A program made the translations under genes and the position numbers. From a virus (taxonomy: Duplodnaviria > Caudoviricetes): a stretch of DNA of 62,649 bases. Numbering within the stretch: position 1 is the first letter of the stretch; every line of letters begins with the position of its first letter. Below, piece after piece: positions 1 through 62,649 of this stretch. The notes below the pieces were generated by a model. That model ran no database searches. It was given only the letters and a program-made list of their open reading frames with translations, and had not been told where the DNA came from. The stretch covers positions 1 through 62,649 of IMG/VR virus record IMGVR_UViG_3300034101_000324. The stretch is one strand, 5' to 3'.

Positions 1-127
1 GCATCAACACCGTGAATGGCTCGCGCCATGCAAAGGGTATCGAAGTAATAGGCAGGGGTGATGTCAAAGATGAACGAAAGAATTCCACCGTCGAACTGTG
101 CGTTATGACAGAGCAGGGCTGACGTAC
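1..127. repeat. 127-bp direct terminal overlap, identical to 62523-62649; circular assembly overlap
   Basis: The first and last 127 nt are identical and fall inside the polymerase gene. 127 is a common assembler k-mer. Confidence 0.95.
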
Positions 128-323
128 TCCAGTCCACCTGATTCAACCAAGCCTTGATCTCGGCATGAGTACCGCTGAACCACTGCGTCTCATCGTCGTC
201 AATCTTCATCGCCACGCCGATAATTTCAAACTGTTCGCCACGGATGTACTCCTCCGTGGTCAGGTTCTTGAGGCTGAACCCCGTGCCGTAATACGTTTCA
301 AAGTCGAGCGTGACGAAACTCAT
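1..323 (-). CDS. polA: DNA polymerase family A, N-terminal 3'-5' exonuclease part; continues across the origin into 62522-60977
   Basis: ATG at 323 overlaps the upstream stop (ATGA). It translates MSFVTLDFETYY...LLCHNAQFDGG...DTLCMARAIHG (ExoI DxE, ExoII HNxxFD), in frame with the 524-aa ORF. The joined protein is 622 aa. Confidence 0.92.
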   Translation of the reverse strand, partial: MSFVTLDFETYYGTGFSLKNLTTEEYIRGEQFEIIGVAMKIDDDETQWFSGTHAEIKAWLNQVDWSTSALLCHNAQFDGGILSFIFDITPAYYFDTLCMARAIHGVD

Positions 324-505
324 TTCCCACCCAATTCCCTTGTGTAGATCCACCCCTTGCCTGTCTCAATAAACCCTGCCGCTGCAAGGGCTTCAACTGA
401 TCGGCAAGAGCCAAACTTGTATCGATGTGATCGGAACGATTCCGGTGTAGCGAATTGACGCTTACACTCCGTACACTTTCTTTCCTTTTTTACTACGACT
501 GTCAC
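320..505 (-). CDS. Small zinc-finger-like protein
   Basis: CTEC...H...C pattern; translationally coupled to polA. Confidence 0.6.
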   Translation of the reverse strand: MTVVVKKERKCTECKRQFATPESFRSHRYKFGSCRSVEALAAAGFIETGKGWIYTRELGGK

Positions 506-668
506 GTTCCAATCTCTCCACTTCAGCCCGTAAGTATTTAATCTCGTGGTGGCACTGCCACAACACGCTGCCCACTGTTAAGAATTTAAATTCTGTTGTT
601 GTCGATGTGTCGTTCACCTCGTTAGGTAATGCGCGAATCAGGTCTAAGATATCATCTTCTATTTCCAC
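462..668 (-). CDS. Hypothetical protein with C-terminal coiled coil
   Basis: ORF in the - strand operon; EIKYLRAEVERLE heptads. Confidence 0.6.
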   Translation of the reverse strand: MEIEDDILDLIRALPNEVNDTSTTTEFKFLTVGSVLWQCHHEIKYLRAEVERLERDSRSKKGKKVYGV

Positions 669-867
669 GTAACAACTCCACTTCAGTCTTCAAAGTATTC
701 AATTCTAATGTAATCACTGTAGCCTCGTCGGACAGTCCCGCTCTGCGAATATTCTGCAAAGCGCGTTCTATCTGTTGCTGCTGTGTTTGTCCGTACCCCC
801 ACGGCGCGGCTTTCATTTCTTCTTTCCATGCTCCGGGCGGCGATTTGTCGTCGTATGTTACTGACAC
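652..867 (-). CDS. Hypothetical protein
   Basis: AGGAG upstream of GTG; coiled-coil C-terminus. Overlaps the tail of 683-1093. Confidence 0.55.
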   Translation of the reverse strand: MSVTYDDKSPPGAWKEEMKAAPWGYGQTQQQQIERALQNIRRAGLSDEATVITLELNTLKTEVELLRGNRR

Positions 868-1093
868 GCTCTTCCTCCTTCATGTAGTCGTCGTACTGTT
901 TAATCCCACGGTACACCGCACTAGCCATGTGGTGCTGTGCGATACCCCACTTCTCTACTAGATCCTTGTACGTCACCCGCTCGTCGAGTTCCTTGGCGCG
1001 TCTCTTGCGCTCCAACAGATACTTGTACTGATCAAGTGAGAGAACCAAATTGAACCTTGACGGCTTGGTGTAAACCTTTAAGCGCCTACCCAC
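683..1093 (-). CDS. Hypothetical protein with HTH-like segment
   Basis: VTYKDLVEKWGIAQHHMASAVYRG resembles a helix-turn-helix. The C-terminal extension overlaps the next ORF. Confidence 0.5.
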   Translation of the reverse strand: MGRRLKVYTKPSRFNLVLSLDQYKYLLERKRRAKELDERVTYKDLVEKWGIAQHHMASAVYRGIKQYDDYMKEEERVSNIRRQIAARSMERRNESRAVGVRTNTAATDRTRFAEYSQSGTVRRGYSDYIRIEYFED

Positions 1094-1170
1094 ATCGCCA
1101 CCGCATAGCCAAGTAGAAAACTACAAACACACAAGGCGATCTCTGCCAAAATTATTTCTTTACTTGTCAT
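1078..1170 (-). CDS. 30-aa single-TM peptide (not in ORF track)
   Basis: MTSKEIILAEIALCVCSFLLGYAVAMWVGA; fills the gap between adjacent genes. Confidence 0.45.
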   Translation of the reverse strand: MTSKEIILAEIALCVCSFLLGYAVAMWVGA

Positions 1171-1420
1171 ATTCTTTCTTCAGTTGTTTGCGTACCAACA
1201 CAAGCAGTTTACAAATCACATGGGTGTGTGACTTATCTTTACCACCGCGCCCTAATGAATCGTACTCCGTGGCATACATCTCAATGATGTCCCACCGGAT
1301 AACTTCTAACTCTCCATCATCGCCAATCTTCGCCCAAACTGTGTCGGGCATGACGACCTTCTTCATGTGTTCCTCGGGAACAATCAGGTACGCATCTTCA
1401 TCGTCTTGAATATTGCTCAT
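1160..1420 (-). CDS. Hypothetical protein
   Basis: ORF with GGAG SD, tightly packed in the operon. Confidence 0.7.
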   Translation of the reverse strand: MSNIQDDEDAYLIVPEEHMKKVVMPDTVWAKIGDDGELEVIRWDIIEMYATEYDSLGRGGKDKSHTHVICKLLVLVRKQLKKEYDK

Positions 1421-1421
1421 G

Positions 1422-2090
1422 TCATATCTCCTTGGCTATCGCCATCCATTCTTCAGCATACTCGGTGTTCTGCCATTCTTTAAACCATGGCCCACCTCGG
1501 GTGAAGTGAACGGCTTGCGGGTTTGGGCAGTCATCTTTCGTATGCCAACCTTCTAAATAGTTGTAGGCAATCGGCAAGTCACCGATGGTTGCGTCCCACA
1601 AGAATCGCAGTTGGTGCAAGTACATACCTGACTCGCGGTTTACGATCTCGGGGGTTAGTGTCTTAAGTAACGGATGCCCACAGTTCCACAGGATCATGCT
1701 GCTCCAGTTCTTTCGCGGATACTGGTGCTGAACCTTACCATCCATCTTCGTAGATTCTCTCGGCTTGTAATCGTGCTTGACCACAAGTGCCCCGTAGTAC
1801 GGATTCATATAGTCCTGCAACGCAGCAACATCTCCTCGCCAGAAAAAGTCACAGTCCATGAATACCGCCCACCCCTCATAGCCACACAAGTGCGGCACAA
1901 GGAAACGAGTGAAGGAGAACTCTGTTGATGACAGCGGGTCATGCTCTCGCCAGTACAGGTTTCTCTCGCGCATCTCCTGTTGCTTGATCGGTTGAATGTC
2001 GAGGGGAACGGATGTATGTCGGAGCAGAGACTCCTTGCACACCTGATACGCGATATCTTCGCGGCTATCCCAACCAATAAAGATTTTCAT
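1422..2090 (-). CDS. GT-A fold glycosyltransferase (GT8-like)
   Basis: IFIGWDSRE start, STEFSFTRF, DxD (MDCDF), YPRKNWSS, HFTRGGPW. Confidence 0.85.
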   Translation of the reverse strand: MKIFIGWDSREDIAYQVCKESLLRHTSVPLDIQPIKQQEMRERNLYWREHDPLSSTEFSFTRFLVPHLCGYEGWAVFMDCDFFWRGDVAALQDYMNPYYGALVVKHDYKPRESTKMDGKVQHQYPRKNWSSMILWNCGHPLLKTLTPEIVNRESGMYLHQLRFLWDATIGDLPIAYNYLEGWHTKDDCPNPQAVHFTRGGPWFKEWQNTEYAEEWMAIAKEI

Positions 2091-3943
2091 ACAGCCTCAA
2101 ACAGTTGTTTACGACTCGGCCCTTTGTAGTGAATGATCTTCGCCCCGTCGTGCTTGTGTTCTGGCAAGCATCCATATATGGACTCGGGCATCATGTCTGC
2201 CTCCGACTCGGCGTATAACTTCAACACTTCTTGATCTCCGTACCATGTGCGGTACTTCGGATCTATCTTGTCAAACATACCTAGCATGACCTGCCACGGC
2301 GCACCGTTCTTGGTTGCAGTTGCACACGCAATGAACGGATATACCTCGTCAATAGTTTTGTCCTTGTACTCATCGAACCGGACGCCGCGCTGCTCAACGT
2401 TGAATATCGCCTCACGCTGAAACTCTCGACGGCACATCACAACCTTGGAATCACCCAAAATATCTCCCACCACAACGCGATCCACAAAGATCATGTCGGT
2501 GTCAATGTACAAAGCGGGTTCGTCCAGATTACGCAACGCAAACGCCTTAACCCGTGAAAACGTCATCTCTTTCGGATCAAGATCGTAGTCGCACCGTTCC
2601 GTCACGCCCATCACATCAGGTGTATCTTTATTAGTCAGCATGATTACGTTGGCGTCAGGGTTTTGACGGAGCAAAGACTTAACCATTTTCTGTGGTGCAG
2701 AAATATCGTTACCGATGTGCATGAATACGAAATTATCTCGCACACGTTCACGTTGTCCCAAGATTACTTCCAACTCTTCCTTGACTTGCTTTAACTGCAA
2801 GTCCCATGGCGCGTTCATGTTCTCGCGTTGATAAATCTTTACCCCGCTGTACCACAGACTTTCGTTACCAAGGCGATTGTTCCAGTACCAGAGTTTGTTG
2901 GCATCAAGAAGTAGAACATCCTTACCCATCGCCCCTGCCAAATGTACGGACGCGCACGATGGAGAAATCACGATTGAACAAATGTCCATCAGAGCAGCAA
3001 CATTTTCCAAATCCAAGAATGTATCAATGTGTGTTGTGATCAGGCTCGGATGATAGTCGATGCCTTCTTTGTGGGCTTCACCATATTGAAGATTGATGAA
3101 CTTCAAGTAAGGCATATCAAGAATCGGTTTGAAGTCCGCAATCGGCACAGACTTGTGCTTACCAATTACGGGAGCCGCGCTCGTCCATGACAGCCCAACG
3201 ATGAAGTCATCCTCATGAAACCCGTACTCTTTACGCAGGGCTGCGACACGCTCGGGGTCTACCTTCATGTATGCGGTGGACACACTCGGCTGAATGTCCT
3301 GCACTGAGTTAATAAAGTATTTACCCAAAGACGCGATAGGGATATGCGAATCATGGGCACTCATCTTGACCCGCGCATTGTGCGTCAAGAACTTAACGTT
3401 CTTCGCCCTGCATCCTCGCTGTAGCAAGTTGACCAGACGCAGGTCTATGACAACCGTAACCTCTTCTACCTCACGCGCTAGGGCTTCGATCAGGGAGGCG
3501 TACAGGATCTGATCACCAATGCCTTGCTCTGTCCAAACAAGTGGACGGCGTAGCCCTTTGCCACGCTCCCATTGCGGGTGCTTGGTGTGCAACCGTGGGG
3601 ATTTAAATGTCTTGCTTCCCCATCGTCGCTCGTAACCTTTCCACCCGTTCTCAAAGTCACCCATTTGCAGGGCTAGAAGTCCAACAGTCCACCCTGCATC
3701 GTCGTTGTTTGGTTCCAGACGGGTCGCAATCTCAAAGTGTTTTCTCGCCGGTTCCCAACGGTGCATTTCCCAATGGCAACGACCGGCTTGCAGTTGTGCA
3801 GCCGTCATCACAGGGATCACTTGATTGATGTTCTCAAGAATCCCGATGGCATCGTTGTAGTTCCCTTTCTCAGCCTCTTCAAAACCTTTCTTGAAGATGA
3901 TCTGCGCGTAATCAAGCAGGGTCTTTTTGTTGTCTTCACTCAC
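2087..3943 (-). CDS. TPR-repeat protein fused to GT9-like and GT-A (DxD) glycosyltransferase domains
   Basis: N-terminal TPR helices; EQGIGDQI and SVHLAGAMG GT-B motifs; C-terminal YIDTDM...YGDQ...IIHYKG. Start moved to GTG 3943, which follows a GGGAGG SD. Confidence 0.8.
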   Translation of the reverse strand: MSEDNKKTLLDYAQIIFKKGFEEAEKGNYNDAIGILENINQVIPVMTAAQLQAGRCHWEMHRWEPARKHFEIATRLEPNNDDAGWTVGLLALQMGDFENGWKGYERRWGSKTFKSPRLHTKHPQWERGKGLRRPLVWTEQGIGDQILYASLIEALAREVEEVTVVIDLRLVNLLQRGCRAKNVKFLTHNARVKMSAHDSHIPIASLGKYFINSVQDIQPSVSTAYMKVDPERVAALRKEYGFHEDDFIVGLSWTSAAPVIGKHKSVPIADFKPILDMPYLKFINLQYGEAHKEGIDYHPSLITTHIDTFLDLENVAALMDICSIVISPSCASVHLAGAMGKDVLLLDANKLWYWNNRLGNESLWYSGVKIYQRENMNAPWDLQLKQVKEELEVILGQRERVRDNFVFMHIGNDISAPQKMVKSLLRQNPDANVIMLTNKDTPDVMGVTERCDYDLDPKEMTFSRVKAFALRNLDEPALYIDTDMIFVDRVVVGDILGDSKVVMCRREFQREAIFNVEQRGVRFDEYKDKTIDEVYPFIACATATKNGAPWQVMLGMFDKIDPKYRTWYGDQEVLKLYAESEADMMPESIYGCLPEHKHDGAKIIHYKGPSRKQLFEAV

Positions 3944-4056
3944 CAGTATTCCCTCCCACCGCGCTTGGCTCCCCATGCAGGGGGTGGCACGTGTGCCCAT
4001 TCCTGACGGCGGTACTCGTCGCGTCTCTTAAAGAAACCTAATAGCCAACGGATCAT
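3940..4056 (-). CDS. 38-aa hypothetical protein (not in ORF track)
   Basis: MIRWLLGFFKRRDEYRRQEWAHVPPPAWGAKRGGREYW; 4-nt overlaps with both neighbours. Confidence 0.6.
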   Translation of the reverse strand: MIRWLLGFFKRRDEYRRQEWAHVPPPAWGAKRGGREYW

Positions 4057-4694
4057 GTGGCCTCCTGCGGAACAACTTGCAGCATGGTTAGCGGGATAGA
4101 TATGGCAGTCTTCCTGCCCTCACGTGGGTAGATCAACACGCGACTGCCAGACTCCAACATCATGGCGTTAGCCACGCCTTTCTCGACGCCTTCAAAGTCA
4201 TCCATGACGAACACCGTGTTCTCGTGAATGATCTTGTTAAGTGACTCAATGTCGTCCTGCCCCAACCGCCCGTCGAGATAGACCAGATCGACCTTACGTT
4301 CCTTGTCGGCCAAGAACTTAAACATCTCATGAGATGGAGTCTTAGGGAACTGTGAGATCAATAAGTTACCCTCATGCACCGTGATGTTGTTAGATACATC
4401 GCACGTATAGATCACAGATAATTCCTGCGCGGCCTCTGACATAACTCTAGTAGACACGCCAATAAACGTACCTACCTCGGCAATGACCTTCGGCTGAAAG
4501 TGCTTAACAATAAGGAAAAGATCAATAGCGTCTTCAAGCGGCACAGATCCAGTCTTGTAATCAGCCTTCAAACGTAGATGCTGCTGCTCGTCTACGATAT
4601 TACAAATACTAATCTCCTCGTCACCGCTCTCTTCACCAATGATATTCCATACGACTTCACTTAACCGTCTACGACCGATTTGTATCGGGTTCAT
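4053..4694 (-). CDS. Class I SAM-dependent methyltransferase (Methyltransf_24-like)
   Basis: IAEVGTFIGVS motif I, DLVYLDG, VMDDF. Confidence 0.8.
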   Translation of the reverse strand: MNPIQIGRRRLSEVVWNIIGEESGDEEISICNIVDEQQHLRLKADYKTGSVPLEDAIDLFLIVKHFQPKVIAEVGTFIGVSTRVMSEAAQELSVIYTCDVSNNITVHEGNLLISQFPKTPSHEMFKFLADKERKVDLVYLDGRLGQDDIESLNKIIHENTVFVMDDFEGVEKGVANAMMLESGSRVLIYPREGRKTAISIPLTMLQVVPQEAT

Positions 4695-5704
4695 GCTGCT
4701 ACCCCGCTCTCTAGTTTGTATTCTTTCTGGATCTCGCCCTTCTCACGATTGCCAACGAAACACGAACGCACGAACGTCTGAGTTCCCTTGGACAATTTAC
4801 GTAGGTGCGCCCTTCTGAAGTGATACCTCGGGGTATCGCGCTCGCCACCGGATCGACTACCCAACGTCTCTCTGACTGTGCCATATGGCAGTCTCAACAC
4901 GTGGTATTCAAACCCGCCAACGCCCTTCTTCTGGAACGTCCTGTTGCGTGTATAGGACTTCTCCTCACGCTCCTCCAACACAGCACCGACACGCAGTGCG
5001 TGACAGGCTCGGACTACTGTTTCCATGTTTGCGTGCAAAGATCTAAATATCGTCTCTACAAAGTTTCTATCTTTAGTTGGTTGACTATCGTTATCAAACA
5101 GTCCTTCTTTCGTATAGATATTACTTAAGCCAAGTTCTGTGCCGTTATTGTTAAACACAATCGGCGTATACATAGTCATGTAATAACTATTAAGACACCA
5201 CCTTACCCCATTGGTATTCTTCTTAAACCTAGAGAACGCGATTACAGAAACAGGGCTTCTGCCGGGGAGTCGTTCGTCTTTGTACCTTTCATCATCTTCA
5301 TCAAACTGCTTGAAGTCCACAGCCAAACTGACGCTTGCATCTGGAATCTCAAATTCATCTAGGTTGTCAGCGTCGTAATAGTTTTTATCCACGGCGTGTT
5401 CAAACGTAGTCAATATATGTGGCAAAGCGTGAGAAGACTCACACTCTTCCGGTGTATATCTGCTACTGGATGAAGGTACATATACTTGGCCGTTCAATGG
5501 CAGCACAATGTGTACTGCATTGCGTACCATCTCTGCCGTGTTTTTAAACGCTTCAGCCTTGGCAAATTCTTCCTTGTATATGGGATTGTCCTCACCCCAT
5601 CGTTTAAGTGCAGCATTTGCAGAGTAGCGCCATTGATCTTCCTGTACTTTCAAGTCATGCACTAACTCTGCGGCGTACTGTGGCAGGTAGTCTTTCTCTG
5701 TCAT
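4691..5704 (-). CDS. Hypothetical phage protein with C-terminal HxRRxHxR motif
   Basis: PRYHFRRAHLR...FVRSCFVG. Confidence 0.75.
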   Translation of the reverse strand: MTEKDYLPQYAAELVHDLKVQEDQWRYSANAALKRWGEDNPIYKEEFAKAEAFKNTAEMVRNAVHIVLPLNGQVYVPSSSSRYTPEECESSHALPHILTTFEHAVDKNYYDADNLDEFEIPDASVSLAVDFKQFDEDDERYKDERLPGRSPVSVIAFSRFKKNTNGVRWCLNSYYMTMYTPIVFNNNGTELGLSNIYTKEGLFDNDSQPTKDRNFVETIFRSLHANMETVVRACHALRVGAVLEEREEKSYTRNRTFQKKGVGGFEYHVLRLPYGTVRETLGSRSGGERDTPRYHFRRAHLRKLSKGTQTFVRSCFVGNREKGEIQKEYKLESGVAA

Positions 5705-5988
5705 GCGTCATCTCTCGCACCATTGGGGCGACTCATCTTCAAAACGTAACCCATGAGGGCTGCGCTTTTCTCGTCCCCAGTTTCGATAAAGTCTTTTCCG
5801 GCCACCCGACAGGAATCCAAAAATAGTGTATGCAACTGCTTTATGAGTTCTTCCCACTTATCTGGGACTGCAATTCCACCATCAATGTTCATCTGCCTAA
5901 TGGCTCGCAGAAAAGTAAGCGTTAATGAAAGTGACAGCGCGAGACTGAATGCAATCTCTTGTGAGCCTACGGTTTCCTTGGTGTTCAT
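5701..5988 (-). CDS. Hypothetical protein
   Basis: ATGA overlaps on both sides. Confidence 0.65.
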   Translation of the reverse strand: MNTKETVGSQEIAFSLALSLSLTLTFLRAIRQMNIDGGIAVPDKWEELIKQLHTLFLDSCRVAGKDFIETGDEKSAALMGYVLKMSRPNGARDDA

Positions 5989-6536
5989 GCGTTCTTTCTC
6001 CGCGCAATCTCACGCTTGAGGTAGAACTCTGCCTTCTCAAGATCCTGCACAGGATCTACCCCTAGCTTCTTACCCGCTCGGGAGATGTACTTAACAACAT
6101 TAAATAGATAGGCGTTCTCGGTCAGTCCCTTGGCCTCGGCGTAGTCGAGGAAGTCGATGCCGCCTTTTGTGTAATGCGGGGGGTGATTGACTAGATCGGT
6201 TTCGGTTGCTTGCATTCTGTGCTTTGGTCTGCCTGTCGGGGGATTAGTAGCAGGATCGATGGCAGCGAGTAATTTCATGGCTGCGTGTTCGTACTGGGGT
6301 TGTACGAGCAACTTCGTCGGCTTGCTCTCAACCGCATCCATCGCCTTTCGCATCTCAAACAAATCATTAACCAGACGCGAGCGGGGACTTTTAAATTGTG
6401 CTTTGTTCTTTGACTTCTTTTTGGCTGCGTGTCTTACAAAATATACATAGGCCGCAGAGGTTTTTAGTTTCTTAGCAATCTCCCCTGCTGTTAATCCCTT
6501 ATTAGTTAACTCCAATACTTGCTTTGATTTCGACAT
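5985..6536 (-). CDS. HTH + DUF3310 (T7 gp1.7-like nucleotide kinase family) protein
   Basis: N-terminal GLTAGEIAKKLKTSAAYVY; C-terminal VNHPPHYT...NVVKYISRAGKK...DLEKAEFYL. Confidence 0.8.
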   Translation of the reverse strand: MSKSKQVLELTNKGLTAGEIAKKLKTSAAYVYFVRHAAKKKSKNKAQFKSPRSRLVNDLFEMRKAMDAVESKPTKLLVQPQYEHAAMKLLAAIDPATNPPTGRPKHRMQATETDLVNHPPHYTKGGIDFLDYAEAKGLTENAYLFNVVKYISRAGKKLGVDPVQDLEKAEFYLKREIARRKNA

Positions 6537-6813
6537 GACTTAGCTCCTTGCGTAGGTTCTCTACGTTTGTTTCATCTACTACTAATGCGATGCCACCTGC
6601 TTTGCGAATGTCATCGATATGCTTCAACTGAAGCGCGGTAGGCTTATTACCGTTTGCCTTGCACTCTATAGCATAGAACAACCCTCCTATGCAAATAAGA
6701 AAATCGGGAACGCCAGAGTTCCCGAAACCAGTTCCCATTGGCATTGCGTAGTACGCACCCATTTCATTGAGAATCTTTTTTACCTTTGCTTTGACCTTCG
6801 CTTCCGGCGTCAT
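6502..6813 (-). CDS. VRR-NUC nuclease (resolvase-like)
   Basis: PEAKVK...GVPDFL...IECKA...PTALQ. Confidence 0.88.
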   Translation of the reverse strand: MTPEAKVKAKVKKILNEMGAYYAMPMGTGFGNSGVPDFLICIGGLFYAIECKANGNKPTALQLKHIDDIRKAGGIALVVDETNVENLRKELSHVEIKASIGVN

Positions 6814-6955
6814 GACTATTCACCTGTTTCACGTACCAGTTGTAATAGTCATCTTGCCACGGTCGGCCAGTCAACATCTTGTAAAACTCCAACACCTTAT
6901 CCATGTCCTGCTTCGACTTAGCCGTTACCACGTAGTCGAGCGTACTCATGAACAT
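6764..6955 (-). CDS. Hypothetical protein (start revised to ATG 6955)
   Basis: The AGGAG SD is formed by the palindrome at 6968-6984; translates MFMSTLDYVV... Confidence 0.5.
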   Translation of the reverse strand: MFMSTLDYVVTAKSKQDMDKVLEFYKMLTGRPWQDDYYNWYVKQVNSHDAGSEGQSKGKKDSQ

Positions 6956-6967
6956 TCTCTGTTCATC

Positions 6968-6984
6968 TCCTGACAATGTCAGGA
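6968..6984. promoter_or_regulatory. 17-bp palindrome, copy 1 (TCCTGACAATGTCAGGA)
   Basis: Contains the stop of 6979-7428 and the SD of the next gene. Confidence 0.9.
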
Positions 6985-7428
6985 CTGTGGTTGTCCCTTG
7001 ATAGTCAGAAAGACTTCCATTGATAGAGTTATTGCGTATCTGTTCCTCACTCTCCACCCGATCTCTCGCAGTATCTCGGGGCAATAGTTCTTGTACGTCC
7101 ATAGGATTTCCTCGTAGTCCTCTGTCGTGTGGTGCATCCAAGGCTTCATCGTCACAGGGGGTTGCCCATTGCCTAGCGTGTTTGATCGGTGTAACTCGTC
7201 CCAGTCAAAACTGTTAATGAAACCAAGGGCTGTCTTGATCTCATCAGGCAATGTCTCGTCTGTGAAACGCCTCTTCATACCCTGTCCCATATACAACTCA
7301 TACACATCGCCGTTGTGTTCACACAGCACACGTATACGGTTGTCCTTCAAGTTCAACGGCTCCATGACCGCATCACTTCGACAGGATGTAGAGCGGAGTC
7401 CTACCGATTCGGTAGTGCTGTAGGCCAA
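6979..7428 (-). CDS. Hypothetical protein (true start may be ATG 7365)
   Basis: ORF in the early operon; its stop lies within the palindrome. Confidence 0.7.
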   Translation of the reverse strand: MAYSTTESVGLRSTSCRSDAVMEPLNLKDNRIRVLCEHNGDVYELYMGQGMKRRFTDETLPDEIKTALGFINSFDWDELHRSNTLGNGQPPVTMKPWMHHTTEDYEEILWTYKNYCPEILREIGWRVRNRYAITLSMEVFLTIKGQPQS

Positions 7429-8401
7429 TCGCTTCGATGCTCTCCCAGTATCTCGGCTCGCTCACGTCGGGCATATCTGCTTGTGTATTGGTGTGCGCCT
7501 TGAGCATGGTCAGAGCAATGTTCAGTTCAGAGGAAATGTCGTCGGGTATGTCGTTCATAGTCTTGTATCGCTTGAATGGCACGACAGGTACGCCGTAATT
7601 GAATTCAGTCTCTGATGGCATACTGCCTGTCTTGCGATAGGTGTCTATTGCTACTTGAATAGCATGGTAAGAGACCGCGCCAAGTGTCACCCCGCCAAGG
7701 GAGTTCGGGATGAGTAGCCACTTGTCCGTAGTAAAGTACGCAGCGACACGATCCATTATGTCGTTAAACTTCCGTACCTCTCCCATGTGATCAAGGTATA
7801 CACCACGCAGACGTTGAGCCTGCGCTGGCGGGATCTCGTATTTGTCCTCGCTGAATTGCGCCAAGATCAATTCGGTAATAAGTTCCCGATCCACACTTGC
7901 CTCGGGTTTAGCCATCGCTTGCCATCCACCGGCAAAGTTTTCGAGCATCAGGGAAAGCACACTGCGAAATATGTCGCTAGGTGCGGTCTGTGCCCTACGT
8001 AGGTCACTCATCAGCGATGCCTTTGCATCATGCCTAGAATCAGGACGCAAGTTATTAGCCAGATATCGCGGATTGACACTCTCCATACGGTTTGAATAGT
8101 GATATGTAGTAGTGGCGTCCATACCAACTAAGAAATTATCCGCCGACATGAATCTGTATTCATCGCCAACACCATTCTTGACGATGGCGCAAACACTAAA
8201 GCCCCCGTCAGTCATCATGTGAATGAGTTTCTCACCTCCGTTATGAAACGCACCAACCTTGGCCTTTCGCTCAGTAGTTGCATACGCAGCCAGAACAACC
8301 GGCCACATCTCTGACTTGATAACTGCTGTTCGCTCTGCCGGATCAACCGTGTCCAAGAACACATCGTTGACATCGACTTGAATCTTTACTCGCTTAGCCA
8401 T
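7373..8401 (-). CDS. Hypothetical protein
   Basis: 342-aa ORF with AAGGAGG SD. Confidence 0.85.
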   Translation of the reverse strand: MAKRVKIQVDVNDVFLDTVDPAERTAVIKSEMWPVVLAAYATTERKAKVGAFHNGGEKLIHMMTDGGFSVCAIVKNGVGDEYRFMSADNFLVGMDATTTYHYSNRMESVNPRYLANNLRPDSRHDAKASLMSDLRRAQTAPSDIFRSVLSLMLENFAGGWQAMAKPEASVDRELITELILAQFSEDKYEIPPAQAQRLRGVYLDHMGEVRKFNDIMDRVAAYFTTDKWLLIPNSLGGVTLGAVSYHAIQVAIDTYRKTGSMPSETEFNYGVPVVPFKRYKTMNDIPDDISSELNIALTMLKAHTNTQADMPDVSEPRYWESIEAIGLQHYRIGRTPLYILSK

Positions 8402-8429
8402 GACTTATGCCTCCTTAGTTTTATCGACT

Positions 8430-8446
8430 TCCTGACATTGTCAGGA
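8430..8446. promoter_or_regulatory. 17-bp palindrome, copy 2 (TCCTGACATTGTCAGGA)
   Basis: Abuts the stop codon at 8447. Confidence 0.9.
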
Positions 8447-9706
8447 TTATTCTTTGACCATCACCTTGCGACCATGCGGCGGGGTGAACCCACGGCTCTG
8501 CGTTACAAGCCACAGCGTCGGGCAAGCAACGTCCCACTTAACATTCGGCTCCACGTGGCCGTCCGTGAACACGATCACACCGTCTGCATCAATGTGTCGC
8601 TCGTTCATGTACTCGCTCACACAAGAGACGCGAGTGCCGCCACCACCCACAGGCTTGAGCAACGTGGCGATGTTGGCGTAGTTCTCAATCTCAAACCGCT
8701 GCTCTGCGTGAACGCGAGTGTCCCACCACAGCACGATGACCGACTCTGGTGGATACAACTCACACAGGTTGGAGATACGCGCTGCAACGCGGGCGATCTG
8801 CTTATCGTCGATGCTGCCTGACGTGTCGATGGCAAACACCATGCGACCCACCGTCTCGCTGTACGGGGACGGCAGATACAAGTCATCAGCCAAGCGGCGA
8901 CGATTCAGACGCGAGTACGTGTACTCGTCCACGCCACGCATGACGCCAGACCAGAAGTCATCAAGCACATCAGACCATGCGATCTCCGGCTCCATCTGAT
9001 CCTTGATTACGCGAGGGATGTCTACACCAAACTTCCCTGCCAAGAGGCCGCCCTGCTGCAAGCCTTCGTTGATCTTGCGCTCCAGTTCGCGCTGCTGATC
9101 TGGCGTGAGTTTGTTACCACCCTTGCCATCCTTGCCGTCCTGACCCTCGTAGTCGTGCTTGTCGAGCGGCTGACCACGCTGCTGCGTACCCTTGTTACCC
9201 GACTTCTTGGGCAGACCCGGATCGCTCGGCTGATTTTTCGGCTGCTTCTCACGCTCCTGCCAGAGATAGTCAAAGACTTGTCTCACCGACCAGTCATGGA
9301 ACATCGGATCATACAGACCACCGTCCGGCAACTTGGCTAGTGTCTTGTCCTTGAGATTCATGATCACATCGTTGACCACGAAATCCATCGCTACGTTGGC
9401 TAACATCGGATCCTTTGACGCCAAGTCCTTGTGACGTGGGATATGCTTGAGCAACTTGTGCAGATTCTCATGCAGCACAAGGCCACACGTCTCTTCAAGT
9501 GTCAGGCCATTCAAAAACTCCCTGCCGTAGTACGTGTTCAGCCCATCGGTACAGGCCGTAGGTATGTTGTCATCTCCATCGACGATCTTGGTATCGCCTA
9601 GAAGAATGATGCCCGAATACAGGCACGTCTCGGGATGACGCATCAATCGGATGTGCGCCTTCTTCAACTTCAACTCTGCATCCATAACTTGAACTGCTGC
9701 GTTCAT
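8447..9706 (-). CDS. Metallopeptidase (DUF2201-like) + vWA domain protein
   Basis: TACTDG, HENLH (HExxH), MIDAS IDTSGSI, GGGGT, VFTDG. Confidence 0.9.
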   Translation of the reverse strand: MNAAVQVMDAELKLKKAHIRLMRHPETCLYSGIILLGDTKIVDGDDNIPTACTDGLNTYYGREFLNGLTLEETCGLVLHENLHKLLKHIPRHKDLASKDPMLANVAMDFVVNDVIMNLKDKTLAKLPDGGLYDPMFHDWSVRQVFDYLWQEREKQPKNQPSDPGLPKKSGNKGTQQRGQPLDKHDYEGQDGKDGKGGNKLTPDQQRELERKINEGLQQGGLLAGKFGVDIPRVIKDQMEPEIAWSDVLDDFWSGVMRGVDEYTYSRLNRRRLADDLYLPSPYSETVGRMVFAIDTSGSIDDKQIARVAARISNLCELYPPESVIVLWWDTRVHAEQRFEIENYANIATLLKPVGGGGTRVSCVSEYMNERHIDADGVIVFTDGHVEPNVKWDVACPTLWLVTQSRGFTPPHGRKVMVKE

Positions 9707-9882
9707 ATCACTAACTCCTCTTGCTTAACATCCACAGTAATACCCATTTCCTTGATGCGCTTCAGATGCCCAATGTCAAACGTCATCCGTCCCATCAGGT
9801 TGGCAAACTGCTGCGCCAGTAGATTCACGGGATAGAATCGCACCGTCCCGTATAAGTTTTTCTGTTCAACTACCATTTCCAT
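9703..9882 (-). CDS. 59-aa hypothetical protein (not in ORF track)
   Basis: GGAGGTG SD; MEMVVEQKNLYGTVRFYPVN...; coupled to the next gene. Confidence 0.7.
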   Translation of the reverse strand: MEMVVEQKNLYGTVRFYPVNLLAQQFANLMGRMTFDIGHLKRIKEMGITVDVKQEELVI

Positions 9883-9894
9883 GACTCACCTCCG

Positions 9895-10986
9895 TTAGAT
9901 CAACAACTCATAGTTGGACTTCGCCCAGTCCTTGATCTCGTTATTCTTGATAGCCAACTTGCTCACCCGCTTGGACTGCAAGGCCATCGTGAAGAACACG
10001 CTCTGCACCTCTGCGCTGTTAATGCGCTTAACGAACTTCATGAACGCTGCGAGATCGTCCTGCGTATCGATAGTGTCGATTGCATTGAACATCATCATGA
10101 ACAACGCTGCGGGTTTCTCTGGAATCCTGACGTTGTCAGGATCAGCAATAACATTCTTAATCGCTACCAACTCACCCGACAGAGACATGACTGCCGTCAT
10201 CAACTCAGCCGCAGCCGCACCGATAGTACCGGCGAGTGATGCCTGTGTGAGATTGACACCCAACCGCTCACGTTTGGTCACGATGTTGTGACACTTGGCG
10301 AGACTGCGCGGCGAGACGAACGACAACGCCTTGCGATTCGGATTGAAGATGTACGGATTGTCTTCCTGCCCACCGTCCAAGTAACTCGCAAGCATCCGTG
10401 GGTGCATCGCCACACAAGCACGAATCTCGGCAGCGATGTTGTTATCAGACGCCCATGCGTTCCACTCGGTAGCATTCGGCTTACGCAAGTTATAGATGGT
10501 GACGCGATTACCTGCGTGCGCCAACATACTGTCACCCACACCGTCGCTTGCATTGTTACTTGTTGCAAAGATGATTGAGCCAGGATGTGTCTTGTCCAGA
10601 TCCTTGTCACCCACGCAATGCTCAAGCATCAAGCGAGTCCACATTGTCTGGAGCAACTTCGGAGTCTTCATAAACTCGTCGAGCATGATGACCTTCGGCT
10701 TCGGGCTGTCGAGCATGAACAAGTCAGAGACGATCTGTAGTAACTTCGTCCTGTCATTGTCAGGAACACTCATCGCCGTGTCGCCAATGTCTTTAACAGG
10801 ACAGTCCACGTAGATGTAGTCGTACCCATCACCTAGTTCAGCCTTAAGAGCCTTGAGCAATGTCGACTTGCCGCAGCCCGGCTCGCCCTTGATGACAGCG
10901 GTGTTAGTCGTACCCAATTCCAAGATGGCGGTCATCGCCTCTTTCAATGAGATGGGGTTGTTGAATTCGATTGTGTTAGTAGCCAT
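9895..10986 (-). CDS. MoxR/CbbQ-like AAA+ ATPase
   Basis: Walker A GEPGCGKS, Walker B IMLDEF, ATSN sensor, SPRS. Confidence 0.88.
   Translation of the reverse strand: MATNTIEFNNPISLKEAMTAILELGTTNTAVIKGEPGCGKSTLLKALKAELGDGYDYIYVDCPVKDIGDTAMSVPDNDRTKLLQIVSDLFMLDSPKPKVIMLDEFMKTPKLLQTMWTRLMLEHCVGDKDLDKTHPGSIIFATSNNASDGVGDSMLAHAGNRVTIYNLRKPNATEWNAWASDNNIAAEIRACVAMHPRMLASYLDGGQEDNPYIFNPNRKALSFVSPRSLAKCHNIVTKRERLGVNLTQASLAGTIGAAAAELMTAVMSLSGELVAIKNVIADPDNVRIPEKPAALFMMMFNAIDTIDTQDDLAAFMKFVKRINSAEVQSVFFTMALQSKRVSKLAIKNNEIKDWAKSNYELLI
10125..10141. promoter_or_regulatory. 17-bp palindrome, copy 3, intragenic (TCCTGACGTTGTCAGGA)
   Basis: Exact arms; read as PDNVR in the ATPase. Confidence 0.85.
10749..10765. 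promoter_or_regulatory. Palindrome variant, 1 mismatch (TCCTGTCATTGTCAGGA)
   Basis: Intragenic; read as PDNDR. Confidence 0.65.
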
Positions 10987-11013
10987 GACTTTGCTTTACC
11001 TCTGTTGTTGAAA

Positions 11014-11916
11014 TTACAGACCAAACTTCGACAGGATGTCGTCCACGCCTTCCTTCACAACGGTACGCTTGGTATCGCTGTTACGCAGTTGGTCGATGGT
11101 GACTCCGTCCAATACTCGTAGCAGATCACGCCGCGCATCCTCCAAGCGCGTGTCGTTAGTCAGGTTGAACTCGGCAAACGTGTTGCATAACTCCATCGCG
11201 TCAGTCAGCGTCGACTCGTACATCTTGCGCCGCTTGACCTTGATCTCACCGTCCTCCATGACCGTCTCGCTGTCGCAGCAATGTGAGAACGACTGCAATA
11301 CCTTGATCAACTGATCCTGCTGCTTGCTGTGAATCTCGTTGATGATGTCGCGTGTCTGCTGCTCGAAGTTGTTACGCAAGTCATCGGCCAGATCGTTGGC
11401 GATAGTCACTCGGTAGTCGCCCTCTGGGATGTTCATTGTCTGGATGATGACTTTGAATCTGCTCCTGACCTCGTCAGGAGTCGGGTAATCGTCCTTGTTG
11501 AACATATCGCCCTGCACGAACGCCTCGTTGCTGATCGCGCTTGGCATGACGGTAATAAACTTCTCTAGTAACTCTTCAGATCGCGCCTTGCGATCTTGGA
11601 TCTCGCCCATGACTGGAGCGATGCGCGGCGTGGGCAGATAGCCCCACTCGCCGTCCCACGGATAGGTAATACGTTGTACAAAGTTGTACCAAGTCTGCCT
11701 GTCGTTCAGGAGTGCGCGCAATTCGGGTACGTCGGCAAAGAGTTGCTTGGTGTATCTCCCTGCGTTGCGAGCGGCCTTCTTGTTGGCCGTGACCTCATCG
11801 CTGATGTCACGATCCTGCTTCGTCGCAGTCCAGACCTTGACCTTGGCGCGGAGCAAGATACCGCCCGTTGCCAGCGATGTGATGTGTTCGGGTTGCTTTA
11901 ACAAATTAGATTCCAT
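11014..11916 (-). CDS. DUF3150-like protein
   Basis: YLPTPRI...YPTPDEVRSRF pattern; typical position upstream of AAA and vWA genes. Confidence 0.65.
   Translation of the reverse strand: MESNLLKQPEHITSLATGGILLRAKVKVWTATKQDRDISDEVTANKKAARNAGRYTKQLFADVPELRALLNDRQTWYNFVQRITYPWDGEWGYLPTPRIAPVMGEIQDRKARSEELLEKFITVMPSAISNEAFVQGDMFNKDDYPTPDEVRSRFKVIIQTMNIPEGDYRVTIANDLADDLRNNFEQQTRDIINEIHSKQQDQLIKVLQSFSHCCDSETVMEDGEIKVKRRKMYESTLTDAMELCNTFAEFNLTNDTRLEDARRDLLRVLDGVTIDQLRNSDTKRTVVKEGVDDILSKFGL
11463..11479. promoter_or_regulatory. 17-bp palindrome, copy 4, intragenic (TCCTGACCTCGTCAGGA)
   Basis: Exact arms; read as PDEVR. Confidence 0.8.
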
Positions 11917-11938
11917 GACAGTCTCCGTTAGTAAGTTG

Positions 11939-11955
11939 TCCTGACAATGTCAGGA
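11939..11955. promoter_or_regulatory. 17-bp palindrome, copy 5 (TCCTGACAATGTCAGGA)
   Basis: Lies between the promoter at 11979-12007 and the SD of the DUF3150 gene. Confidence 0.9.
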
Positions 11956-11978
11956 GTGAATTCCCACTCTACATACAT

Positions 11979-12007
11979 ATTATAACATAAGTTGCTATTT
12001 AAGTCAA
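11979..12007 (-). promoter_or_regulatory. sigma70 promoter PE3
   Basis: TTGACT-N17-TATAAT with TGn extended -10. Confidence 0.9.
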
Positions 12008-12011
12008 CAGT

Positions 12012-12296
12012 TCAAGCAAACAAAAAGAACAACACCGCACCCGTAAGTGCGGTAACGAACCCATAGGCAAAGCCTAGTTTGAACACCTTCTTACCGAACT
12101 TGACCGCAGCCTCGTCAATCTCGGGCTTGATGCTGTTGGTGAATTCCTCCACCACCTCGTCCATTAACTCACGCTTGATCGCTGCACGCATCGACTGCTC
12201 ACGCAACAGGCGTAACTCTTCCTCGTCACGCTGTTGATCCGCGTGCCACTGGGCTTGATCGTCGGTAAACCATTCTTCGTCTCTTGTTTTAGCCAT
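12012..12296 (-). CDS. Hypothetical protein with C-terminal TM helix
   Basis: AAGGAGGTG SD; hydrophobic C-terminus. Confidence 0.75.
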   Translation of the reverse strand: MAKTRDEEWFTDDQAQWHADQQRDEEELRLLREQSMRAAIKRELMDEVVEEFTNSIKPEIDEAAVKFGKKVFKLGFAYGFVTALTGAVLFFLFA

Positions 12297-12297
12297 G

Positions 12298-12426
12298 TCA
12301 CACCTCCTTAATCGTCCACTTGATTCGCGGGTTCATACGCTTGCGCCCCGTCCAATACGGCACAGCCCACTCGGTATCTGTCTCCACACAAATCAGCCGC
12401 TTGCCCAAATACACTTCCATCCTCAT
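12298..12426 (-). CDS. 42-aa hypothetical protein (not in ORF track)
   Basis: MRMEVYLGKRLICVETDTEWAVPYW...; ATGA overlap with the upstream gene. Confidence 0.6.
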   Translation of the reverse strand: MRMEVYLGKRLICVETDTEWAVPYWTGRKRMNPRIKWTIKEV

Positions 12427-12644
12427 CGGTAAAACCCTCCCTTGTTGTTGATACCTTTCAAGTCCTCAAGGTTAGTCACCTTGATGTAGTTGCTCTTGTG
12501 CATCGGCACGACCGTATGTTTGACCTGACGGGCATACTCCTGCCCGCAAGGTAGGCACGAACCGAATCCCGCCATGACCCTGCGTGGATCAACTGGGGTG
12601 TACATACCTTTGGTCACGCACGCTCGGCAAAAATAGGTACTCAT
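12423..12644 (-). CDS. Small zinc-ribbon protein (start revised to ATG 12644)
   Basis: GGAGG SD; CRAC...CLPC. Confidence 0.75.
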   Translation of the reverse strand: MSTYFCRACVTKGMYTPVDPRRVMAGFGSCLPCGQEYARQVKHTVVPMHKSNYIKVTNLEDLKGINNKGGFYR

Positions 12645-12655
12645 CCAAGCCTCCT

Positions 12656-12672
12656 TCCTGACGCTGTCAGGA
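12656..12672. promoter_or_regulatory. 17-bp palindrome, copy 6 (TCCTGACGCTGTCAGGA)
   Basis: Directly abuts the SD of 12644. Confidence 0.9.
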
Positions 12673-12789
12673 CTATCGTTGATACAACTAAACACCCACG
12701 CGACCTCGGGGTTACCAAGGCCGCTAGGCTGCTCACTCGCTCATCGCGGCTCACAACTTTGTAGGCAGATACTCGGAGCTACACGACAG

Positions 12790-12806
12790 TCCTGACGTTG
12801 TCAGGA
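12790..12806. promoter_or_regulatory. 17-bp palindrome, copy 7 (TCCTGACGTTGTCAGGA)
   Basis: Exact arms, extended by a flanking G/C pair. Confidence 0.9.
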
Positions 12807-13217
12807 CAAGTTATGGTTCACACTCCTACCGCTGCCGGACATACATTGCCTGTCCGTACCGGCTATGGATCGCGGGTCTAGCCTTTCGCCGCTCTGACCG
12901 TACTCTGCACTTCACCTACGGTTTTACACTCCGCACAGGACTATCCGTGTCCTTACCGCTTGGCTTCGCAGTCGCCCATCCGTCACCGCCCCACCTCGCT
13001 CGTAATAAATACGGTCAACATGGGATTGATATGGCTGACAGAATTTACAGGCCGCAAACTACTCAACGACTTGTCACCTAGGCGATCCTATGTGCAGTCT
13101 CGTACTGCACCACGACCCCGATTGATACTCGGAGCACCGCTGTTTGTCAGACAGCGTCACGGCTCTGCCACCGCGCCTTCACCTACTATCGGCTTACGAC
13201 TTGTAGGATCGTTGTTG

Positions 13218-13234
13218 TCCTGACACCGTCAGGA
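13218..13234. promoter_or_regulatory. 17-bp palindrome, copy 8 (TCCTGACACCGTCAGGA)
   Basis: About 40 nt downstream of the PE2 start. Confidence 0.9.
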
Positions 13235-13279
13235 CTCGTGGAACCCGCCTCGTTTGGCGAAATTTCCACTATAGACTAT

Positions 13280-13308
13280 ATTATAACAAATGTAGTCTTT
13301 TAAGTCAA
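13280..13308 (-). promoter_or_regulatory. sigma70 promoter PE2
   Basis: TTGACT-N17-TATAAT with TGn; shares TTGACTTAAA...TGTTATAATAT with PE3. Confidence 0.9.
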
Positions 13309-13368
13309 GTAATAAGCAAATTATTTTGTCTGGGCACGATGGACTGGGGGTGCGTGGTTTATACGTTG

Positions 13369-13385
13369 TCCTGACAATGTCAGGA
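13369..13385. promoter_or_regulatory. 17-bp palindrome, copy 9 (TCCTGACAATGTCAGGA)
   Basis: About 60 nt upstream of the PE2 -35 element. Confidence 0.9.
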
Positions 13386-13414
13386 AATGCGCGGTTTTTC
13401 GGCAGCGTACACGC

Positions 13415-13826
13415 TAAGTGCTTGATTAGGTTAGGGATAATTGGAAAGTGGTAATATGTTGTACGCTTTGTACGCAAAATGAAAGTTGTAATAACGTACA
13501 AGATTTTGGGTTTTGAGGCAGAGGAGTGGTTCTGTAAGTTATTGATTTTATTATTATTATTATTATTTATTTATAAGAAGAAGAGGTAAAAAGAGGAGTT
13601 TGTACGCTTGTACGCTGTTTTTTGAGGGAGGACGGCCGGTAAAAAATTTTCCAAGTTTTTTAAAAAATTTTGCGCTTGCCGAAGAAGACAAACTGGCTCC
13701 TCCGTCCCCTAGGTGCGAACAAGCGTACAAGCGTACAAATCGACACTTTTCCCTTTAAGATCAAAGGCTTGGCTTGTTCCCGTCAACTTAAGTGTGAGTA
13801 CAAGCCAAAAATGTAAGTCATTGATT
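13415..13826. promoter_or_regulatory. Three IHF consensus sites (13415-13427, 13535-13547, 13814-13826)
   Basis: TAAGTGCTTGATT, TAAGTTATTGATT and TAAGTCATTGATT each match the reverse complement of WATCAANNNNTTR. Confidence 0.7.
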
Positions 13827-13856
13827 TTTAAGGAAACGCGAAAAATTTTGTACGCT
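13459..13856. repeat. TTGTACGC iterons with an 18-bp inverted repeat (13599-13616 / 13722-13739) and an AT-rich (TTA)n tract
   Basis: Tandem pairs at 13459/13468 and 13600/13608, inverted pair at 13723/13731, single copy near 13848. Confidence 0.8.
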
Positions 13857-13938
13857 ATTGCAACTTTCAAAGTGCAACTTAGCGCATGGGCTAGGGCTAG
13901 AAAACTGGTATCGCGTCATCTAAGCAAACCGATTCTGA

Positions 13939-13955
13939 TCCTGACACTGTCAGGA
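13939..13955. promoter_or_regulatory. 17-bp palindrome, copy 10 (TCCTGACACTGTCAGGA)
   Basis: Exact arms; non-coding region. Confidence 0.9.
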
Positions 13956-14165
13956 AGCAGGCGAGTCTTGGCGTGGGCTAAGCAAACCGATTCTGATGTC
14001 GTCAAACTTTGGGTCACGCACAAGAAGAGCGGTGTAGACGCATGGCCTGTAACTTGTACATGGGCTAGGGCTAAGGCTTTGGGCTCGGGCTTAGGCTTGG
14101 CCTAGCAAGAACTGGTCTCATATAGAACTGGTATCCGTGGAACTGGCTTCGCGGAGCGCAGACGC

Positions 14166-14200
14166 AAAAAAGCCCCGCCAAGCATGAGCCTGACGGGGCT
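14166..14200 (-). terminator. Intrinsic terminator of the PE1 transcript
   Basis: AGCCCCGUCAGGC-UCAU-GCUUGGCGGGGCU followed by a U run. Confidence 0.85.
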
Positions 14201-14204
14201 GTGG

Positions 14205-14243
14205 TTAGAACGGGAATTCCAACTGTTCGGGTTCAGCGCACAT
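14205..14243 (-). CDS. 12-aa micropeptide MCAEPEQLEFPF
   Basis: GGAGG SD 5 nt before ATG; lies between the first early gene and its terminator. Confidence 0.5.
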   Translation of the reverse strand: MCAEPEQLEFPF

Positions 14244-14296
14244 GGCAACCTCCGTTGAAGTTATAGATGAGGGGCGGCTCGCGCCGCCCCCCGTAG

Positions 14297-14313
14297 TCCT
14301 GACAGTGTCAGGA
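14297..14313. promoter_or_regulatory. 17-bp palindrome, copy 11 (TCCTGACAGTGTCAGGA)
   Basis: Supplies the TGA stop of 14308-15135. Confidence 0.9.
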
Positions 14314-15135
14314 ACCCGCCCGATCAGCCGCCGCGATGATTTCATCGGCCAGAGCAGGATCAAACGCCGCCTCCAACATGATGGAACAAAGTGCCGTCCA
14401 TTGACCCTCAGACACCACCGAATCGTCGCCGTTGTCCTTGGCATATCGCGCGCGCTTCTTGGTTCCCGCCTTGTGCAGACCGTTGAGCAGATCGGCGAAA
14501 TCCTGTTTCGCACCACCCGCACGACCCGACGCATCGGCTTTCCAACCGCGAGACAACGCCTGATCAACATCATTGTTGATCCAGTCGCGCATACCCTGAC
14601 CCTTGCCATCCGGCCGCTCACCAACCGCCGTGCCGCGCATCCAAGCCTTGACACCGTTCGGCTTTTCAGCAACCGACGCGAGAGTCTTGAGATCGACGCC
14701 TAGCGCGAATGCCGCCGTGAAAGTGTGATTCACAGGCAAAGCAGACTCGACCGGTGTCCACTTTTTAGCCAGGCGAGACCACACGCGAACCGGCAGATAC
14801 TTGTCGTCGTCGCCCACCTTGTGCACCTCGACCGAATAGTGCGCGCGAGTCTTGGCCGAATCGGTAGCCATGGTCTTGAGCACCGCGTGCAACGCCTTAC
14901 CGATTTCGGACTCACGATCGAACCGCTCGACCCCGTCGCGCTTGATCACCGGAACACCCGCCGCGAGGCAGAGCGCCGCGAAATCAGACTGAAACGACTC
15001 GGTGTCGACCGACGTAGAAATCTGAACGTCGATAGCCTTGACCGCGACCGCCTCAGCCTTGGCGAGAATATCGGCAGCCATTGACGGGTTGACCGACTTC
15101 GAGACCGCGACAGCAACTTTGTTTGACTTAGCCAT
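14308..15135 (-). CDS. First early gene, 275-aa hypothetical protein (start revised to ATG 15135)
   Basis: GGAG SD; has its own promoter and terminator; GC-rich codons. Confidence 0.8.
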   Translation of the reverse strand: MAKSNKVAVAVSKSVNPSMAADILAKAEAVAVKAIDVQISTSVDTESFQSDFAALCLAAGVPVIKRDGVERFDRESEIGKALHAVLKTMATDSAKTRAHYSVEVHKVGDDDKYLPVRVWSRLAKKWTPVESALPVNHTFTAAFALGVDLKTLASVAEKPNGVKAWMRGTAVGERPDGKGQGMRDWINNDVDQALSRGWKADASGRAGGAKQDFADLLNGLHKAGTKKRARYAKDNGDDSVVSEGQWTALCSIMLEAAFDPALADEIIAAADRAGS

Positions 15136-15164
15136 GATATGTATAACTCCACTAGATGATGTAT

Positions 15165-15181
15165 TCCTGACATTGTCAGGA
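15165..15181. promoter_or_regulatory. 17-bp palindrome, copy 12 (TCCTGACATTGTCAGGA)
   Basis: Lies between PE1 and the SD. Confidence 0.9.
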
Positions 15182-15210
15182 GTCAGCGAGAACACCCCGC
15201 CGACGATTCT

Positions 15211-15239
15211 ATTATACCACTTCTGTTATACTTTGTCCA
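15211..15239 (-). promoter_or_regulatory. sigma70 promoter PE1
   Basis: TGGACA-N17-TATAAT with TGn. Confidence 0.8.
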
Positions 15240-15554
15240 GTCGACGGCAGGCAGACGCAGCGGATTTTTGGGCGCGTAAACTCAAGCCCATTACGTCGTC
15301 TAGGGTTTAGCAAAATCAAACTCAAGCCCACACAATGTGCAAATCGTTGGCGTTGTCACCCCACCGTACCGCCACCCTCCGCGCTGCGTTTAACTTCCCG
15401 TCAGCGAACTAATACACTCGAACTCTCACAAATCCTCACTACATTTCCAAAACTCGGCTAGGCAGACCCCACCCCCTCGTATACAGAACCCCCCCGGTAT
15501 CTCGTTTGGTACCATGCTGTTTTTTTATATATTTATTTTGTACTATCCACACCC

Positions 15555-16124
15555 ATGACTGATACGGCGCTTGTTCCAGAGATCGACGAGAACATCCCGC
15601 TGCCCGCTAACGCGGCTGAAGCCTTGCCTGAATTGTCTGCCGAGGCAGAGATCCAGATGCGGGCCCGCACCATAAAGTTGATCTCAGATTTAACAGGTAT
15701 ACCCCTTGTCCCAACTGAGCAGGACAAGGACGAAGCCGAGAAGTTGGCTCGTCAGATGATCGAAGATCCTAAGAAGCGCATTGAGTTTAGTAAGTATCCG
15801 AACGAAACAATGGCATGGCTAGCCGGTATGGTGCAGCAAAGCAACTGTTCGCTCGTAGATGACCTTTCTGAATACAAAAATTACGTGATTAATAGGCTTG
15901 TTTCTGAGATTGAAACGACAGCCGATGCCAAAATTCGTGTGCAAGCCCTCACAAAGCTTGGCGAAGTAGACGGTGTGGACGCATTTAAGAAGCGTACAGA
16001 GACCACACACATTATTAAGCCCATCGAAGAGGTCGAAAAAGAGCTTTTGTCGGTACTAGAAGGCATTGAATACAAGGTTTTGGAAGATAAAACCGAAATA
16101 CCCGTGCAGAATCAATGCAATTAA
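15555..16124 (+). CDS. terS: Putative terminase small subunit
   Basis: Helical 189-aa protein directly upstream of, and overlapping, terL. Confidence 0.6.
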   Translation: MTDTALVPEIDENIPLPANAAEALPELSAEAEIQMRARTIKLISDLTGIPLVPTEQDKDEAEKLARQMIEDPKKRIEFSKYPNETMAWLAGMVQQSNCSLVDDLSEYKNYVINRLVSEIETTADAKIRVQALTKLGEVDGVDAFKKRTETTHIIKPIEEVEKELLSVLEGIEYKVLEDKTEIPVQNQCN

Positions 16125-17623
16125 CTGCTGAAAATCTGCAAAAGCTGAAGCTGGCGCTGCCAAATATGCCGGATAAGGACAAACGGCGTGTGGCGGAGCT
16201 ACTAAAACAGTATCAGAACCAGATAACGCAGAAATTAGGTAAGGATTCGTTCTTAGATTTCATTAATCACGTCTATCCGGGGTACAAAGTAGGTCCCCAC
16301 CACCGCAAATTAGCTCGGATTTTCGAGGAGATTGCGGCAGGTAAGAAGAAACGTGTGATCGTGAACATCGCTCCCCGTCACGGTAAGAGCGAGATGATCA
16401 GCTACCTAGCGCCAGCGTGGTTTTTGGGGAAATACCCGCATAAAAAGGTCATTATGGCGTCTCACACCGCCGACCTCGCCGTTAATTTCGGCAGACGTGT
16501 GCGTAACTTAGTGGGGGCGGAGAATTACCGTGACATCTTTCCTAATGTCGAACTTCAAGCAGACTCTAAAAGTGCTAGCCGTTGGGGTACTAACTTTAAT
16601 GGCGAGTATTTTGCTATCGGTGTTGGCGGTGCTCTGGCTGGTCGTGGTGCTGATCTCTTTATTATTGACGATCCTCATTCCGAGCAAGAGGCTAAGCAAG
16701 GCCGCGCAGACGTATTTGAACCGGCGTGGGAGTGGTTCCAGTCGGGCCCTGTACAACGACTGATGCCGGGTGGCGCGATCATCGTGGTGATGACGCGATG
16801 GAGTAAGCAGGATCTGACCGGGAAGATTGTTGACCACATGACCCGCGAAGAAGAGGCGGATCAGTGGGAAGTGGTGGAATTTCCCGCCATTTTGAATGAT
16901 AACCCCCTCTGGCCTGAGTTCTGGGGTATTGATGAGTTGCTGGCTAAAAAGGCCAGTATGGATGTGCGGTATTGGCAAGCCCAGTACATGCAACAGCCCA
17001 CGTCCGAAGAAGGTGCGCTTATCAAGCGCGAGTGGTGGCAGACATGGTCGGCTGAAAGTCCTCCGCCATGTGAACACATCATTATGTCGCTCGACACCGC
17101 GCAAGAGAAATCCAATCGGTCGGACTACAACGCCCTCCTCACATGGGGTGTCTTCTTTAATGAAGAGGTCAAGAACTACAACATTATTCTGCTCAACAGT
17201 ATCCGCGAGCGACTTGAGTTTCCGGAGCTAAAAGAGCTTGTTCTTGAGCAGTACAAAGAGTGGAACCCAGACACATTTATTGTTGAGAAGAAGTCCAACG
17301 GCGCGGCTCTTTATCAGGAGATGCGGCGTATGGGCGTGCCCATATCCGAGTTCACGCCGGGTAAAGGGCAGGACAAGATATCGCGTGTAAATGCAGTATC
17401 CGATCTGTTCTCTTCCGGTATAGTCTGGGTGCCTGATCGACGTTGGGCTTGGGAAGTCGTGGAGGAATGCAATGATTTCCCATCCGGCACCCACGATGAC
17501 TTGGTGGACGCCACCACCCTAGCCCTCCTCCGATTCAGGCAAGGCGGGTTCATTAGGCTCCCATCCGACGAGCCGGAACCAACTAAGTGGTTTAAGAGCC
17601 ACAAGCGCGAAGGCTATTACTAG
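16115..17623 (+). CDS. terL: Terminase large subunit
   Basis: APRHGKS Walker A, FIIDDP Walker B, SLDTA and HDDLVD nuclease motifs. Confidence 0.96.
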   Translation: MQLTAENLQKLKLALPNMPDKDKRRVAELLKQYQNQITQKLGKDSFLDFINHVYPGYKVGPHHRKLARIFEEIAAGKKKRVIVNIAPRHGKSEMISYLAPAWFLGKYPHKKVIMASHTADLAVNFGRRVRNLVGAENYRDIFPNVELQADSKSASRWGTNFNGEYFAIGVGGALAGRGADLFIIDDPHSEQEAKQGRADVFEPAWEWFQSGPVQRLMPGGAIIVVMTRWSKQDLTGKIVDHMTREEEADQWEVVEFPAILNDNPLWPEFWGIDELLAKKASMDVRYWQAQYMQQPTSEEGALIKREWWQTWSAESPPPCEHIIMSLDTAQEKSNRSDYNALLTWGVFFNEEVKNYNIILLNSIRERLEFPELKELVLEQYKEWNPDTFIVEKKSNGAALYQEMRRMGVPISEFTPGKGQDKISRVNAVSDLFSSGIVWVPDRRWAWEVVEECNDFPSGTHDDLVDATTLALLRFRQGGFIRLPSDEPEPTKWFKSHKREGYY

Positions 17624-17633
17624 GAGAATTTAG

Positions 17634-20174
17634 ATGGCCGTCGATAAAAGTTTGATGCAGGCCCCTCTGGGATTGGAAGCTCTCGCGGCTGAAGAGCCTG
17701 CGATTGAGATCATGGTTGAAGACCCGGAGAGCATGTCTATCGGTATTGATGGCATGGTCATTGAGATGGTCAAAGACGAGCCTCGTGCAGAGGATCATGA
17801 CGCCAACCTCGCGGAATATATGGGCGAGAACGAGTTGCAGAGCTTGGCTTCTGAACTCATCGGAGACTATGAGCAGGATCTTGCTTCACGCAAGGACTGG
17901 TTGGATACCTACGTCAAAGGTTTGAAAATCCTTGGTATCCGATACGAAGAGCGTACTGAACCGTGGCCGGGTGCGTGTGGTGTGTTCCATCCGCTGCTGA
18001 TGGAGAGCGCAGTCAAGTTCCAGTCCGAGACAATTATTGAGACGTTCCCGGCGATGGGGCCGGTCAAGACCAAGATCATTGGTAAAGAGACACCGGAGAA
18101 AAAAGACTCCGCAACTCGTGTCGCTGATGACATGAATTATCAACTGACTGAGAAGATGAAGGAGTACCGCCCGGAGCATGAGCGCCTGCTACTTTCGCTC
18201 GCCTTGGCAGGTAACGCCTTTAAGAAGGTGTATTTCGACCCGTCACTCGGTCGTCAGACTGCGGTTTACATTCCAGCCGAAGACATCATCGTGCCCTATG
18301 GCGCGGCAAATTTGGACACGGCTGACCGTGTTACGCACCGTATGCGTAAGACCAAGAACGAGGTTAAGAAACTTCAATACGCAGGGTTCTATCGGGATGT
18401 AGATCTTGGTGAGCCGATGCGTGTGATGGACGAGGTGGAGAAGCAGAAGGCTGAAGATCAAGGCTTCAGTGCGTCAATGGACGACCGTTTCCAACTCCTC
18501 GAAATGCACGCCAATATAGAGCTTCCGGGGTATCCAGATGTCGACAAAGATAACAACGAAACGGGAATTGCTTTACCGTACGTCGTCACGATTGAGAAAG
18601 GAACAGGGACAATCCTTGCCATACGCAGGAATTGGCGCGAAGACGATAAGCTTAAAGAAAAGCGACAGCACTTCGTCCACTACGGATACATACCCGGATT
18701 TGGATTTTACTACTTCGGCCTTATTCACCTTATCGGGGGACATAGTAAGGCTGCAACGTCCCTCCTTCGTCAACTCATTGATGCAGGAACTCTCTCAAAC
18801 CTCCCCGGAGGACTTAAGTCTAGAGGATTGCGAATTAAGGGAGACGATACTCCGATTGCGCCGGGAGAGTTCCGAGACGTAGATATTCCGTCAGGCGCGA
18901 TCCGCGACAACATTCTCCCCCTTCCCTATAAAGAGCCAAGTCAAACTCTGGCTACCCTAATGGATCGGGTGGTCGAAGAAGGCCGCAGATTTGCTGCGGT
19001 GTCGGATCTCAAAGTTTCCGATATGTCTTCGCAGGCTCCGGTCGGTACGACACTTGCCGTGCTTGAGCGTGTGCTAAAGGTGATGACGGCGGTGCAGGCT
19101 CGCGTGTACTACGCGATGAAGCAGGAGTTCAAACTCCTTGCCACCATTATTCGTGATAACACCCCGGATGAATATTCGTACGAGCCGGAAGTTGGTGATC
19201 GCAAAGCGAAGAAGGCTGACTACGACGATGTTGATGTCATCCCGGTCAGCGATCCAAATGCGTCGACGATGTCGCAGAAGGTGGTGCAGTACCAAGCCGT
19301 ATTGCAGTTAAGTCAGACCGCGCCGCAACTCTACGATCTTCCGTATCTTCATCGTCAGATGATTGAAGTGCTCGGCATTAAGAACGCAGATAAGTTGGTG
19401 CCGTTGGCCGCTGACGCCAAGCCGCGTGATCCCATCACTGAGAACATGGACGTGATGACGGGCAAGCCCGTGAAGGCGTTTATGTATCAAGATCACGAGG
19501 CGCACATCGCTGTGCACATGGCGCTTGGTCAAGATCCGAAGATTGCCCAGCAGATTGGTCAGAACCCGATGGCACAGCAGATCACGGCTTCGCTTCAGGC
19601 ACACATCATGGAGCACGTGGCGTTCCAGTACCGCCGCGAGATTGAGAAACAGCTTGGCGCGGCGCTCCCGCCCTTGCCGCAAGATGATCGTGAAGAGTAC
19701 GACCTGCCGCCTGAATTTGAGGCGCAGTTGTCGCAGTTGGCAGCAGCCGCTGCCGCACGTGTCCTTCAGAAGGATCAGGCCGAAGCGCAGATGCAACAGG
19801 CCGCACAACAGGCACAAGACCCGCTTGTTCAGATGCAGATGATGGACTTGCAGATCAAACAACTTCAGGCGCAAACCAAGGCGCAGCAGTTGCAGATGGA
19901 GGCCCAGATTCAACAGGCCGAGGTTGCACGCAAACAGCAGAAAGACGTTATGGATGCTGTTACCAAGGCCGACGAGTTGGAGCTTCGCAAAGCAGAGATT
20001 TCTGGTCGTCAGCAGCTTGAGGCAGCGCGTCTCGGCGTGGACATTCAGAAAGACAAAGCCGCTATTTCTGCCAAACAGCAGATTGAAGGCGTACGTCTTG
20101 GCCTAGAAATAGGCAAGGCGCGTGATGAATCAGAAATGAGAAAACAGGTTACACCACCTGCACCAAAGGAGTAA
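17634..20174 (+). CDS. Portal protein (P22-like, long C-terminal helical barrel)
   Basis: Follows terL; Q/A-rich coiled C-terminus; size typical of P22-type portals. Confidence 0.88.
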   Translation: MAVDKSLMQAPLGLEALAAEEPAIEIMVEDPESMSIGIDGMVIEMVKDEPRAEDHDANLAEYMGENELQSLASELIGDYEQDLASRKDWLDTYVKGLKILGIRYEERTEPWPGACGVFHPLLMESAVKFQSETIIETFPAMGPVKTKIIGKETPEKKDSATRVADDMNYQLTEKMKEYRPEHERLLLSLALAGNAFKKVYFDPSLGRQTAVYIPAEDIIVPYGAANLDTADRVTHRMRKTKNEVKKLQYAGFYRDVDLGEPMRVMDEVEKQKAEDQGFSASMDDRFQLLEMHANIELPGYPDVDKDNNETGIALPYVVTIEKGTGTILAIRRNWREDDKLKEKRQHFVHYGYIPGFGFYYFGLIHLIGGHSKAATSLLRQLIDAGTLSNLPGGLKSRGLRIKGDDTPIAPGEFRDVDIPSGAIRDNILPLPYKEPSQTLATLMDRVVEEGRRFAAVSDLKVSDMSSQAPVGTTLAVLERVLKVMTAVQARVYYAMKQEFKLLATIIRDNTPDEYSYEPEVGDRKAKKADYDDVDVIPVSDPNASTMSQKVVQYQAVLQLSQTAPQLYDLPYLHRQMIEVLGIKNADKLVPLAADAKPRDPITENMDVMTGKPVKAFMYQDHEAHIAVHMALGQDPKIAQQIGQNPMAQQITASLQAHIMEHVAFQYRREIEKQLGAALPPLPQDDREEYDLPPEFEAQLSQLAAAAAARVLQKDQAEAQMQQAAQQAQDPLVQMQMMDLQIKQLQAQTKAQQLQMEAQIQQAEVARKQQKDVMDAVTKADELELRKAEISGRQQLEAARLGVDIQKDKAAISAKQQIEGVRLGLEIGKARDESEMRKQVTPPAPKE

Positions 20175-20177
20175 TGA

Positions 20178-20366
20178 ATGAGTTATTCAAACGCTCTGGA
20201 ATACCTTGAATCAAAACTCAAGGACGAGCGCACATTAATTGTAGAAAACCTCATCCAAGGCAAATTGGACGAAGGTGAATACAAACGCCTATGCGGGGCG
20301 TTACAGGGTCTCGACCTCGCAATGGGATACATCAAAGACCTTGCAAAGCGTATAGAGGAAACATGA
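20178..20366 (+). CDS. Hypothetical protein
   Basis: AAGGAG SD; EYKRLCGALQGL. Confidence 0.75.
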   Translation: MSYSNALEYLESKLKDERTLIVENLIQGKLDEGEYKRLCGALQGLDLAMGYIKDLAKRIEET

Positions 20367-20740
20367 GTAATATCGATGTTGAAAGAACGCAAGACGAAGT
20401 TAAGAAAGCTAGCCTACTGCCCGCACCCCGAGGATATCGAATCCTTTGTGCTGTACCGCACGTGGAAGAAGAGTTTGAGGGAGGCATTATTAAGTCCGAC
20501 GACACCAAGCGTGTTGAAGAGCAGACAACTGTAGTTCTGTTCGTCGTCAAGCTAGGCGATCTTTGCTACAAGGACGAGGCACGGTTTCCTACCGGCCCGT
20601 GGTGCAAAGAAGGTGATTTTGTTCTTACCCGTCCGTACACGGGCACTCGCGTGGTCATCCACGGCCGAGAGTTCCGCATCATCAACGACGACAACGTGGA
20701 AGCGGTGGTCGATGACCCCCGTGGAATCCGTCGCGCATAA
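20363..20740 (+). CDS. groES: GroES-like co-chaperonin (start ATG 20363)
   Basis: PRGYRIL...GGII...VKLG...KEGDFV...YTGT...IINDDNVEAVV. Confidence 0.88.
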   Translation: MSNIDVERTQDEVKKASLLPAPRGYRILCAVPHVEEEFEGGIIKSDDTKRVEEQTTVVLFVVKLGDLCYKDEARFPTGPWCKEGDFVLTRPYTGTRVVIHGREFRIINDDNVEAVVDDPRGIRRA

Positions 20741-20750
20741 GGAGTGATTT

Positions 20751-21701
20751 ATGGCTAATGAAGAGTATAAATTTCCGGACGAAGTAGAGGCAAAAACCGA
20801 AGCCGCTCCGGAACCAGAATTCAATATTCAGATTGAAGACGATACCCCGGCTGAAGATCGGGGCCGGACTCCGCTGCCTAAAGAGGTAGTTGACGAGCTA
20901 GACAAGGACGACCTTGAGGAATATTCCGACAAGGTTAAGAAGCGTCTCTCTCAGATGAAGAAAGTCTGGCACGACGAGCGTCGTGAAAAGGAGCGTGCTT
21001 TCCGTGAACGGGAAGAAGCCCTACGGTTTGCTCAGATTCGTGAACAAGAGATTAAACAGCTTAAGAGCCGTCTTGGTAATGGTGAGAAGGCTTACATCCA
21101 CGAAGTTACTAAGTCAGCTAATAACGAGTTAGTATCAGCTAAAGATAAACTTAAGCAGGCATATGAATCCGGAGACCCCGGTCTTATTGCTGATGCTCAA
21201 GAGATGCTGACTGACGCTAAGCTTAAGGTTAAGCAATACGAAAATTTCCGGCCCTCTTTACAAGAAGAGGAATCAGTAGTACAACCAAATCTACAGTACC
21301 AAGTACCTCAAGCATCTCAACCCGTCGCGGACCCAAAAGCCGAGGCGTGGAAAGAAAAAAATGCTTGGTTCGGTACAGACGAGGAGATGACCGCCCTCGC
21401 TTTGGGACTGCACGAAAAATTGGTCCGGTCTGGAGTCGATCCGCGTAGCGACGATTACTACGACCGAGTTAACGCGACGATGAGAAAGCGATTCCCCGAT
21501 TATTTCGAGGATGAGCCAACTCAAACGAGGGAGGCCGAAAAGCCTACTCGCACAAAACCAGCCAACGTAGTGGCTCCGGTCACGCGGTCATCCGCGCCAC
21601 GTCAGATTCGTCTGACGCCGACACAGGTCATGCTTGCTAAAAAGCTTGGTCTGAGTAATGAGCAGTATGCCCGTGAACTTATGAAATTGGAGAGCAACTA
21701 A
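20751..21701 (+). CDS. Putative capsid scaffolding protein
   Basis: Acidic coiled-coil protein upstream of the capsid genes; C-terminal AKKLGLSNEQYA helix. Confidence 0.65.
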   Translation: MANEEYKFPDEVEAKTEAAPEPEFNIQIEDDTPAEDRGRTPLPKEVVDELDKDDLEEYSDKVKKRLSQMKKVWHDERREKERAFREREEALRFAQIREQEIKQLKSRLGNGEKAYIHEVTKSANNELVSAKDKLKQAYESGDPGLIADAQEMLTDAKLKVKQYENFRPSLQEEESVVQPNLQYQVPQASQPVADPKAEAWKEKNAWFGTDEEMTALALGLHEKLVRSGVDPRSDDYYDRVNATMRKRFPDYFEDEPTQTREAEKPTRTKPANVVAPVTRSSAPRQIRLTPTQVMLAKKLGLSNEQYARELMKLESN

Positions 21702-21702
21702 A

Positions 21703-22152
21703 ATGGCTGAAAATAGACTCGCACGCGAACTCGAAAATCGGGAATCAGCGCAGCGCACAAAGACTTGGACTCCTCCCCAAACGCTTCCGGCTCCAAATCC
21801 GCAAGCAGGGTGGGTGTTTAGGTATATCCGGACTAGTACTATGGGTCAGGCCGATCCACAGAATACTTCCGCAAAATTCCGTGAAGGTTGGGAGCCTGTA
21901 AAGGCCGAAGATCATCCGGAGTTGATGCACCACACCGATCCGAATTCCAAATTTAAAGGGAACATCGAAATCGGTGGATTGTTGTTATGTAAGGCACCGG
22001 AAGAGCTAATGAAGCAGCGTGATGATTATTACGCCCAGCAAGCAAAGGCTCAGATCCAGTCCGTAGATAACAACTTCATGAGGCTGAACGATGAGCGTAT
22101 GCCACTCTTCAATGAGAAGAAGACAACGGTCTCGTTCGGTAAGGGTAAATAA
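21703..22152 (+). CDS. Conserved head-module protein
   Basis: FRYIR...EGWEPV...GGLLLCK. Confidence 0.75.
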   Translation: MAENRLARELENRESAQRTKTWTPPQTLPAPNPQAGWVFRYIRTSTMGQADPQNTSAKFREGWEPVKAEDHPELMHHTDPNSKFKGNIEIGGLLLCKAPEELMKQRDDYYAQQAKAQIQSVDNNFMRLNDERMPLFNEKKTTVSFGKGK

Positions 22153-22175
22153 ATTCATCTTTTTTGGAGTAATCA

Positions 22176-22841
22176 ATGGCATATCCTACTGTTGACAAGC
22201 CGTATGGCTTGAAGCCGATCAATCTGATCGGCGGGCAGGTGTTTGCCGGTTCAACTCGCCAGCGTCGTATTGCTTCCGGTGCCGCAAGCATCGGTTACGG
22301 CGACCCGGTTCTGTTGACCACCAGCGGCACCATTACTGTCTCCACGGAAACGACTGCTCCCCCCGATGCTGGCTTTGCTGGCGTGTTTCTGGGCTGCTCG
22401 TTTGTGTCCACCGTGACGGGTCAGCCGACCTACTCGCAGGCTTGGATTTCGGGTACGGCGGTGAAGTCTGGTACGTACATTACGGCGTATGTGGCTGACG
22501 ATCCGAACACCCTGTTCAAGGTTGTCGGTGTGACGGCTTCGCTTGTGGTTTCGACCACGGGCGGTTTCGTGTATGAGGATGTTGGTACCAACGTCGAGTT
22601 GGTTGCCAATACGCTTAACACGACAACTAATGACTCGCAGCAAGGCGTTCGTGTTGGTTCCGTGGCGACGACTCGTTCACTGCCAATGCGTATCGTCGAT
22701 GTGGTCGAAGACACGGCGTTTGTTTCGAGCGGAACTACCTACTACCCCGAAGTCATTGTTAAGTTCAATGCCCCGTATACCACGGGTGTTTCGGGTGTCG
22801 TCGTTGGTGGTCACGCTTACAACACCCCGCTCGGCATTTAA
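22176..22841 (+). CDS. Putative capsid decoration or minor capsid protein
   Basis: Beta-rich; PYGLKP...GVFLGC...DDP; directly precedes the MCP. Confidence 0.65.
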   Translation: MAYPTVDKPYGLKPINLIGGQVFAGSTRQRRIASGAASIGYGDPVLLTTSGTITVSTETTAPPDAGFAGVFLGCSFVSTVTGQPTYSQAWISGTAVKSGTYITAYVADDPNTLFKVVGVTASLVVSTTGGFVYEDVGTNVELVANTLNTTTNDSQQGVRVGSVATTRSLPMRIVDVVEDTAFVSSGTTYYPEVIVKFNAPYTTGVSGVVVGGHAYNTPLGI

Positions 22842-22857
22842 TAGGGAGTTCTAAGAC

Positions 22858-23766
22858 ATGGCTATTTCACGCGCACAATTACTTAAGGAACTCCTGCCGG
22901 GCTTGAATGCCCTGTTCGGCCTTGAGTACAAGACCTATGGCGAAGAGCACAAAGAGATCTACGAAACTGAGACCTCTGAGCGTTCTTTTGAAGAAGAGAC
23001 GAAGCTGAGCGGATTCTCCGCTGCCCCGGTTAAGGCCGAAGGTGCCGCCATTGCGTATGACAACGCGCAGGAAGCTTGGACGGCTCGTTACAACCACGAG
23101 ACCATCGCTCTCGGCTTCTCCATCACGGAAGAAGCGGTTGAAGACAACCTGTACGATTCGCTTTCCAAGCGATATACCAAGGCGCTTGCTCGCGCCATGG
23201 CGTACACGAAGCAGGTCAAGGCGGCGTCTGTTCTGAACAATGGCTTCTCGTCCAGCTACGCTGGTGGCGACGGTCAGGCTCTGTTCAGCGCAAACCACCC
23301 GCTTGTCTCGGGCGGTGTCAACAGCAACCGTTTGACGGCCTCGGATCTCAACGAAACCTCGTTGGAAGCGGCTGTCATTCAGATTGCTGGTTGGACGGAC
23401 GAGCGTGGTCTCTTGATTGCGGCGAAGCCCGGTAAGCTCATCGTTCCCCCGGCTTTGATGTTCACTGCCAAGCGCCTCCTCGACACGGAACTCCGTGTTG
23501 CGACCGCTGACAACGACATCAACGCTCTCAAGGCGATGGGTTCGATTCCGGGTGGCTACACCGTGAACCACTTCTTGACCGACACGAACGCTTGGTTCTT
23601 GACGACCGACGTTCCGAACGGCATGAAGCACTTCGTCCGTACCCCGCTGCAAAACAGCATGGACGGCGACTTCGACACGGGCAACGTGCGGTATAAGAGC
23701 CGCGAGCGTTACTCGTTCGGTTGGTCGGATCCGCTGGGCATGTTTGCCTCGCCGGGTTCGTCCTGA
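22858..23766 (+). CDS. Major capsid protein (Mu gpT-like, HK97 fold)
   Basis: MAISRAQLLKELLPGLNALFG...DGQALFSANHP...LIVPP...RERYSFG; strongly biased codons. Confidence 0.93.
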   Translation: MAISRAQLLKELLPGLNALFGLEYKTYGEEHKEIYETETSERSFEEETKLSGFSAAPVKAEGAAIAYDNAQEAWTARYNHETIALGFSITEEAVEDNLYDSLSKRYTKALARAMAYTKQVKAASVLNNGFSSSYAGGDGQALFSANHPLVSGGVNSNRLTASDLNETSLEAAVIQIAGWTDERGLLIAAKPGKLIVPPALMFTAKRLLDTELRVATADNDINALKAMGSIPGGYTVNHFLTDTNAWFLTTDVPNGMKHFVRTPLQNSMDGDFDTGNVRYKSRERYSFGWSDPLGMFASPGSS

Positions 23767-23794
23767 TAGCTTTCTCCTGTAGAGGGTAAGCACT

Positions 23795-23836
23795 GAGGGG
23801 TTACAAGTTCCTAGAGGCTTGTAGCCCCTCTTTTTT
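23795..23836 (+). terminator. Intrinsic terminator after the MCP
   Basis: GAGGGGTTACAAGT/GCTTGTAGCCCCTC stem followed by T6. Confidence 0.85.
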
Positions 23837-23853
23837 AGTGATATACAGTCGTT

Positions 23854-23930
23854 CATCGGGAAAAATTGCTTATCAGACAGCCCCGACTGACGACATGCAG
23901 ACTGATAAGCACAACTCGCATGTGAGGATT
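23854..23930 (+). ncRNA. Pseudoknotted RNA element downstream of the gpT-like gene (possible Mu-gpT-DE motif)
   Basis: 10-bp stem TGCTTATCAG/CTGATAAGCA plus crossing pairs TCGGG/CCCGA and ACATGC/GCATGT. Confidence 0.55.
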
Positions 23931-23934
23931 TGAA

Positions 23935-24168
23935 ATGGCACGTACAACTTTTAGCGGCCCGGTTGCTTCCGACAATGGTTTTATTGGCGTTATTGCTTCC
24001 GACTCTGCCGTTGTTACTAACCTTCTTTGCACGACTCTGACGATTGGCAGCACCAAGCTGACCACGGGTTCAGTATCGGGCACGGTATCGGTTCAGGCCG
24101 GTCGCATCCCGGTTCTCATCGGCAGCACGACGCTCTACATCGGTCTGTACGCCAGTCTCGTCCCGTAA
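23935..24168 (+). CDS. Small virion-associated protein
   Basis: GAGGA SD; MARTTFSGPV start. Confidence 0.75.
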   Translation: MARTTFSGPVASDNGFIGVIASDSAVVTNLLCTTLTIGSTKLTTGSVSGTVSVQAGRIPVLIGSTTLYIGLYASLVP

Positions 24169-24217
24169 GATTTCGTGGGGGGCGTAAGCCCCCTTCATCC
24201 ATTACAGGAGACGGAGA

Positions 24218-24523
24218 ATGGGTATGCAAACAGATGTCTTAGCCAGTAAAGTCGCTGTGGCTGCTGGCAATCTATTGGATCAAAATAGCCTTGTAATTGG
24301 ACGTTCTCGCGTAAAAGCGATTTATATCGTCCCTGATTCGGGTGCTGGCACGGTGACTTTTCGTGACGGTGGCGCAAGTGGCCCGGTCAAAATCGCGGTT
24401 GATACGAAAGCAAGTTCTACCGCACCGGATTACATCCTGATGCCGGGTGAAGGACTGCTCTTCCAAACGAGCGTCTACATCGTTCCGTCAGCCGTAATCT
24501 CGACGATGGTCATTTATGGCTAA
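24218..24523 (+). CDS. Hypothetical structural protein
   Basis: GGAG SD; beta-rich; PGEGLLF. Confidence 0.75.
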   Translation: MGMQTDVLASKVAVAAGNLLDQNSLVIGRSRVKAIYIVPDSGAGTVTFRDGGASGPVKIAVDTKASSTAPDYILMPGEGLLFQTSVYIVPSAVISTMVIYG

Positions 24524-24770
24524 GTCACCGGCTTGGCAACGTAAGGAAGGCAAAAACCCCGCTGGCGGTTTAAATGCTAAAGGCAGGGCTTCCTACAACC
24601 GGGCTAACCCCGGCAAGCCGGGACTCAAGGCTCCGCAGCCTGAAGGCGGTTCTCGTAAGAAATCCTTCTGTGCCCGGATGTCTGGGATGAAGAAGAAACT
24701 GACGAGCGCCAAGACTGCGAATGACCCGAACTCCCGTATCAACAAGTCCTTACGTGCATGGAAGTGCTGA
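24516..24770 (+). CDS. Small basic protein
   Basis: GGLNAKGR...KSFCARM...W motif. Confidence 0.75.
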   Translation: MAKSPAWQRKEGKNPAGGLNAKGRASYNRANPGKPGLKAPQPEGGSRKKSFCARMSGMKKKLTSAKTANDPNSRINKSLRAWKC

Positions 24771-24773
24771 GTC

Positions 24774-25010
24774 ATGGAAATGCTTGTTTGGAACATGGTT
24801 CTGACGGGAATCGTGGCAGTTTTAGGTTTTGTGGTTAAGGAAAAGTTTGCCGAGCTACAAAGACTCGGCATTCTGCTAAATAGGACTCGGGAAGAGGTTG
24901 CGCGTGACCACATCACCCGCGCTGAAGTCCGAGAAGATATGCGTCAACTGATTGACAGATTGGAGAAGTTGGATCAGAAAATTGACCAACTGATTAAAAA
25001 TGCCAAGTAA
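24774..25010 (+). CDS. N-terminal TM + coiled-coil protein
   Basis: Hydrophobic N-terminus; LEKLDQKIDQL. Confidence 0.7.
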   Translation: MEMLVWNMVLTGIVAVLGFVVKEKFAELQRLGILLNRTREEVARDHITRAEVREDMRQLIDRLEKLDQKIDQLIKNAK

Positions 25011-25149
25011 ATCAGGTAAACAGCATCGTTTGATGGCAGCGGTGGCTAATAACAAAGCCTTCGCTAAAAAGGTCGGCGTCCCGCAGTCCGTGGGGCGTGA
25101 ATACGTTAAGGCCGACAAAGGCCGTAAATTTAAAGGTAAATCCAAATGA
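25000..25149 (+). CDS. 49-aa basic protein (not in ORF track)
   Basis: MPSKSGKQHRLMAAVANNKAFAKKVGVPQSVGREYVKADKG... Confidence 0.7.
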   Translation: MPSKSGKQHRLMAAVANNKAFAKKVGVPQSVGREYVKADKGRKFKGKSK

Positions 25150-25364
25150 AAGAGTCCAAGGGAATGATGAAGAAGGAAGTGGCTTTCATGAAGAAGAAAG
25201 GCGCTCCGAAGTCCATGATCCGCCACGAAATGAAAGAGGCGGGCATGAAGAAGGGCGGTATGGCTAAGTCTGGCGGTTCGTTCCGCAAGGCCGCTGATGG
25301 CGTTGCCAGCAAGGGCAAGACCAAGGCGAAGATGGTCAAGATGAACAAGGGCGGGTACTGCTAA
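25146..25364 (+). CDS. Small Lys-rich protein
   Basis: MKKGG and DGVASKGKTK motifs. Confidence 0.7.
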   Translation: MKESKGMMKKEVAFMKKKGAPKSMIRHEMKEAGMKKGGMAKSGGSFRKAADGVASKGKTKAKMVKMNKGGYC

Positions 25365-25729
25365 TGAGCAGCGGACCAAAAACCAGAGGGTCATACGGTC
25401 CCACTAGTCCCCGTGGTCAGGCTGCGGCTCAAAAGCAGGCTGCTGCTATGCAGGCTGTCAAAGACCAAGACATGACCAAGAAAATGCGCGATGCTTACGA
25501 GAACTTCCAAAAGAGCCCCGAGGCCGACACTATCGGTATGAATAAAGGCGGTATGCCTGATCTTACCGGTGACGGTAAGGTAACTCGTGCTGATGTCCTC
25601 AAAGGGCGTGGCGTGTTTAAGCATGGCGGTAGCGTTAAGAAAATGGCTGGCGGTGGTATGGCCTCTTCTGTTTCTAAGCGTGCTGACGGTATCGCCAAGA
25701 AAGGCAAGACCCGCTGCAAAATGGTGTAA
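25364..25729 (+). CDS. Small Lys-rich protein
   Basis: DLTGDGKVTRAD EF-hand-like loop; DGIAKKGKT. Confidence 0.7.
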   Translation: MSSGPKTRGSYGPTSPRGQAAAQKQAAAMQAVKDQDMTKKMRDAYENFQKSPEADTIGMNKGGMPDLTGDGKVTRADVLKGRGVFKHGGSVKKMAGGGMASSVSKRADGIAKKGKTRCKMV

Positions 25730-25731
25730 CT

Positions 25732-26769
25732 ATGAAGCGCCGTAGACGTTTCGCTGAAGGGGACTTGGTCGAAGAGGGGTTGGGGGCTTTTGACTCTGAC
25801 ACCGCTAGTTATGCCCGTCGTGCGCCGCAGAATCGCACGATTGACGATATGTCGTTCAGCGAAGCGTTTAAAGCCAAGCGTAAAGAGCTTGGCGAAGGCA
25901 AGACCTTTACTTGGCGCGGTGAGAAGTACACGACTTCTACCAAGAAGCCTGAAGCAAAAGTTGAGTCTAAACCCGCTACCACTAAGCCTGCTCCCAAGGC
26001 TGTTACTAAACCGCTTACTCCAAAGCAAGAAAAAACAGTTGGGCGACAGATTGATAAATCTGTTTCAAGATTGCCGTCTTTGCCCGGTGATAGAGCCACG
26101 GATTATGGAGGCGCAGATAAACCAGAGGATCGGCAAAGACTTAAAGACAGCGCCATTGGTGTTATAGAAAAAGGCATGAAAGCGGCGAATGTCCCGCTGC
26201 ATTACCGTGCTTTTGCGGGCACCATGTTAGGCAGCAAAGGTAAAATTACGGAAGATTATTTAACTAAAGACGAATTAGCTAAGTTAAAAAGCCGTACTGA
26301 AAAAGCCGCATCTGAAGGCAAATCTAGTATTGATTACGGTAAAAATAAAGAAAATATCAATCCCGTATTAAACGAAGATGCTCAATTCGGCAGAGAAAAA
26401 GATATCGAACTTACTTTCGGTAGGGCCGGATTTAAGAAAGATAAGGACAAAACTGTTCTTAGAGATAAATACGAATTTAATAATCCCGAACGTAGAAAAG
26501 AATTAGACCGCCTTAAAGAAGTTAGAAAAAAAGGTGGTAAGTCTGCTGTCGTAAAAGACGTAGCGGAAAAAACATTAAAGGATTACAAAAAAGAAGGATT
26601 CAAAACCGCTTTTAACAGACTTCCTAGCCGTCTTGGTAATGCTTTTATCGGCGAAGATGGCCGTGAAGTCGAGATTGCCATGCGCCGTGGTGGTCGCGTT
26701 AAAGAAGAACGTGTTCGCGGCTACGGCATTGCTCAGAAAGGCCGTGGCCGTGGGAGATTCGTACGATGA
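25732..26769 (+). CDS. Basic hypothetical protein
   Basis: SFSEAFKAKRK...FTWRGEKYTT motif; AT-rich middle section. Confidence 0.75.
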   Translation: MKRRRRFAEGDLVEEGLGAFDSDTASYARRAPQNRTIDDMSFSEAFKAKRKELGEGKTFTWRGEKYTTSTKKPEAKVESKPATTKPAPKAVTKPLTPKQEKTVGRQIDKSVSRLPSLPGDRATDYGGADKPEDRQRLKDSAIGVIEKGMKAANVPLHYRAFAGTMLGSKGKITEDYLTKDELAKLKSRTEKAASEGKSSIDYGKNKENINPVLNEDAQFGREKDIELTFGRAGFKKDKDKTVLRDKYEFNNPERRKELDRLKEVRKKGGKSAVVKDVAEKTLKDYKKEGFKTAFNRLPSRLGNAFIGEDGREVEIAMRRGGRVKEERVRGYGIAQKGRGRGRFVR

Positions 26770-27062
26770 TGGCTTCTCGTGGCATGGGTGCGATTAGCCC
26801 GAAAAAGATCCCCCGTGCAAAGCGCCGTGGGGATAATAAGCCTGTTATTGGCACAGACAAACCAATCAAGACTTTCAGCAAGGGCGGAGAGTCCAAGGTC
26901 AATCAGGCTGGTAACTACACCAAGCCCGGTATGCGTAAGAAGTTATTTGAGTCCATCAAGGCTTCGGCAACGCAAGGTACCGGTGCAGGCCAGTGGTCGG
27001 CTCGCAAGGCGCAGTTGTTAGCCAAGCGGTACAAGGAGAAGGGCGGTGGATACCGGGACTGA
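26766..27062 (+). CDS. Small basic protein
   Basis: NYTKPGMRK...GQWSARKAQL...GGGY. Confidence 0.75.
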   Translation: MMASRGMGAISPKKIPRAKRRGDNKPVIGTDKPIKTFSKGGESKVNQAGNYTKPGMRKKLFESIKASATQGTGAGQWSARKAQLLAKRYKEKGGGYRD

Positions 27063-27459
27063 CATTGAACTTTTCAAAGCGCAGGTTCAGGCCGAACTCA
27101 ATCGGCTTGAGGCCAAGGCGTCTGCTAAGACTGTTGCTGGTAAGGCTATCGGCAAGGATGGTCTCAAGTACATTACAGCCATCGTCGTGATCGGTGTCGT
27201 CTCTAGCCTCTTTTTGGATAACGACAAGATTGCTGCCGTGATGGGGCTGCTTGGTGCGTCTCTGACTGCTTTGATCTCTATGCTTAACGGCATTGCAGGT
27301 ACGGTCGAGAAGGAAGAGAAGCCCGAGTACGCGGTCATCAAGGAACTCATCGCCAAGTTGGATCGGCTGGATCGCAAGGAAATGCCCATGAGGGTCGATG
27401 TCGAGGGCGACCACGTGGTTGTCACCAAGGGTGACGATGTGGTGAAGGCAAGCCGATGA
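27046..27459 (+). CDS. Two-TM membrane protein
   Basis: Two hydrophobic helices; AGGAG upstream of GTG. Confidence 0.65.
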   Translation: MDTGTDIELFKAQVQAELNRLEAKASAKTVAGKAIGKDGLKYITAIVVIGVVSSLFLDNDKIAAVMGLLGASLTALISMLNGIAGTVEKEEKPEYAVIKELIAKLDRLDRKEMPMRVDVEGDHVVVTKGDDVVKASR

Positions 27460-27701
27460 AGTCCCCGCAGCAATCCTTAAAGGCTTGGGGCGACCAGAAG
27501 TGGAGAACGAAGAGTGGTAAACGATCTTCTGACACGGGCGAAAGGTATCTTCCAGAGGCTGCGATTAAAGCTCTCAGCCCTGCTGAGTACGCCCGAACCA
27601 CTGCCGCCAAGCGCCGAGGAAAAGCCCAAGGCAAGCAGTTCGTCGCGCAGCCCAAGGGTATATCGCAAAAAACCCGTGCGTATCGTCAAAAAGGTAAGTA
27701 A
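27456..27701 (+). CDS. Small basic protein
   Basis: QQSLKAW..QKWRT...ERYLP...GKQFV. Confidence 0.75.
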   Translation: MKSPQQSLKAWGDQKWRTKSGKRSSDTGERYLPEAAIKALSPAEYARTTAAKRRGKAQGKQFVAQPKGISQKTRAYRQKGK

Positions 27702-28427
27702 ATGACCTACAAGACTACAGCAACGACGGACTTCAACCTTGATCTCAACACGATCATCGAAGAATCTTTTGAGCGTTGTGGTGCTGAGTTGCGGACGGGT
27801 TACGACTTCCGTACCGCCAAGCGCAGTCTTGGTCTATTGCTCATGGACTGGGCAAACCGTGGTATTAACCTCTGGACGCTGGAGACCGGTACCCAAACTC
27901 TGACGTACAACGTAGGTACGTATGACTTGCCGGTAGATACGGTTGACCTGCTTGACCATGTAATCCGTACTGGGTCTGGCACGACTCAGCAAGACATCAA
28001 CATTTCTCGTATCTCGTCCAGCACCTACGTGTCGATTCCGAACAAGAATGCGACGGGTCGCCCGATCCAGATCTGGATTAACCGACGTACAGGTGCTACG
28101 GATGCGGCTAATACGATTATTTACCCGCAGTTCACAGTGTGGCCGAAGCCAGACAATACGACGACTTGGACGCTGTTCTATACCCGTCTGGTGCGTATGA
28201 CTGATCCCGGTACGGGTGTGAACGGTCAGGACATCCCGTTCCGTGCATTACCTTGCATGGTGGCAGGTTTGGCCTACATGATGTCGATGAAGATTCCCGG
28301 CGCTATGGAGCGTACGGCTATGTTAAAAGCCCAGTATGACGAGGCTTGGGATCTGATGGCGGGTGAAGACCGTGAAAAGGCGGCAGTGCGGTTTGTGCCA
28401 CGTGAGAGCTTCTTGGGTGGATACTAA
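27702..28427 (+). CDS. Putative head-tail adaptor / tail tubular A-like protein
   Basis: IIEESFERCG...DWANRG...GRP...VWPKPD fold pattern. Confidence 0.65.
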   Translation: MTYKTTATTDFNLDLNTIIEESFERCGAELRTGYDFRTAKRSLGLLLMDWANRGINLWTLETGTQTLTYNVGTYDLPVDTVDLLDHVIRTGSGTTQQDINISRISSSTYVSIPNKNATGRPIQIWINRRTGATDAANTIIYPQFTVWPKPDNTTTWTLFYTRLVRMTDPGTGVNGQDIPFRALPCMVAGLAYMMSMKIPGAMERTAMLKAQYDEAWDLMAGEDREKAAVRFVPRESFLGGY

Positions 28428-28801
28428 TGCCAAACAGGTTTGCAAGTGGCAAGCACGCGATTGCGGAGTGCGACCGGTGTGGATTCCGGTTCAAACTTCG
28501 CCAGTTGAAGTCTTTGGTGATCAAGACCAAGAATGTAAATATCTTGGTCTGTCCGGAGTGTTGGGAGCCTGATCAGCCGCAGTTGTCGCTGGGTCTGTAC
28601 CCGGTTGATGACCCGCAGGCGTTGAGGAACCCAAGACCAGATTTGAGCTACTTTGAGGTTGGCAATGACGGTGCCACCGGTAGTCGTGAGATACAATGGG
28701 GCTGGGCACCGGTTGGCGGGGCCAGAGCAGATGACGCAGGATTGACCCCGAACGATCTTGCACCGATTGGACAGATTGGCACGGTCACGGTAGTGACCTA
28801 G
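28427..28801 (+). CDS. Zinc-binding conserved phage protein
   Basis: CDRCG...CPECW, PRPD. Confidence 0.75.
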   Translation: MPNRFASGKHAIAECDRCGFRFKLRQLKSLVIKTKNVNILVCPECWEPDQPQLSLGLYPVDDPQALRNPRPDLSYFEVGNDGATGSREIQWGWAPVGGARADDAGLTPNDLAPIGQIGTVTVVT

Positions 28802-28810
28802 GAGACTGAA

Positions 28811-28993
28811 ATGAGCGTTAAAGATATGCTGAAGGCGCACATGAAGAAGGGTAAGGGTGCCCACCCTGATCCGGCTGTCAAAAAGATGCGTGCTGGTGGT
28901 AAGACCAACAGCGAGATGAAGAAGTACGGTCGTGGTATGGCGAAGGTGATGAACCAACGCAGCCCGATGCGCGGCTCCAGCGGCCCGAGGTAA
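28811..28993 (+). CDS. Small basic protein
   Basis: AGGAG SD; MRAGG. Confidence 0.65.
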   Translation: MSVKDMLKAHMKKGKGAHPDPAVKKMRAGGKTNSEMKKYGRGMAKVMNQRSPMRGSSGPR

Positions 28994-28998
28994 TTGCC

Positions 28999-29190
28999 AT
29001 GAAAGATATGGGCAAGATCCAAAAGAACACCGAATCGACGGGGCGTAATGGCTACCCGGAGAAGGATGTGAATAAGGGCGTCACCCACATGGACATGAAG
29101 GGTGCTGGTGCTGCGACCAAGGGTAAGAAGTTCGTATCGCAGATCAACCTTGAAACCAACATGAAGTACAGGTCTGGCTGGTCGCCGTGA
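28999..29190 (+). CDS. Small basic protein
   Basis: GAGG SD; MKGAGAATKG. Confidence 0.65.
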   Translation: MKDMGKIQKNTESTGRNGYPEKDVNKGVTHMDMKGAGAATKGKKFVSQINLETNMKYRSGWSP

Positions 29191-29825
29191 ACTACACGCA
29201 GCTTTCACAACTGATTCAGGACTATTGTGAGTCCACGGAGCAAAGCTTCGTGGCTAATATCCCGACTTTTGTGCAGCTTGCTGAAGAGCGGATTTATAAC
29301 TCCGTTCAGATCCCAGCTATCCGTAAGAATGTGACTGGTACGGCTACCATCAATTACCAGTATCTTGAATTGCCGACCGACTGGCTTTCTACGTTCTCGC
29401 TAGCAGTGATTGACCCGACAACGGGTGAGTACGAATACCTGCTGAATAAGGATGTGAACTACATTCGTGCGGCATATCCGCCTCCCAACTCGTACGGCAA
29501 GCCAGCGTATTACGCGATATTTGACGATACAACTATGTTGCTAGGCCCAACTCCTGACAATACGTATTCAATGGAGTTGCACTACTACTATTACCCAGCG
29601 TCGATTGTGAACGTGAATACCACGTGGCTCGGTAATAATTTTGAGTCTGTCCTGCTTTATGGCTCGTTGCGCGAAGCCTACACTTACTTGAAGGGGGAGC
29701 AGGACATGATGCAATACTACGAGCAAAAGTATCAGGAAGCGTTGGCTCTCCTCAAACGCCTTGGCGACGGTTTGGATCGTCAGGATGCGTACCGTTCCGG
29801 CCAAGCTAGGGTTGCAGTGACATGA
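29187..29825 (+). CDS. Putative head-tail adaptor paralog
   Basis: FVQLAEERI...LPTD...GKPAYYA...PTPD...LLYGSL. Confidence 0.65.
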   Translation: MNYTQLSQLIQDYCESTEQSFVANIPTFVQLAEERIYNSVQIPAIRKNVTGTATINYQYLELPTDWLSTFSLAVIDPTTGEYEYLLNKDVNYIRAAYPPPNSYGKPAYYAIFDDTTMLLGPTPDNTYSMELHYYYYPASIVNVNTTWLGNNFESVLLYGSLREAYTYLKGEQDMMQYYEQKYQEALALLKRLGDGLDRQDAYRSGQARVAVT

Positions 29826-30067
29826 GTTTTTTAGGTGGAACAGAGATTGGGCATGTATTTGTCCAGACTACAAACAACCGTGAGCATACGGTTGAAGAGA
29901 TTGCAGAGCGTGCGGTAAATCGTGCGCTTCGCGTTGAAACCCAAGAAGGGTTAAAACAGGTACTTATTAAATACCTGCAAGAAGCGCAGAATTCAGCTTT
30001 GAACGATGCGCGACGTAAGTTAGTTGAAAATGGTTTTAACGACGCGGCAGCGTATTTAGGAGATTAA
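29822..30067 (+). CDS. Hypothetical protein
   Basis: Coupled ORF. Confidence 0.7.
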   Translation: MSFLGGTEIGHVFVQTTNNREHTVEEIAERAVNRALRVETQEGLKQVLIKYLQEAQNSALNDARRKLVENGFNDAAAYLGD

Positions 30068-30068
30068 A

Positions 30069-30524
30069 ATGGCTATTACTCAGGCAATGGCAACGTCATT
30101 CAAGGTTGAGATCCTTGATGGCATCCATAACTTTGGTACCGGCGTTATCCGTGCGGCTACTACGGCGGATGTGTTTAAGCTGGCTTTGTTCACTTCTTCG
30201 GCTACGCTGAGCGCGGCTACGACTGCGTACAGCACTTCGGATGAGGTGTCTTCGTCTGGCACGAACTACCCGGCTGGTGGGTTGACGCTCACGATCTCGC
30301 AGGTGCCGACTTCTAGTGGTACAACGGCTTTCATCGACTTTGATGATTTGACGTTCCCGAGCGCCACGATTACGGCCAACGGTGCGTTGATCTACAACGC
30401 GACTCAGAGCAACAAGGCTGTTGCGGTTCTGGCGTTCGGTGGTGACAAGACCTCGACGGCTGGTAACTTCACCATCCAGTTCCCGGCTGCTGCTGCTTCA
30501 ACTGCGATCCTCCGAATCGCTTAA
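30069..30524 (+). CDS. Structural protein (tail- or fibre-associated)
   Basis: SFKVEIL...FKLALFT...YPAGG...GALIYN...FTIQFP. Confidence 0.7.
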   Translation: MAITQAMATSFKVEILDGIHNFGTGVIRAATTADVFKLALFTSSATLSAATTAYSTSDEVSSSGTNYPAGGLTLTISQVPTSSGTTAFIDFDDLTFPSATITANGALIYNATQSNKAVAVLAFGGDKTSTAGNFTIQFPAAAASTAILRIA

Positions 30525-30537
30525 TTAGGCAACAGCC

Positions 30538-31302
30538 GTGGCAGGCGTAATTGTCGCCTTCGACGGTTGGAACGCTTCTGGCGTAGGCTGGGGCGAACAA
30601 GGTTGGGGCGAAGGTGTTGGCAATCTTACTGCTACAGGTGCGGTAGGAAATGTCACGGTTACAATTCTTGTAGAAGTAACCGGAGTTGAAGCCCAAGCCA
30701 TCCTCAGCGATGAAGTTGTTGTTGGCGATGCTGTTGTTATTGAAGATGGCGTAGTAGGCACGGGCGAGATTGGGGATGCTACGGTATTCCTTGAACTCAT
30801 CGTCCCGGTCTCAGGCGTTTCGGCATCGGGGCAAGTTGGCACTGTTTCTCTCAGCACTGAACAGATTTTGTCGGTTACGGGGGTTCAGGGCACATTTGCC
30901 ATTGGCAATTACGTCATTATTGCTGGACACACCGAGCTTGTTACGGGGGTTCAGGCAGCAGGGCAAATTGGTGACGAGGTTATCGTTGCCACCGCTGTTG
31001 TCATTGAAGACGGTGTACAGGGTACTGGTGAAATAGGCACTGTTTCATTTGTCCTTGATTGTATTTTCTCGGTAACAGGCGTTGCAGGCACTAGCGAGCT
31101 TGGCATCGCAGAGCAGTTCTCGAAATATGAAGTTACCGGGGTATCCGCTACGGGTGCCTTGGGTACGGTTACGGTCGAATCTCGGTATTTTGTGACTGGG
31201 GTATCCGCTACGGGTAATATTGGTTCGCAATCACCCGCAGTGAATGTTTGGGGATTAATCGATACTGATCAGAACGCGAACTGGACACAAATCGCGGCGT
31301 GA
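30538..31302 (+). CDS. Fibre-like protein with VTGVxAxGxxG repeats
   Basis: Repeats of about 20 aa. Confidence 0.7.
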   Translation: MAGVIVAFDGWNASGVGWGEQGWGEGVGNLTATGAVGNVTVTILVEVTGVEAQAILSDEVVVGDAVVIEDGVVGTGEIGDATVFLELIVPVSGVSASGQVGTVSLSTEQILSVTGVQGTFAIGNYVIIAGHTELVTGVQAAGQIGDEVIVATAVVIEDGVQGTGEIGTVSFVLDCIFSVTGVAGTSELGIAEQFSKYEVTGVSATGALGTVTVESRYFVTGVSATGNIGSQSPAVNVWGLIDTDQNANWTQIAA

Positions 31303-31313
31303 GGTAATTAAAA

Positions 31314-32294
31314 ATGGCTAGCACTTTTAGTACTAATTTGGCCCTTGAACTGATCGGTACAGGCGATCAGGCAGGTACGTGGGGTAACACCACAAATACC
31401 AATCTTGGCACGCTGATTGAGCAGGCCATTTCGGGCTACGTCACGCAGGCCATGACGACGGGGAATACCACCTCCATCACAATTCCAGATGGTGCGTCAG
31501 GTGTTGCTCGTAACATGTACCTTGAACTGACGGGTACGGGCGGTGCTAGCACGGTGCTCGCAGTCCCCTCAAACAAGAAACTCTACTTCGTCTTCAACAA
31601 CACGACTGGTGCTGTAACGGTCAAAGTTGGTGCGGGTACAGGGGTTTCAGTAGGCGCTGCTGAAAAGAAGATTCTGGTCAGCAATGGCACTGACATTGTT
31701 GAAGCCACGAGTTATCTGACGGCAGTGGGTAACAGCCTCAATCTGACAACGCTTACCGCTACGTCAGCCAACATCACGACGCTGACGGGTACGAGCGCCA
31801 ACATCACGACGTTCACGGCCACTTCGTCAAACATCACGACGCTGACCGGAACCAGCATGAACGTCACGACGGCGACTCATGCTTCGGCCAACATTACGAC
31901 GCTAGGTTCAACCTCTGCCAACATCACGACGCTGACCGGCACTTCAGCTACGATCACAACGATTTTGGATGGCGTGGGCAACGTCCGTAACATCCCGTCA
32001 GTCGGTGCTGCTAAAACTTCCGCCTATACGTTGGCAATTACCGATATTGGTGAGTTCGTCACACTGGGTACCAGCGGTGCGATTGTTGTGCCGAATGACA
32101 TCTTTTCTGCTGGTAACGCCATATCAATCTTCAATAACACCACAGGCAATGCGGTAATCAGCCTGACCATTACGACGGCTTATATTGGTGGCACAGACAC
32201 CGACAAGGCTTCGGTTACGTTGGCTACTCGCGGTCTTGCCACTATCTTGTTCGTCAATCCTTCGCTCTGCGTAATGAGCGGTAACTTGAGCTAA
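31314..32294 (+). CDS. Tail fibre protein
   Basis: GTWGNTTNTNL N-terminus; 10-aa SANITTLTGT repeats. Confidence 0.75.
   Translation: MASTFSTNLALELIGTGDQAGTWGNTTNTNLGTLIEQAISGYVTQAMTTGNTTSITIPDGASGVARNMYLELTGTGGASTVLAVPSNKKLYFVFNNTTGAVTVKVGAGTGVSVGAAEKKILVSNGTDIVEATSYLTAVGNSLNLTTLTATSANITTLTGTSANITTFTATSSNITTLTGTSMNVTTATHASANITTLGSTSANITTLTGTSATITTILDGVGNVRNIPSVGAAKTSAYTLAITDIGEFVTLGTSGAIVVPNDIFSAGNAISIFNNTTGNAVISLTITTAYIGGTDTDKASVTLATRGLATILFVNPSLCVMSGNLS
31770..31950 (+). repeat. 30-nt period coding tandem repeat (6 copies of an AACATCACGACG core)
   Basis: Copies at 31770, 31800, 31830, 31860, 31890 and 31920. Confidence 0.85.
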
Positions 32295-32298
32295 ATCC

Positions 32299-34011
32299 AT
32301 GTCCGGAATTATTCAAATACTGCTTGCTGGCGTTCTTGTTAAAAGATCGTTTGATGTCGTTCTGACTTTTGACGGCAGTACGGTATGGACTGCGCCATCC
32401 GATGTTAGCTCCGTTGACTACCTTGTAGTTGGCGCGGGCGGGGGCGGCGGGCATGGAGAGTACAGTTTCTTTAGCCCCGGTGCATATGATGTTGGGCGAA
32501 ACGCTTTTGGCGGCGGCGGTGGCGCTGGCGGGCTAAGAGTTGGCTCTGCTTATCCTGTTACTGGTGGAACTTCTTACACCATCACAGTTGGTGCTGGTGG
32601 CACGGGCGCTGGAAATAATCAGAGTCCTCCGGGAGGTCCCACGGGAACCTCTGGTGGTTTATCTGCGTTCGGTTCTATTGAAGGTGCTGGCGGTGGGTTT
32701 GGCGGACGATCTGGGCCAGCGACTAATAATGGTGCCGCTGGTGGTTCTGGCGGCGGCGGTTGGTATGATCGTCAATATAGTACTGACCCCAACAACCCAT
32801 ATGACAGCATAATCACTAGCCCAGGCGGCGCAGGCAATACGCCGTCTGTAAGTCCTTCGCAAGGTAACTCCGGTGTTTCCGGGGCAACTGACCGTGGCGG
32901 TGGCGGCGGCGGTGCTAGCGCCGCTGCATCGGGTGCTAATGGTGGCAACGGTACTGTCAGCAGCATTACTAACGTCTCTGTAACTTACGCCGGTGGTGGC
33001 GGCGCAGGGATATCTGCTACTACAGCAGGACCTGGTGGTACCGGTGGGGGAGGTAATGGAGGCTATTTTTATGGCTCTGCCACAGACGGCACTGCTAATT
33101 TAGGTGGCGGAGGTGGAGGAGGGTTCCGAGATGGAGATCCATCTTGGCCTAACCAAAAAGGCGGTAATGGCGGGAGTGGCCGCGTTATTTTGAAATACAC
33201 CACGGCGTCTTCCAGCGTTCAGATCTTTACAGGTTCTGGTTTTTTCGTCGCAGACCGAAGTGGTACGGCTTCGTATCTTGTTGTTGGCGGCGGTGGCGGC
33301 GCAAAAGAGTCGCTTGGCGCAGGTGGTGGCGGGGCTGGCGGCTTCCGAACTGGGTCTGGCTTTAGTGTCACAGCAGGATCTACTTACACGATTACGGTTG
33401 GTGCCGGTGGAGCTAGAAGTAGAAGCACTGGACCAAATGACTCAGAGGCAGGTAATAGCGGAAGTTCTTCTGCTTTCTCAACCACTACGTCAGCGGGCGG
33501 CGGTGGCGGTGGGTTTACCATGTCTATCGGCGCTGCTGCTGGTAGAAGCGGCGGGTCTGGCGGTGGCGGTGCAGGCGGTGCTGTGTCGTCAAGTAACGGA
33601 GGAACAGGAAATGTTCCATCAGTAAGTCCATCTCAAGGCAGTAACGGCGGAAACGGACTGTTAGTTGGAAGTGTCGGTTATTCAGGCGGTGGCGGCGGTG
33701 GCGCAAGTGCTGCTGGTTCAAATGCTGTTGGTGCTCCTGCATTTCCAGCCGGTAAAGCAGGTGACGGTGGTAATGGTGCTGTGTCGGCCATCACTGGTGT
33801 GTCAGTGACTTATGCTGGTGGCGGTGGTGGTGGAACTGCGTTTGGTTCAAACGCTGGTACGGGTGGAACAGGCGGTGGCGGTAATGGCGCTATAAGTAAC
33901 GATCCTGCCCAAAGTGGTGTTGGCGGACTTGGTGGCGGTGGCGGTGGAGCAAACGCCCCCAATGCTGCGGGTAGCGGCGGCGCTGGTGTAGTTATTATTT
34001 CTATTGCGTGA
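32299..34011 (+). CDS. Glycine-rich tail fibre / adhesin with two tandem Gly-rich domains
   Basis: Duplicated YLVVG.GGG...YTITVGAGG...VTYAGGGG...GG.G.VI. Confidence 0.8.
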   Translation: MSGIIQILLAGVLVKRSFDVVLTFDGSTVWTAPSDVSSVDYLVVGAGGGGGHGEYSFFSPGAYDVGRNAFGGGGGAGGLRVGSAYPVTGGTSYTITVGAGGTGAGNNQSPPGGPTGTSGGLSAFGSIEGAGGGFGGRSGPATNNGAAGGSGGGGWYDRQYSTDPNNPYDSIITSPGGAGNTPSVSPSQGNSGVSGATDRGGGGGGASAAASGANGGNGTVSSITNVSVTYAGGGGAGISATTAGPGGTGGGGNGGYFYGSATDGTANLGGGGGGGFRDGDPSWPNQKGGNGGSGRVILKYTTASSSVQIFTGSGFFVADRSGTASYLVVGGGGGAKESLGAGGGGAGGFRTGSGFSVTAGSTYTITVGAGGARSRSTGPNDSEAGNSGSSSAFSTTTSAGGGGGGFTMSIGAAAGRSGGSGGGGAGGAVSSSNGGTGNVPSVSPSQGSNGGNGLLVGSVGYSGGGGGGASAAGSNAVGAPAFPAGKAGDGGNGAVSAITGVSVTYAGGGGGGTAFGSNAGTGGTGGGGNGAISNDPAQSGVGGLGGGGGGANAPNAAGSGGAGVVIISIA

Positions 34012-34014
34012 TTT

Positions 34015-34257
34015 ATGAAAGCATATCAATTAGTTGGAATTGAAGTTGCGATGCAGTTAATTCGTCCCGGTGCTAGGTGGGAGATATCCAACCGCCAGTT
34101 CACGATATGGGACGACCCACGTCCTTGCCCGACTTGGGAAGAAGTTATGGACGTAGTTGAGAAACTGAAAGCGTTTGAAGATTCAATTACGCCCGTTTTG
34201 TTGCCTGAACAGCAGGCAGAGATTGAGCGCCGTTTGAAGTTGATCGAGGCTGCTTAA
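34015..34257 (+). CDS. Small fibre-associated protein
   Basis: IRPGARW...WDDPRPCPTWEEV. Confidence 0.7.
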   Translation: MKAYQLVGIEVAMQLIRPGARWEISNRQFTIWDDPRPCPTWEEVMDVVEKLKAFEDSITPVLLPEQQAEIERRLKLIEAA

Positions 34258-34862
34258 TGTCGGTTACTGTTCACAATATTTTTCCAACGCCTGTCGGTCA
34301 ATTTAGTTTGAACCGGGAAGTGACGGCGGAGGAAATCGCGTTTGCAGAAGCACAAACCGCGCACCGTAATATGGGTAATTCCACTAGCGATAACAGGTAT
34401 GTGTTGAAAGACCCGGCACTTGCGGATATATCCAAGTTTATCGAAGAGTCTGTTGCTGCTTATTTTAAGGCAATCTACGTTCCCAAAAATGAAGTTAGCC
34501 TCAGAGTTACTCAATCTTGGCTGAACTATAGCAAACCGGAAGAATGGCACCACAGACATGCTCATGCTAATTCTTTCGTATCTGGTGTGTTTTATATCAA
34601 AGCCGCCAATGCCGAAGACCGTATTTATTTCCACAAAGACGGGTATGCCCAGATACAGGTAACTACCAAAGAATACAATTTGTGCAATAGCACATCTTGG
34701 TGGTTTTCCGTAAATACTGGAATGCTTCTGCTATTTCCGTCTGGACTTACTCATTCTGTTGATCCAGTCAAAGGCGACAATGTTCGCGTTAGCTTGGCCT
34801 TTAACACGTTCCCCGTGGGATATGTTGGCGAAGAAGATAATCTAACGGCGCTGCATTTATGA
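34257..34862 (+). CDS. 2OG-Fe(II) oxygenase (TIGR02466-like)
   Basis: SWLN...HAH...SGVFY...LFPSGLTHSV...RVSLAFN. Confidence 0.9.
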   Translation: MSVTVHNIFPTPVGQFSLNREVTAEEIAFAEAQTAHRNMGNSTSDNRYVLKDPALADISKFIEESVAAYFKAIYVPKNEVSLRVTQSWLNYSKPEEWHHRHAHANSFVSGVFYIKAANAEDRIYFHKDGYAQIQVTTKEYNLCNSTSWWFSVNTGMLLLFPSGLTHSVDPVKGDNVRVSLAFNTFPVGYVGEEDNLTALHL

Positions 34863-35425
34863 TGTCTTTTAATGTCAAAGACTATTTGAGGGTATACGAG
34901 GGGATATTTGACCCATCTTTCTGCAATCAAGTCGTTGAAGAATTACAGCCGTCTAATTGGCACACTCATTCATTTTACGACGAACAGAATAAAAAAGCCG
35001 TCATGCACTCAAATGAGTTTCAGATGACGCATGAAAAAGGTATACACCGTCAACAGATACAAGATGGCTTGTGGAATGTAATTGATAAATATCTTCGGCA
35101 CGATATTAACAACGAAACCTATTCAAATTGGAATGGGTACTCAGCAGTACGCTTTAACAAGTATGAGACTGGTACAGAGATGCACGAGCATTGTGACCAC
35201 ATTCATACTATGTTTGATGGAACCCGCAGGGGTATACCCATTCTGAGTATTCTTGGCGCTTTGAATGACGATTACGAAGGTGGCGAGCTAATCTTCTGGG
35301 GAGACCAGAAAATACATTTACCTGCTGGGGCTGTGATGGTATTCCCTAGCAATTTTATGTATCCCCACAAGGTCAAATTGGTTACGAAGGGTACCCGGTA
35401 TAGTTACGTTTCTTGGGTATGGTAA
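34859..35425 (+). CDS. 2OG-Fe(II) oxygenase (prolyl-4-hydroxylase-like)
   Basis: HCD...LNDDYEGGEL...FPSNFMYPHKV...GTRYS. Confidence 0.9.
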   Translation: MMSFNVKDYLRVYEGIFDPSFCNQVVEELQPSNWHTHSFYDEQNKKAVMHSNEFQMTHEKGIHRQQIQDGLWNVIDKYLRHDINNETYSNWNGYSAVRFNKYETGTEMHEHCDHIHTMFDGTRRGIPILSILGALNDDYEGGELIFWGDQKIHLPAGAVMVFPSNFMYPHKVKLVTKGTRYSYVSWVW

Positions 35426-35799
35426 GACTGTTAAAGGCAGTAAATAACGAATTTCCACACTTTTATGCGGAGTATGCGATTAATGATCTAGGAGTATTCA
35501 TGGATAAACTACCGGTAAAGTTTTTGCCGGTCATCAAGGCAGATATAGAGAAGCGAGGGATGGTACATCCCATCATTATTTTCTCGCCTTGGCCTGAATA
35601 CCAAACAGATCCGAATCCAGAACTGCCAGCAAAAGAAAGTGTGAAGAAGGAGATTTTAAGGGTTTACATGGGGCATAAAAGGATATGGGTTGCTAAAGAG
35701 TTAGGATATACCCACATCTCTGCGTACCATGTAAGAACAGATGAAGACGCAAGATTTTTGTGTGGTAAGACAACCATTCGGGAATTTTGTCCAAATTGA
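35419..35799 (+). CDS. ParB/sulfiredoxin-like domain protein
   Basis: DIEKRGMVHPII...GHKRIWVAKELG. Confidence 0.6.
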   Translation: MVRLLKAVNNEFPHFYAEYAINDLGVFMDKLPVKFLPVIKADIEKRGMVHPIIIFSPWPEYQTDPNPELPAKESVKKEILRVYMGHKRIWVAKELGYTHISAYHVRTDEDARFLCGKTTIREFCPN

Positions 35800-35808
35800 G
35801 GTTTAGAT

Positions 35809-36192
35809 ATGGCTCACTTTGCAGAACTTGATGGAAACAATGTCGTGCTTCGCGTAGTCGTTGTGGCTAACAAGAACACAGCAGACGCTAACGGTGTTGA
35901 AAAGGAATACATCGGGCAGGCGTATTGCGAACGACTGTTTGGTGGTACGTGGAAGCAAACTTCCTACAACGCCAACTTCCGCAAAAATTACGCGGGTATT
36001 GGCTACACCTACCATGAAGACATTGACGCTTTTGCTCCGCCGCAGCCGTTCCCGTCTTGGACGTTGAACCCGGATACGGCTATGTGGGAGGCACCAATCC
36101 CAATGCCGGTGTCTGAAGACGGCACGATCTACCTGTGGAACGAAACTACCCAGTCGTGGGATGTGTATACGCCGCCGGAGTCCACGCCATGA
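35809..36192 (+). CDS. Conserved fibre-associated protein
   Basis: MAHFAELD...WKQTSYN..FRKNYAGIGYTY...PFPSW. Confidence 0.8.
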   Translation: MAHFAELDGNNVVLRVVVVANKNTADANGVEKEYIGQAYCERLFGGTWKQTSYNANFRKNYAGIGYTYHEDIDAFAPPQPFPSWTLNPDTAMWEAPIPMPVSEDGTIYLWNETTQSWDVYTPPESTP

Positions 36193-36677
36193 TGACCCTA
36201 GTCAGTACGTTTCTGTCTTTCCTTGCGGGTGGACTGCCCAAAATCTTGTCGATCTTCCAAGACCGGCAGGATAAGAAGCATGAGTTGGCCCTTGTCGCTG
36301 CCCAGAAAGAACGTGAGTTGGCTTTGGCCGAGCGCGGCTTTATCGCGCAGGCAAGGGTCGAAGAAATCAAGTTGGATCAGATCCAGACTCAGACCGCTGC
36401 CGAGGAACGTCAGGCGCTCTACCAACACGATGTCGAAATTGGCAAGGGTGCGTCTCAATGGATGATCAATCTTCGCGCTTCGGTGCGTCCGGTCGTGACT
36501 TACATCTTCGTACTGGAACTCGTGGCGCTGAATGTCGCCGGGGTTTGGTATGCGTACACCACGGGCATCCCGTTTGCGATTGCAATGGAGAATGTCTTCT
36601 CGGACGACGAGATGTTGATTCTAAGTTCAATTATCGCCTTCTGGTTCGGGACGCAAGCATTCCAGAAAAAGGGATAA
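36189..36677 (+). CDS. Putative holin (multi-TM)
   Basis: QDKKHEL...SVRPVVTY...AFWFG; directly upstream of the lysozyme. Confidence 0.7.
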   Translation: MMTLVSTFLSFLAGGLPKILSIFQDRQDKKHELALVAAQKERELALAERGFIAQARVEEIKLDQIQTQTAAEERQALYQHDVEIGKGASQWMINLRASVRPVVTYIFVLELVALNVAGVWYAYTTGIPFAIAMENVFSDDEMLILSSIIAFWFGTQAFQKKG

Positions 36678-36680
36678 GCG

Positions 36681-37169
36681 GTGAAGGTCAGCCCCGCCGC
36701 CATCGACATGATCAAACACCACGAGGGGGTAAGGAATAAGCCTTACCGCTGCCCTGCCCTCTTGTGGACTGTTGGTGTCGGCCATGTGATTGACCCTACC
36801 CACGCGGCAGTAAAGTATGAGGAGCGCAAGAATCTACCGATACCCCAAGGCTGGGATCGCATCCTTACGATGGGAGAGGTGGATACTATTCTTGCTGAAG
36901 ACCTTCGCAGGTTTGAGCGTGGTGTTCTTCGACTTTGCCCTGCTTCTGCTGGCAATCAGGGAGTCTTCGATGCTCTCGTATCTTTTGCCTTCAACGTGGG
37001 TCTTGGCAATTTGCAGCGTAGTTCGCTGCGGATGAAGACCAACCGGGGCGACCTTGACGAAGCCGCTGACGAGTTCCTGAAATGGACGAAGGCTGGTGGT
37101 AGAGTACTGCCGGGATTGGTAAAAAGGCGCAACGACGAACGTGCGTTGTATCTGTCAGGAGTTGCCTAG
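36681..37169 (+). CDS. Endolysin, GH24 lysozyme
   Basis: HEG...YRCPA..WTVGVGH; FDALVSFAFNVG; GLVKRR..E. Confidence 0.93.
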   Translation: MKVSPAAIDMIKHHEGVRNKPYRCPALLWTVGVGHVIDPTHAAVKYEERKNLPIPQGWDRILTMGEVDTILAEDLRRFERGVLRLCPASAGNQGVFDALVSFAFNVGLGNLQRSSLRMKTNRGDLDEAADEFLKWTKAGGRVLPGLVKRRNDERALYLSGVA

Positions 37170-39464
37170 ATGCCCTTACAGAAACTGGAACTGCGCCCCG
37201 GCGTAAACCGTGAATCGACTAGCTATGCCAACGAGGGCGGCTTCTTTGCTGGTGACAAGATTCGGTTTCGCTCTGGTTACGCTGAAAAACTCGGCGGCTG
37301 GCAGTCTATTAATGTTAACGGCAGTACGTTTAAAGGCGTGTGCCGAATGCTGTGGAATTGGATATCCACACTCAGCCAAAACTTGTTGGGGCTTGGCACC
37401 AACCAGAAAGTCTATGTGGAACTCGGTGGTCAATACCATGACATCACCCCACTGGGTAACTCGCTAAACCTTTCACAAAACCCTTTCTCGGTGACTTCGG
37501 GAAGCCGCCTTGTAACAGTAACGGCTTCTATACATGGGTCGTCAATTGGCACTTACGTTGATCTTTCCGGAGCCACTGCGGTTGCCAGTCTGACGTTGAA
37601 TGGGCAGTACGAGATTCAGTCGGTACCTACTGCAAACACGTTCATCATTTACGCTTCAGCCACAGCGAGTTCCACTACAACAGGTGGCGGGTCGCTGGTT
37701 ATAGCTAAGTTTGATATCAATGCCGGTGTGGATGTTTTTACCACTACGGTGGGTTGGGGTGGTCCGCCTTGGGGTGCCGGTGAGTGGGGCGCGGCTTCTG
37801 GCGGTGGGGGCGAGTCCATGCGCCTCTGGTCCATGTTTAACTACGGTGACGACCTCCTTTTTGCCCAGCGTAACGGTGAGATTTATTTCTGGACGTTGAA
37901 CACGACTTCGTGGCCCCGTGCAGTTACGCTTGAAGAAAAGACCAATACCGTTACCAAGACTATTACTACGGCTACTGCGGCTTCTGGTGCATTGACGCTT
38001 GTCGTTGCGGATGCAACCGGTATTAATACTGGATCGGTTATTTATGGTAGTGGCGTGGTCTCGGGCACCTATGTCACTACGGCTTGGACAGGCGGGGTCA
38101 CGGTCAATATTTCTCAAGCCACGACAAGTTCTTTGACGGCTACCTCTGTTGCATTTAGCTATTCAGGGCGGCAAGTACCTAATGAAGTGGCGATGATTAT
38201 TGACTCGCCAGTTAGTGACTTTGTGCTTTGTTGCGGCTCTACGCCCTACAACCCAATTAATTTTAGCACCGCATTTAATCCGTTGCTGGTGCGTTGGTCA
38301 GATCAGGGCAACGTTTATGAATGGGTGCCGGAAGTTACTAATCAGTCCGGTGAACAGACTCTTTCGCACGGTTCATACATTGTTACAGCCATCAATACTC
38401 GTCAGGAAATCCTGATCTGGACAGATACGGCTATATTCTCTACGCAGTACGTTGGTCCGCCGTTTGTGTGGAATTTCAGTCTGCTAGACCAAGATATATC
38501 AATTGCTTCGCAAAACTCGGCGTTGACCGTGAACAACGTGGTCTACTGGATGGGCCGCGATAAGTTCTTTATGTACTCAGGGCGCGTTGAGACGCTGCCT
38601 TGCACACTTCGCCAGTTTGTCTATAACGATATCAACTACGATCAGTTGGATCAGGTTGTGGCGGGGGCTAACGAGGGCTTCAATGAAGTCTGGTGGTTCT
38701 ACCCGTCTGCTAATAGCCTGATCAATAACCGATATGTGATCTACAACTACCTTGAGCGCATTTGGTATTACGGCAACATCAATCGTTCATTCTGGTCAGA
38801 GCATTCGCAACGCAATTACCCGTTGGCGGCTTTTGGAATTCAAGCGGCGTTTCTTGCTACCGCGATCAATTCAACAGTCACTACGATTGCTTTGACTAAC
38901 GCAGACTCTTACCCAGAGTCCGGCATCATACAGATTGATTCTGAAAAGATTAGTTACACGGCCAAATCTGGTAACACTCTGACAGGTTGTGTTCGTGGGG
39001 CAGCCGCTACAACAGCCGCTTCTCATGAACAATATACTGCCGTGCCGTTTAATACTCCCAATCAAGTCATGCTGCACGAAGTGGGTAACGACGATGCGTC
39101 GGTCAGTCCCCCTGTACCTATTGAAGCATTCATCGAAACTTCAGATTTCGATATTCAGGATGGGCAGAATTTTGGTTACGTCTGGCGTATGTTGCCTGAC
39201 CTTAACTTCACGGGTTCATCTGCTAGCAGTCCGACAGTTACTCTGACAGTCAAGCCGAGGCAAAACTCAGGTAGTAATTACACGGCGGCAGATGCACCGA
39301 CCGTAACTCGTACATCTGTTATCCCGATTCAGCAGTATACGGGGCAGGTATATACAAGAGTTCGGGGTCGTCAAATGGCGTTCCGCGTGGATTCAACTGA
39401 CCTTGGCGTTGCATGGCAGATGGGTATGATGCGTATTGATGTCCGTCCGGATGGGCGTCGGTAA
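37170..39464 (+). CDS. Tail protein (tail tubular B / P22 gp10-like)
   Basis: Large beta-rich protein, VRWSDQ; precedes the internal virion genes. Confidence 0.7.
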   Translation: MPLQKLELRPGVNRESTSYANEGGFFAGDKIRFRSGYAEKLGGWQSINVNGSTFKGVCRMLWNWISTLSQNLLGLGTNQKVYVELGGQYHDITPLGNSLNLSQNPFSVTSGSRLVTVTASIHGSSIGTYVDLSGATAVASLTLNGQYEIQSVPTANTFIIYASATASSTTTGGGSLVIAKFDINAGVDVFTTTVGWGGPPWGAGEWGAASGGGGESMRLWSMFNYGDDLLFAQRNGEIYFWTLNTTSWPRAVTLEEKTNTVTKTITTATAASGALTLVVADATGINTGSVIYGSGVVSGTYVTTAWTGGVTVNISQATTSSLTATSVAFSYSGRQVPNEVAMIIDSPVSDFVLCCGSTPYNPINFSTAFNPLLVRWSDQGNVYEWVPEVTNQSGEQTLSHGSYIVTAINTRQEILIWTDTAIFSTQYVGPPFVWNFSLLDQDISIASQNSALTVNNVVYWMGRDKFFMYSGRVETLPCTLRQFVYNDINYDQLDQVVAGANEGFNEVWWFYPSANSLINNRYVIYNYLERIWYYGNINRSFWSEHSQRNYPLAAFGIQAAFLATAINSTVTTIALTNADSYPESGIIQIDSEKISYTAKSGNTLTGCVRGAAATTAASHEQYTAVPFNTPNQVMLHEVGNDDASVSPPVPIEAFIETSDFDIQDGQNFGYVWRMLPDLNFTGSSASSPTVTLTVKPRQNSGSNYTAADAPTVTRTSVIPIQQYTGQVYTRVRGRQMAFRVDSTDLGVAWQMGMMRIDVRPDGRR

Positions 39465-40078
39465 TGACTACTCCACGCGGCGTTGTCGCTCCGAATCTTC
39501 CAATCGCCCCAGCTACATGGGACCAGCGATATCAAGATCAGTTCATGAACGTCCTGCGTCTTTACTTCAACCAAATATCAAACCGGATCAATGCACCGAC
39601 TCCGCACGCTTCCTATTTTGATACGACGACACAAACTAATCCGGTTGCCGATGCAGTCAATCTTTTTATGTACAACTCGGTAGTTTCGGATTACGAAGTT
39701 ACTCGCGGTACGCCAACCTCCAAGATTTTTGTTGCCAATACTGGGGTCTATAACTTTCAGTTCTCGGCGCAGTTGGACAAGACCGGTGGTTCGGCAAGCG
39801 CGGTTTATATATGGCCTCGGGTCAACGGAGTAAATCTTCCAGACTCGGCTACCAAGATTGTCATTGACGGTCCGAATAACGAGATCGTGGCTGCTTGGAA
39901 CTTTGTATTGGTTTTAAAAGCTAACGACTACTTTGAGTTGGCTTGGGAGTCTTCAGACACTAATGTGGTCATCCCATACGTAGCCGCAACCGGTAACATC
40001 CCGGCCATCCCGTCCATTATCCTGACGGTCTCGTGGGTGTCGAACTATGGCTCGGCTATTTATCAGGCCGCCACGTGA
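39464..40078 (+). CDS. Tail-associated protein
   Basis: NVLRLYFNQ helix plus a C1q-like beta C-terminus (GVYNFQFSAQ). Confidence 0.65.
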   Translation: MTTPRGVVAPNLPIAPATWDQRYQDQFMNVLRLYFNQISNRINAPTPHASYFDTTTQTNPVADAVNLFMYNSVVSDYEVTRGTPTSKIFVANTGVYNFQFSAQLDKTGGSASAVYIWPRVNGVNLPDSATKIVIDGPNNEIVAAWNFVLVLKANDYFELAWESSDTNVVIPYVAATGNIPAIPSIILTVSWVSNYGSAIYQAAT

Positions 40079-40113
40079 TACTATTTAGGCTAACTTGACC
40101 CCGTGGGGGAAGT

Positions 40114-42915
40114 ATGTACAACAACGACCCGAAATACATGAATCCTCCCGAGGCAGGACTTGCCTCCCTTCTGTCCTCTCGTGGCCGGAACGGAGATTCT
40201 GTGCTCGTTCACATGGCTCCCGAAGAGGTTCAGGGCTTACAGAAACTTGCCTTGGCCCACGGTGGTAGCCTGACGATTAACCCGGAAACGGGTCTGTACG
40301 AAGCCTCGTTCCTTAAGAAACTGCTTCCCACCATTATTGGTGCCATCCTGCCGGGCGTGCCGGGACTAGGTGAGTTTGCCAAAACTATCGGGTTTGGTAG
40401 TCAGGCGCTGGGTACGGCGTTTCTTGTTGGCGGGGCTACTAGCCTTATTGAAGGTGACCTGAAGAAGGGCTTGATGGCGGGTCTTGGCGCGTATGGTGGT
40501 GCCAACCTTGCCCAGTCGTTGCAGCAGGCAAATATTGCCGCCGATGTTCCCCGTGTTTCCGCTGATGAACTTGCTAAAACCAATCAGGCTATGGAGGCTG
40601 CAAAAGCCACAATTGGTGCCAAACCAGTTTACAACCCGACTGGTACTGAGACTGATGGGCTTGACTTCTTTAAGTCGGCTAATGCGTTTAAGGGCGCACC
40701 GACTGCTGGCGATCTGGCTATTGGTAGGCAGGCCATAGCCTCGGGTGCTACGACACCGGACCAAATTCTTAACTACGTTCAGCCGACCAGTGCGTTTAGG
40801 GGTACTCCGACCCCTGCGGATCTTAGCGCCGGTCGTTCAGCCATTGCTGCTGATACAGGTATTGCTGGCATACTTGGTGGTGCTCAACGGCTTGTTTCGT
40901 CTCCCGGCGCGCGAACAGCGTTTGGTGAAGGCTTGGGCGGCGGCTTCCAGTCCCCGATGGCTCAGAACTTGTCCCGCTATGCCACCTTTGCTGGCGTAGC
41001 TGATGCCTTTACACCCGAAGTTGAAGTACCGGGTAGTAACCCTGATGACGATCTGGTGTACATGGCTGGCGACTTTAACCCCATGTATGGATACGGGCGT
41101 GAATACTCGTATTTAACTCCGGGTAAGTACTACAAGAAGACCAAGAAAGGTCTTGTTCCGTACAACCCTTACGCGATGGCTCCGGGTGTTGTTGGTGCCG
41201 CTGGCGGCGGTTTGATGCAAGCTGCACTCCCGCACGAATACCAGCCGATTCCTAATCCAAACCAAAACTATCCGTTATCAACAGTAACGCGATCAAATTA
41301 CTCTGCAAATTCTCCGCAGCCTCGTGAAGTGGTTGGCGGCTATGAGCCGAAGATTGATCCGTTTACAGGCGAAGAAAAGTTTGCAGAGGGCGGCCCAACT
41401 ACAAGTGGTGGGCGGGGTCCACTGGATGACCCGACTAATTATCCTCCTGTAGGCGTTGCTCCTCCCAAGGGGCTTCCGCTTGTAGAGCGTCCTTCTCCTA
41501 CAACTCCGTTGCCTACAGAACCGCCTGTTGGCCCTCCGCCTATAATCCTGCCCCCTGACAACCCGTTTGATCCGGCGCGTCAGCGGTACATGAATATGGT
41601 GAATGCTCCGCCCAAGCCTCCGGTTGATACGAAGGCTGTCATGGACTATGTGGCGGATTTAAATCGTCGTGCCAAGAACCCTGAGTTCATCGCATTCCCG
41701 CCGGGCGGGGGCGGTGGCGGCACGGGCACAGATCCAACTAAACCGCCTCCGGAAAAACCTGATCCTGACTGTCCGGCGGGCTATACGTATGACCGTGTTG
41801 CTGGCGCGTGCGTGCCTATTAAGGACGTAACTAATCCGCCTCCTCCGCCGCCAAGCCCACCGGGGCCGCCGGGGACTACGATTACGCCTCCTCCACCCAC
41901 CAAACCTCCTCCTAAAAAGAAGGATGAGCCTAAGAAGGATGAGCCTAAAAAGGACGAGCCTGCGAAGGACATTGATGACAACGAAAAGGATTTAATAGAA
42001 AAAATTACTGACTTCGGTCAGCAAACCCTGATAAACATGGGTTTGTCCTCTATTAATCCTTATCTTGGCCTTGCGTATTCCGCTTACCGGATGTTCCCGA
42101 AGGCTACGCAGAACAGGATTAAGAAGTTCTTTGGTCTCAAAGTTACAGACGAAAACGGTAATCCAATACCGGATTTGACTGAGGAAGAAAAAGCCGAAGA
42201 GAAAGCCAAACTTGAGGCCGAGATTAAGGCTGCGGCAGCCAAGGCTGAAGCAAACAAAACGCAGCCCCCTCCGTCAGGAGGCAGGGGTGGTGTGGGTATC
42301 CCCGGCGGTGGCCCCGGCGGTGGTCGTCCTGTCGGCGGTGGTCCTATTGCTGGCGGCGGGCGCTCTGGTCGAGTTGGCGTGGGCGGCGGTATTGGCGCAG
42401 CAAAGTATTACCGAAACCCGGATGGTACTTACGAGGACGAAGATGGCAATCCGGTAGACGAGAACGGGATGCCTATTCAAGATGCCCGCGTTGCCGCTAG
42501 ATCCGGTGGCCGTATCCGCGCTATGCAGGCTGGTGGCATGACCATGCCTCGTTCGCCGTTGCCGGAACCACAAAATCCGTACGGCGCTGCTGTCGGTGAG
42601 GACTACAACTTTGGGTTCTCAGGCGGTGGTGAAATGCCAACTGAGTACTTGGCTGGCGGTAAGTTGCTTGAAGGCGAAGGCGATGGGATGTCGGACAGCA
42701 TCCCTGCTGTGATTCGTGGTAAGGGTGTACAACGTGCTGCATTGGCTGACGGTGAATTCGTCGTACCGGCTGATGTTGTATCGCATCTCGGTAATGGCTC
42801 TACCAAAGCGGGAGCCAAGAAACTTTACAAAATGATGGATCGGATACGCGAGGCTAGGACTGGCAGAACACGCCAAGCCCCTGAAGTAAAGCCCGAGCGT
42901 TATCTGCCTGCCTAA
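40114..42915 (+). CDS. Internal virion / ejection protein, Pro-rich
   Basis: GRNGDSVLVH...TINPETGLYEA N-terminus; GDGMSDSIPA...LADGEFVVPADVV C-terminus. Confidence 0.7.
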   Translation: MYNNDPKYMNPPEAGLASLLSSRGRNGDSVLVHMAPEEVQGLQKLALAHGGSLTINPETGLYEASFLKKLLPTIIGAILPGVPGLGEFAKTIGFGSQALGTAFLVGGATSLIEGDLKKGLMAGLGAYGGANLAQSLQQANIAADVPRVSADELAKTNQAMEAAKATIGAKPVYNPTGTETDGLDFFKSANAFKGAPTAGDLAIGRQAIASGATTPDQILNYVQPTSAFRGTPTPADLSAGRSAIAADTGIAGILGGAQRLVSSPGARTAFGEGLGGGFQSPMAQNLSRYATFAGVADAFTPEVEVPGSNPDDDLVYMAGDFNPMYGYGREYSYLTPGKYYKKTKKGLVPYNPYAMAPGVVGAAGGGLMQAALPHEYQPIPNPNQNYPLSTVTRSNYSANSPQPREVVGGYEPKIDPFTGEEKFAEGGPTTSGGRGPLDDPTNYPPVGVAPPKGLPLVERPSPTTPLPTEPPVGPPPIILPPDNPFDPARQRYMNMVNAPPKPPVDTKAVMDYVADLNRRAKNPEFIAFPPGGGGGGTGTDPTKPPPEKPDPDCPAGYTYDRVAGACVPIKDVTNPPPPPPSPPGPPGTTITPPPPTKPPPKKKDEPKKDEPKKDEPAKDIDDNEKDLIEKITDFGQQTLINMGLSSINPYLGLAYSAYRMFPKATQNRIKKFFGLKVTDENGNPIPDLTEEEKAEEKAKLEAEIKAAAAKAEANKTQPPPSGGRGGVGIPGGGPGGGRPVGGGPIAGGGRSGRVGVGGGIGAAKYYRNPDGTYEDEDGNPVDENGMPIQDARVAARSGGRIRAMQAGGMTMPRSPLPEPQNPYGAAVGEDYNFGFSGGGEMPTEYLAGGKLLEGEGDGMSDSIPAVIRGKGVQRAALADGEFVVPADVVSHLGNGSTKAGAKKLYKMMDRIREARTGRTRQAPEVKPERYLPA

Positions 42916-42927
42916 TCGGGAGCGATC

Positions 42928-45072
42928 ATGGCCGAACCTACTGAACAAACACAAACAAATATTCCTAGCTGGCTTAAGGAGGCAATGCTTAAGCTTGTAG
43001 GAGACGCTCAGCGAATCTCCGGTCAGGGCTATCAGCCTTACGCTAGGCCGCGACTAGACGCGCAAGGCAAGCCGGTGTTGGATGCACAAGGTAAGCCGAT
43101 ACTTGATCCTATTCAGCGCGTTGAAGGGTTTAATCCGCTTCAAGAACAGGCGTTCCGTCAAATTGCTGGAATGCAGACTGCGGATCAGCTTACTCAAGCC
43201 ACGGGGCTTGCTGGTCTTGCCGGTGTAGATGCCCGAAGACTCAGTCAATACGATCCTGCCGCCGCTCAAAACTTTTATAACTCTCCTGAATTTCGGGAGA
43301 TGCAGACTCAATTTGAGCGAGTTGGCGCTGCCCCCTCGACGCAGTTTCAAATGCAGAGCCCGCAAGATGTTGCGGCTCAGCAGGTTGCTGCTGGTCGTAT
43401 GGGGCCAGTGCGAGACGTAGCAGCACAGCAATTTACTGCCCCGCAAATGGGGGCTTTTGAGCGTGTTGCTTCTGCATACGACTACACGCCGGAAAGAGTC
43501 TCGGGACCAGATCGTTATGAAATTGAACGCGCCAAAGGATATGAGTACGCCCAGTTAGGAATGACTCCGGCGGAGCGTGTTCGCGCCGCTAATCTTCGTG
43601 AATACCGAATGGGTCCAGCCGAGCGAGTCGGTACTGAACGCTTTGGTTTAGGCGCGATGCAGGAGTACATGACGCCCTATATGCAGAGCGTCGTGGATCG
43701 GCAAAAGCGAGCAGCCGTTCAAGATTACATGCGGGGTCTTCCTGCGTTAGGTGCGGCTGCTGCTCGTGCTGGTGGCCGTGGCGGTACTCGTGAGGCACTA
43801 CTTCAGTCTGAAGCTCAGCGTAATCTTGCTAATCAATTAGGTGATATTGAAGCAAAGGGTAGTCAGCAAGCGTACGAGCAAGCCTCTGGTCAGTTTGAAC
43901 GTGACCGTGCCGCAGCAATGCAGGCGGCTTTGGCTAATCAAGCGGCCACTCAAGATGTCGCCCGTCAAAATCTTCAGGCCGCGATGGGCATTCAGTCCTT
44001 GGGTGCTGGGCAGTCGCTTGAAGCGCAGCGTCTCAATCAGGCGATGGGGCTTACGGTTGGTCAGCAGAATCTTGCTGCCGAACAGTCTCGTCAACAGTTC
44101 ATGGGAACTCAGTCCCTTCAGGCGCAACTTGCTAATCAGCAAGCGGCTCAGCGTGAGGCTGATTTCTACAGAGCCAAGACAATGGAAGCAGCCTTGGCTA
44201 ACCAAGCGGCGTTCCAGCGTTCTGCGGAGTTTGGCGCTCAGCAAGCGATGCAAGCATCCTTGGCTAATCAGCAGGCTGGGTTAACTACTAATCAGCAAAA
44301 TCTGGCGGCACAACTTCAGACGCAAGGACTAACGGCGCAGCAAGCGATGGACGCTGCACGACTCAATCAAGCGGCTGATCTTACGATTGGGCAGCAAAAC
44401 TTGTCGGCAGAGCAGCAGGCGCGTCTGGCTAATCAGCAGTACGGAATGCAAGCAGCCCTTGCCAACCAGCAGATGGGTTACAACGTCGGTCAGCAGAACT
44501 TGCAATCACTGATCAACCAGTCGCAGTTTGGTGCGGGTCAGGGTCTCCAAGCCCAGCAGATGAATCAGTCTGCACAACTTCAGGCTCAGCAGCAGGCTCT
44601 GGCTCAGTTGGCTCAGGCCAATCAGTTCAGTCAGCAGAATGCCGCACAGCGTGCCCAGTATGGTCTGGCCGGTGCAAACCTTGCTGAACAGTCCCGTCAG
44701 TTTGGTGCTGGCCTTGGTATGCAAGGTCTTCAGCAGCAGTTGGCTGCGGCGGGTATGTTGGGCAACTTGGGTCAACAGCAGTATCAGCAACAGATGGGCA
44801 TTAACGCTGCTCAACTGGGCGCTGGTGGTCAGCAGCAGGCTCTCGGCCAAGAGTTGCTTAACATACAGTACCAAGACTTTATGAACCAACAGCAGCAGCC
44901 GTACAAACAGTTGGAGTTCATGTCAGGTATCCTGCGTGGACTTCCGGCGACCGGACAGACGCAGACGATGTATCAAGCGCCGGGTAGTTTGTTTGGACAG
45001 ATTGCTGGCGTAGGATTGGGACTTGGTAGCCTGTTTGGTGGCTTTGGTCAGACCACGGGCACGGGGAGATAA
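42928..45072 (+). CDS. Q/A-rich ejection (DNA pilot-like) protein
   Basis: YMTPYMQSVV; AxLANQ repeats; hydrophobic Gly-rich C-terminus. Confidence 0.7.
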   Translation: MAEPTEQTQTNIPSWLKEAMLKLVGDAQRISGQGYQPYARPRLDAQGKPVLDAQGKPILDPIQRVEGFNPLQEQAFRQIAGMQTADQLTQATGLAGLAGVDARRLSQYDPAAAQNFYNSPEFREMQTQFERVGAAPSTQFQMQSPQDVAAQQVAAGRMGPVRDVAAQQFTAPQMGAFERVASAYDYTPERVSGPDRYEIERAKGYEYAQLGMTPAERVRAANLREYRMGPAERVGTERFGLGAMQEYMTPYMQSVVDRQKRAAVQDYMRGLPALGAAAARAGGRGGTREALLQSEAQRNLANQLGDIEAKGSQQAYEQASGQFERDRAAAMQAALANQAATQDVARQNLQAAMGIQSLGAGQSLEAQRLNQAMGLTVGQQNLAAEQSRQQFMGTQSLQAQLANQQAAQREADFYRAKTMEAALANQAAFQRSAEFGAQQAMQASLANQQAGLTTNQQNLAAQLQTQGLTAQQAMDAARLNQAADLTIGQQNLSAEQQARLANQQYGMQAALANQQMGYNVGQQNLQSLINQSQFGAGQGLQAQQMNQSAQLQAQQQALAQLAQANQFSQQNAAQRAQYGLAGANLAEQSRQFGAGLGMQGLQQQLAAAGMLGNLGQQQYQQQMGINAAQLGAGGQQQALGQELLNIQYQDFMNQQQQPYKQLEFMSGILRGLPATGQTQTMYQAPGSLFGQIAGVGLGLGSLFGGFGQTTGTGR

Positions 45073-45074
45073 AC

Positions 45075-46661
45075 ATGGGTCCAGTTAGCGGCACGGGTCG
45101 AGCAATGATGGCTTCGCTTCAGCAGGCTATCAGCAAAGGTATGCCTCCCGATCAGGCTATTCAGTACGTCAAAGGCATGGCTACGCAGGGCGTGGCTCCC
45201 CTTACTGATTTGTACTCCATGATGAATCAGTTCCAACGACTGAAACAGCAACAGGTCAAGCCTCCGCAGACCCCGCCTACGATCAAAGATCAGTTGAATA
45301 TGCTGGATCAACAGCAGCAGATGCAGCCTCAACAAGGCAATATCCAACAGATGCAGGCAGGGGCACCGGCTCCTCAACCGATGGATCGTGGCCTTGGTGC
45401 TATCGACGCTGGCCGTATGGAGTATCCGCAGTTTGCCGGTGGTGGGATTGTTGCGTTTGAAGATGGTGGCACGGTGCGTATGGCTAACGGTACGCCGCCA
45501 TCTGTATTTGAAACTTCTGGAGCCCCCGTATCTATTTTTACAGATATATCTGAAGGGGAGTTTTTGTCAGATTCTGAAGAACAAGAACTCGGTAAGTTAT
45601 TAGAGTTGCGACGTAATGTTTTCTCGTCTCCATTTGTCGATCCGTCTTCGCTTGATTTATTGAAGCGTAGTGAAGGGCGATACAAAGAACTGATTGCAAA
45701 ACGAGAAGCAAGCAAGCGAAAAGATATTGAGTCTAGACAAGCGGCGGGAGTTGCTGCTGAAGCTCAACGTCGCGGCATAACTCTTCCTGCTACACCTGCT
45801 CCTCCTGCCGCTGGTGCAGGAACTAAACCTCCTGCTACAGGTGGTCAACGTCCTTCTGGTGGTGTTCAGTTAGGCGGTGGAGACTACGGCGACTTTGGTA
45901 GAGGCCGTAAAATACTGTCTGACATTGAAACTCAACTTAAGCCTGAAGCCGAAAAGACCCTTGAGCAGCGCCTTGCTGAGATAGATGCAATACAGGCAAA
46001 ACAAGGTATTGGCGAAGCCTCTCGTAAGCAGGGCGAGTACCTGACTAAGCGTGAAGCAGAAGCCGCAAAAGATCTGGCGGGTGACAAGCGCATGGCATTG
46101 GCACAGGCTGGTTTCGCTATGGCCGAGGCTGCATCACGTCGTGGCCGTGAGCGTACTGGGTTCTTGGGCGCTGCCGCTATTGGTGGAACCACGGGCACCA
46201 AGTTGTATCAGGCCGCACTTAAAGAGAACCGTGCGCTTAAGGACAGCATTGCCCAGAATCGGTTTGCCCTTGAGCAGGCAAATGAGTTACGCAAGACAGG
46301 TAACATTAGAGACGCGAACGCTTTGGAGAAAGAAGCCAAGAGCAATCTTCGCTCTCTTAACCTCGCTCGTGCTCAAAACGAGACGGCGATTGCTGAGTTC
46401 CAAGGCCGTGAGCGTGGGGCTGATCGTAGACTTGGAGCACAACTTGGTGCACAAGAAAAGAGATACGCTCAAGCTGCACAGATTGCTCAATCAAAACTTA
46501 TGCAGGGCGTTCTTGAACAAGCCCCAATACTTATACCGGGATTTGGTAAATTAAGCGTTGACGAGCAAGCAGCAGCATTGCAAAAACTTCTTGGCGCTTT
46601 GGCTGGCGGTTCTGGCGCTATGACTGGGTTGGGGACCATTGAAGGTATTGAGGAAGAATAA
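45075..46661 (+). CDS. Internal virion protein
   Basis: FAGGGIVAF motif; helical. Confidence 0.65.
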   Translation: MGPVSGTGRAMMASLQQAISKGMPPDQAIQYVKGMATQGVAPLTDLYSMMNQFQRLKQQQVKPPQTPPTIKDQLNMLDQQQQMQPQQGNIQQMQAGAPAPQPMDRGLGAIDAGRMEYPQFAGGGIVAFEDGGTVRMANGTPPSVFETSGAPVSIFTDISEGEFLSDSEEQELGKLLELRRNVFSSPFVDPSSLDLLKRSEGRYKELIAKREASKRKDIESRQAAGVAAEAQRRGITLPATPAPPAAGAGTKPPATGGQRPSGGVQLGGGDYGDFGRGRKILSDIETQLKPEAEKTLEQRLAEIDAIQAKQGIGEASRKQGEYLTKREAEAAKDLAGDKRMALAQAGFAMAEAASRRGRERTGFLGAAAIGGTTGTKLYQAALKENRALKDSIAQNRFALEQANELRKTGNIRDANALEKEAKSNLRSLNLARAQNETAIAEFQGRERGADRRLGAQLGAQEKRYAQAAQIAQSKLMQGVLEQAPILIPGFGKLSVDEQAAALQKLLGALAGGSGAMTGLGTIEGIEEE

Positions 46662-46664
46662 CCC

Positions 46665-49600
46665 ATGCCGGTTTACAAAATCCGTGGACCGGACGGTAAA
46701 CTTTATAGATACCGAGTAGACGCCCAAGATGTTGACCAAGAAGACGTATTAAAGTCTTTTAATCAACAGTTTTCTATTCGGTCTGCGCTTAGTGCTTTTG
46801 AACCCCCCAAGGAACAGGCGGGGTTTATTGGCTCGTTTAAGGATGCCGTTACTTCTCTTGGTCTGGCTGATGAAGCAGCGGCTTATGCTGCCAATCCTAC
46901 GGAAGAAAATCGCCAAGAGTTCCTTAAGAAAGCCGAGTCCAAGTACAAGTCCGTTGGCGGATTTGGTAAGGGCGATAACTGGGAAGCCTTTAAGGAACTG
47001 CTCGGTGGTTCACTCGGTGCGCTCGTTGCTCCTATCGTAGGTGGTGTAGCCGGTGCTGCTGCTGGCCCACTCGGTGGTATTGCTGGCTTCGCTGGTACAA
47101 GTGCTAGTCAATACAGTATCGCTAATCTCCGCCGTCAGGCTGAGCAACAACAAGCCGCTGCTGAAGCGGGTGAAGTTGTACCTGAATTGTCTCTGGGCAA
47201 AGCCGCCGCTGCATCGCTGGCACAAGCAGGACTTGATGTTGTCCCCGGTGCATTGATCTTAAAGGGTTTGAGTAAGTTCCCTGTCGCTCAGCGTTTGCTT
47301 ACCAAAGACGAGACATCAAGCAAAGCCGCACAGGTTCTTATTGATGCTTTTAATAAGGGCAACCTTTCTCTCAAGGGCAACGTAGTTAAGGGCGTGGGTC
47401 TTGGCGTTGCATTTGAAGTCCCGCAAGAAATTGCTCAGCAAGCCTTGGAGCGTTGGCAGGCAGGCTTGCCGTTGGATGACGATGAGGCCAAGGAAGAGTT
47501 CAAACAGGCTGCGATTGGTGCAGCACTCCTTGGTGGCGGATTTGGCGCGATTGGTGGGGCTGCTACGTATCGCGGAGAGCAGGCAGAAAAAGCCAGAGCA
47601 GCAGAAGCAGAGGCTGCTTCACGGCAAGAGGAAGAAATTGCGCCTCCTCCACCTCCGCCTATCACTTCTGAAGAACCGGTTACAACTGAAGATCCCGCGT
47701 TTCAACTGCAAGAACAACTGGCAGGGCTTGACCAACTACGTCAGCAAATAGACGAGGAAAGGCGGCAAGCCGAAGAAAGGCAGCAAGCTGAACAAATAGC
47801 ACAGCCCGAGCGTCGTCAATACAGTGCCCAGACGTTGCGTGAAGCAGCCGAGGCAGAGGCTCTTGCACCGCGTGATGAAGACGAACCTCCTCTATACACG
47901 CCTCCTACACGGGACGAAGAAGAACGAGTAATCCCCACTCCGTCTCGTACACCGGAGGAAGAGGCTGAATTAACTGAAGACATGTTTGCTGACGCTCGTG
48001 AATACGATGCGGAACGCGCTGCTACTGCGGGGGTCATGGAAGGTCTGGGTGCGCCCACGGAGGGTGGCATCCCTGCGGAGATGTTTGAGGTTCCGGCTGT
48101 TACTCCTGTTGAGCCAGCCACGCCTGCTCCGCGCGAGATTGCGCTTGAAGTTATCAAAACGACCCCGACTATCAAGGCTGTTGCTGAAGCAACAGGACTT
48201 AACCAACCCCAAGCCGCTGCATTGATGCGGCAATTTGTTGACGAGGGGCTGCTTGAACGAAAAGGAAGCAAGTTTAAGTTCGTTACTCCCGAACTTACCG
48301 CTCAGCCGGAGGCTACCGATGTATCAGGCGCAACAGTTACTACTACAGAGACTGACGGTGGAGCAGGTCGAGGAAGCCCTGACCTGTTTACATTGGGACC
48401 GCCAGCCGGAGAACTCGGTGCTCCGCCAACTAGAGGCGCAGGACTGGCTGCTACTGGCGACGTTACTGAACGGGTTGATGACCGAGAAAGAGATGTATCC
48501 CCTACACTAGAGGCTGACCTTGAGGGTCTTGGCCTTGAAGGGTTTGGTGCGCCTACCGATACCGGTTTGCCTCCTCGTAAACTTGAGGGCTACCTTGCTG
48601 AAAGGCAGAAAGTCCGCGATCTTAAAGATCGTGCCGTTGCTTTCATCCGCGAGACTGGTAAGGGTTCAGCCACGGAACTTCAAGCGGCGCTTAGTATCCC
48701 GCTCAGTCAGGCCAAGTCGTTGCGTAGTGCGCTCCTTGGTAGCGGTCAGGTAGTACAGAAAACCAACGTCAAGGCTGCAAAAACTGCCGGTCGCAGTTAC
48801 TTCGTCGTTGAAGGGGATTACACACCATCTGGTCAATTTGCTCCCCGCGAGGCGGCTGTAACTGAAACACGCCGAGAGCCTGTTGCAGAGACGGGTCTTG
48901 AAGAACTTGGTCTTGAGGGCGCACCCGCCGAGGCTGGTCTACCGCCCCAGATGCTTGATAGTTACTTCGCTGAACAACGTCTTGAAGAGGCACGGCAGCG
49001 TGCCACAGGTAGATTGCTTGGCGAAGGCACTGTATCTGAGACCGAACGTATTCAGCGTGAGGCAGATAAGGCTGCTGAACTTGCTCCTGAACCTAAACTT
49101 AAGCCGACTTGGAAAGGTACGCCAAAAGAAGTTTTGGCCGAAGAAACTCGCCGTGCATTTGCCGATCTTGAAGCAGCGCAGGCAGCGGCCAAGAGAAAGC
49201 CGGAAGCAGCAGGGCAGCAAGGTCTTGATCTTGTGGGTGGCAAGGGCCGTCCCACGCTCAGCGATGCAGAGAAGCGCATTGTTGCAGACATAAAGTCGGC
49301 GGCAGAATTTCTTGTTCAGACAGGAAAAATGTCTGTTGATCAAGTTGATAAATTCAATGCCGAAATGCGTAAGCCTGCCCCTGATGTAGGCAAGTTACGG
49401 AAGATGGTTGATGACATATCAACCAAAGAGACAGACATTGAAGTTGAAGAACAGCAGGATCTTGATGAGTCAGGATTCATCATCTCTGAAAACTTCAAAG
49501 AAGACGCTGATAACTCAAGTGCGCTTAGTGATGAGCGCGGTGCGGGAGAAACAGGACGGCCACGAGCAGGGCGTCCGCTAGACTTTAACGAGCAGATTAT

Positions 49601-52600
49601 TTACTTCCGCAACAAGGCGCTCAATAGGTTCAAGAAGCGTAAGAGTCTGACGAAGGGATTAAAGGCTGACACTGTCAGGTCGTTGATTGGCAAGTTCACG
49701 GCTGGCTGGAAGAATCCGCCCAACTTTATTGTTGTGCAGTCGCACCTTGATCTGCCGCAAGAACTTGATTCCGAGACTAACGAAGACAGTATGGGTTTGG
49801 CGAGTGGTAATGATGTTTACATCATTGCAGACAACATCGGTCTGCCGTCTGATCTGAAGGCTGTGGTATTCCACGAATCACTCGGTCACTACGGTCTTGA
49901 GCAGTTGTTTGGGGAGAGACTTCTCCAGACTATGCTGGATATCTACAACACGAACAATCGTGTTCGTGCCGATGCCGATGCGTGGCTTGAAGAGAACCCG
50001 AACGTATATCCGGAGAGCGAGTTCACACAGGATGAGCGCAGAGCGGCGGCAGCGGAAGAAGTCTTTGCCGAGATGTCAGAAGGTGGCCCGATTGCCAACT
50101 CGCAGTATCGCGCTGCGTTCAACCGTGTTGCTGCCCTGATTCGTAAGTTCGCCCGTGCCTTGAGCCAACTGGTTGGCCGAGACGTTGCTTACAGCAACCG
50201 CGAAATCCAAGACATCATCACGCAGGCTCACAACAAGGTTATCAGCGGAAAGACCCGCTTTGTACCGCGTTACAACAACATCCGGTACATGAAGAAGTGG
50301 TACAACCGCACGCTGACTAATGCAATGGGGCAAGCCCAGAACGCACCGGAAGCAACCCGAGAGATACTAACTGGCACGGTCGACTCGCTCAGTAATGTGC
50401 CTAACTCGTTGCGTAACGCGAAGCTGGCTACGTTCTCAATGCACCATATGATGCAGTTATTTGAGAAGTACGCACCGGCTTTCCGTGCCCTGAACAACTT
50501 GGTCGAAAGAAAAGCCTACGACTCCACAAGAGAGATGGTGGAGTTCACCAAGCAGGCAAGTAAGTACCGAGAGGTTCTGCGTAACAACAGTCAGTTCGTG
50601 GATGAGTTCAACAAGATCGCGCACCTAATTAACCTGTCTCAGGCTCCGGTGCTTGAGGAACAGTTGAACGCGAACGGAGACTTTGAGCGTTTCGTCCCGA
50701 ACGTAGCAGCGCAGCGGATGCGTAATATCCCTGCGAATAGCGCGGCGTATAGCGCCCTGACACCTGATGAGAAAGTTCTGCACGAAGCAGTCAATCGGTT
50801 CTATGCGTTGCCGACTGATGTTCAGCAGGTAATTGCTGACATATACACCGATTACAGGAACTACAGCGACAATGCGTTCAAGATTAAACTGACGCAGTTG
50901 ATGAACAGGCTCCCTGCCAACATCATTGCAGGCATTAAGGCCAACTTCCAGAACAACCGGTTGAAGTTCTATCTGCCCCTGCCACGCGAGGGTATGTACA
51001 AACTTGTCTATTTGGATAACAACGGCACGCGAGTCAGTCAGTTGTTTGACAGTATGGCTGGGCGGGATAACGCCGAGAGGCAGGTGCGTGCTCAAGGCAT
51101 GACTGTCCTTGATGAACCCAAGGTGCTGCGCCAGAGAAATTATGGCGACTCTAATTTGCCGCCGGGATTGCTCAAGGAACTTCTTGAGAACGTGCAGGAC
51201 TCCCTGACTAGAGCCGGTGTAGCCACTGCCGATATTGAGAACGCCAAAGAGACGGTGTTTGATACGTTCGTCGAGTTCATGCCGGGTGCTTACGGCAACG
51301 ATCTGCGCCAAGAAATAAGCTCGCGTAAGACTTTCATGCTCAACAATACGATGTATTACGGACGCCTTGGTTACGATGAAGATGTCATGGCTGCGTATGA
51401 GAAGCGCATTCCGGGCATCATTTATCAAATCAACAATCTTAAGTACACGATGCCCTTTGAGAAGGTCAGGAAACTAATCAAGGAGCAGTTGAACACGTAT
51501 CGCGCCAACAAGGGCGCACCTGCTTATGCAGGGTTGCCGGATCTAGATGATCCGTACCTTGAGTCGCTGCGTGAGGACTTGGATTCTCGAGTCACGTTTG
51601 CCAAGAAGTTGCAGCAATACTCGCCGTACGTTTACACCATCTCCAAGGCTAACTACATCTACAGTATTGCGCTGAACATCTCTTCAGCCCTGATTAACAC
51701 GACCATTCTTCCCATGATGGCGTGGCCGACACTCGCCGCCAAGTATGGCCCTGTTAATGCTTCGCGTGCCGTGGGGCAGGCAATTCAGTTGTTCTTCAAG
51801 CACTCGTACCGCGATCCGCAAACCGGTAGGTTGAGCTTTGACTACAAGCGTTTGGCCGATATGCCCGCCTCGTTTGGTGGCGACAATATGCCTGCTGCTT
51901 ACGCGCAGACGGCGCACGGACGTGAGTTCAATCGCTTCTTCCGTACGTTGTTGGCTAGATCTGTAGTGGGAACTGCTGCTGAACAAGAACTGATTCAGGC
52001 AGAGAACATTACTGTTCCGGGCTATGAGGGATTGAGTGCCAAGGTGAACTTGGCAATGAGCTACGTGTTCCGTAGTTCAGAGCGTATGAACCGTGAAGTC
52101 ACGGCGCTCGCTGCCTATATGCTGGCTCGTAACATCGACGTAGATGGGCAGGCATTTGATCCAAACAGGCAGGGGGTAAGTGTAGGCAAAGCATCGGAAG
52201 AGGCGATTCGTCTTAACTACGATGTCAACGGAGCCACCACGCCTGAGACGAACAGCCGGTTGTACCAGACGGACATTGGTCGTATCGCTCTTACGTTCAG
52301 AACTCACGCTCTGAACATGATCTTGAACCTTGCCTTCTCGTTCAATCAGGCGATTGAGACTATTAATGCGGGTCAGCCGAACGAAGCCGAACGTAGATTA
52401 GTGCGCTCTGTCGCACGCAAGAAATTGCTGTACATCTTTGGCTCTACGTATATGTTGGCAGGCATCAAGGGTCTGCCCCTCTTTGGCGCTGCCGAAGTAC
52501 TTGCATCTCTCATAATGGGCGATGACGACGAACCGTATGATCTTGAACAAATGGTGTTGGATTCAGTAGGCACGTTGGGATTGAACGGCCCGGTCAACGA

Positions 52601-53273
52601 GTTGTTGAACGTGGATATTGCTTCTAGAACTGGTTTCTATGGCCTTCTGTGGCGCGATGATCCGAAGCGATTGGCAGAGGTAGGTGTACCTGTGTACATC
52701 TTGGAGCGTCTGGCAGGGCCGACCTACGGACTGGTTGAAGCCGCTCGTCGTGGGTTTAACGATCTTGCTGACGGAGAACTAGTCCGTGCAAGCGAGGCGC
52801 TAACGCCTGCCCCCATACGTAACATGATTAAGGGTATGCGTTACGGTATTGAAGGCGCTCAGACCCGCGATGGTTTGCCCATCGTTGAAGACGTTAATGC
52901 GTATAACTCAATGATGCAGATTTTGGGTTTTGCCCCGGCAGATTTGGCGGTGGCGCAGGCGCAGAGAGGTGCGACCTATCAGGTTAGTGAAAAATTGAAG
53001 AATCGTCGTGTCGCCCTTTTGACGAATCTTTATGCCGCACGAAAGGCGGGTAATGCAGAGGGGATGGAGAAGGCGCTTGAAGATATTCAAGCATTTAACG
53101 AAGCCAATCCGTCTTACAGAATTACGGGTGACACCATCACGAAGTCGTACAGCGAACGTGAACGCAGAGCAAGAGAAGCACTTATGGGCGTCTACCAGCC
53201 AAGAAATCTGCGTATCGCTACGTCTCAGTATGTAACGGATCTTAATGCAGAGGACGAAGACGCCTTCTTCTAG
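46665..53273 (+). CDS. Large (2202 aa) polyvalent internal virion protein with zincin-like metallopeptidase domain
   Basis: HESLGHYGL...AEEVFAE; two wHTH-like segments; last gene of the structural arm. Confidence 0.75.
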   Translation: MPVYKIRGPDGKLYRYRVDAQDVDQEDVLKSFNQQFSIRSALSAFEPPKEQAGFIGSFKDAVTSLGLADEAAAYAANPTEENRQEFLKKAESKYKSVGGFGKGDNWEAFKELLGGSLGALVAPIVGGVAGAAAGPLGGIAGFAGTSASQYSIANLRRQAEQQQAAAEAGEVVPELSLGKAAAASLAQAGLDVVPGALILKGLSKFPVAQRLLTKDETSSKAAQVLIDAFNKGNLSLKGNVVKGVGLGVAFEVPQEIAQQALERWQAGLPLDDDEAKEEFKQAAIGAALLGGGFGAIGGAATYRGEQAEKARAAEAEAASRQEEEIAPPPPPPITSEEPVTTEDPAFQLQEQLAGLDQLRQQIDEERRQAEERQQAEQIAQPERRQYSAQTLREAAEAEALAPRDEDEPPLYTPPTRDEEERVIPTPSRTPEEEAELTEDMFADAREYDAERAATAGVMEGLGAPTEGGIPAEMFEVPAVTPVEPATPAPREIALEVIKTTPTIKAVAEATGLNQPQAAALMRQFVDEGLLERKGSKFKFVTPELTAQPEATDVSGATVTTTETDGGAGRGSPDLFTLGPPAGELGAPPTRGAGLAATGDVTERVDDRERDVSPTLEADLEGLGLEGFGAPTDTGLPPRKLEGYLAERQKVRDLKDRAVAFIRETGKGSATELQAALSIPLSQAKSLRSALLGSGQVVQKTNVKAAKTAGRSYFVVEGDYTPSGQFAPREAAVTETRREPVAETGLEELGLEGAPAEAGLPPQMLDSYFAEQRLEEARQRATGRLLGEGTVSETERIQREADKAAELAPEPKLKPTWKGTPKEVLAEETRRAFADLEAAQAAAKRKPEAAGQQGLDLVGGKGRPTLSDAEKRIVADIKSAAEFLVQTGKMSVDQVDKFNAEMRKPAPDVGKLRKMVDDISTKETDIEVEEQQDLDESGFIISENFKEDADNSSALSDERGAGETGRPRAGRPLDFNEQIIYFRNKALNRFKKRKSLTKGLKADTVRSLIGKFTAGWKNPPNFIVVQSHLDLPQELDSETNEDSMGLASGNDVYIIADNIGLPSDLKAVVFHESLGHYGLEQLFGERLLQTMLDIYNTNNRVRADADAWLEENPNVYPESEFTQDERRAAAAEEVFAEMSEGGPIANSQYRAAFNRVAALIRKFARALSQLVGRDVAYSNREIQDIITQAHNKVISGKTRFVPRYNNIRYMKKWYNRTLTNAMGQAQNAPEATREILTGTVDSLSNVPNSLRNAKLATFSMHHMMQLFEKYAPAFRALNNLVERKAYDSTREMVEFTKQASKYREVLRNNSQFVDEFNKIAHLINLSQAPVLEEQLNANGDFERFVPNVAAQRMRNIPANSAAYSALTPDEKVLHEAVNRFYALPTDVQQVIADIYTDYRNYSDNAFKIKLTQLMNRLPANIIAGIKANFQNNRLKFYLPLPREGMYKLVYLDNNGTRVSQLFDSMAGRDNAERQVRAQGMTVLDEPKVLRQRNYGDSNLPPGLLKELLENVQDSLTRAGVATADIENAKETVFDTFVEFMPGAYGNDLRQEISSRKTFMLNNTMYYGRLGYDEDVMAAYEKRIPGIIYQINNLKYTMPFEKVRKLIKEQLNTYRANKGAPAYAGLPDLDDPYLESLREDLDSRVTFAKKLQQYSPYVYTISKANYIYSIALNISSALINTTILPMMAWPTLAAKYGPVNASRAVGQAIQLFFKHSYRDPQTGRLSFDYKRLADMPASFGGDNMPAAYAQTAHGREFNRFFRTLLARSVVGTAAEQELIQAENITVPGYEGLSAKVNLAMSYVFRSSERMNREVTALAAYMLARNIDVDGQAFDPNRQGVSVGKASEEAIRLNYDVNGATTPETNSRLYQTDIGRIALTFRTHALNMILNLAFSFNQAIETINAGQPNEAERRLVRSVARKKLLYIFGSTYMLAGIKGLPLFGAAEVLASLIMGDDDEPYDLEQMVLDSVGTLGLNGPVNELLNVDIASRTGFYGLLWRDDPKRLAEVGVPVYILERLAGPTYGLVEAARRGFNDLADGELVRASEALTPAPIRNMIKGMRYGIEGAQTRDGLPIVEDVNAYNSMMQILGFAPADLAVAQAQRGATYQVSEKLKNRRVALLTNLYAARKAGNAEGMEKALEDIQAFNEANPSYRITGDTITKSYSERERRAREALMGVYQPRNLRIATSQYVTDLNAEDEDAFF

Positions 53274-53482
53274 GCTACGCGCCAAACCCTCACGCCAAGG
53301 TGTCCATCCTTGGACATGGTAAAGGCTTTCACCTTGATACCATAAACCTTGGCGCGAGAGTCGACGACGTAAATCAAAGCCGCAGGTCTAACCGTAGGGA
53401 TGAAGAATGAATCCCCGACCTCCATGCCTTGAAATGGGAAGATCCATTCAGGCTCCGTGAGACTTTGATTTTGATTCTGCAA
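53270..53482 (-). CDS. Small putative DNA-binding protein
   Basis: FPFQGMEVGDSFFIP...GVRVWRV. Confidence 0.7.
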   Translation of the reverse strand: MQNQNQSLTEPEWIFPFQGMEVGDSFFIPTVRPAALIYVVDSRAKVYGIKVKAFTMSKDGHLGVRVWRVA

Positions 53483-56297
53483 TCAGTTTCTCCATCTGCT
53501 CTTTAGATGTATCTATCTTAAATGAGTAGCACTTAATGCCATTGAGAGTGCCGCCCTTCCATCCCGTAGACAGGCGCTTCTTCTCTTCAATGCCAAGGAA
53601 GATACCCTTTTTAGTTAGAACCTGTTGCATCTCAGCGGTGCTTACTTTGCAGGTCTGAATCAAGAAGTCATCAAAACTCTGTTTGGGGATAAAGAAGTGT
53701 CCAGTATCCAACTCAAGCCGTCCTTTCAACGGGCCGTAAATCTCCGTAGTGCTCACGCCACCATTGAAGATCAAAATGCCACGGTGGTACTCGTTGAAGA
53801 ACTCGGTTACCAAACCCTCGTAGTCTACGAACTGCTCTTTGACAGTCTTATCACGGATCATGATCGACCGAAGCATGACTTCATCAAACACACGGTCTAG
53901 ATCGTACTCTACAATATCAAAGTTACGTGCCAACTCTAGTGCTGCGAAGGTGGCAGCGGTAGCGTTCTCGAAGAAGCGGAACGTAATGTTCCTACCAAAC
54001 TTGGAATTAAAGATACGCTCACGCCACTTTTTTATCAGGAACTCAATATCTGCATCGGGCGTAACTATCAGATTCTTGGCAAAATCTCGCCCTGCCCATC
54101 CGTAGTTACTATTAAATGGGTCGAACACTTGCTCACCCCAACTCGGGTTCTCTTCCAAGTAGGCCGGTCTTGGTATCCGGTACTCCATGTAACGAGCCAT
54201 CTCACCGGTTGGGTTTCGCTTTGCTGCGTATAACTTATCAACCATTGATTCGTTTGAAGTCCATAAAGATATCTGTGCTGCCGATAGTTCTTGCTCACGT
54301 TCTGCATTGACGCTTGCCTGCATACGTACCTTTCCCTTGCCTTGGGAAATGGTGTGAATAAGGTTAGATAACTCTTTCGGATCTTTATCCTTAACTTCGT
54401 CGATGCCTAGCAGGATGTTCTTAAAGTTAAGGGAACGCATGACAAAGCCGTTGTCAGTGGCCTTGAACACACTTGCGTCCATAGGCGAGGCGAACACGCT
54501 GACCGCTGCAATCAACGCGCCTGTCTTCGCGCTACCGGTGTTACCCGTAAAGCAGAACGTCATGCCCTTCGTCTTGCAGAACCGCATTAACGGAGAGCCA
54601 AACGCCATACCTACAGCGAAGGCGTGCATCTCAAACTCAGGCCGGTTGAGAGCGTTCGCGCACTCCTTCCACTTCTCGTAACTGCCTCGCGGCTCCATCA
54701 TCTTGGCAACGCCGCGCACCAAGGGAGACGTAGCAGACTTACGCTCAATGCCGTTCCTGTCGTACTCAACAGAGCCAATGATGAATGCAGAGTTGTCCTC
54801 AGACCAACCCATCTGCCCACGGATCAAGTCAGCAGCAGACTGTGACTGTAAGTAATGTGCCCATTTAGTCATATAGTCCACCAACATCGGCCATAGTTTC
54901 TGGTTCGGCGGGGCGATACCCTCCTTACCCAGAACCTTTTTAAATGCGTCGAGTGAGTTGAATGCCTCCATCGACATATCAAACTCACGGATTTCATGCG
55001 GCATGACCGCACGTATAACGTATATCTCACCCGCCCCCGGACTGTACTTGCGCTTAATCGGGAAGAAGTCGCACATCGAAAGCATTACAGGAGGCGACTG
55101 TACCTTCTGCCCATCCTCGTCTATTTCTGGCGGGGGAAGGTAGTAGATTCCTCCGTTCTGTCCTCGGACAAACGGCTTGAGGAATGCGGGAAAGATCGGA
55201 ACTTCTTGGGGATTCGCTTCGATCCGAACTGCGTCCTCTTCACTAATCGTTTCGGTTGTCGGGGCTTCAATGAGTCGTCTTCCAAGACCAAGGGGGTTTG
55301 TGATCCGTCCTTTGAATGGGCATCCATCGCATCCGCCGGGGTTGAGGTCGTTGAACTTGTCGCACGAAAACGGTTTACCAAACGCTTGATTAGCCTTTCT
55401 AATAGTTGTTTCATGGTTATACTCCGGGTGATCTTCGGACATCAGGTGGATGGCGGTTTCCCAATCGGTGCAGTGCCGTGCAATCGACAGCCCTGCGTAC
55501 CACATGGGTTCTTCCAAGGTCGCTGCATTAATCAAGATGTGCTTGATCTGGGCACAGCCGTTATCGGTAACGCTCTTCTCAGCGATGTCTTGGAATGAAG
55601 TCTCGTAGTTATCAAGCCGCGCAATCTTGCGGGTATCCTCGTCCAAGCCCTTGGGCAGTGTGTCGAAGATAGTCAGTTCAACGTCGTCCTTGGTGTGTCC
55701 AAGGTAATTCTTAAATTCTTCGTACGACCATTCTTGGAAATCCGTGTCCAGAAGTTTGGTCGGCGTGGGGGGATTACGCTTGTAGTTAAGGCTGTCTGGG
55801 CAACGCAAGATACGGGCAGAGTCTGCCGTTACCGCAGGATCAATCTTCAAGTGATCAAGACATAACTTTTTGAATTTGGATGCGTAGGTTTTCCACTCCG
55901 CACTTGGTACGTCTTGATCCAGAATCCAATAGGCATGAACACCACCGCCCGAATCTACACGGACTGGTGGAGGCAGTTCAGTTACCTTTAAGAAGTCTTC
56001 TATTGCAGAGAGCGCCTCGTCCTTGCTGGCGTACTTCTTCGGGTTCTCTGGATCAACGTCCAGATCAATAAAGAAGGTTCTGCAATACTCAGCGCACTCG
56101 GCTTTCCGGCTACGCTGGCTAAACGTGTGCAGTGCTACGAATACATTTAGTTCACCTTCTTGCAGTTCGTTAACAAAGTTTTCCAGTTCGCTGAGCGACT
56201 CTGCAAACCGATGGTAGGTTCGACCGTCACGGTCGATCCCGGCTGCACAGTACAAACCCTGCGACGGTAATGCTTTCTCGTAAAATTCTTTTCGCAT
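53448..56297 (-). CDS. Primase-helicase (AEP/RepB-like primase + DUF927 helicase)
   Basis: FIDLD, VDSGGGVHAYW, RILRCP, CDGCP; P-loop GNTGSAKT, IDE. Confidence 0.88.
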   Translation of the reverse strand: MRKEFYEKALPSQGLYCAAGIDRDGRTYHRFAESLSELENFVNELQEGELNVFVALHTFSQRSRKAECAEYCRTFFIDLDVDPENPKKYASKDEALSAIEDFLKVTELPPPVRVDSGGGVHAYWILDQDVPSAEWKTYASKFKKLCLDHLKIDPAVTADSARILRCPDSLNYKRNPPTPTKLLDTDFQEWSYEEFKNYLGHTKDDVELTIFDTLPKGLDEDTRKIARLDNYETSFQDIAEKSVTDNGCAQIKHILINAATLEEPMWYAGLSIARHCTDWETAIHLMSEDHPEYNHETTIRKANQAFGKPFSCDKFNDLNPGGCDGCPFKGRITNPLGLGRRLIEAPTTETISEEDAVRIEANPQEVPIFPAFLKPFVRGQNGGIYYLPPPEIDEDGQKVQSPPVMLSMCDFFPIKRKYSPGAGEIYVIRAVMPHEIREFDMSMEAFNSLDAFKKVLGKEGIAPPNQKLWPMLVDYMTKWAHYLQSQSAADLIRGQMGWSEDNSAFIIGSVEYDRNGIERKSATSPLVRGVAKMMEPRGSYEKWKECANALNRPEFEMHAFAVGMAFGSPLMRFCKTKGMTFCFTGNTGSAKTGALIAAVSVFASPMDASVFKATDNGFVMRSLNFKNILLGIDEVKDKDPKELSNLIHTISQGKGKVRMQASVNAEREQELSAAQISLWTSNESMVDKLYAAKRNPTGEMARYMEYRIPRPAYLEENPSWGEQVFDPFNSNYGWAGRDFAKNLIVTPDADIEFLIKKWRERIFNSKFGRNITFRFFENATAATFAALELARNFDIVEYDLDRVFDEVMLRSIMIRDKTVKEQFVDYEGLVTEFFNEYHRGILIFNGGVSTTEIYGPLKGRLELDTGHFFIPKQSFDDFLIQTCKVSTAEMQQVLTKKGIFLGIEEKKRLSTGWKGGTLNGIKCYSFKIDTSKEQMEKLIAESKSKSHGA

Positions 56298-56311
56298 ACG
56301 CGCCTACAGAT

Positions 56312-56340
56312 AAAAAAGGCGGGGCGACGGCCACCCCGCC
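56312..56340 (-). terminator. Terminator-like hairpin immediately upstream of the primase-helicase
   Basis: GGCGGGGUGG-CCG-UCGCCCCGCC followed by U6. Confidence 0.7.
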
Positions 56341-56364
56341 AAACAAAGAATCGAGACCGTTAGA

Positions 56365-56673
56365 TCAAATCGATTCTCCTACCATGCTTGAGAGGTACAT
56401 CCTCGCATCAATAGCACTTTTGGCAGGGAGAGTACCTGCCTCCATGTCCTTACCGACGAGATTGATGAACGCTTCCACAGTCCTACGGTTGGACTCTCGG
56501 ATGTACTGCCCACGAAACCATTCGTAAACAGTTGTCTTCGATACCTTCAGTACCTTGGCAACGTACAAAGCCGGGAGATTGGCATCGACACACAACCTAC
56601 CCAGTTGAACGCCCAAGCGCGTAGGATCAGCGTCTCTAAGTTCCAGAAGAAACTTCTGACCGTAAGACCGCAT
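56365..56673 (-). CDS. XRE/Cro-like HTH protein
   Basis: PALYVAKVLKVSKTTVYEWFRG. Confidence 0.8.
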   Translation of the reverse strand: MRSYGQKFLLELRDADPTRLGVQLGRLCVDANLPALYVAKVLKVSKTTVYEWFRGQYIRESNRRTVEAFINLVGKDMEAGTLPAKSAIDARMYLSSMVGESI

Positions 56674-56682
56674 AACGACTCC

Positions 56683-57537
56683 TTACTTCTTCGCCCACTT
56701 CTTGACAACGTCAGTCACGTCACCGGCAGGGGCGGCATCGCTCGCCTTCTTCGATTCACGCAACTTCGGCTCTTCAAGAGCAGCGGGGCCAGTAACAATC
56801 GGGCCGTTAACCTGACCTTCATCCGTCTGGAACACGCTCAGTTTGATAGCGGTTTCTGCTGCCGCAGATTCACGCTGCTTCATGATCGTGTCGATGTCGC
56901 CTTCAGGTACAACACCAACAGGCGAGAACAGCAACTTCGGTACAGGCGACTTGGTATCGAACTGCATCTTAGTGATGACGCGACCCGCGCTGATGTCGTT
57001 GTCAGCGAGTTTCTGGATGTACGGACGGAACGGCCACTTGCCGCCCTCTTCCTTACCAAAGCAGGACGTAGCAGGCAGAACCAACTGCATAACATCGCCA
57101 CTCGGATCGTTCGGAAGAACAACAGCAGTACGCCACGACAGACGGCAGGCAGTGCCGCTACCACCCTGACCGGAGCCTTTCACAGACCACGGACACTTGT
57201 CGCAAGCCTCGGCTTGTGGGGACTTAACTTCCTTGTCAGGAACCTTGGAGTCCGTTGACCAACAGGCAGGGGCGATCTTCTCGCCTTCCTTGTACGCGCC
57301 AGAGTAATACTGGCGGCTCGCCGTGTGAGCCATACGAACGAAGATCACGTTCATGTGCCGATCTTCAATAGCACCGATTTCTTTACCACCTGCCATCTTG
57401 CGGAAAACGCCGCCCTTGATGGAGATGCGCTTGGCGAAGTTACCACCTGACCCTGCTACTGCACGGGTGTCGTCATCAACACCTCGCGGGATGTTCGCAA
57501 GTTCGCTCTTCAGACTAGCAATAATATCGTTACTCAT
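56683..57537 (-). CDS. Putative ssDNA-binding / replication protein
   Basis: RISIKGGVFR, CWS...CDKCP...GSG...AC; replication-cluster context. Confidence 0.6.
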   Translation of the reverse strand: MSNDIIASLKSELANIPRGVDDDTRAVAGSGGNFAKRISIKGGVFRKMAGGKEIGAIEDRHMNVIFVRMAHTASRQYYSGAYKEGEKIAPACWSTDSKVPDKEVKSPQAEACDKCPWSVKGSGQGGSGTACRLSWRTAVVLPNDPSGDVMQLVLPATSCFGKEEGGKWPFRPYIQKLADNDISAGRVITKMQFDTKSPVPKLLFSPVGVVPEGDIDTIMKQRESAAAETAIKLSVFQTDEGQVNGPIVTGPAALEEPKLRESKKASDAAPAGDVTDVVKKWAKK

Positions 57538-57540
57538 GGG

Positions 57541-57939
57541 TTACTCCCTACTGGTTGCTTTACGTACTGATACACCATACTCCCGCATCACGTTGACCCC
57601 CGGCGGGAGACCATCGCCCTCAATCTCTTTCAAGTGTTCTCTGAAATTTGATTGGTGAATGCGGCGCTCTAACAACTGAACTGCTTCATTATCTAGAACA
57701 TACTTGTAGAAGTTGTCCCAGTCTTGGCAGAAGAAACGCTCGTTCAATTTACGCATGACTGTGCCATGCGCGGTCTTGATACTGTCAGCGTTAACTGTGT
57801 TGCAGATATCAAGCAATGACTTTTCTAACAAAGCCATTTCATCCTGCAACTTCTTATCTTCCGCTTCGTACTGCGTAAGCAACTTCTCACGTGCGTTACG
57901 TAGATTGATATACGCTTCGACTAACTCTTCTGTATTCAC
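57541..57939 (-). CDS. Conserved replication-module protein
   Basis: YINLRN coiled coil; SIKTAHGT; DWDNF; LLERRI; PPGVN. Confidence 0.75.
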   Translation of the reverse strand: MNTEELVEAYINLRNAREKLLTQYEAEDKKLQDEMALLEKSLLDICNTVNADSIKTAHGTVMRKLNERFFCQDWDNFYKYVLDNEAVQLLERRIHQSNFREHLKEIEGDGLPPGVNVMREYGVSVRKATSRE

Positions 57940-59531
57940 TGTACCTCCACTTCATCCAACTCTTGTTTGTACAGATCTACTATCCTTTGATGACTGTCTA
58001 CCTTTCCTTGCAGCATCGTATACATCTTCTTCTCAACCTCAGAACCTTGAAGGTGAACCACCGTCATAGCGTTCTTCTGGCCTACACGTTCGATGCGTCC
58101 AATACACTGCAAATATGTCTCAACACTCATCACAGGCGACCAGAACACAATCGTATCGGCAGCGGTCAAAGTAATACCGTGTGCCGCAGACTGTGGCTGA
58201 ATCACTAACACTCTTGGATCAGGTAGTTTCTGAAACTGATCAATAATTGTTGATCGTTCCTTCGCGCCAACCGAGCCTTGAATCACTGCATTCGTCACGC
58301 CTTCCTTGTCGAGGAACTTCGTGAGAACGTCGATAGTATGCAGGTACGGAACGAATACTACAACCTTATTTGTAGTTTCATCTAAAACTTCTTGCAAGGC
58401 GTTTAAGCGCGGCTTGATGTCGAACTCCACTACTTGCTGTTTGTCCGTATACACTGCACCGCCGCTGATCTGTAATAGTTTCTGTAACGACGCCGCTGCG
58501 TTGACAGCAGAGATCTGCGCTCCGGCTGCTTCTATCAGCAGTTGTTTCTTTAACTCGTTGTAATACTTAGCAACTTGCGGAGTAAGCGGCACAATGCGTG
58601 TCTGATAAGTAAGTTCTGGCAGATCAAGACACTCTTTCTTTGTGTATCTAACCGCAGGTTGTAGCGCGTAAAACACATCTTCCTTATAGGTGTATTTTGG
58701 AAGCCACTTAAATCGGCTCACCGGATACATGACCTTGTCGCGCCAAGCAGTCGTGAACTTCGGAACTCGCCCCGGACTAACCAACTTAGCCAGACCAAAC
58801 GCATCCAACGGTGACTGCGATGCCGGTGTGCCAGTCATCATCCAGAGCCACGTGGTTGGCTCAATCATCTTAGCAAGATTCTTCCAACGCTTTGTGTTGA
58901 CGGTCTTGTATGCGTTAGCCTCGTCAACGATGATCAAGTCAAACTTCGCTTGTTGAAGTTCTGGCAGAACAACGCCTGTGCCGTCGTAGTTGATGATCGT
59001 AAAATCGTAGTTCTCGCTTAATACTTTCTTACGCTTTGACGCAGAGCCATGTGCGACACCGCACGTTCTGTGAATTGCAGTTCTGAAGATGTCTGCTTGC
59101 CATGCCGAATACATGATCGACAAAGGGCAGATAACTAGCACCTTCTTAATTAACCTCTGCTTCATCAAGTAGTCAGCCGCCCAGATAGCAGCCGAGGTCT
59201 TGCCTGTCCCTGCCTCGTTGAAGCAGAACGCTCGCTGACGTAGCGAGAGGAATGACGCCGTATCACGTTGGTGATCAAACGGTTTGTAGATCCCCGGCCA
59301 GTCGTAGTCCTTCAAAATGGGCGATGGGATCTTAGGCAGCGTCACGTTAGGCTGCATCTCATCAAGTATGGTGGCAGCGATTCGCGCCTCGTTGTGACCC
59401 CAGTACAGAATCAATTCTTTAGCGTCTGCCCAGACGTTCGTGACTTCGCATTTCTCAACGCTCTGGTAGATTGTGTCTGCTAATTTTGCAGGAATACTGA
59501 ACTTTAACGCTGTGTCTTCGACTATCTGCAT
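57936..59531 (-). CDS. SNF2-family helicase
   Basis: EAGTGKT, IVDEA, MTGTP, HGITLT, QCIGRIER. Confidence 0.92.
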   Translation of the reverse strand: MQIVEDTALKFSIPAKLADTIYQSVEKCEVTNVWADAKELILYWGHNEARIAATILDEMQPNVTLPKIPSPILKDYDWPGIYKPFDHQRDTASFLSLRQRAFCFNEAGTGKTSAAIWAADYLMKQRLIKKVLVICPLSIMYSAWQADIFRTAIHRTCGVAHGSASKRKKVLSENYDFTIINYDGTGVVLPELQQAKFDLIIVDEANAYKTVNTKRWKNLAKMIEPTTWLWMMTGTPASQSPLDAFGLAKLVSPGRVPKFTTAWRDKVMYPVSRFKWLPKYTYKEDVFYALQPAVRYTKKECLDLPELTYQTRIVPLTPQVAKYYNELKKQLLIEAAGAQISAVNAAASLQKLLQISGGAVYTDKQQVVEFDIKPRLNALQEVLDETTNKVVVFVPYLHTIDVLTKFLDKEGVTNAVIQGSVGAKERSTIIDQFQKLPDPRVLVIQPQSAAHGITLTAADTIVFWSPVMSVETYLQCIGRIERVGQKNAMTVVHLQGSEVEKKMYTMLQGKVDSHQRIVDLYKQELDEVEVQ

Positions 59532-59539
59532 AACTAAAC

Positions 59540-59710
59540 CTACTTGGATTTACGCAGCAGCAATGCCGCGATCAGGAAAGACTGGATAACTATGATAGCC
59601 GGAGTAAGAACGACGAAGAGGTATACATTGATTTCCTCATAGGTCATCCCAAGCTGGGCGGCCCAGTACTCTAGGAAGTCAACGCACCAGTAAAAAACTG
59701 CATCAATCAT
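59540..59710 (-). CDS. 56-aa membrane protein (not in ORF track)
   Basis: GGAG SD; ...LGMTYEEINVYLFVVLTPAII... Confidence 0.65.
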   Translation of the reverse strand: MIDAVFYWCVDFLEYWAAQLGMTYEEINVYLFVVLTPAIIVIQSFLIAALLLRKSK

Positions 59711-59880
59711 ATTTACTCCAAAAAGCCCGTCACGTGGGCCAGACGGTTAACGCTCAAGGTGGAGGCTGTACTGATTTAGGTAGTACGCTTGGGCTTGCCG
59801 TTAACTGACGTGGTTTGCGGTGTCATGGATGGGTAGTCCGCCGCAGGTCGCCCTTACTCTCACACTCACGCCTTATGGAG

Positions 59881-60162
59881 TTACTTAATCGAACCGTCTG
59901 GGTTACGACGGAACGACCGATTCCTTTTTACAGACTGAATCGTGTAACCATCTTTGTTGGTTCCACCTTTCGATAACGCTTTCTTGTGAGCAATATCCTT
60001 GCCTTCACGACGATCAGCCTTACCGTTACCGTTCTTATCCGCGCCGGTCTTGTCTACCTTGCGACGTGCGCGTTGACGCTCCATGCGATCAGGATGCTCC
60101 TCGCGCTTTTTCTGCATTTGATATTCGTGCTTGTACGGTCTGGGTTTATTCACGTACGGCAT
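59881..60162 (-). CDS. HNH-like small basic protein
   Basis: GKDIAHKKALSKGG...NRS. Confidence 0.7.
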   Translation of the reverse strand: MPYVNKPRPYKHEYQMQKKREEHPDRMERQRARRKVDKTGADKNGNGKADRREGKDIAHKKALSKGGTNKDGYTIQSVKRNRSFRRNPDGSIK

Positions 60163-60163
60163 T

Positions 60164-60817
60164 TCATTTCTCCCGGTAGAACCTGCAAGTATTTACTGGA
60201 CACCATCCGCACAAACCTGTCGGCATCGGAGGCCATGAGTCATTCTCATACGCCAATCTTAACCGCTCAAGACTCGGTGTGAACTCTGCCCACAATCTGC
60301 CGATGTCGCTACGTTCGTACTCTTCTGGCACGAACACATTCTTGGTGATGAACAACAACCCTGCTTTGATACTGACAATGTCAGGAAAGTGGGCATAAGC
60401 CATCAACGCCATCAACTTCAACTGCTTCGGGTCAGCGTACTTATTACTACCTGTCTTGTAATCCACAATGTATGCGGACTTGCCGTCAACAATCAAGAGG
60501 TCGACAACACCGCGCACCCATCTTTTTTCATCCCCAAAATCGCACGGTATTTTGTCATGGGACAGCGCCATCTTATGTTCGGGATAGCGTGTACCTTGTA
60601 TTTCCATCAGCGCATCTAGAGGGCCCTGAAATCTCTGGTAGTTCTTAGCTAATGGAGTTCCATCCCTTACGTAGTCTTCCAAAGCCTTGTGGACTTCGGT
60701 TCCGTAGAGCATCTGCTCGGTGGCTTTCTTCTCGTAGTCCTGCTTTACCTTTAGGTGGTAATACTGCTTCGGACAGTTCGTGAATTCCTTGAGACTACTA
60801 TATGACCAAGTAAACAC
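60164..60817 (-). CDS. PD-(D/E)XK exonuclease (RecB/Cas4-like)
   Basis: SYSSL...CPKQY, VDLL, VDYKTG, QL, CGWCP...C. Confidence 0.9.
   Translation of the reverse strand: MFTWSYSSLKEFTNCPKQYYHLKVKQDYEKKATEQMLYGTEVHKALEDYVRDGTPLAKNYQRFQGPLDALMEIQGTRYPEHKMALSHDKIPCDFGDEKRWVRGVVDLLIVDGKSAYIVDYKTGSNKYADPKQLKLMALMAYAHFPDIVSIKAGLLFITKNVFVPEEYERSDIGRLWAEFTPSLERLRLAYENDSWPPMPTGLCGWCPVNTCRFYREK
60370..60386. promoter_or_regulatory. Palindrome variant, 1 mismatch (TACTGACAATGTCAGGA)
   Basis: Intragenic; the only close copy I found outside 6.9-15.2 kb. Confidence 0.5.
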
Positions 60818-61005
60818 TACAACCCCAACTCTTGTAACTTCTTACGTATGGCGGCTACTTCGCGCCATGTCCCTGCGTAGTTCTGAGAAAGCGTCTTCGC
60901 ATATATCTGTAAAGAGCGCACCTCTTCACGCAGTGCCTCAATCTCTGTGGGAGGGTCGGGTATGTCCCAGTCCTCATCAGTTACAGTCTCCGTAGGATCT
61001 TCCAT
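60817..61005 (-). CDS. Small coiled-coil protein
   Basis: GAGG SD before ATG 61005. Confidence 0.6.
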   Translation of the reverse strand: MEDPTETVTDEDWDIPDPPTEIEALREEVRSLQIYAKTLSQNYAGTWREVAAIRKKLQELGL

Positions 61006-62522
61006 ACTTCGCCTCACACGCTACTGGTAGCCCAACCGCCCACTTGGGAGGAGTAGACATTACTTGTGTTATGAACGCAAGTGCTTCTTCGATATCGTTT
61101 TCTGGCACGATCACAACCGCTGCGTCATGCACGGTCAGCACTGGCCGATACCTTTCTTTGACCGTAAGCATCTGCTCGCCCACGATAATTCTGGCTAGTG
61201 CTTGCACTACGTTCTCAACAACCGACCCACCCCACAGAGTCACCACACCTTTGCGGGACTTGTAAGCAATCTTGTTGTCCTCGTTCATGTGTAGGCCGGG
61301 GTATCGGATATACAAATCATTAGGGAGTTTGATACCGATCCGGTTCACACGCAGTGCGTCATGCTCGCCCAACGAATACTCCATCATCTCAGCATCGTCC
61401 CATCTGAGGATGTCTTTGACAGCGTTGTTGGCCGCAGTCCAAAGTTTAGGAATCTTGTCGTTGGTATCCCGATACAGATCGACTATGCCCTTGCAGGTGT
61501 CTTCGTCCAGATCAGCACCGGGCGGCTGCGTCTTTAATGTATGACGCAGTTTGGCAGCACCTGTGCCGTAACCCAGTCCAAGAATGCAGGTCTTGCCCAC
61601 GAACCTTTCAACTGGATCTTTCTTACTGATCGGACGCTCGTAGATCTTGCTGGCGAATACGCTGTACACGTCCTCGCCTTTCTTAAACTGCTCGACCAAA
61701 TCATCCTGACCTGCAAGCCACGCCAGCACACGCGCCTCAATCTGTGAACTGTCACAATTAATAACCAAGTGCCCATCGGGAGCTACGACCGACTTCTTCA
61801 GTGCTTTCTTCTGGGCATCACGGCTTGGCAGATTCTGAAAATTAACCGCATCCGAACCCGCCCAACGACCTGTATGAGCGCCGTAATATTTAAGCGGGAT
61901 AGGAAGCCGGCCACGATTCCGAGAGCCAATACCAATAAATCGCTCAATGCGTGACTCCTCTATCGTGGACTTAGTACCCAGACGAACCGCGCAAAGTTGC
62001 TGCACGACAGGGTCTTCGTGATTCTGAAGTTCGATGAACCCCACATCGTTCTTGGCGAGAGCAAACGTCTCCTTACCTGTCGTTAAAGATTTCTTCATCG
62101 GAACGTCTATGCCCAAATCTTTCAACACGGCAGCAAACTGCGGGTTGCTCGCCAACTTTTTACGCACTTCCTCCTCGTCACCCACTTGCAGGGTGTCCAT
62201 CAGCCCACGCAACAAAGTGCTCTTCTCCTGCTTGATCTCGTCAAGTCGGTCACGGAGCAGTGTGGGGTTCACACGGAGTACGGGCTGCGTATACATCCGC
62301 AGCGTCATGTCGATCAGATCTAGTTCTTTTTGCGGGAAATATTCAGCCATTATCGCATTGAACAACTTAAAGGTCAGTTCAACATCGTTTATGCAATATC
62401 CTGCATACCGGGCAAGTTCTTCAGCCGTAAAGTCTTTACGGTGCTTGTTGGCTGCGTTACTAACCTCTGTACCTTTCTTACCCAACGCATACCTTTCGAC
62501 AAGCGCAGATAATGATCCACCG
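60977..62522 (-). CDS. polA: DNA polymerase family A, main part (5' end at 323 across the origin)
   Basis: HTGRW; motif A DSSQIEAR; motif B RFVGKTCILGLGYG; motif C TVHD. Confidence 0.95.
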
Positions 62523-62649
62523 GCATCAACACCGTGAATGGCTCGCGCCATGCAAAGGGTATCGAAGTAATAGGCAGGGGTGATGTCAAAGATGAACGAA
62601 AGAATTCCACCGTCGAACTGTGCGTTATGACAGAGCAGGGCTGACGTAC
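62523..62649. repeat. Second copy of the 127-bp terminal overlap
   Basis: Identical to 1-127. Confidence 0.95.

What the first reader, a model, noticed from the sequence alone, without database searches (positions are those of the whole stretch)
6968..15181. Dispersed 17-bp palindrome (TCCTGAC-RNY-GTCAGGA) blanketing the early region: a candidate new DNA-site/protein system
Seen: 12 copies with perfect 7-bp arms (6968, 8430, 10125, 11463, 11939, 12656, 12790, 13218, 13369, 13939, 14297, 15165) and 2 one-mismatch copies (10749, 60370). I saw no exact copy in the 38-kb structural arm. Chance expectation for 14 fixed bases in 62.5 kb is about 2e-4 copies. Placement is ordered: one copy lies about 17-40 nt downstream of each of the three sigma70 starts, several sit exactly at gene junctions, and several are carried inside ORFs. 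The arms are invariant rather than covarying, and the spacer ends (R..Y in 11 of 12) often cannot pair in the transcript. That argues for a dimeric dsDNA-binding protein rather than an RNA hairpin. Inference: this is either a roadblock network that shuts off early transcription (analogous to mycobacteriophage L5 stoperators, but palindromic and in a phage with no visible integrase), or loading/protection sites on the first-injected DNA. Candidate binders are the XRE at 56365, the HTH-DUF3310 at 5985, the HTH-like 683-1093, the bracketed gene 14308-15135, and the wHTH segments of the 2202-aa virion protein.
Basis: partly seen in the sequence, partly recalled or inferred. Interest (0 to 1): 0.92.

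Follow-up and report, generated by a model that had tools for sequence, protein, structure and literature searches.

The report
Private palindrome marking phage early genes
A lake-water phage carries twelve identical copies of a 17-letter DNA palindrome only in its early genes, and its relatives each carry their own version, which points to an unidentified regulator that reads these sites.

Summary
There are 12 exact TCCTGAC-N3-GTCAGGA copies and 2 one-mismatch copies (0 expected). All exact copies lie in 8.2 kb of the leftward early arm of a complete 62.6-kb podovirus genome.

It is a family trait. 62 of 82 related metagenomic loci, against 0 of 82 shuffled, carry a dispersed palindrome in the same early module. 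At least 17 different lineage-specific sequences occur.

In the window's lineage the arms are invariant in 77 of 88 distinct copies. They are held at synonymous sites inside genes, with no G·U tolerance. Spacer use is symmetric under reverse complement, and predicted RNA hairpin stability is not conserved (-10.2 to -0.8 kcal/mol). Sites sit mostly between genes. Across lineages a site starts 23-75 nt (median about 45) after the -10 of 32 of 45 strong sigma70-like early promoters.

Best reading (about 0.45): operator sites for a two-fold symmetric dsDNA-binding regulator that gates host-RNAP early transcription.

The closest known feature is the 17-bp 7-3-7 palindrome of Cluster O mycobacteriophages, whose function is also unknown. 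I class this as a new variant of a known kind.

The parts
15165..15181 (.). Palindrome copy 1. It starts 29 nt after the -10 of promoter P1 and ends 29 nt before the ATG of gene 14308-15135.
14297..14313 (.). Palindrome copy. Its TGA (14310-14308) is the stop codon of gene 14308-15135. A G+C-rich hairpin and a terminator follow it.
13939..13955 (.). Palindrome copy in non-coding DNA upstream of the AT-rich repeat region. An 18-nt direct repeat (CAGAATCGGTTTGCTTAG) flanks it.
13369..13385 (.). Palindrome copy between the AT-rich repeat region and promoter P2.
13218..13234 (.). Palindrome copy that starts 45 nt after the -10 of promoter P2.
12790..12806 (.). Palindrome copy in the ORF-free stretch downstream of P2.
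12656..12672 (.). Palindrome copy 11 nt upstream of the ATG (12644) of the Zn-ribbon gene, followed directly by AGGAGG.
11939..11955 (.). Palindrome copy that starts 23 nt after the -10 of promoter P3 and ends 22 nt before the ATG of the DUF3150-like gene. It is conserved in 9 of 9 aligned relatives while the promoter-to-site spacer varies by indels.
11463..11479 (.). Intragenic copy in the DUF3150-like gene (codons about 146-151). The arms are invariant at synonymous sites in 9 of 9 relatives. The spacer is GAG, GAA or ATT.
10749..10765 (.). One-mismatch copy inside the ATPase gene. The same mismatch recurs at the corresponding place in relatives.
10125..10141 (.). Intragenic copy in the ATPase gene (codons about 282-287).
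8430..8446 (.). Copy that abuts the TAA of the VWA/DUF2201 gene, 28 nt before the ATG of gene 7373-8401. In the near-identical relative L016 an extra 57-codon gene sits directly after this copy.
6968..6984 (.). Last copy. Its TGA (6981-6979) is the stop of gene 6979-7428.
60370..60386 (.). One-mismatch copy inside the PD-(D/E)XK nuclease gene, outside the cluster.
15211..15239 (-). Promoter P1: sigma70-type, TGGACA-17-TATAAT with TG extension, 11 of 12.
13280..13308 (-). Promoter P2: TTGACT-17-TATAAT, 11 of 12.
11979..12007 (-). Promoter P3: TTGACT-17-TATAAT, 11 of 12. Its -10 is conserved in relatives.
14171..14200 (-). Terminator-like hairpin (13 pairs plus a T run) after the first transcription unit.
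12033..12054 (-). Terminator-like hairpin before P3.
14308..15135 (-). First early gene (275 aa), bracketed by two copies. No family or fold match. It is fast-evolving and found only in the window's lineage and its sister.
12423..12644 (-). Zn-ribbon protein (73 aa, CxxC...CxxC) with a conserved PMHKSNY...INNKGG tail. Present in 22 of 26 representative loci. At least 500 homologous clusters, none with a defined function.
11014..11916 (-). DUF3150-like protein (300 aa), universal in the palindrome-bearing relatives.
9895..10986 (-). AAA+ ATPase (363 aa).
8447..9706 (-). DUF2201 metallopeptidase-like / VWA protein (419 aa), used as the anchor to fetch relatives.

Best explanation
The 17-bp palindromes are binding sites on double-stranded DNA for a two-fold symmetric (dimeric) sequence-specific protein. 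That protein is encoded by the phage but not yet identified.

The phage appears to have no RNA polymerase of its own, so its early arm is transcribed by host sigma70 polymerase from three strong promoters. One site lies shortly after each promoter. Further sites lie at most early gene junctions, or inside genes where no junction is free. Together they form an array that lets one protein gate transcription of the whole 8-kb early block. The most likely mode is blocking elongation once the protein accumulates (early shut-off), as stoperators do in Cluster A mycobacteriophages.

Site and reader co-evolve, so each lineage has its own palindrome.

Shown: sequence-level selection, symmetry, confinement to the early arm, the coupling to promoters, and lineage-specific turnover.
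For: (1) Sequence-level selection.
- There are 77 perfect against 11 imperfect distinct-context copies in the window plus 12 related loci. These relatives share 71-84% aa identity in the VWA anchor protein, apart from L016, a 99%-identical partial match.
- The site upstream of the DUF3150 gene is perfect in 9 of 9 relatives, while the sequence between promoter and site is unalignable with indels.
- The intragenic copy keeps all arm bases at synonymous positions in 9 of 9, although the spacer codon changes.

(2) Not a fold.
- Mismatched pairs in imperfect copies are 2 G·T, 2 A·C and 8 other in the window's lineage.
- Predicted RNA hairpin energies of the 19 lineage motifs range from -10.2 to -0.8 kcal/mol, and 6 are -2.6 or weaker.
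- Palindromy often runs through the centre, where a loop could not pair: A at spacer position 1 in 10 of 12 and T at position 3 in 8 of 12 here. L029, L051 and L082 have zero-spacer palindromes.

(3) Two-fold symmetry. Spacer sets are closed under reverse complement on the sense strand: CCC 3 / GGG 2, ACCT 4 / AGGT 2, centre A or T in one lineage, C 9 / G 6 in Pag-Yong1.

(4) Tie to early transcription.
- In 6 of 6 whole genomes the sites form one early-arm cluster, spanning 8-10 kb in five. G010 has 9 of 12 copies within 6.3 kb and three outliers.
- Of 45 strong sense-strand sigma70-like promoters inside the site clusters of 21 loci, 32 have a site starting 23-75 nt after the -10, and 24 of those 32 fall at 38-53 nt. 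Only 5 have a site within 80 nt upstream. On the antisense strand, 1 of 10 has a site downstream.

(5) A trans-acting reader is implied. All copies change together between clades, and motif classes are monophyletic on the VWA tree.

(6) Relatives that carry a similar ATPase/VWA pair but encode their own RNA polymerase (CRP-7, an N4-like Klebsiella phage) lack such palindromes in the 16-21 kb examined around that gene pair.

(7) The motif is not a host repeat. A scan of 185,579 species genomes gave only scattered hits at about the chance level and no cluster.
Against: - No reader was found.
- Pfam scans of 38 window ORFs found no repressor or ParB-type domain beyond weak HTH hits.
- The sites never overlap the promoters.
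- Placement is what an mRNA element would show: just after stop codons and 11-29 nt before start codons. In one lineage the Shine-Dalgarno sequence sits in the palindrome's spacer, 2-4 nt before the ATG.
- In the window the RNA hairpin would be stable, -9.3 to -12.8 kcal/mol.
- One lineage (L056) has A at the centre in 11 of 12 copies on the sense strand, although its relatives have T.
- The promoter counts come from related loci and are not independent.
- There is no experimental evidence of any kind.
Confidence: 0.45

Rival explanations
1. The element acts in the early mRNAs. The transcribed palindrome forms a hairpin or sequence tag that is bound or cut by a phage protein. That would control translation, processing or decay of early messages, or load an antiterminator as lambda boxB does.
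For: - All copies lie in one co-directional, sigma70-driven transcribed block.
- A site follows each promoter at a narrow distance across lineages.
- Most copies sit between a stop codon and the next ribosome-binding site. Two supply the stop codon.
- In the L066 lineage the spacer is AGGA and the ATG follows 2-4 nt after the palindrome in 7 of 10 listed copies.
- The hairpin is stable in this genome, -9.3 to -12.8 kcal/mol.
- Terminator-like hairpins exist in the early arm, so antitermination would have a use.
- A conserved small Zn-ribbon early protein of unknown function is present in 22 of 26 lineages.
Against: - There is no wobble tolerance.
- Loops are unconstrained and symmetric under reverse complement, which a loop-reading RNA protein would not produce.
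- Hairpins would be marginal (-0.8 to -2.6 kcal/mol) in 6 of 19 lineage motifs.
- Bases that could not pair in a triloop are still complementary more often than not.
- Intragenic copies have no evident role in translation.
- Two copies (13939, 13369) lie between a strong terminator-like hairpin and the next promoter.
Confidence: 0.22
2. The palindromes are recombination or cassette boundary sequences. They would be short conserved linkers, possibly cut by the phage's own small nucleases, at which early-gene modules are exchanged, inserted or lost, as proposed for PeSL elements of T4-like phages.
For: - Sites sit at module boundaries where divergence jumps. Window against L014: VWA 84% and the next gene 32% aa identity.
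- In L016, about 100% identical around it, an extra 57-codon gene lies directly after the copy corresponding to 8430.
- L017 has copies 191 nt apart twice in a row.
- Ends of homology blocks between close relatives fall within 25 nt of a site in 31 of 150 cases, against 12.5 expected.
- The phage family keeps a VRR-NUC-like nuclease and a small conserved 93-aa protein whose Pag-Yong1 homologue is annotated as a Cas9/HNH-family endonuclease.
Against: - 119 of 150 homology-block ends are not at sites, and the excess is confounded by both features being intergenic.
- Only 17 bp are shared, with no conserved flanks. That is short for homologous exchange.
- Copies inside essential-looking genes are held by purifying selection.
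- Mosaicism outside the early arm occurs without sites.
- This reading does not explain the fixed distance from promoters.
Confidence: 0.1
3. The sites are duplex DNA sites with a non-transcriptional role. Options are loading or nucleation sites for a protein that coats, condenses, protects or positions the first-expressed DNA (ParB/KorB-like or an injected protein), or a role in replication or ejection.
For: - The symmetry and invariance evidence is the same as for the best explanation.
- The array spacing is 134-1695 bp.
- Two copies bracket a conserved AT-rich repeat region that could be an origin.
- A 2202-aa virion protein has a DarB-like C-terminal part.
Against: - No ParB-family or similar protein was found in 38 scanned ORFs.
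- The N-terminal part of the 2202-aa protein is not conserved even among same-motif relatives.
- The genome ends are unknown.
- The tight coupling to promoters is not predicted by this reading.
Confidence: 0.15
4. The sites are hairpin promoters for a virion-carried RNA polymerase, as in phage N4 (stem of 5-7 bp, loop of 3 nt).
For: - The geometry matches, a 7-bp stem with a 3-nt loop.
- The location is in the early region.
- A giant virion protein is present.
- The ATPase/VWA pair is shared with N4-like phages.
Against: - No RNA polymerase signal was found in the 2202-aa protein by PHROG, Pfam or PDB sequence search.
- Strong sigma70 promoters already drive the region.
- The sites show no strand asymmetry, no conserved loop base and no conserved flanks.
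- Other lineages have 0-, 1-, 2-, 4- and 6-nt spacers and weak stems.
- An N4-like phage examined has no such array in the 21 kb around its ATPase/VWA genes.
Confidence: 0.03

Closest known systems
17-bp dyad repeats of Cluster O mycobacteriophages (5'-TGTTCGGNNNCCGAACA; Cresawn et al. 2015, PMC4351075; passages read)
   Same: - The architecture is identical: 7-bp inverted arms and a 3-bp spacer, 17 bp in all.
- The arms are invariant within a genome and the spacer is variable.
- There is no meaningful orientation relative to transcription.
- Copies are a mix of intergenic and intragenic.
- The phage has strong host-type promoters, no integrase, and no known reader. The authors predict a dimeric DNA-binding protein.
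   Different: - The sequence is unrelated, and so are the phage type (siphovirus of an actinobacterium) and the host.
- Cluster O has more than 30 copies spread through the genome. Here 12 copies are confined to 8.2 kb.
- Here a site follows nearly every early promoter at a set distance.
- Here the family shows at least 17 different palindromes. The passages I read of the Cluster O paper show one sequence on all five genome maps.
Stoperators of Cluster A mycobacteriophages (L5 gp71 type). Seen as search listing and abstracts of PMC9283540 and PMC6550527, and as the comparison made in PMC4351075
   Same: Many dispersed copies of one short site sit within transcribed regions and short intergenic gaps. 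They are read by one repressor that stops elongating host polymerase. Site and repressor specificities diversify between related phages.
   Different: - Stoperators are asymmetric 13-bp sites, oriented with transcription and bound by a monomer.
- Those phages are temperate, and the sites serve prophage silencing.
- Here the sites are palindromic and confined to the early arm. No integrase or immunity repressor was found in the ORFs scanned.
Start-associated sequences (SAS/ESAS) of Cluster K mycobacteriophages (Pope et al. 2011, PMC3203893; passages read)
   Same: Repeats are tied to gene starts in the non-structural half. Inverted-repeat consensus sequences differ between subclusters. Function is unknown.
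   Different: SAS is a 13-bp asymmetric sequence that contains the ribosome-binding site. ESAS repeats are imperfect and have variable spacers. Here the arms are perfect, the spacing is fixed, and only one lineage places the ribosome-binding site in the spacer.
PeSL promoter/stem-loop cassettes of T4-like phages (PMC2839356 as search listing; PMC4122927 abstract read)
   Same: An early promoter combines with a nearby dyad element, repeated through the variable early regions. Indels of small genes are associated with it.
   Different: PeSLs are longer composite sequences that act through homologous recombination. Here only 14-20 bp are shared, flanks are not conserved, and most sites have no promoter.
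Global operator arrays of IncP plasmids (KorB/KorA operators of RK2; PMC11790492 and PMC2665229 seen as search listing and abstract starts). PMC2665229's abstract start calls the KorA operator symmetric; the number and sequence of the operators are recalled.
   Same: One mobile element carries about a dozen identical short palindromic operators. A dimeric regulator uses them to silence many transcription units, some from a distance.
   Different: That system is a plasmid, not a phage. Its reader is a ParB-family clamp with partners, and no such protein was found here.
Conserved inverted repeats (CIRs) of Streptomyces phage phiC31 bound by its repressor (recalled; my search for it returned only an unrelated paper)
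   Same: As I recall it, a 17-bp inverted repeat is present at many loci, several in the early region, and is bound by the phage repressor.
   Different: That phage is temperate with a known repressor.

Membership tests
Cluster O-type dispersed 17-bp dyad repeat (descriptive class) | 7-bp inverted arms separated by 3 bp, with arms invariant within the genome | tested here: met
   12 of 12 exact copies; 77 of 88 distinct copies in the lineage are perfect
Cluster O-type dispersed 17-bp dyad repeat (descriptive class) | More than 30 copies located throughout the genome | tested here: not met
   12 copies, all within 6968-15181 of 62,649 bp
Cluster O-type dispersed 17-bp dyad repeat (descriptive class) | No site orientation relative to transcription | tested here: met
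   Spacer positions are symmetric: A at position 1 in 10 of 12, T at position 3 in 8 of 12, centre A5 T3 G3 C1
Cluster O-type dispersed 17-bp dyad repeat (descriptive class) | Shared sequence or common descent with TGTTCGGNNNCCGAACA | tested here: not met
   The arms are different, and the phage is unrelated by portal and terminase neighbours
Stoperator network (Cluster A mycobacteriophages) | Asymmetric site oriented with the direction of transcription | tested here: not met
   The site is a perfect palindrome
Stoperator network (Cluster A mycobacteriophages) | Immunity repressor and integration functions (temperate life style) | tested here: inconclusive
   No integrase or repressor family among 38 ORFs scanned with Pfam. 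Not all ORFs were scanned.
Stoperator network (Cluster A mycobacteriophages) | The bound protein stops elongating RNA polymerase | not testable with these tools
   Needs binding and transcription assays
Lambda-type nut/boxB RNA sites | Site in the transcript shortly after early promoters | tested here: met
   3 of 3 promoters here; 32 of 45 across lineages
Lambda-type nut/boxB RNA sites | Hairpin with a conserved, strand-specific loop that the protein reads, and a stem free to covary | tested here: not met
   The loop is variable and symmetric, and the stem is invariant
N4-type hairpin promoters | Stem of 5-7 bp with a 3-nt loop | tested here: met
   7-bp stem and 3-nt spacer. This does not hold in other lineages.
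N4-type hairpin promoters | Virion-packaged RNA polymerase | tested here: inconclusive
   No match for the 2202-aa protein to any polymerase family or solved chain by sequence. Its fold was not predicted.
N4-type hairpin promoters | Strand-specific conserved bases in loop and flanks (feature recalled from the N4 literature) | tested here: not met
   No conserved flank and no strand bias
PeSL cassettes | Extended near-identical composite sequence (promoter plus stem-loop) able to recombine | tested here: not met
   Only the 17 bp are shared. Flank consensus is empty.
REP elements / RAYT | Many copies in the host chromosome and an associated Y1 transposase | tested here: not met
Of the 80 rows shown, 78 are single scattered hits and 2 hold two sites each. 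About 139 hits are expected by chance (my estimate), and there is no cluster. No transposase was found in the scanned ORFs.
ParB/KorB-type operator array | ParB-family reader encoded by the element | tested here: inconclusive
   None found in 38 ORFs scanned

The most novel reading that the evidence does not exclude
These host-polymerase-dependent lytic podoviruses use a fast-diversifying private operator code. Each lineage places its own 14-20-bp palindrome about 45 nt after every early promoter and at most early gene junctions. The code would time early shut-off and, because it is lineage-specific, would also let a resident phage silence or ignore the early genes of a co-infecting relative. 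That would be an immunity-like specificity system in phages that do not lysogenise.
Probability: 0.25. Interest if true: 0.8.

Novelty: new variant of a known kind. Interest (0 to 1): 0.6.

Why it matters
Dispersed dyad repeats of this exact shape have been known in Cluster O mycobacteriophages since 2015, and nobody knows what reads them or why.

This phage family offers what that case lacked: many lineages that keep the same genome layout but have swapped the palindrome at least 17 times. It also gives matched and mismatched site/protein pairs for direct tests.

One culturable relative, Planktothrix phage Pag-Yong1, carries 17-25 copies of its own version, so experiments are possible.

If the sites gate host-polymerase transcription, they would explain how abundant freshwater and marine podoviruses without their own polymerase switch off early genes. 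They would also supply a set of orthogonal operator/regulator pairs.

Tried and rejected
**Candidate readers rejected**
- XRE 56365: the recognition helix is nearly constant across six genomes with different motifs.
- HTH-DUF3310 5985: the helix varies within the same-motif lineage, and L014 is close to L047 despite different motifs.
- 683-1093: a homologue in 1 of 12 related loci.
- Gene 14308-15135: AlphaFold2 mean pLDDT 73.8, no Foldseek match at E<=0.001, best VIA Z 6.8 to helical bundles.
- wHTH stretch of the 2202-aa protein: poorly conserved.
- Zn-ribbon protein: model pLDDT 79.4 with no fold match. Its conserved tail does not track the motif. It is neither supported nor excluded.
- DUF3150-like protein: no solved relative by profile. 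7 of 15 members match PF11348. Its function is unknown.
- Small antisense 'families' found in the ORF clustering are spurious frames opposite real genes.

**Other negative searches**
- Host-site idea: the genome-contig scan gave only scattered hits.
- Half-sites alone are not clustered: 16 outside the palindromes against about 8 expected, spread over the genome.
- Rfam: no family at gathering score in the window, and only two sub-threshold hits in 11900-15600. No tRNA.
- Megablast of 6000-16000 against phage records: no match.

**Literature**
- A search for the motif letters returned only macrophage papers.
- 'Pag-Yong1' returned no paper.
- My phiC31 search found nothing useful.
- I therefore cannot say from these searches that the feature is unreported for this phage group. 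Supplementary files were not consulted.

**RNA evidence**
- 23 runs hold part of the stretch, but the RNA-labelled ones hold 5-14% of the words and are kept as contigs.
- Laid on 6900-15300, they gave fragmentary contigs of relatives with no information on starts, ends or strand.
- Two contigs of one run end at 15168 inside a site. I give this no weight.

Full report
**What is in the sequence**

It occurs twice more with one mismatch (10749, 60370). Shuffles give 0.00 exact matches and 0.19 matches with up to two mismatches.

The window is a whole IMG/VR virus record of 62,649 bp. Its 'direct terminal repeat' is an exact 127-bp overlap of the two ends, which is what a circular assembly gives. 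The physical ends are therefore unknown.

Genes from 15195 down to 1, and on from 62649 down to 53448, lie on the minus strand. The arm 15555-53273 on the plus strand holds terminase, portal and other virion genes. All 12 exact copies lie in the first 8.2 kb of the minus-strand arm. The chance of that under uniform placement is about 2e-9.

**Anatomy of the early arm**

Three sigma70-type promoters with 11 of 12 consensus matches face leftwards, at 15239-15211, 13308-13280 and 12007-11979. Terminator-like hairpins lie at 14200-14171 and 12054-12033. A palindrome starts 29, 45 and 23 nt after the three -10 elements.

The other copies are placed as follows:
- Two overlap a stop codon: the TGA inside the motif ends genes 14308-15135 and 6979-7428.
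- One abuts the TAA of the VWA gene.
- One precedes the Zn-ribbon gene's start codon by 11 nt.
- Copies 13939, 13369 and 12790 lie in ORF-free DNA.
- Two lie inside genes, the DUF3150-like gene and the ATPase gene.

About 78% of the span is coding. Having only 2 fully intragenic copies out of 12 is therefore unlikely by chance (P=1.3e-5).

The genes of the block are:
- a 275-aa protein with no family match;
- a 73-aa Zn-ribbon protein;
- a DUF3150-like protein, an AAA+ ATPase and a DUF2201/VWA protein;
- two further unknown proteins.

Further along the arm come a VRR-NUC-like nuclease, a DUF3310 protein, a methyltransferase, DNA polymerase A, a PD-(D/E)XK nuclease, an SNF2 helicase, an XRE-like protein and a primase.

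I found no RNA polymerase. Of the 2202-aa virion protein, only residues 1658-2178 match anything, namely families of giant 'DarB-like' proteins. It has no sequence match in the Protein Data Bank.

**What kind of phage**

The portal is 41-44% identical to those of Pelagibacter phages HTVC027P and HTVC023P, Planktothrix phage Pag-Yong1, phage DSL-LC04 and Roseobacter phages CRP-901/902. Public runs that hold the stretch are mostly lake-water metagenomes.

**It is a family trait**

I used the VWA protein as an anchor to fetch relatives. First I fetched 13 close loci. Twelve share 71-84% aa identity; L015 is at 52% and L016 is a 99%-identical partial match. Then I fetched 80 loci down to 34% identity.

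The close relatives carry the very same arms. Ten loci have 7-13 copies each, and L008 and L016 have 2 each. The 5.8-kb L015 has none. In the larger records all copies again lie in one block of 6.6-8.8 kb.

Further out, most lineages have a different dispersed palindrome in the same place. Examples:
- TCTGACA-N-TGTCAGA
- CCTGACA-N3-TGTCAGG
- TACTGTC-N-GACAGTA
- TAATGTC-N-GACATTA
- TTCCACCCATGGGTGGAA
- TTAACA-N2-TGTTAA
- ATAAACA-N2-TGTTTAT
- GTTATCA-N2-TGATAAC
- GCCTAACAAATTTGTTAGGC

Of 82 loci, 62 hold a family of three or more copies with arms of at least 6 bp. None of 82 shuffled versions does.

In all six whole genomes I assembled from fetched pieces, the copies form a single early-arm cluster. 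It spans 8-10 kb in five. In the sixth (G010), 9 of 12 copies lie within 6.3 kb and three lie further along.

The cultured Planktothrix phage Pag-Yong1 has 17-25 copies of GGTTCAG-N-CTGAACC. Nearly all sit in short gaps between genes, about 15-25 nt before the start codon.

Five phages examined have none, although for two of them only part of the genome was searched:
- HTVC027P, 023Pt_psg01 and DSL-LC04 (whole genomes). The first two lack a VWA homologue. DSL-LC04 lacks homologues of the window's DUF3150-like, ATPase and VWA proteins at E<=1e-4.
- CRP-7 and an N4-like Klebsiella phage. Both have an ATPase/VWA pair but encode their own polymerases. I searched only 16 kb and 21 kb around that pair.

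On a tree of the VWA protein every motif class is monophyletic and sister clades differ. So all copies in a genome change together, which implies something in trans that reads them.

**Sequence, not fold**

In the window's lineage 77 distinct-context copies are perfect and 11 have one or two mismatches. The mismatched pairs are 2 G·T, 2 A·C and 8 other, so there is no sign that wobble pairs are tolerated.

The copy upstream of the DUF3150-like gene is perfect in 9 of 9 aligned relatives. The stretch between the conserved -10 and the site is unalignable, with indels of tens of bases.

The copy inside that gene keeps every arm base at synonymous positions in 9 of 9. Its spacer codon is GAG, GAA or ATT, which changes the amino acid in one relative.

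Predicted RNA hairpins are stable here, -9.3 to -12.8 kcal/mol for the 12 exact copies. Across the 19 lineage motifs they range from -10.2 to -0.8 kcal/mol, and 6 are -2.6 or weaker. What is conserved across the family is a palindrome, not a stable stem.

**DNA duplex or RNA**

Three observations favour a two-fold symmetric reader on duplex DNA.
- The symmetry often runs through the centre, where a hairpin loop could not pair. Here the spacer starts with A in 10 of 12 and ends with T in 8 of 12. Three lineages have palindromes with no spacer at all.
- Spacer usage on the sense strand is closed under reverse complement. Examples are CCC 3 and GGG 2; ACCT 4 and AGGT 2; centre A or T in the TACTGTC lineage taken as a whole; C 9 and G 6 in Pag-Yong1. 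A protein that reads an RNA loop would not treat CCC and GGG alike. A dimer on DNA must.
- All seven stem pairs are invariant while the loop is free, which I recall as the reverse of how known RNA-hairpin readers behave.

Against this:
- The placement next to stop and start codons is what an mRNA element would show.
- In the L066 lineage the spacer is the ribosome-binding site (AGGA), and the ATG follows 2-4 nt after the palindrome.
- One genome (L056) has A at the centre in 11 of 12 copies.

I put the duplex reading at roughly 0.6 in total and the RNA reading at about 0.2.

**Link to early promoters**

I scanned 21 representative loci, covering about 14 motif classes, for strong sigma70-like promoters (at least 10 of 12 matches).
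- Inside the site clusters there are 45 on the sense strand. Of these, 32 have a palindrome starting 23-75 nt after the -10, and 24 of those 32 fall between 38 and 53 nt.
- Only 5 have one within 80 nt upstream of the -35.
- On the antisense strand, 1 of 10 has one downstream.
- Outside the clusters, none of 17 does.

The loci are related, so these are not independent events. Still, the rule holds across lineages whose palindromes have nothing in common.

About two thirds of all sites have no promoter next to them. The picture is one site just inside each early transcription unit plus further sites every 134-1695 bp. This resembles the stoperator layout. It is the main reason I favour control of transcription over the recombination and DNA-coating alternatives.

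- The XRE protein has almost the same recognition helix (S-R/K-M/T-T-V-Y-x-W-F-R/K-G) in genomes with TCCTGAC, TACTGTC and TTAACA motifs.
- The HTH at the front of the DUF3310 protein differs greatly among relatives that share the invariant motif. It is nearly the same in L014 and L047, whose motifs differ.
- 683-1093 has a homologue in one of 12 related loci.
- The first gene is 33-40% identical in 6 of 7 same-motif relatives (79% in L017). Its model (pLDDT 73.8) matches nothing beyond generic helical bundles.
- The wHTH stretch of the virion protein is 26-44% identical in same-motif relatives and missing in the sister lineage.

What remains in the neighbourhood:
- The Zn-ribbon protein. It is present in 22 of 26 representatives and has at least 500 homologous clusters, none with a defined function. 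Its model has no fold match.
- The DUF3150-like protein. It is one of only four non-structural proteins of the window with a homologue in every palindrome-bearing genome compared, including Pag-Yong1 (the ATPase's tblastn match to Pag-Yong1 was below threshold). None of the four has a homologue in the five portal relatives compared, four of which lack palindromes.

Neither is shown to bind anything.

The motif is not a host repeat. A scan of one genome per species gave scattered hits at about the number I calculate for chance (about 139), and no cluster.

**The recombination alternative**

Sites lie at boundaries where divergence between relatives jumps. In a near-identical relative an extra 57-codon gene sits directly after the copy corresponding to 8430. 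Ends of homology blocks fall within 25 nt of a site in 31 of 150 cases, against 12.5 expected.

However, both features are intergenic, and 119 of 150 ends are elsewhere. Only 17 bp are shared. The intragenic copies and the promoter spacing are left unexplained. I keep this reading at about 0.1, possibly as a side effect of conserved sequences rather than their purpose.

**Comparison with what is known**

The closest described feature is the 17-bp repeat of Cluster O mycobacteriophages. It has 7-bp inverted arms and a 3-bp spacer, with arms invariant in 34 copies and no orientation. About a third of the copies lie in genes. The function is unknown, and the authors predict a dimeric DNA-binding protein (PMC4351075, passages read).

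The present case shares that architecture. It differs in sequence, phage type, confinement to the early arm, the promoter rule, and the many lineage-specific versions.

Other comparisons:
- Stoperators work in the way I propose, but they are asymmetric, oriented and serve lysogeny (abstracts seen; PMC4351075).
- SAS/ESAS repeats of Cluster K phages are start-associated and subcluster-specific, but asymmetric or imperfect (PMC3203893).
- PeSLs are longer recombining cassettes (PMC4122927 abstract).
- KorB/KorA operator arrays on RK2 are the nearest plasmid analogue (listing; operator details recalled).
- The phiC31 conserved inverted repeats are recalled only.

**Verdict**

This is a new variant of a known but unexplained kind of feature. 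Its value lies in the natural series of swapped specificities and the strict relation to early promoters, which make the open question testable.

Noticed in passing
window 13350-13870: AT-rich non-coding region with about ten copies of GCGTACAA / TTGTACGC and an (ATA)n run, bracketed by palindromes 13939 and 13369. It is about 70% identical over 274-578 nt in 9 of the 14 related loci compared. It could be a replication origin or a second array of binding sites.
   Followed up: partly
window 12700-13273: About 570 nt downstream of promoter P2 without a credible ORF, bounded by palindromes. It is G+C-rich and looks structured. It has no Rfam match and is conserved only in L017 (76-82%) and partly in L005. 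It may be a non-coding RNA.
   Followed up: partly
window 13901-14000: An 18-nt direct repeat (CAGAATCGGTTTGCTTAG) flanks palindrome 13939 together with 22 nt on one side, like a local duplication or insertion scar.
   Followed up: no
window 1-127 and 62523-62649: The two ends are an exact 127-bp repeat. This is the size of a common largest assembly k-mer, so the 'direct terminal repeat' label probably reflects a circular assembly and not real ends.
   Followed up: yes
window 12423-12644: Small Zn-ribbon protein with an invariant H-K-S-N ... D-L-x-G-I-N-N-K-G-G tail. It has at least 500 homologous clusters in metagenomes and no function. JGI labels some of them 'ribosomal protein L37AE/L43A'. 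In L066 and L083, which share a motif, the N-terminal ribbon is nearly the same but the tail is of two different types.
   Followed up: partly
window 8447-11916: The gene trio DUF3150-like / AAA+ ATPase / DUF2201-VWA is universal in this family. The ATPase and VWA members also occur in N4-like phages and Roseobacter phage CRP-7. Its function in phages is unknown.
   Followed up: partly
L017 6286-6684: Palindrome copies 191 nt apart twice in succession (6286, 6477, 6668). The first two have the same spacer, which suggests a tandem duplication of a unit that contains a site.
   Followed up: no
L016 576-765: An extra 57-codon gene with its own AGGAGG directly after the palindrome, absent from the otherwise about 100% identical window sequence at 8402-8429.
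   Followed up: yes
Roseobacter phage CRP-902 (L235) 12541-14308: Four copies of TGACA-N2-TGTCA within 1.8 kb in a phage that lacks the VWA gene. The arms resemble the core of the window's motif.
   Followed up: no
window 46665-53273: 2202-aa virion protein. Only the last 520 residues are conserved (DarB-like giant-protein families). The first 1000 or so residues have no match in the five other whole genomes compared. A 250-residue stretch (401-650) is 26-44% identical in same-motif relatives and has no match in the sister lineage G006.
   Followed up: partly

What the first reader, a model, noticed from the sequence alone, without database searches (positions are those of the whole stretch)
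12673..13273. About 600-nt ORF-free, highly structured RNA from a consensus early promoter, punctuated by three palindromes
Seen: PE2 points leftward, but the first SD and ATG are about 630 nt away (12644), which is very unusual in this dense genome. The interval has two 8-bp long-range helices, each closing about 110 nt (13204-13211 with 13083-13090; 13010-13017 with 12895-12902). Local hairpins occur at 13092-13110, 13116-13134, 13138-13156, 12937-12953, 12834-12863 and 12700-12724. G-U wobbles in the 13116 and 12700 stems work only on the - strand. Palindromes at 13218, 12790 and 12656 delimit blocks of about 410 and 117 nt. Inference: a large phage ncRNA (ROOL/GOLLD/OLE size class, though I cannot assign a family), a decoy or antitoxin-like RNA, or an antitermination leader, with the palindromes controlling or processing it.
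Basis: partly seen in the sequence, partly recalled or inferred. Interest (0 to 1): 0.85.

Follow-up and report, generated by a model that had tools for sequence, protein, structure and literature searches.

The report
New large structured phage leader RNA
The gene-free 600 bases behind this phage's early promoter encode a large, intricately folded RNA that recurs in related lake-water phages and matches no catalogued RNA family, so it looks like a new class of big viral RNA whose job is still unknown.

Summary
The observation mostly holds, and the main interpretation is supported. Window 13211-12686 (- strand) is a conserved structured RNA of about 525 nt. It starts about 60 nt downstream of a near-consensus sigma-70 promoter (13308-13280) and ends about 40 nt before the first early gene (ATG 12644).

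Homologues:
- They occur in 25 other viral contigs and 12 metagenome contigs.
- They are absent from 20 of the 22 closest relatives found through a neighbouring protein.
- None was found in the bacterial and archaeal genome collection or in GenBank phages.
- Nothing in Rfam 15 matches.

Covariation on sequence-only alignments is strong. In the 5' domain, 99.1% of cells pair and 16 of 31 pairs show double changes. In the 3' domain, 97.7% of cells pair and 16 of 33 pairs show double changes. In both, 0 of 500 shuffles reach the observed values.

The RNA has a conserved 5' domain, an exchangeable central domain (three types) and a conserved 3' domain.

Its two 8-bp long-range helices are at chance level and are not conserved. 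Its three palindromes are copies of a lineage-specific repeat (14 in the window) that sits at peripheral positions of the fold.

Function is unknown. My best guess is an accessory RNA that acts as RNA early in infection. A cis-acting leader is the main rival.

The parts
13280..13308 (-). Sigma-70-type early promoter: -35 TTGACT, 17-nt spacer with TG, -10 TATAAT. Predicted start near 13273.
   Evidence: 11 of 12 matches. The same promoter is conserved in relatives with and without the RNA.
13238..13269 (-). 5'-terminal hairpin of the transcript. It is lineage-specific and not part of the conserved RNA.
   Evidence: MFE fold. L016 and L031 carry different sequences at this position that can also pair, judged by eye.
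13218..13234 (.). Copy of the lineage palindrome TCCTGAC-N3-GTCAGGA, just upstream of the conserved RNA.
   Evidence: Other lineages have their own palindrome at the same relative place.
13065..13211 (-). Conserved 5' domain. It holds helices 13206-13197/13191-13183, 13175-13170/13163-13158, 13156-13138, 13134-13116 and 13110-13092, then the invariant GACAAGUCG.
   Evidence: Alignment A2 of 21 distinct sequences. 31 pairs, 16 with changes on both sides; 99.1% of cells paired against 85.1% in shuffles; 0 of 500 shuffles reach this. nhmmer E = 1e-34.
12868..13064 (-). Central domain, type A. One of three exchangeable centre types. Includes the 5' strand (13055-13046) of a long-range helix to 12763-12753.
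   Evidence: Metagenome contigs L050 and L052 are 98% identical to the window over their best BLAST segment, yet carry centre type C.
12807..12867 (-). 3' domain, first part. Hairpin 12855-12837, invariant GGCAG (12836-12832), and the 5' strand of the covarying helix 12826-12822/12779-12775.
   Evidence: Alignment A3 of 25 distinct sequences.
12790..12806 (.). Palindrome copy at the tip of the hairpin closed by helix 12826-12822/12779-12775.
   Evidence: In other lineages the same tip carries their own palindrome, or only a short loop (L056, L062).
12686..12789 (-). 3' domain, second part. Invariant CCGAGUAUCUGCCUA and GAGUGAGCAGCCUAGCGG, a variable-length covarying stem 12724-12700, and the invariant GCGUGGGUGUUUA end.
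   Evidence: 9 of 19 pairs of the terminal helix have changes on both sides. nhmmer E = 3.3e-38.
12656..12672 (.). Palindrome copy directly upstream of the Shine-Dalgarno sequence of the first early gene.
12423..12644 (-). First early gene: 73 aa with CxxC...CxxC, no family match. It is not part of the RNA. In homologous loci the gene after the RNA varies.
   Evidence: Variation of the downstream gene.

Best explanation
SHOWN
The interval encodes a member of an uncatalogued family of large structured RNAs, about 525 nt here and roughly 430-600 nt elsewhere.
- It is read on the - strand.
- It lies directly behind the promoter that heads the leftward early/replication arm.
- No intrinsic-terminator-like site was found between it and the first gene.
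- It has a conserved 5' domain, an exchangeable central domain and a conserved 3' domain.
- It is an accessory cassette. In the window's lineage it sits between two copies of the lineage palindrome. The closest relatives have the same promoter and the same downstream gene with only a leader of about 100-150 nt.

INFERRED
- Host RNA polymerase makes it as the first product of infection.
- It then acts as an RNA in its own right, in trans or as a scaffold, on a host or phage component.
- The conserved 5' and 3' domains would form the body. The swappable centre would carry specificity.
- It may remain part of the mRNA leader, or be trimmed from it.
For: FAMILY
- 25 other viral contigs carry it.
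- 12 of 17 metagenome hits are real.

STRUCTURE
- Covariation was measured on MAFFT alignments that were not fitted to any structure.
- Slid controls fall to 25-57% of cells paired.
- G-U pairs are kept in all sequences, for example A2 columns 30-42 and 60-68. One-sided G-C/G-U/A-U changes fit RNA on this strand only.
- The window and its 98.5%-identical relative L007 differ in hairpin 13134-13116 by a compensated pair.
- Many homologues show a pseudoknot-like pair of helices, both varying in step, judged by eye.

NON-CODING
- No conserved ORF.

ACCESSORY
- Only 2 of the 22 relatives found through ORF300 have it.
- In others the same slot holds small ORFs or an unrelated element of about 70 nt.

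CENTRE EXCHANGE
- Among 30 full-length loci the centre is type A in 14, type B in 10 and type C in 6. Types A and C occur in both of two lineages that use different palindromes.

TRANSCRIPTION
- In one metatranscriptome run, contigs cover 12716-13268 with 2 mismatches each. They end 5 nt from the predicted start.
Against: - No experiment bears on function.
- In every locus the RNA lies at the 5' end of the operon. The terminator scan found no terminator-like site between it and the first gene. That placement is what a cis-acting leader would show.
- No protein partner co-occurs with it. The gene downstream varies. The upstream 275-aa gene tracks RNA presence only within the window's own lineage, which may be simple linkage.
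- The RNA-library evidence is low-depth contigs. DNA carry-over is not excluded, and one such run also has a contig upstream of the promoter.
- The consensus structures came from RNAalifold on the same alignments, so part of their excess over the controls is built in.
Confidence: 0.5

Rival explanations
1. It is a cis-acting leader of the long leftward operon. The folded RNA would act on the polymerase or transcript that made it. Possible roles are processive antitermination, shielding a long untranslated stretch from Rho and RNases, or setting translation of the first cistron.
For: - It always lies directly behind the promoter and ahead of the first gene, in the same orientation. The terminator scan found no terminator-like site between it and that gene.
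- It heads an arm of - strand genes that continues, across the terminal repeat, into the replication genes at 53448-62551.
- The RNA strand is G-rich and C-poor: GC skew -0.226 on the + strand for 12001-13000. It is also tightly folded. From general knowledge, that is the opposite of a Rho loading site.
Against: - The closest relatives keep the same promoter, the same palindromes between genes and the same downstream genes, with only a C/A-rich leader of about 100-150 nt. The RNA is therefore not needed to read this operon.
- About 525 nt with exchangeable centre types is far more than known leader antiterminators need (their size is recalled).
- The first gene after the RNA differs among loci, which argues against gene-specific control.
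Confidence: 0.3
2. It is a self-processing or mobile RNA element, such as an unrecognised ribozyme or intron-like cassette. Its patchy distribution would reflect its own mobility.
For: - Presence and absence differ between near relatives, with sharp boundaries at repeated palindromes.
- Complex conserved fold with a pseudoknot-like core.
- The centre is exchanged between lineages.
Against: - No group I or II intron, RNase P or self-cleaving ribozyme model matches, even at E up to 10.
- No gene is interrupted.
- No transposase, reverse transcriptase or homing endonuclease lies beside it.
- The boundaries can be explained by recombination at the palindromes that also bound ORF cassettes.
Confidence: 0.07
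3. It serves replication. The transcript from this promoter would prime or activate the neighbouring origin-like region, for example through a persistent RNA-DNA hybrid favoured by the G-rich RNA.
For: - In all lineages the promoter abuts a region of about 900 bp with iterons, an AT-rich run and other repeats (13300-14170).
- The RNA strand is G-rich.
Against: - Transcription runs away from the iterons.
- Relatives without the RNA keep the promoter and the iterons.
- A densely base-paired RNA with covarying helices is not what a hybrid-forming primer needs.
Confidence: 0.06
4. It has no function of its own. The apparent structure would be a by-product of the palindromes, of composition, or of a decayed gene.
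For: - The palindromes add to the folding energy on both strands.
- The central 300-nt windows fold no better than shuffles.
Against: - Conservation of long unpaired motifs and compensated helices across about 35 loci whose flanks are unrelated.
- Strand asymmetry.
- No trace of a reading frame.
Confidence: 0.03

Closest known systems
ROOL and GOLLD RNAs (large ornate RNAs of phages and prophages)
   Same: - Size class of several hundred nucleotides.
- Carried by phages.
- Complex fold with pseudoknots.
- No known protein partner or function.
- GOLLD also combines a conserved part with a less conserved part (PMC12286853; I read passages found with 'find').
   Different: - No match to either covariance model.
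- Those RNAs are often near tRNA islands (same paper). This window has no tRNA gene.
- This RNA is the 5' leader of the early operon.
- Its variable part is a central cassette of discrete types.
- Multimer formation is untested.
Leader RNAs that make RNA polymerase termination-resistant (HK022 put, EAR of Bacillus eps operons). Recalled from general knowledge, not from a call.
   Same: Position directly behind a promoter at the head of a long operon. They act as folded RNA.
   Different: - Those elements are about 70-120 nt (recalled). This one is about 525 nt with three domains.
- Relatives with the same operon lack it.
- No sequence or model match.
Repressor 'stoperator' sites of mycobacteriophage L5 (recalled). 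This is an analogy for the palindromes only.
   Same: Many copies of one short site spread through the early region. They lie mostly between genes and just downstream of promoters. Specificity differs between related phages.
   Different: - L5 sites are asymmetric (recalled). These are perfect palindromes that would also form RNA hairpins.
- No binding protein is identified here.
- At least 4 of the 14 copies lie inside ORFs.
Candidate structured RNAs predicted from IMG/VR by Fremin, Bhatt and Kyrpides 2023 (PMC10690425; I read the abstract and section 2.1)
   Same: Same data source, and the same kind of evidence (covariation in intergenic regions of viral contigs).
   Different: Their candidates are 29-151 nt, so at most single hairpins of this RNA could be among them. 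Their lists are in supplements that I could not open.

Membership tests
ROOL RNA | Match to the family's covariance model in Rfam | tested here: not met
   No match at gathering score over the whole window. None at E up to 10 in 12300-13700. None at E up to 1 in five homologous loci.
ROOL and GOLLD RNAs | Frequent location near tRNA genes in phages and prophages (PMC12286853, passages) | tested here: not met
   ARAGORN finds 0 tRNA or tmRNA genes in the 62,649-bp genome.
GOLLD RNA | Match to the family's covariance model in Rfam | tested here: not met
   no match.
ROOL and GOLLD RNAs | Assembly into homo-oligomeric cages | not testable with these tools
   Needs native gels or cryo-EM of the transcript.
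OLE, 6S, tmRNA, RNase P, group I and II introns, known riboswitch and self-cleaving ribozyme classes | Match to any of the 4227 Rfam 15 models | tested here: not met
   The only matches were chance-level ones: a 21-nt viral pseudoknot, preQ1, a snoRNA and miRNA precursors.
Processive antitermination leader RNA (put/EAR type) | Lies in the transcribed leader of a long operon | tested here: met
Processive antitermination leader RNA (put/EAR type) | Renders polymerase resistant to downstream terminators | not testable with these tools
   Needs in vitro or reporter read-through assays. Relatives lacking the RNA share the operon, which lowers the odds.
The new family proposed here | 5' and 3' domains both present, with the invariant motifs (GACAAGUCG; CCGAGUAUCUGCCUA; GAGCAGCC; GUGUUUA-type end) and the covarying helices | tested here: met
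   Window 13221-13066 (E = 1e-34) and 12866-12687 (E = 3.3e-38) against profiles of alignments A2 and A3, which include the window itself. Helices kept.

The most novel reading that the evidence does not exclude
This would be a new class of large ornate phage RNA, made as the first product of infection. Its conserved 5' and 3' domains would form a fixed body. Its central domain would be exchanged between phages like a specificity cassette. That pattern would fit an RNA-only or RNA-scaffolded device for host takeover or counter-defence, under an arms race with the host. Like ROOL and GOLLD, it might be multimeric.
Probability: 0.35. Interest if true: 0.9.

Novelty: new variant of a known kind. 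Interest (0 to 1): 0.8.

Why it matters
Only a handful of bacterial and phage RNA classes longer than 400 nt are known, and most still lack a function.

This one has features that make it tractable:
- A defined promoter that E. coli-type polymerase should read.
- A fixed place at the start of the early transcript.
- Natural knock-outs, meaning sister phages without it.
- Natural domain swaps, meaning three centre types on the same body.

These features allow direct tests of what a large phage RNA does.

The locus also shows short lineage-specific palindromes bounding the cassettes that differ between related phages, RNA and ORF alike. That bears on how phage mosaicism arises.

Tried and rejected
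TOOL PROBLEMS AND SEARCHES THAT LED NOWHERE
Palindromes were counted by pattern instead.
- blastn against GenBank phages found nothing, with the window's 801 nt and with a consensus-like homologue.
- The two-motif pattern scan of 185,579 species' genomes gave 4 hits. All are chance matches: no other family motif and no profile hit.
- 5 of 17 metagenome hits (L040, L044, L048, L051, L053) and 1 of 23 viral hits (L075) were chance matches. They were dropped before alignment.
- Pfam and PHROGs gave nothing for the 73-aa, 94-aa, 275-aa and 300-aa neighbours.
- Literature searches found no description of this RNA.

RNA RUNS
- Runs X17-X20 hold only small shares of the stretch's words.
- X17 is probably DNA of a relative.
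- Parts of the stretch without cover in RNA runs are not evidence of silence.

IDEAS DROPPED
- A CsrB-like sponge, a G-quadruplex, and a GAUAC/GUAUC tertiary pairing. I considered these by eye only, and nothing supported them.

NOT DONE
- I did not build a covariance model. The profile HMM search of all held loci answered the presence/absence question.

Full report
WHAT THE WINDOW IS

The window is a complete viral record of 62,649 bp with direct terminal repeats.
- Genes on the - strand run from about 15,200 down to 1 and, across the repeat, from 62,551 down to 53,448. They include a family A DNA polymerase, an exonuclease, an SNF2 helicase and a DUF927 primase-helicase.
- The + strand from 15,555 to 53,273 holds the large terminase, the portal and a 2202-aa protein.
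- None of the 20 proteins tested is an RNA polymerase or an integrase.
- There is no tRNA gene.
- The large terminase is about 50% identical to those of a few aquatic phages. No GenBank phage matches the region at the DNA level.
- DNA runs holding at least half of the stretch's sampled words are mostly labelled lake or other fresh water.

THE OBSERVATION

- The leader folds far better than shuffles on the - strand (z = -5.76) and less so on the + strand (z = -2.62).
- In 300-nt windows the excess sits in the two ends (z = -6.7 and -5.3). The background of 81 windows has mean -0.62 and minimum -3.81. The middle is unremarkable.
- The two 8-bp long-range helices are exactly what chance gives: 2 observed outside the palindromes, 2.1 +/- 1.9 expected.

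RELATIVES WITHOUT THE ELEMENT

I fetched 22 related loci through the 300-aa protein of 11014-11916.
- Two carry the element: L007 (98.5% identical DNA) and L016.
- The other 20 do not. Nine of these encode the same protein at 82-84% identity over its full length.
- Several of these (L008, L010, L011, L013, L014) have the same promoter and the same first gene about 100-150 nt apart, with one palindrome between.
- The 600 nt are therefore a cassette bounded by two copies of the palindrome.
- In other relatives the slot holds small ORFs (L012, L016) or an unrelated element of about 70 nt whose stem changes in a compensated way (L012, L014, L015, L017).

RELATIVES WITH THE ELEMENT

Pattern scans with short conserved stretches found the element well beyond the window's lineage.
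- An 18-mer from the 3' part hit 8 viral contigs. It also hit 17 metagenome contigs, of which 12 are real and 5 are chance.
- A two-motif pattern hit 24 viral contigs, all real.
- A 5'-domain 18-mer hit 23 viral stretches. Twenty-one were already known (one of them the 5' part of a known contig), one was new and real (L074) and one was chance (L075).
- The two-motif pattern found nothing real in one genome for each of 185,579 bacterial and archaeal species.
- In the distant loci the whole 430-600 nt is homologous and gene-free, and it keeps the same position: iteron-rich and AT-rich region, then the RNA, then the first early gene. That gene varies among loci.

STRUCTURE

All alignments were made by MAFFT from sequence alone.

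| Alignment | Sequences | Pairs | Pairs changed on both sides | Cells paired (shuffled) | Double-change cells (shuffled) | Shuffles reaching observed | Paired when partner slid |
|---|---|---|---|---|---|---|---|
| 5' domain (A2) | 21 distinct of 29 extracted | 31 | 16 | 99.1% (85.1%) | 92 (25.1) | 0 of 500 | 25-57% |
| 3' domain (A3) | 25 distinct of 32 extracted | 33 | 16 | 97.7% (88.0%) | 77 (20.1) | 0 of 500 | 34-47% |
| Full length (A1) | 8 | 112 | 24 | 97.0% (91.4%) | 55 (18.5) | 0 of 500 | 34-45% |

- The full-length alignment also gives a long-range helix (window 13055-13046 with 12763-12753). It varies only by one-sided G-U/A-U/G-C changes.
- Caveat: the structures were predicted by RNAalifold on the same alignments. 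Part of the excess over the controls is therefore built in.
- An independent check exists.
- G-U pairs kept in every sequence, together with the strand asymmetry, point to RNA of the - strand rather than a DNA cruciform.
- In many homologues the stretch after the UAUCAA hairpin has two interleaved helices. Both change in step between lineages: GAGG/CCUC, GAGA/UCUC, GUGA/UCAC and GAGU/ACUC, crossing CGCG/CGCG, CGUG/CACG and AGCG/CGCU. That is a pseudoknot. I read this by eye. The window has only the second helix, as hairpin 13110-13092.

THE CENTRE

Among 30 full-length loci, duplicates included, the stretch between the two conserved domains falls into three types:
- Type A: 14 loci, including the window. 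L030 is type A only in part.
- Type B: 10 loci.
- Type C: 6 loci.

L050 and L052 are 98% identical to the window over their best BLAST segment, yet carry type C. Types A and C occur both in the window's lineage and in the lineage that uses a different palindrome. The centre is therefore exchanged, or kept polymorphic, on a constant body.

THE PALINDROMES

TCCTGAC-N3-GTCAGGA occurs 14 times in the window against 0.19 expected. Thirteen copies lie in 6968-15181.
- Most lie between genes, often just upstream of an SD or 25-60 nt downstream of a promoter.
- At least four lie inside long ORFs: 10125, 10749, 11463 and 60370.
- Every lineage has its own palindrome at 5-12 copies per 6-15 kb locus. 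Examples are CGTATTA-N2-TAATACG, GCCATTA-N2-TAATGGC, CGTATCA-N2-TGATACG, GCCACTA-N2-TAGTGGC and TTCGACA-N2-TGTCGAA. Relatives that lack the RNA have them too.
- Within the RNA they sit before the 5' domain, at hairpin tips and after the 3' domain. These are places where an extra hairpin should not disturb the fold. Lineages without a palindrome at a given tip have a short loop there.
- The copies share one sequence, rather than merely being able to pair. I therefore infer recognition by a lineage-specific protein. They also mark the junctions of the cassettes.
- I cannot tell whether the sites act on DNA (like operators) or on RNA (processing or protection).

TRANSCRIPTION

In one metatranscriptome run, two contigs cover 12716-13055 and 13037-13268 with 2 mismatches each. 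The second ends 5 nt from the predicted start. Two other RNA runs, one of them from a second study, have single contigs inside the element.

These are low-depth contigs. They give neither strand nor level, and DNA carry-over is possible. I count this only as a weak hint.

COMPARISON WITH WHAT IS KNOWN

- Nothing in Rfam 15 matches, at gathering scores or at permissive E-values, in the window or in nine homologous or related loci.
- ROOL and GOLLD are the nearest kind: large, ornate, phage-borne, of unknown function, and GOLLD also has a less conserved half (PMC12286853, passages). They are often found near tRNA islands and have their own folds.
- The IMG/VR screen of Fremin et al. reports candidates of 29-151 nt (PMC10690425, abstract and section 2.1). 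Pieces of this RNA may be in its supplements, which I could not open.
- Three literature searches found no description of it.

VERDICT

This is a real, conserved, large structured RNA of a family not yet catalogued, placed as an accessory cassette at the head of the early transcript. Its function is unknown.
- I put an RNA acting in its own right at about 0.5. This rests on its accessory nature, its size, the exchangeable centre, and the variable early-gene slot it occupies.
- I put a cis-acting leader at about 0.3.
- The remainder is split between a ribozyme or mobile element, a replication role, and no function.

Noticed in passing
window 13300-14170: Gene-free, AT-rich region between the terminator of the 275-aa gene (14200-14171) and the early promoter. 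It holds iterons (GTACAAGCGTACAA-type, direct and inverted), an (ATA)n run, TTC repeats, CCAGTTC repeats and GCCCTAGCC-type repeats. It looks like a replication origin. The 300-nt window 13501-13800 has z = -7.73 on the - strand. The same layout occurs in all related lineages.
   Followed up: partly
L012:5283-5345, L014:3362-3430, L015:754-830, L017:5033-5110: In relatives without the large RNA, the same slot holds an element of about 70 nt (ATGACAC..GAGGTTTAC..GGGTTTCGTAG..). Its stem changes in a compensated way between loci. There is no Rfam match. It may be a second, small leader RNA.
   Followed up: partly
L012:5023-5281 and L016:5014-5250: Small ORFs (about 80 aa) occupy the same palindrome-bounded slot in two relatives. 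The slot therefore takes ORF cassettes and RNA cassettes alike.
   Followed up: no
window 6968-15181 and 60370; loci L023, L035, L054, L056, L069 and others: Each phage lineage has its own perfect palindrome at 5-12 copies in the early region, whether or not the RNA is present. The copies lie mostly between genes and directly before ribosome-binding sites, but some lie inside ORFs. No binding protein is identified.
   Followed up: partly
window 14205-14243 (- strand): A 12-codon ORF (MCAEPEQLEFPF) with a GGAGG site lies between the stop of the 275-aa gene and a strong terminator-like hairpin (14200-14171).
   Followed up: no
L054:4440-4520 region, also L055, L056, L062, L069 (upstream of their RNA): The distant lineages lack the window's consensus sigma-70 promoter. 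Instead they share a short inverted repeat (GGGAAC..TTCCC) followed by GTTTTG and GTCTAA(C/A)TATATAG-like sequence. This may be a different promoter type.
   Followed up: no
window 46665-53273 (+): A 2202-aa protein at the end of the structural module. Its last 520 residues or so match giant DarB-like antirestriction and virion proteins (PHROG 10089, E = 1e-48).
   Followed up: no
window 14308-15135 (-) and relatives: The 275-aa protein upstream is 79-100% identical in the relatives of the window's lineage that carry the RNA (L007, L016, L052). It is only 33-40% identical in those that lack it. The 300-aa protein downstream stays at 82-84% in both groups. This could be linkage or a functional tie.
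   Followed up: partly
window 5251-5700 (- strand): Two overlapping 300-nt windows inside the early arm fold better than shuffles (z = -3.8 and -3.5). These are the lowest values in the background set.
   Followed up: no

What the first reader, a model, noticed from the sequence alone, without database searches (positions are those of the whole stretch)
14205..14243. 12-aa micropeptide that is almost purely a sliding-clamp-binding motif
Seen: GGAGG-N5-ATG encodes MCAEPEQLEFPF-stop. It is on the first early transcript, after a GC-rich hairpin with a GCGA tetraloop (14271-14290) and just before the terminator. Established: beta-clamp partners use QL[S/D]LF or the hexameric QLxLPL motif (Hda type), and short peptides carrying these motifs inhibit replication. 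Inference: a minimal host-replication inhibitor or clamp decoy. This is plausible because the phage carries its own PolA and primase-helicase.
Basis: partly seen in the sequence, partly recalled or inferred. Interest (0 to 1): 0.75.

Follow-up and report, generated by a model that had tools for sequence, protein, structure and literature searches.

The report
Phage mini-gene encoding only a clamp-hook tail
A conserved 12-codon phage gene encodes nothing but a short tail that many unrelated phage proteins, including primases and helicases, carry at their end, and that tail looks like the hook bacterial proteins use to grip the DNA sliding clamp.

Summary
On the minus strand, GGAGG-N5-ATG opens a 12-codon ORF (14243..14205, MCAEPEQLEFPF) between a GC hairpin and an intrinsic terminator.

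It is not a chance ORF. Five nucleotide alleles (four peptides, M-x-x-[DE]-P-[EQ]-QLEFPF) sit in the same hairpin-to-terminator slot in phages whose neighbouring gene is only 26-100% identical. All are 12 codons long and all have a Shine-Dalgarno site.

The slot is a swappable cassette. Of 20 distinct alleles, 16 encode an ORF ending in Q-x-x-[FL]-x-F-stop. Most belong to a 56-61-aa protein family whose flexible tail (P-K-Q-x-E-F-x-F) is its best-conserved part. The micro-ORF is that tail alone.

The same tail ends about ten unrelated phage ORF types in IMG/VR, including a DnaG-type primase, a VapE-like helicase and a PD-(D/E)XK-like nuclease. This was 33 hits, 31 closing long frames, against 10 and 1 for a reversed control.

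A co-fold of the 61-aa protein with E. coli beta clamp puts the tail in the canonical cleft (0.79 against 0.00 for controls).

Binding, translation and inhibition remain untested. An RNA hairpin overlaps the last codons.

The parts
15211..15239 (-). Sigma-70-like promoter (TGGACA, 17 nt, TATAAT, TG extension) for the leftward unit
   Evidence: 11 of 12 matches. This is a consensus match only; activity is not shown.
15165..15181 (.). 17-bp palindrome TCCTGAC-N3-GTCAGGA between the promoter and the start of the upstream gene
   Evidence: 14 copies in the window against 0.01 expected.
14308..15132 (-). Upstream gene of 274 aa from the conserved ATG (MAKSNK...). A GTG at 15195 would give 295 aa. 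Function unknown.
   Evidence: No Pfam or PHROG family, no PDB match, only unnamed viral clusters in the Atlas. Relatives share 25-100% identity.
14297..14313 (.). Copy of the same palindrome, overlapping the stop codon of the upstream gene
14269..14292 (-). GC-rich hairpin of 10 bp with a GCGA loop. It is the conserved left border of the cassette slot.
   Evidence: It is kept in relatives down to 25% identity of the neighbouring gene.
14249..14253 (-). Shine-Dalgarno GGAGG, 5 nt before the ATG
   Evidence: All five alleles have an SD-like site 5-7 nt before the ATG, in three different leader sequences.
14205..14243 (-). 12-codon ORF MCAEPEQLEFPF plus TAA
   Evidence: Alleles are listed.
14204..14223 (-). 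Predicted 8-bp RNA hairpin covering the third base of codon 7, codons 8-12, the stop and one further base
   Evidence: 95% of cells paired, and 2 pairs changed on both sides among 5 alleles.
14165..14200 (-). Intrinsic terminator (13-bp stem, 4-nt loop, T run). It is the conserved right border of the slot.
   Evidence: Two stem pairs show compensatory changes and 100% of cells are paired.
14109..14146 (-). Three CCAGTTC repeats directly after the terminator. They are iteron-like, and relatives carry more tandem copies.
   Evidence: L068 has a longer tandem run.

Best explanation
The 12-codon ORF is a real, translated mini-gene on a short leftward unit: promoter, 274-aa gene, hairpin, mini-gene, terminator. 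It lies in a cassette slot that related phages fill with different small genes by exchange at the conserved hairpin and terminator. Its product is the isolated C-terminal tail of a family of 56-61-aa phage proteins. The tail has the form P-x-Q-x-E-F-x-F with a free carboxylate, and it is most likely what was left after the globular part was deleted. This tail is a portable short linear motif that also ends unrelated phage proteins, among them primases, helicases and a nuclease. It has the shape of a hexameric bacterial clamp-binding motif: Gln at position 1, a hydrophobic residue at position 4, Phe at position 6, C-terminal, with an acidic lead-in. The most likely mode of action is that the free peptide occupies the protein-binding cleft of the host beta sliding clamp. 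There it would compete with host polymerases, the clamp loader and Hda. The phage's own replication uses PolA and a primase-helicase, with no clamp gene found, and so would not need the clamp. What is shown: the anatomy, the conservation, the homology to the family tail, the wide spread of the tail, and a controlled co-fold pass for the 61-aa relative. What is inferred: translation, binding by the 12-mer, the host clamp as partner, and inhibition.
For: (1) Five nucleotide alleles encoding four peptides were found. Each has 12 codons and an SD-like site 5-7 nt before the ATG, although the leaders differ. There are no indels inside the ORF, while slot length varies (70, 72 and 76 nt).

(2) These alleles sit beside upstream genes that are 100, 82, 36 and 26% identical to the window's.

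(3) In codons 4-7, outside the RNA hairpin apart from the paired third base of codon 7, 5 of 6 minimal changes fall on third codon positions (read).

(4) All 5 of 5 IMG/VR hits to P-[EQ]-QLEFPF-stop lie in this slot.

(5) Of 20 distinct hairpin-to-terminator alleles, 16 end in Q-x-x-[FL]-x-F-stop: 5 micro-ORF, 10 of the small-protein family, and 1 other ORF ending QLRLNF.

(6) The family tail is under protein-level selection. Across 8 distinct tail alleles, all 8 changes in the A, P, K, Q, E, F and F codons are synonymous third-position changes. P54, Q56 and F61 are 3 of the 7 invariant columns among 18 sequences that diverge to 29% identity.

(7) The AF2 model (pLDDT 85.7) has a beta-beta-alpha-beta core at residues 2-50. 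The tail, residues 51-61, is outside any strand, with pLDDT about 65.

(8) Co-fold with DPO3B_ECOLI scored 0.79, against 0.00 for the best of 3 controls. That mark was reached by 58 of 80 solved complexes and 2 of 110 mismatched pairs. The runs agree in at least 82% of contacts, and partner pLDDT is at least 82. Tail residues 53-59 and 61 touch clamp residues 172, 174-175, 177, 242, 247, 320, 344, 346 and 362-366. Arg152, Gly174 and Pro363 are named as cleft contacts in PMC3716654.

(9) A divergent family member (L078; hhalign 85%, E 6e-6) ends in QLDLPF, close to the consensus.

(10) P-K-Q-x-E-F-x-F-stop gave 33 IMG/VR stretches, 31 of which end frames of 40 aa or more. The reversed-order control gave 10 stretches, 1 of 10 ending such a frame. 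Carriers include a DnaG-type primase, a VapE/DUF5906 helicase, a PD-(D/E)XK-like protein and a TreK-domain protein.

(11) Carrier phages have PolA (2 of 5), PolB (1 of 5) or neither (2 of 5, one of them 100% complete), and none of 5 has a beta-clamp domain. This points to a host hub rather than one phage polymerase.

(12) The window has no clamp domain of four Pfam types.

(13) From the literature: the hexameric motifs QVELEF, QLVLGL and QLSLPL; the natural motif QLSFF with Phe at position 4; QLELF with Glu at position 3; acidic flanks or a free carboxylate favour binding (passages read). Phage Mu MuC binds the clamp through QHDLF and QPDLF and is lethal when overproduced.
Against: Position 4 is Phe. 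The review read says known motifs have only Leu or Met there, and that Phe weakened inhibition in E. coli assays. B. subtilis MutS QLSFF is a precedent, with a 1.5-3-fold loss of affinity.

The family consensus keeps P-K before the Gln and Glu at position 3, and lets position 2 vary (H, Y, F, T, L). Clamp motifs do not require this pattern, so the true partner could be another protein.

Isolated motif peptides bind at 1-210 uM, so a 12-mer would need high levels and would have to survive peptidases.

The co-fold used the 61-aa relative, not the 12-mer, and an E. coli stand-in for an unknown host. Clamp-peptide complexes are solved, so the pass may reflect likeness only.

An 8-bp RNA hairpin overlaps codons 7-12 and shows two both-side changes. 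The synonymous changes in Gln, Leu and the stop codon therefore do not by themselves prove peptide-level selection.

The final Phe codon and the stop lie in the conserved right flank shared with other cassettes.

One of 20 slot alleles is empty and three carry ORFs without the tail, so the function is dispensable or replaceable.

There is no expression evidence: the contigs of the RNA-library runs did not span the ORF (one, in a run whose RNA label is only a guess, reaches its last 9 nt).
Confidence: 0.5

Rival explanations
1. The tail is a real, translated short linear motif, but its partner is not the beta clamp. It could be another conserved hub of DNA metabolism or host physiology. Examples are a partner of the SSB C-terminal tip, or a helicase or polymerase contacted the way T7 gp4 and gp2.5 tails contact T7 polymerase (both recalled). 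The free peptide would compete at that site instead.
For: The invariant P-K (P-E or P-Q in the micro-ORF) before Gln, the invariant Glu at position 3 and Phe at position 4 are not features of the published clamp consensus. All five micro-ORF alleles end in Pro-Phe-COOH, as the SSB tip does (recalled). The tail sits on primases and helicases, which in T7 use C-terminal tails ending in Phe to reach the polymerase (recalled).
Against: Gln six residues from the end is invariant. That is the hallmark of clamp motifs, not of the SSB tip. The residue before the final Phe varies freely across carriers (H, Y, N, M, A, R, K, E, D, P, V), and there is no acidic run. Carriers occur in phages with PolA, PolB or neither, which argues against one phage polymerase as partner. 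The co-fold pass places the tail in the clamp cleft.
Confidence: 0.22
2. What is selected is an RNA or translation-coupled element, not the peptide. The small hairpin over the last codons, together with a ribosome stopping 4-6 nt before the terminator stem, would tune termination, read-through into the repeat-rich region downstream, or mRNA 3'-end stability.
For: The predicted 8-bp hairpin is present in 5 of 5 alleles (6-8 bp). Two of its pairs changed on both sides and 95% of cells are paired, the same level of support as the terminator itself. The stop codon lies 5-7 nt before the terminator in 17 of 19 ORF-bearing slot alleles, including one without the tail.
Against: The hairpin is absent from the tails of the common 61-aa family and from the QLRLNF ORF, which keep the same amino-acid pattern with different codons. 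One allele (L038) breaks both covarying pairs. The pairing follows partly from the codons themselves, since GAA/TTC and CTA/TAG are reverse complements. This rival does not explain the kept SD, ATG, frame and 12-codon length across three different leaders, nor the same tail on about ten unrelated proteins elsewhere.
Confidence: 0.13
3. The ORF is an inert remnant of a deleted cassette gene. It has been carried along by recombination of the slot and has no function of its own.
For: The slot is plainly variable. One allele is empty and three have other ORFs. A near-identical phage (L001: 99.5% and 98.5% identical flanks) carries the 61-aa gene instead. The tail DNA of L078 and of the L075 micro-ORF differ at 2 of 23 positions, which fits a deletion origin.
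Against: The alleles differ at up to 12 of 39 positions (window against L075, read), yet all keep start, SD, frame, length and the P-x-QLEFPF core. They persist in three lineages whose neighbouring gene has diverged to 26-36% identity.
Confidence: 0.1

Closest known systems
Hexameric bacterial clamp-binding motifs: Pol IV QLVLGL at the C-terminus, Pol III alpha QVELEF, Hda QLSLPL (passages read in PMC4564189, PMC11139829 and bioRxiv 10.64898/2026.05.27.728225)
   Same: Gln at position 1, Leu at position 2, an acidic or free residue at position 3, hydrophobic residues at positions 4 and 6, Pro at position 5 as in Hda, location at the very C-terminus, and an acidic flank. The relative's tail is predicted in the same cleft.
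   Different: Phe rather than Leu or Met at position 4. There is a conserved Pro two residues before the Gln. The motif is not attached to any enzyme or domain: the whole gene product is the motif.
Phage Mu MuC/Mor clamp-binding motifs (PMC12867686; abstract and passages read)
   Same: A phage protein that engages the host clamp through near-consensus motifs at its termini. Position 2 may be His, as in the 61-aa family. Overproduction is toxic through clamp competition.
   Different: MuC is a 16.5-kDa transcription factor that uses the clamp to activate late promoters. Here there is no effector domain at all, so only occupancy of the site is possible.
Twort Gp168 (described in the review PMC11139829; passages read)
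   Same: A small phage protein that inhibits the host clamp early in infection.
   Different: Gp168 blocks the DNA channel, not the protein-binding cleft, and it is a folded protein.
Synthetic clamp-motif peptides and griselimycin (review PMC11139829; passages read)
   Same: Short peptides that occupy the hydrophobic cleft and block partner binding.
   Different: Those are synthetic, or a non-ribosomal cyclic depsipeptide from Streptomyces. This would be a ribosomally made linear 12-mer encoded by a virus.
C-terminal clamp- or polymerase-binding tails of T4 and T7 replication proteins (recalled, not checked here)
   Same: Portable C-terminal tails ending in Phe, shared by several replication proteins of one phage.
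   Different: Those tails bind phage-encoded partners. No clamp gene was found in this window, and the tail here occurs across phages with different polymerases or none.

Membership tests
Bacterial beta-clamp-binding motif (penta- or hexapeptide) | Gln at position 1 | tested here: met
   Gln is present in 5 of 5 micro-ORF alleles, in 16 of 16 tail-bearing slot alleles, and is invariant in 18 of 18 family sequences.
Bacterial beta-clamp-binding motif (penta- or hexapeptide) | Aliphatic residue, preferably Leu, at position 2 | tested here: met
   Leu in 5 of 5 micro-ORF alleles. Most of the 61-aa family has His, Tyr, Phe or Thr there. His is tolerated in MuC.
Bacterial beta-clamp-binding motif (penta- or hexapeptide) | Leu or Met at position 4 | tested here: not met
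   Phe in all micro-ORF alleles. The review states that only Leu or Met occur there and that Phe is weaker. B. subtilis MutS QLSFF is a natural exception. L078 and L010 have Leu.
Bacterial beta-clamp-binding motif (penta- or hexapeptide) | Phe or Leu at position 5 or 6 | tested here: met
   Phe at position 6 is the C-terminal residue in all alleles.
Bacterial beta-clamp-binding motif (penta- or hexapeptide) | Lies in a flexible, usually terminal, segment | tested here: met
   In the 61-aa relative the tail lies outside the folded core, with pLDDT about 65. The micro-ORF has no other part.
Bacterial beta-clamp-binding motif (penta- or hexapeptide) | Physical binding in the cleft of DnaN, lost on Q, L or F substitution | tested here: inconclusive
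   Only a co-fold of the 61-aa relative with E. coli DnaN was run: 0.79 against 0.00 for the best control, with cleft residues contacted. The 12-mer is below the tool's chain size.
Small phage protein family of the slot (56-61 aa, unnamed, no Pfam) | Beta-beta-alpha-beta core (MIVY..., Q29, W33, L37) | tested here: not met
   The micro-ORF has only 3-4 residues before the tail. No match to the family profile was found elsewhere in the window.
Small phage protein family of the slot (56-61 aa, unnamed, no Pfam) | C-terminal tail P-x-Q-x-E-F-x-F in the same hairpin-to-terminator slot | tested here: met
   Representatives P0022 (RQLEFNF) and P0021 (KQFEFPF) bracket the window's QLEFPF.
SSB C-terminal tip mimic (acidic run followed by Ile-Pro-Phe-COOH; recalled) | Run of acidic residues directly before a hydrophobic-Pro-Phe end | tested here: not met
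   Pro-Phe-COOH is present in 5 of 5 micro-ORFs, but only one acidic residue lies in the last five. Across carriers the residue before the final Phe is free.
Leader peptide or attenuator | Short ORF whose translation governs a terminator ahead of regulated genes | tested here: inconclusive
   The stop codon lies a few nt before the terminator stem. What follows is about 2.2 kb without a long ORF until 11916, and the amino-acid sequence is conserved.

The most novel reading that the evidence does not exclude
P-K-Q-x-E-F-x-F-COOH is an undescribed portable 'clamp hook' that many unrelated phage proteins use to reach the host beta clamp, among them primases, helicases, nucleases and small early proteins. 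One phage group has reduced it to a free-standing 12-codon gene. Its product would be a natural, ribosomally made competitive inhibitor of the clamp cleft, and the smallest host-takeover effector known.
Probability: 0.4. Interest if true: 0.9.

Novelty: new variant of a known kind. Interest (0 to 1): 0.8.

Why it matters
If the tail binds the clamp, three things follow.

First, a gene can consist of a short linear motif and nothing else, and still be kept by selection. That would be a clean natural example of motif-only function.

Second, phages would have their own recognisable C-terminal clamp-hook variant. It could be used to annotate hundreds of unknown phage proteins and to predict which phage replication enzymes depend on the host clamp.

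Third, the clamp cleft is an antibiotic target. A natural linear peptide family, with its sequence variation across hosts, would be a ready-made structure-activity series.

If the partner proves to be another protein, the tail is still a widespread and so far unreported phage motif, and it marks an unknown hub of phage-host interaction. No paper in the searched library holds any of six tail strings.

Tried and rejected
- blastn of 3 kb around the site against GenBank phages gave no match.
- The upstream 274-aa protein has no Pfam or PHROG family and no PDB relative (best E 0.74). The Atlas gave only unnamed viral clusters.
- Rfam gave two matches, both far below gathering scores.
- Sequencing runs: DNA runs from lake water hold the stretch. 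Three RNA-labelled runs and one DNA run were laid. The RNA-labelled contigs cover parts of the upstream gene and the terminator but none spans the micro-ORF; one contig of X21 (RNA label only a guess) reaches its last 9 nt. They say nothing on expression.
- Foldseek of the 61-aa model against the PDB gave nothing at E 0.001 or better; the best hit was E 0.13.
- Host identification failed. TerL relatives sit in MAGs of discordant taxa. The nearest cultured phages are about 50% identical in TerL (Pelagibacter phages, a gammaproteobacterial phage, cyanophages).
- I considered that the 17-bp palindromes might be hairpin promoters for a virion RNA polymerase. I dropped the idea because the 2202-aa ORF matches DarB-like families, not an RNA polymerase.
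- Whether the three other slot ORFs (L010, L054, L028 types) form one family is not established: identity is only 20-26%.
- The TreK-domain carrier has cultured relatives, but they match only residues 3-82 and lack the tail. The 71-aa carrier has none.
- The search for related loci with the wide family alignment could not be run because no stretch was conserved enough.
- Supplementary files of the papers were not consulted. Motif tables there (for example for the Mor/MuC family) could hold variants closer to this tail.

Full report
**What is there.** The window is a complete 62,649-bp virus record with direct terminal repeats. On the minus strand, GGAGG (14253..14249) is followed after 5 nt by ATG (14243). 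Eleven further codons and TAA (14207..14205) follow, giving MCAEPEQLEFPF.

Upstream lie a 17-bp palindrome that overlaps the stop codon of the preceding gene (14297-14313) and a 10-bp GC hairpin with a GCGA loop (14292..14269). Downstream, four bases after the stop, begins a 13-bp terminator stem with a T run (14200..14165).

The unit starts at a sigma-70-like promoter (15239..15211, 11 of 12 matches). It holds only one other gene, a 274-aa protein of unknown function. Rightward from 15555 run terminase and portal genes. PolA, a DUF927 primase-helicase, an SNF2 helicase and a PD-(D/E)XK nuclease lie on the minus strand at 53-62 kb. 'Early' remains an inference.

**Is it more than chance?** A 12-codon ORF alone is not informative, because the window has 1345 ORFs of 10 aa or more. 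Relatives settle the question.

The hairpin and the terminator are conserved borders of a slot whose content changes from phage to phage. Among all fetched loci that contain both borders there are 20 distinct slot sequences:
- 1 is empty.
- 5 are alleles of the 12-codon ORF.
- 10 encode members of a 56-61-aa protein family.
- 1 encodes a 68-aa ORF ending QLRLNF.
- 3 encode ORFs with other endings.

Loci cut by contig ends (for example L006, L027, L032, L053, L057, L061) and L076, which shares only the terminator, were left out of this count.

A phage with 99.5% and 98.5% identical flanks (L001) carries the 61-aa gene exactly where the window has the mini-gene. The two are therefore exchangeable cassettes.

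**The micro-ORF alleles.** There are five:
- window: MCAEPEQLEFPF
- L005: MRADPEQLEFPF
- L075 and L077: MRCDPEQLEFPF
- L038: MRDDPQQLEFPF
- L043: the same peptide as L038, with different Leu and stop codons

All have 12 codons. All have an SD-like site 5-7 nt before the ATG, although the leaders fall into three unalignable types. Their neighbouring genes are 100, 82, 36 and 26% identical to the window's.

The window and L075 ORFs differ at 12 of 39 positions, yet P-E-QLEFPF is unchanged. In codons 5-12 I count at least 7 synonymous changes and 1 non-synonymous change (E6Q).

A scan of IMG/VR for P-[EQ]-QLEFPF-stop found five contigs, all in this slot. The window's own record is left out by the tool.

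**A complication.** RNAfold places an 8-bp hairpin over the third base of codon 7, codons 8-12, the stop and one more base. It is present in all five alleles as 6-8 bp. On the alignment, two of its pairs have changes on both sides and 95% of cells pair. The terminator has the same level of support: two compensatory pairs and 100% paired.

One allele (L038) breaks both covarying pairs. Part of the pairing follows from the codons themselves, because GAA/TTC and CTA/TAG are reverse complements.

The synonymous changes in the Gln, Leu and stop codons therefore cannot be counted as clean evidence for peptide selection. Four pieces of evidence are independent of the hairpin:
- The SD, ATG, frame and length are kept.
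- In codons 4-7, 5 of 6 minimal changes are at third positions.
- There is a synonymous TTC/TTT change in the loop.
- There is the evidence from the protein family, described next.

**Where the peptide comes from.** The 61-aa family has few relatives. I found 15 clusters in 5.8 billion proteins. A profile search of 1.84 billion representatives gave 9 hits, 8 of which are small proteins. None has a Pfam family.

All end in P-[KRT]-Q-x-[ED]-[FL]-x-F, two of them with one extra residue. Across 18 sequences diverging to 29% identity, only seven columns are invariant, and three of them (P54, Q56, F61) are in the tail.

In eight distinct tail alleles, every change in the A, P, K, Q, E, F and F codons is a synonymous third-position change. 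Positions 2 and 5 of the hexamer vary freely. These tails do not form the small RNA hairpin.

The AlphaFold model (pLDDT 85.7) has a beta-beta-alpha-beta core at residues 2-50. The tail lies outside it, with lower confidence. No solved fold matches the core.

The window's P-E-Q-L-E-F-P-F falls inside the family's range; compare RQLEFNF in P0022 and KQFEFPF in P0021. The tail DNA of the divergent member L078 (ending QLDLPF; hhalign 85%) differs from the L075 micro-ORF at 2 of 23 positions.

The simplest history is deletion of the globular part, leaving a start codon, two or three codons and the tail. This is inference.

**The tail is not confined to this family.** A scan of IMG/VR for P-K-Q-x-E-F-x-F-stop found 33 stretches, and 31 of them close a frame of 40 aa or more. 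The two exceptions are L095, an 11-residue frame, and L101, which is cut off at the start of its locus and ends like the 345-aa ORF of L096 on the same contig. A control pattern of the same composition in reversed order found 10 stretches, of which only 1 closes such a frame.

Besides the 61-aa family, the carriers are:
- a 1082-aa DnaG-type primase
- a 499-aa VapE/DUF5906 helicase
- a 239-aa PD-(D/E)XK-like protein
- a 108-aa TreK-domain protein (three loci)
- a 345-aa protein of phrog_3243 (four loci)
- a 221-aa protein
- a 71-aa family (nine loci)
- single ORFs of 87, 74 and 47 aa

I did not test them pairwise for homology. In each case the tail follows a Pro-, Gly-, Lys- or Glu-rich stretch. 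Cultured relatives of the TreK-domain protein lack the tail. The tail behaves as a portable C-terminal module.

**What it probably binds.** Published clamp-binding motifs are pentameric (QL[SD]LF) or hexameric (Q-phi-x-L-x-L). Examples are the C-terminal QLVLGL of Pol IV, QVELEF of Pol III alpha and QLSLPL of Hda. Gln sits in subsite II and the last hydrophobic residues sit in subsite I. Acidic flanks or a free carboxylate help binding (passages read).

QLEFPF fits this pattern except for Phe at position 4. The review says Phe there is weaker in E. coli assays. Phe does occur naturally in B. subtilis MutS (QLSFF), where it costs 1.5-3-fold in affinity.

The verdict was a pass: 0.79, with 0.00 for the best of 3 controls. 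That mark was reached by 58 of 80 solved complexes and 2 of 110 mismatched pairs. The runs agree in at least 82% of contacts and partner pLDDT is at least 82.

The contacts are tail residues 53-59 and 61 against clamp residues 172, 174-175, 177, 242, 247, 320, 344, 346 and 362-366. This is the canonical cleft as I recall it. Arg152, Gly174 and Pro363 are named as contacts in PMC3716654. Because clamp-peptide complexes are solved, the pass shows likeness, not binding.

Two further observations favour a host hub over a phage partner. The window has no clamp domain of four Pfam types. Five carrier phages have PolA (2), PolB (1) or neither (2), and none has a beta-clamp domain.

**How it would work.** A peptide that is only a cleft-binding motif can do nothing but occupy the cleft. 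It would then compete with Pol III, the clamp loader, Hda and repair polymerases. Phage Mu MuC shows that clamp competition by a phage protein is lethal when strong enough.

Motif peptides alone bind at micromolar affinity. The effect would therefore depend on high expression from the strong SD and on peptide stability. Neither is known.

**Rivals.** I weigh three alternatives:
- Another partner for the tail (0.22). The conserved P-K and Glu at position 3 are not explained by the clamp consensus.
- An RNA or translation-coupled role at the terminator (0.13).
- An inert remnant (0.10).

**Known or new.** Clamp motifs, phage proteins that carry them (MuC) and phage clamp inhibitors (Twort Gp168, which blocks the DNA channel) are known. 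I found no description of this tail variant or of a motif-only gene. None of six tail strings occurs in the searched library. Searches for phage-encoded small clamp binders gave nothing relevant. I rate it a new variant of a known kind, of high interest, with the partner still to be proven.

Noticed in passing
window 6968-15181 (13 copies) and 60370: The 17-bp palindrome TCCTGAC-N3-GTCAGGA occurs 14 times against 0.01 expected. Copies sit about 30-60 nt downstream of each sigma-70-like -10 hexamer in the leftward region, at gene ends and inside some ORFs. It could be an operator for a phage regulator or a recurring RNA hairpin (7-bp stem, 3-nt loop). It is also conserved in relatives.
   Followed up: partly
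window 14109-14146; L068 about 2290-2400: CCAGTTC repeats at a spacing of about 15 nt follow the terminator directly. There are 3 copies here and up to about 6 tandem copies in relatives. They resemble iterons of a replication origin or regulator-binding sites.
   Followed up: no
window 11917-14170: About 2.2 kb has no ORF of 100 aa or more on the transcribed (minus) strand (one 130-aa frame on the other strand). It holds two repeated promoter-like units (11977-12007 and 13278-13308), several long inverted repeats and duplicated 27-nt blocks (13913-13997). This is unusual for a compact phage genome.
   Followed up: partly
L038 and L043, GC hairpin before the micro-ORF: The hairpin has the same stem, but its loop reads TCGC instead of GCGA. 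That is the reverse complement, as if the whole hairpin were inverted.
   Followed up: no
protein P0018: An 1882-aa protein matches the core of the 61-aa family (profile positions 7-39) in 9 separate stretches. It may be a repeat protein built from the same small domain.
   Followed up: no
L070-L074: Close TerL relatives (74-88% identical) are filed in MAGs labelled Fluviibacter, Terrimicrobiaceae, Crocinitomicaceae, 'archaeon' and 'bacterium'. These are phage contigs binned into unrelated genomes, so they are useless for naming the host.
   Followed up: no
window 46665-53273 and 8447-10986: A 2202-aa ORF has a DarB-like C-terminal region (phrog_10089, E 1e-48). Separately, there is a MoxR-like ATPase paired with a DUF2201 metallopeptidase/VWA gene.
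   Followed up: no
L082 (47-aa ORF ending PKQLEFNF, in a 104-kb contig): An unrelated large phage has a small tail-bearing ORF followed by a terminator-like GC hairpin with a short T run and a related palindrome (CTGACAACGTTGTCAG). The cassette architecture may therefore reach beyond this phage group.
   Followed up: no
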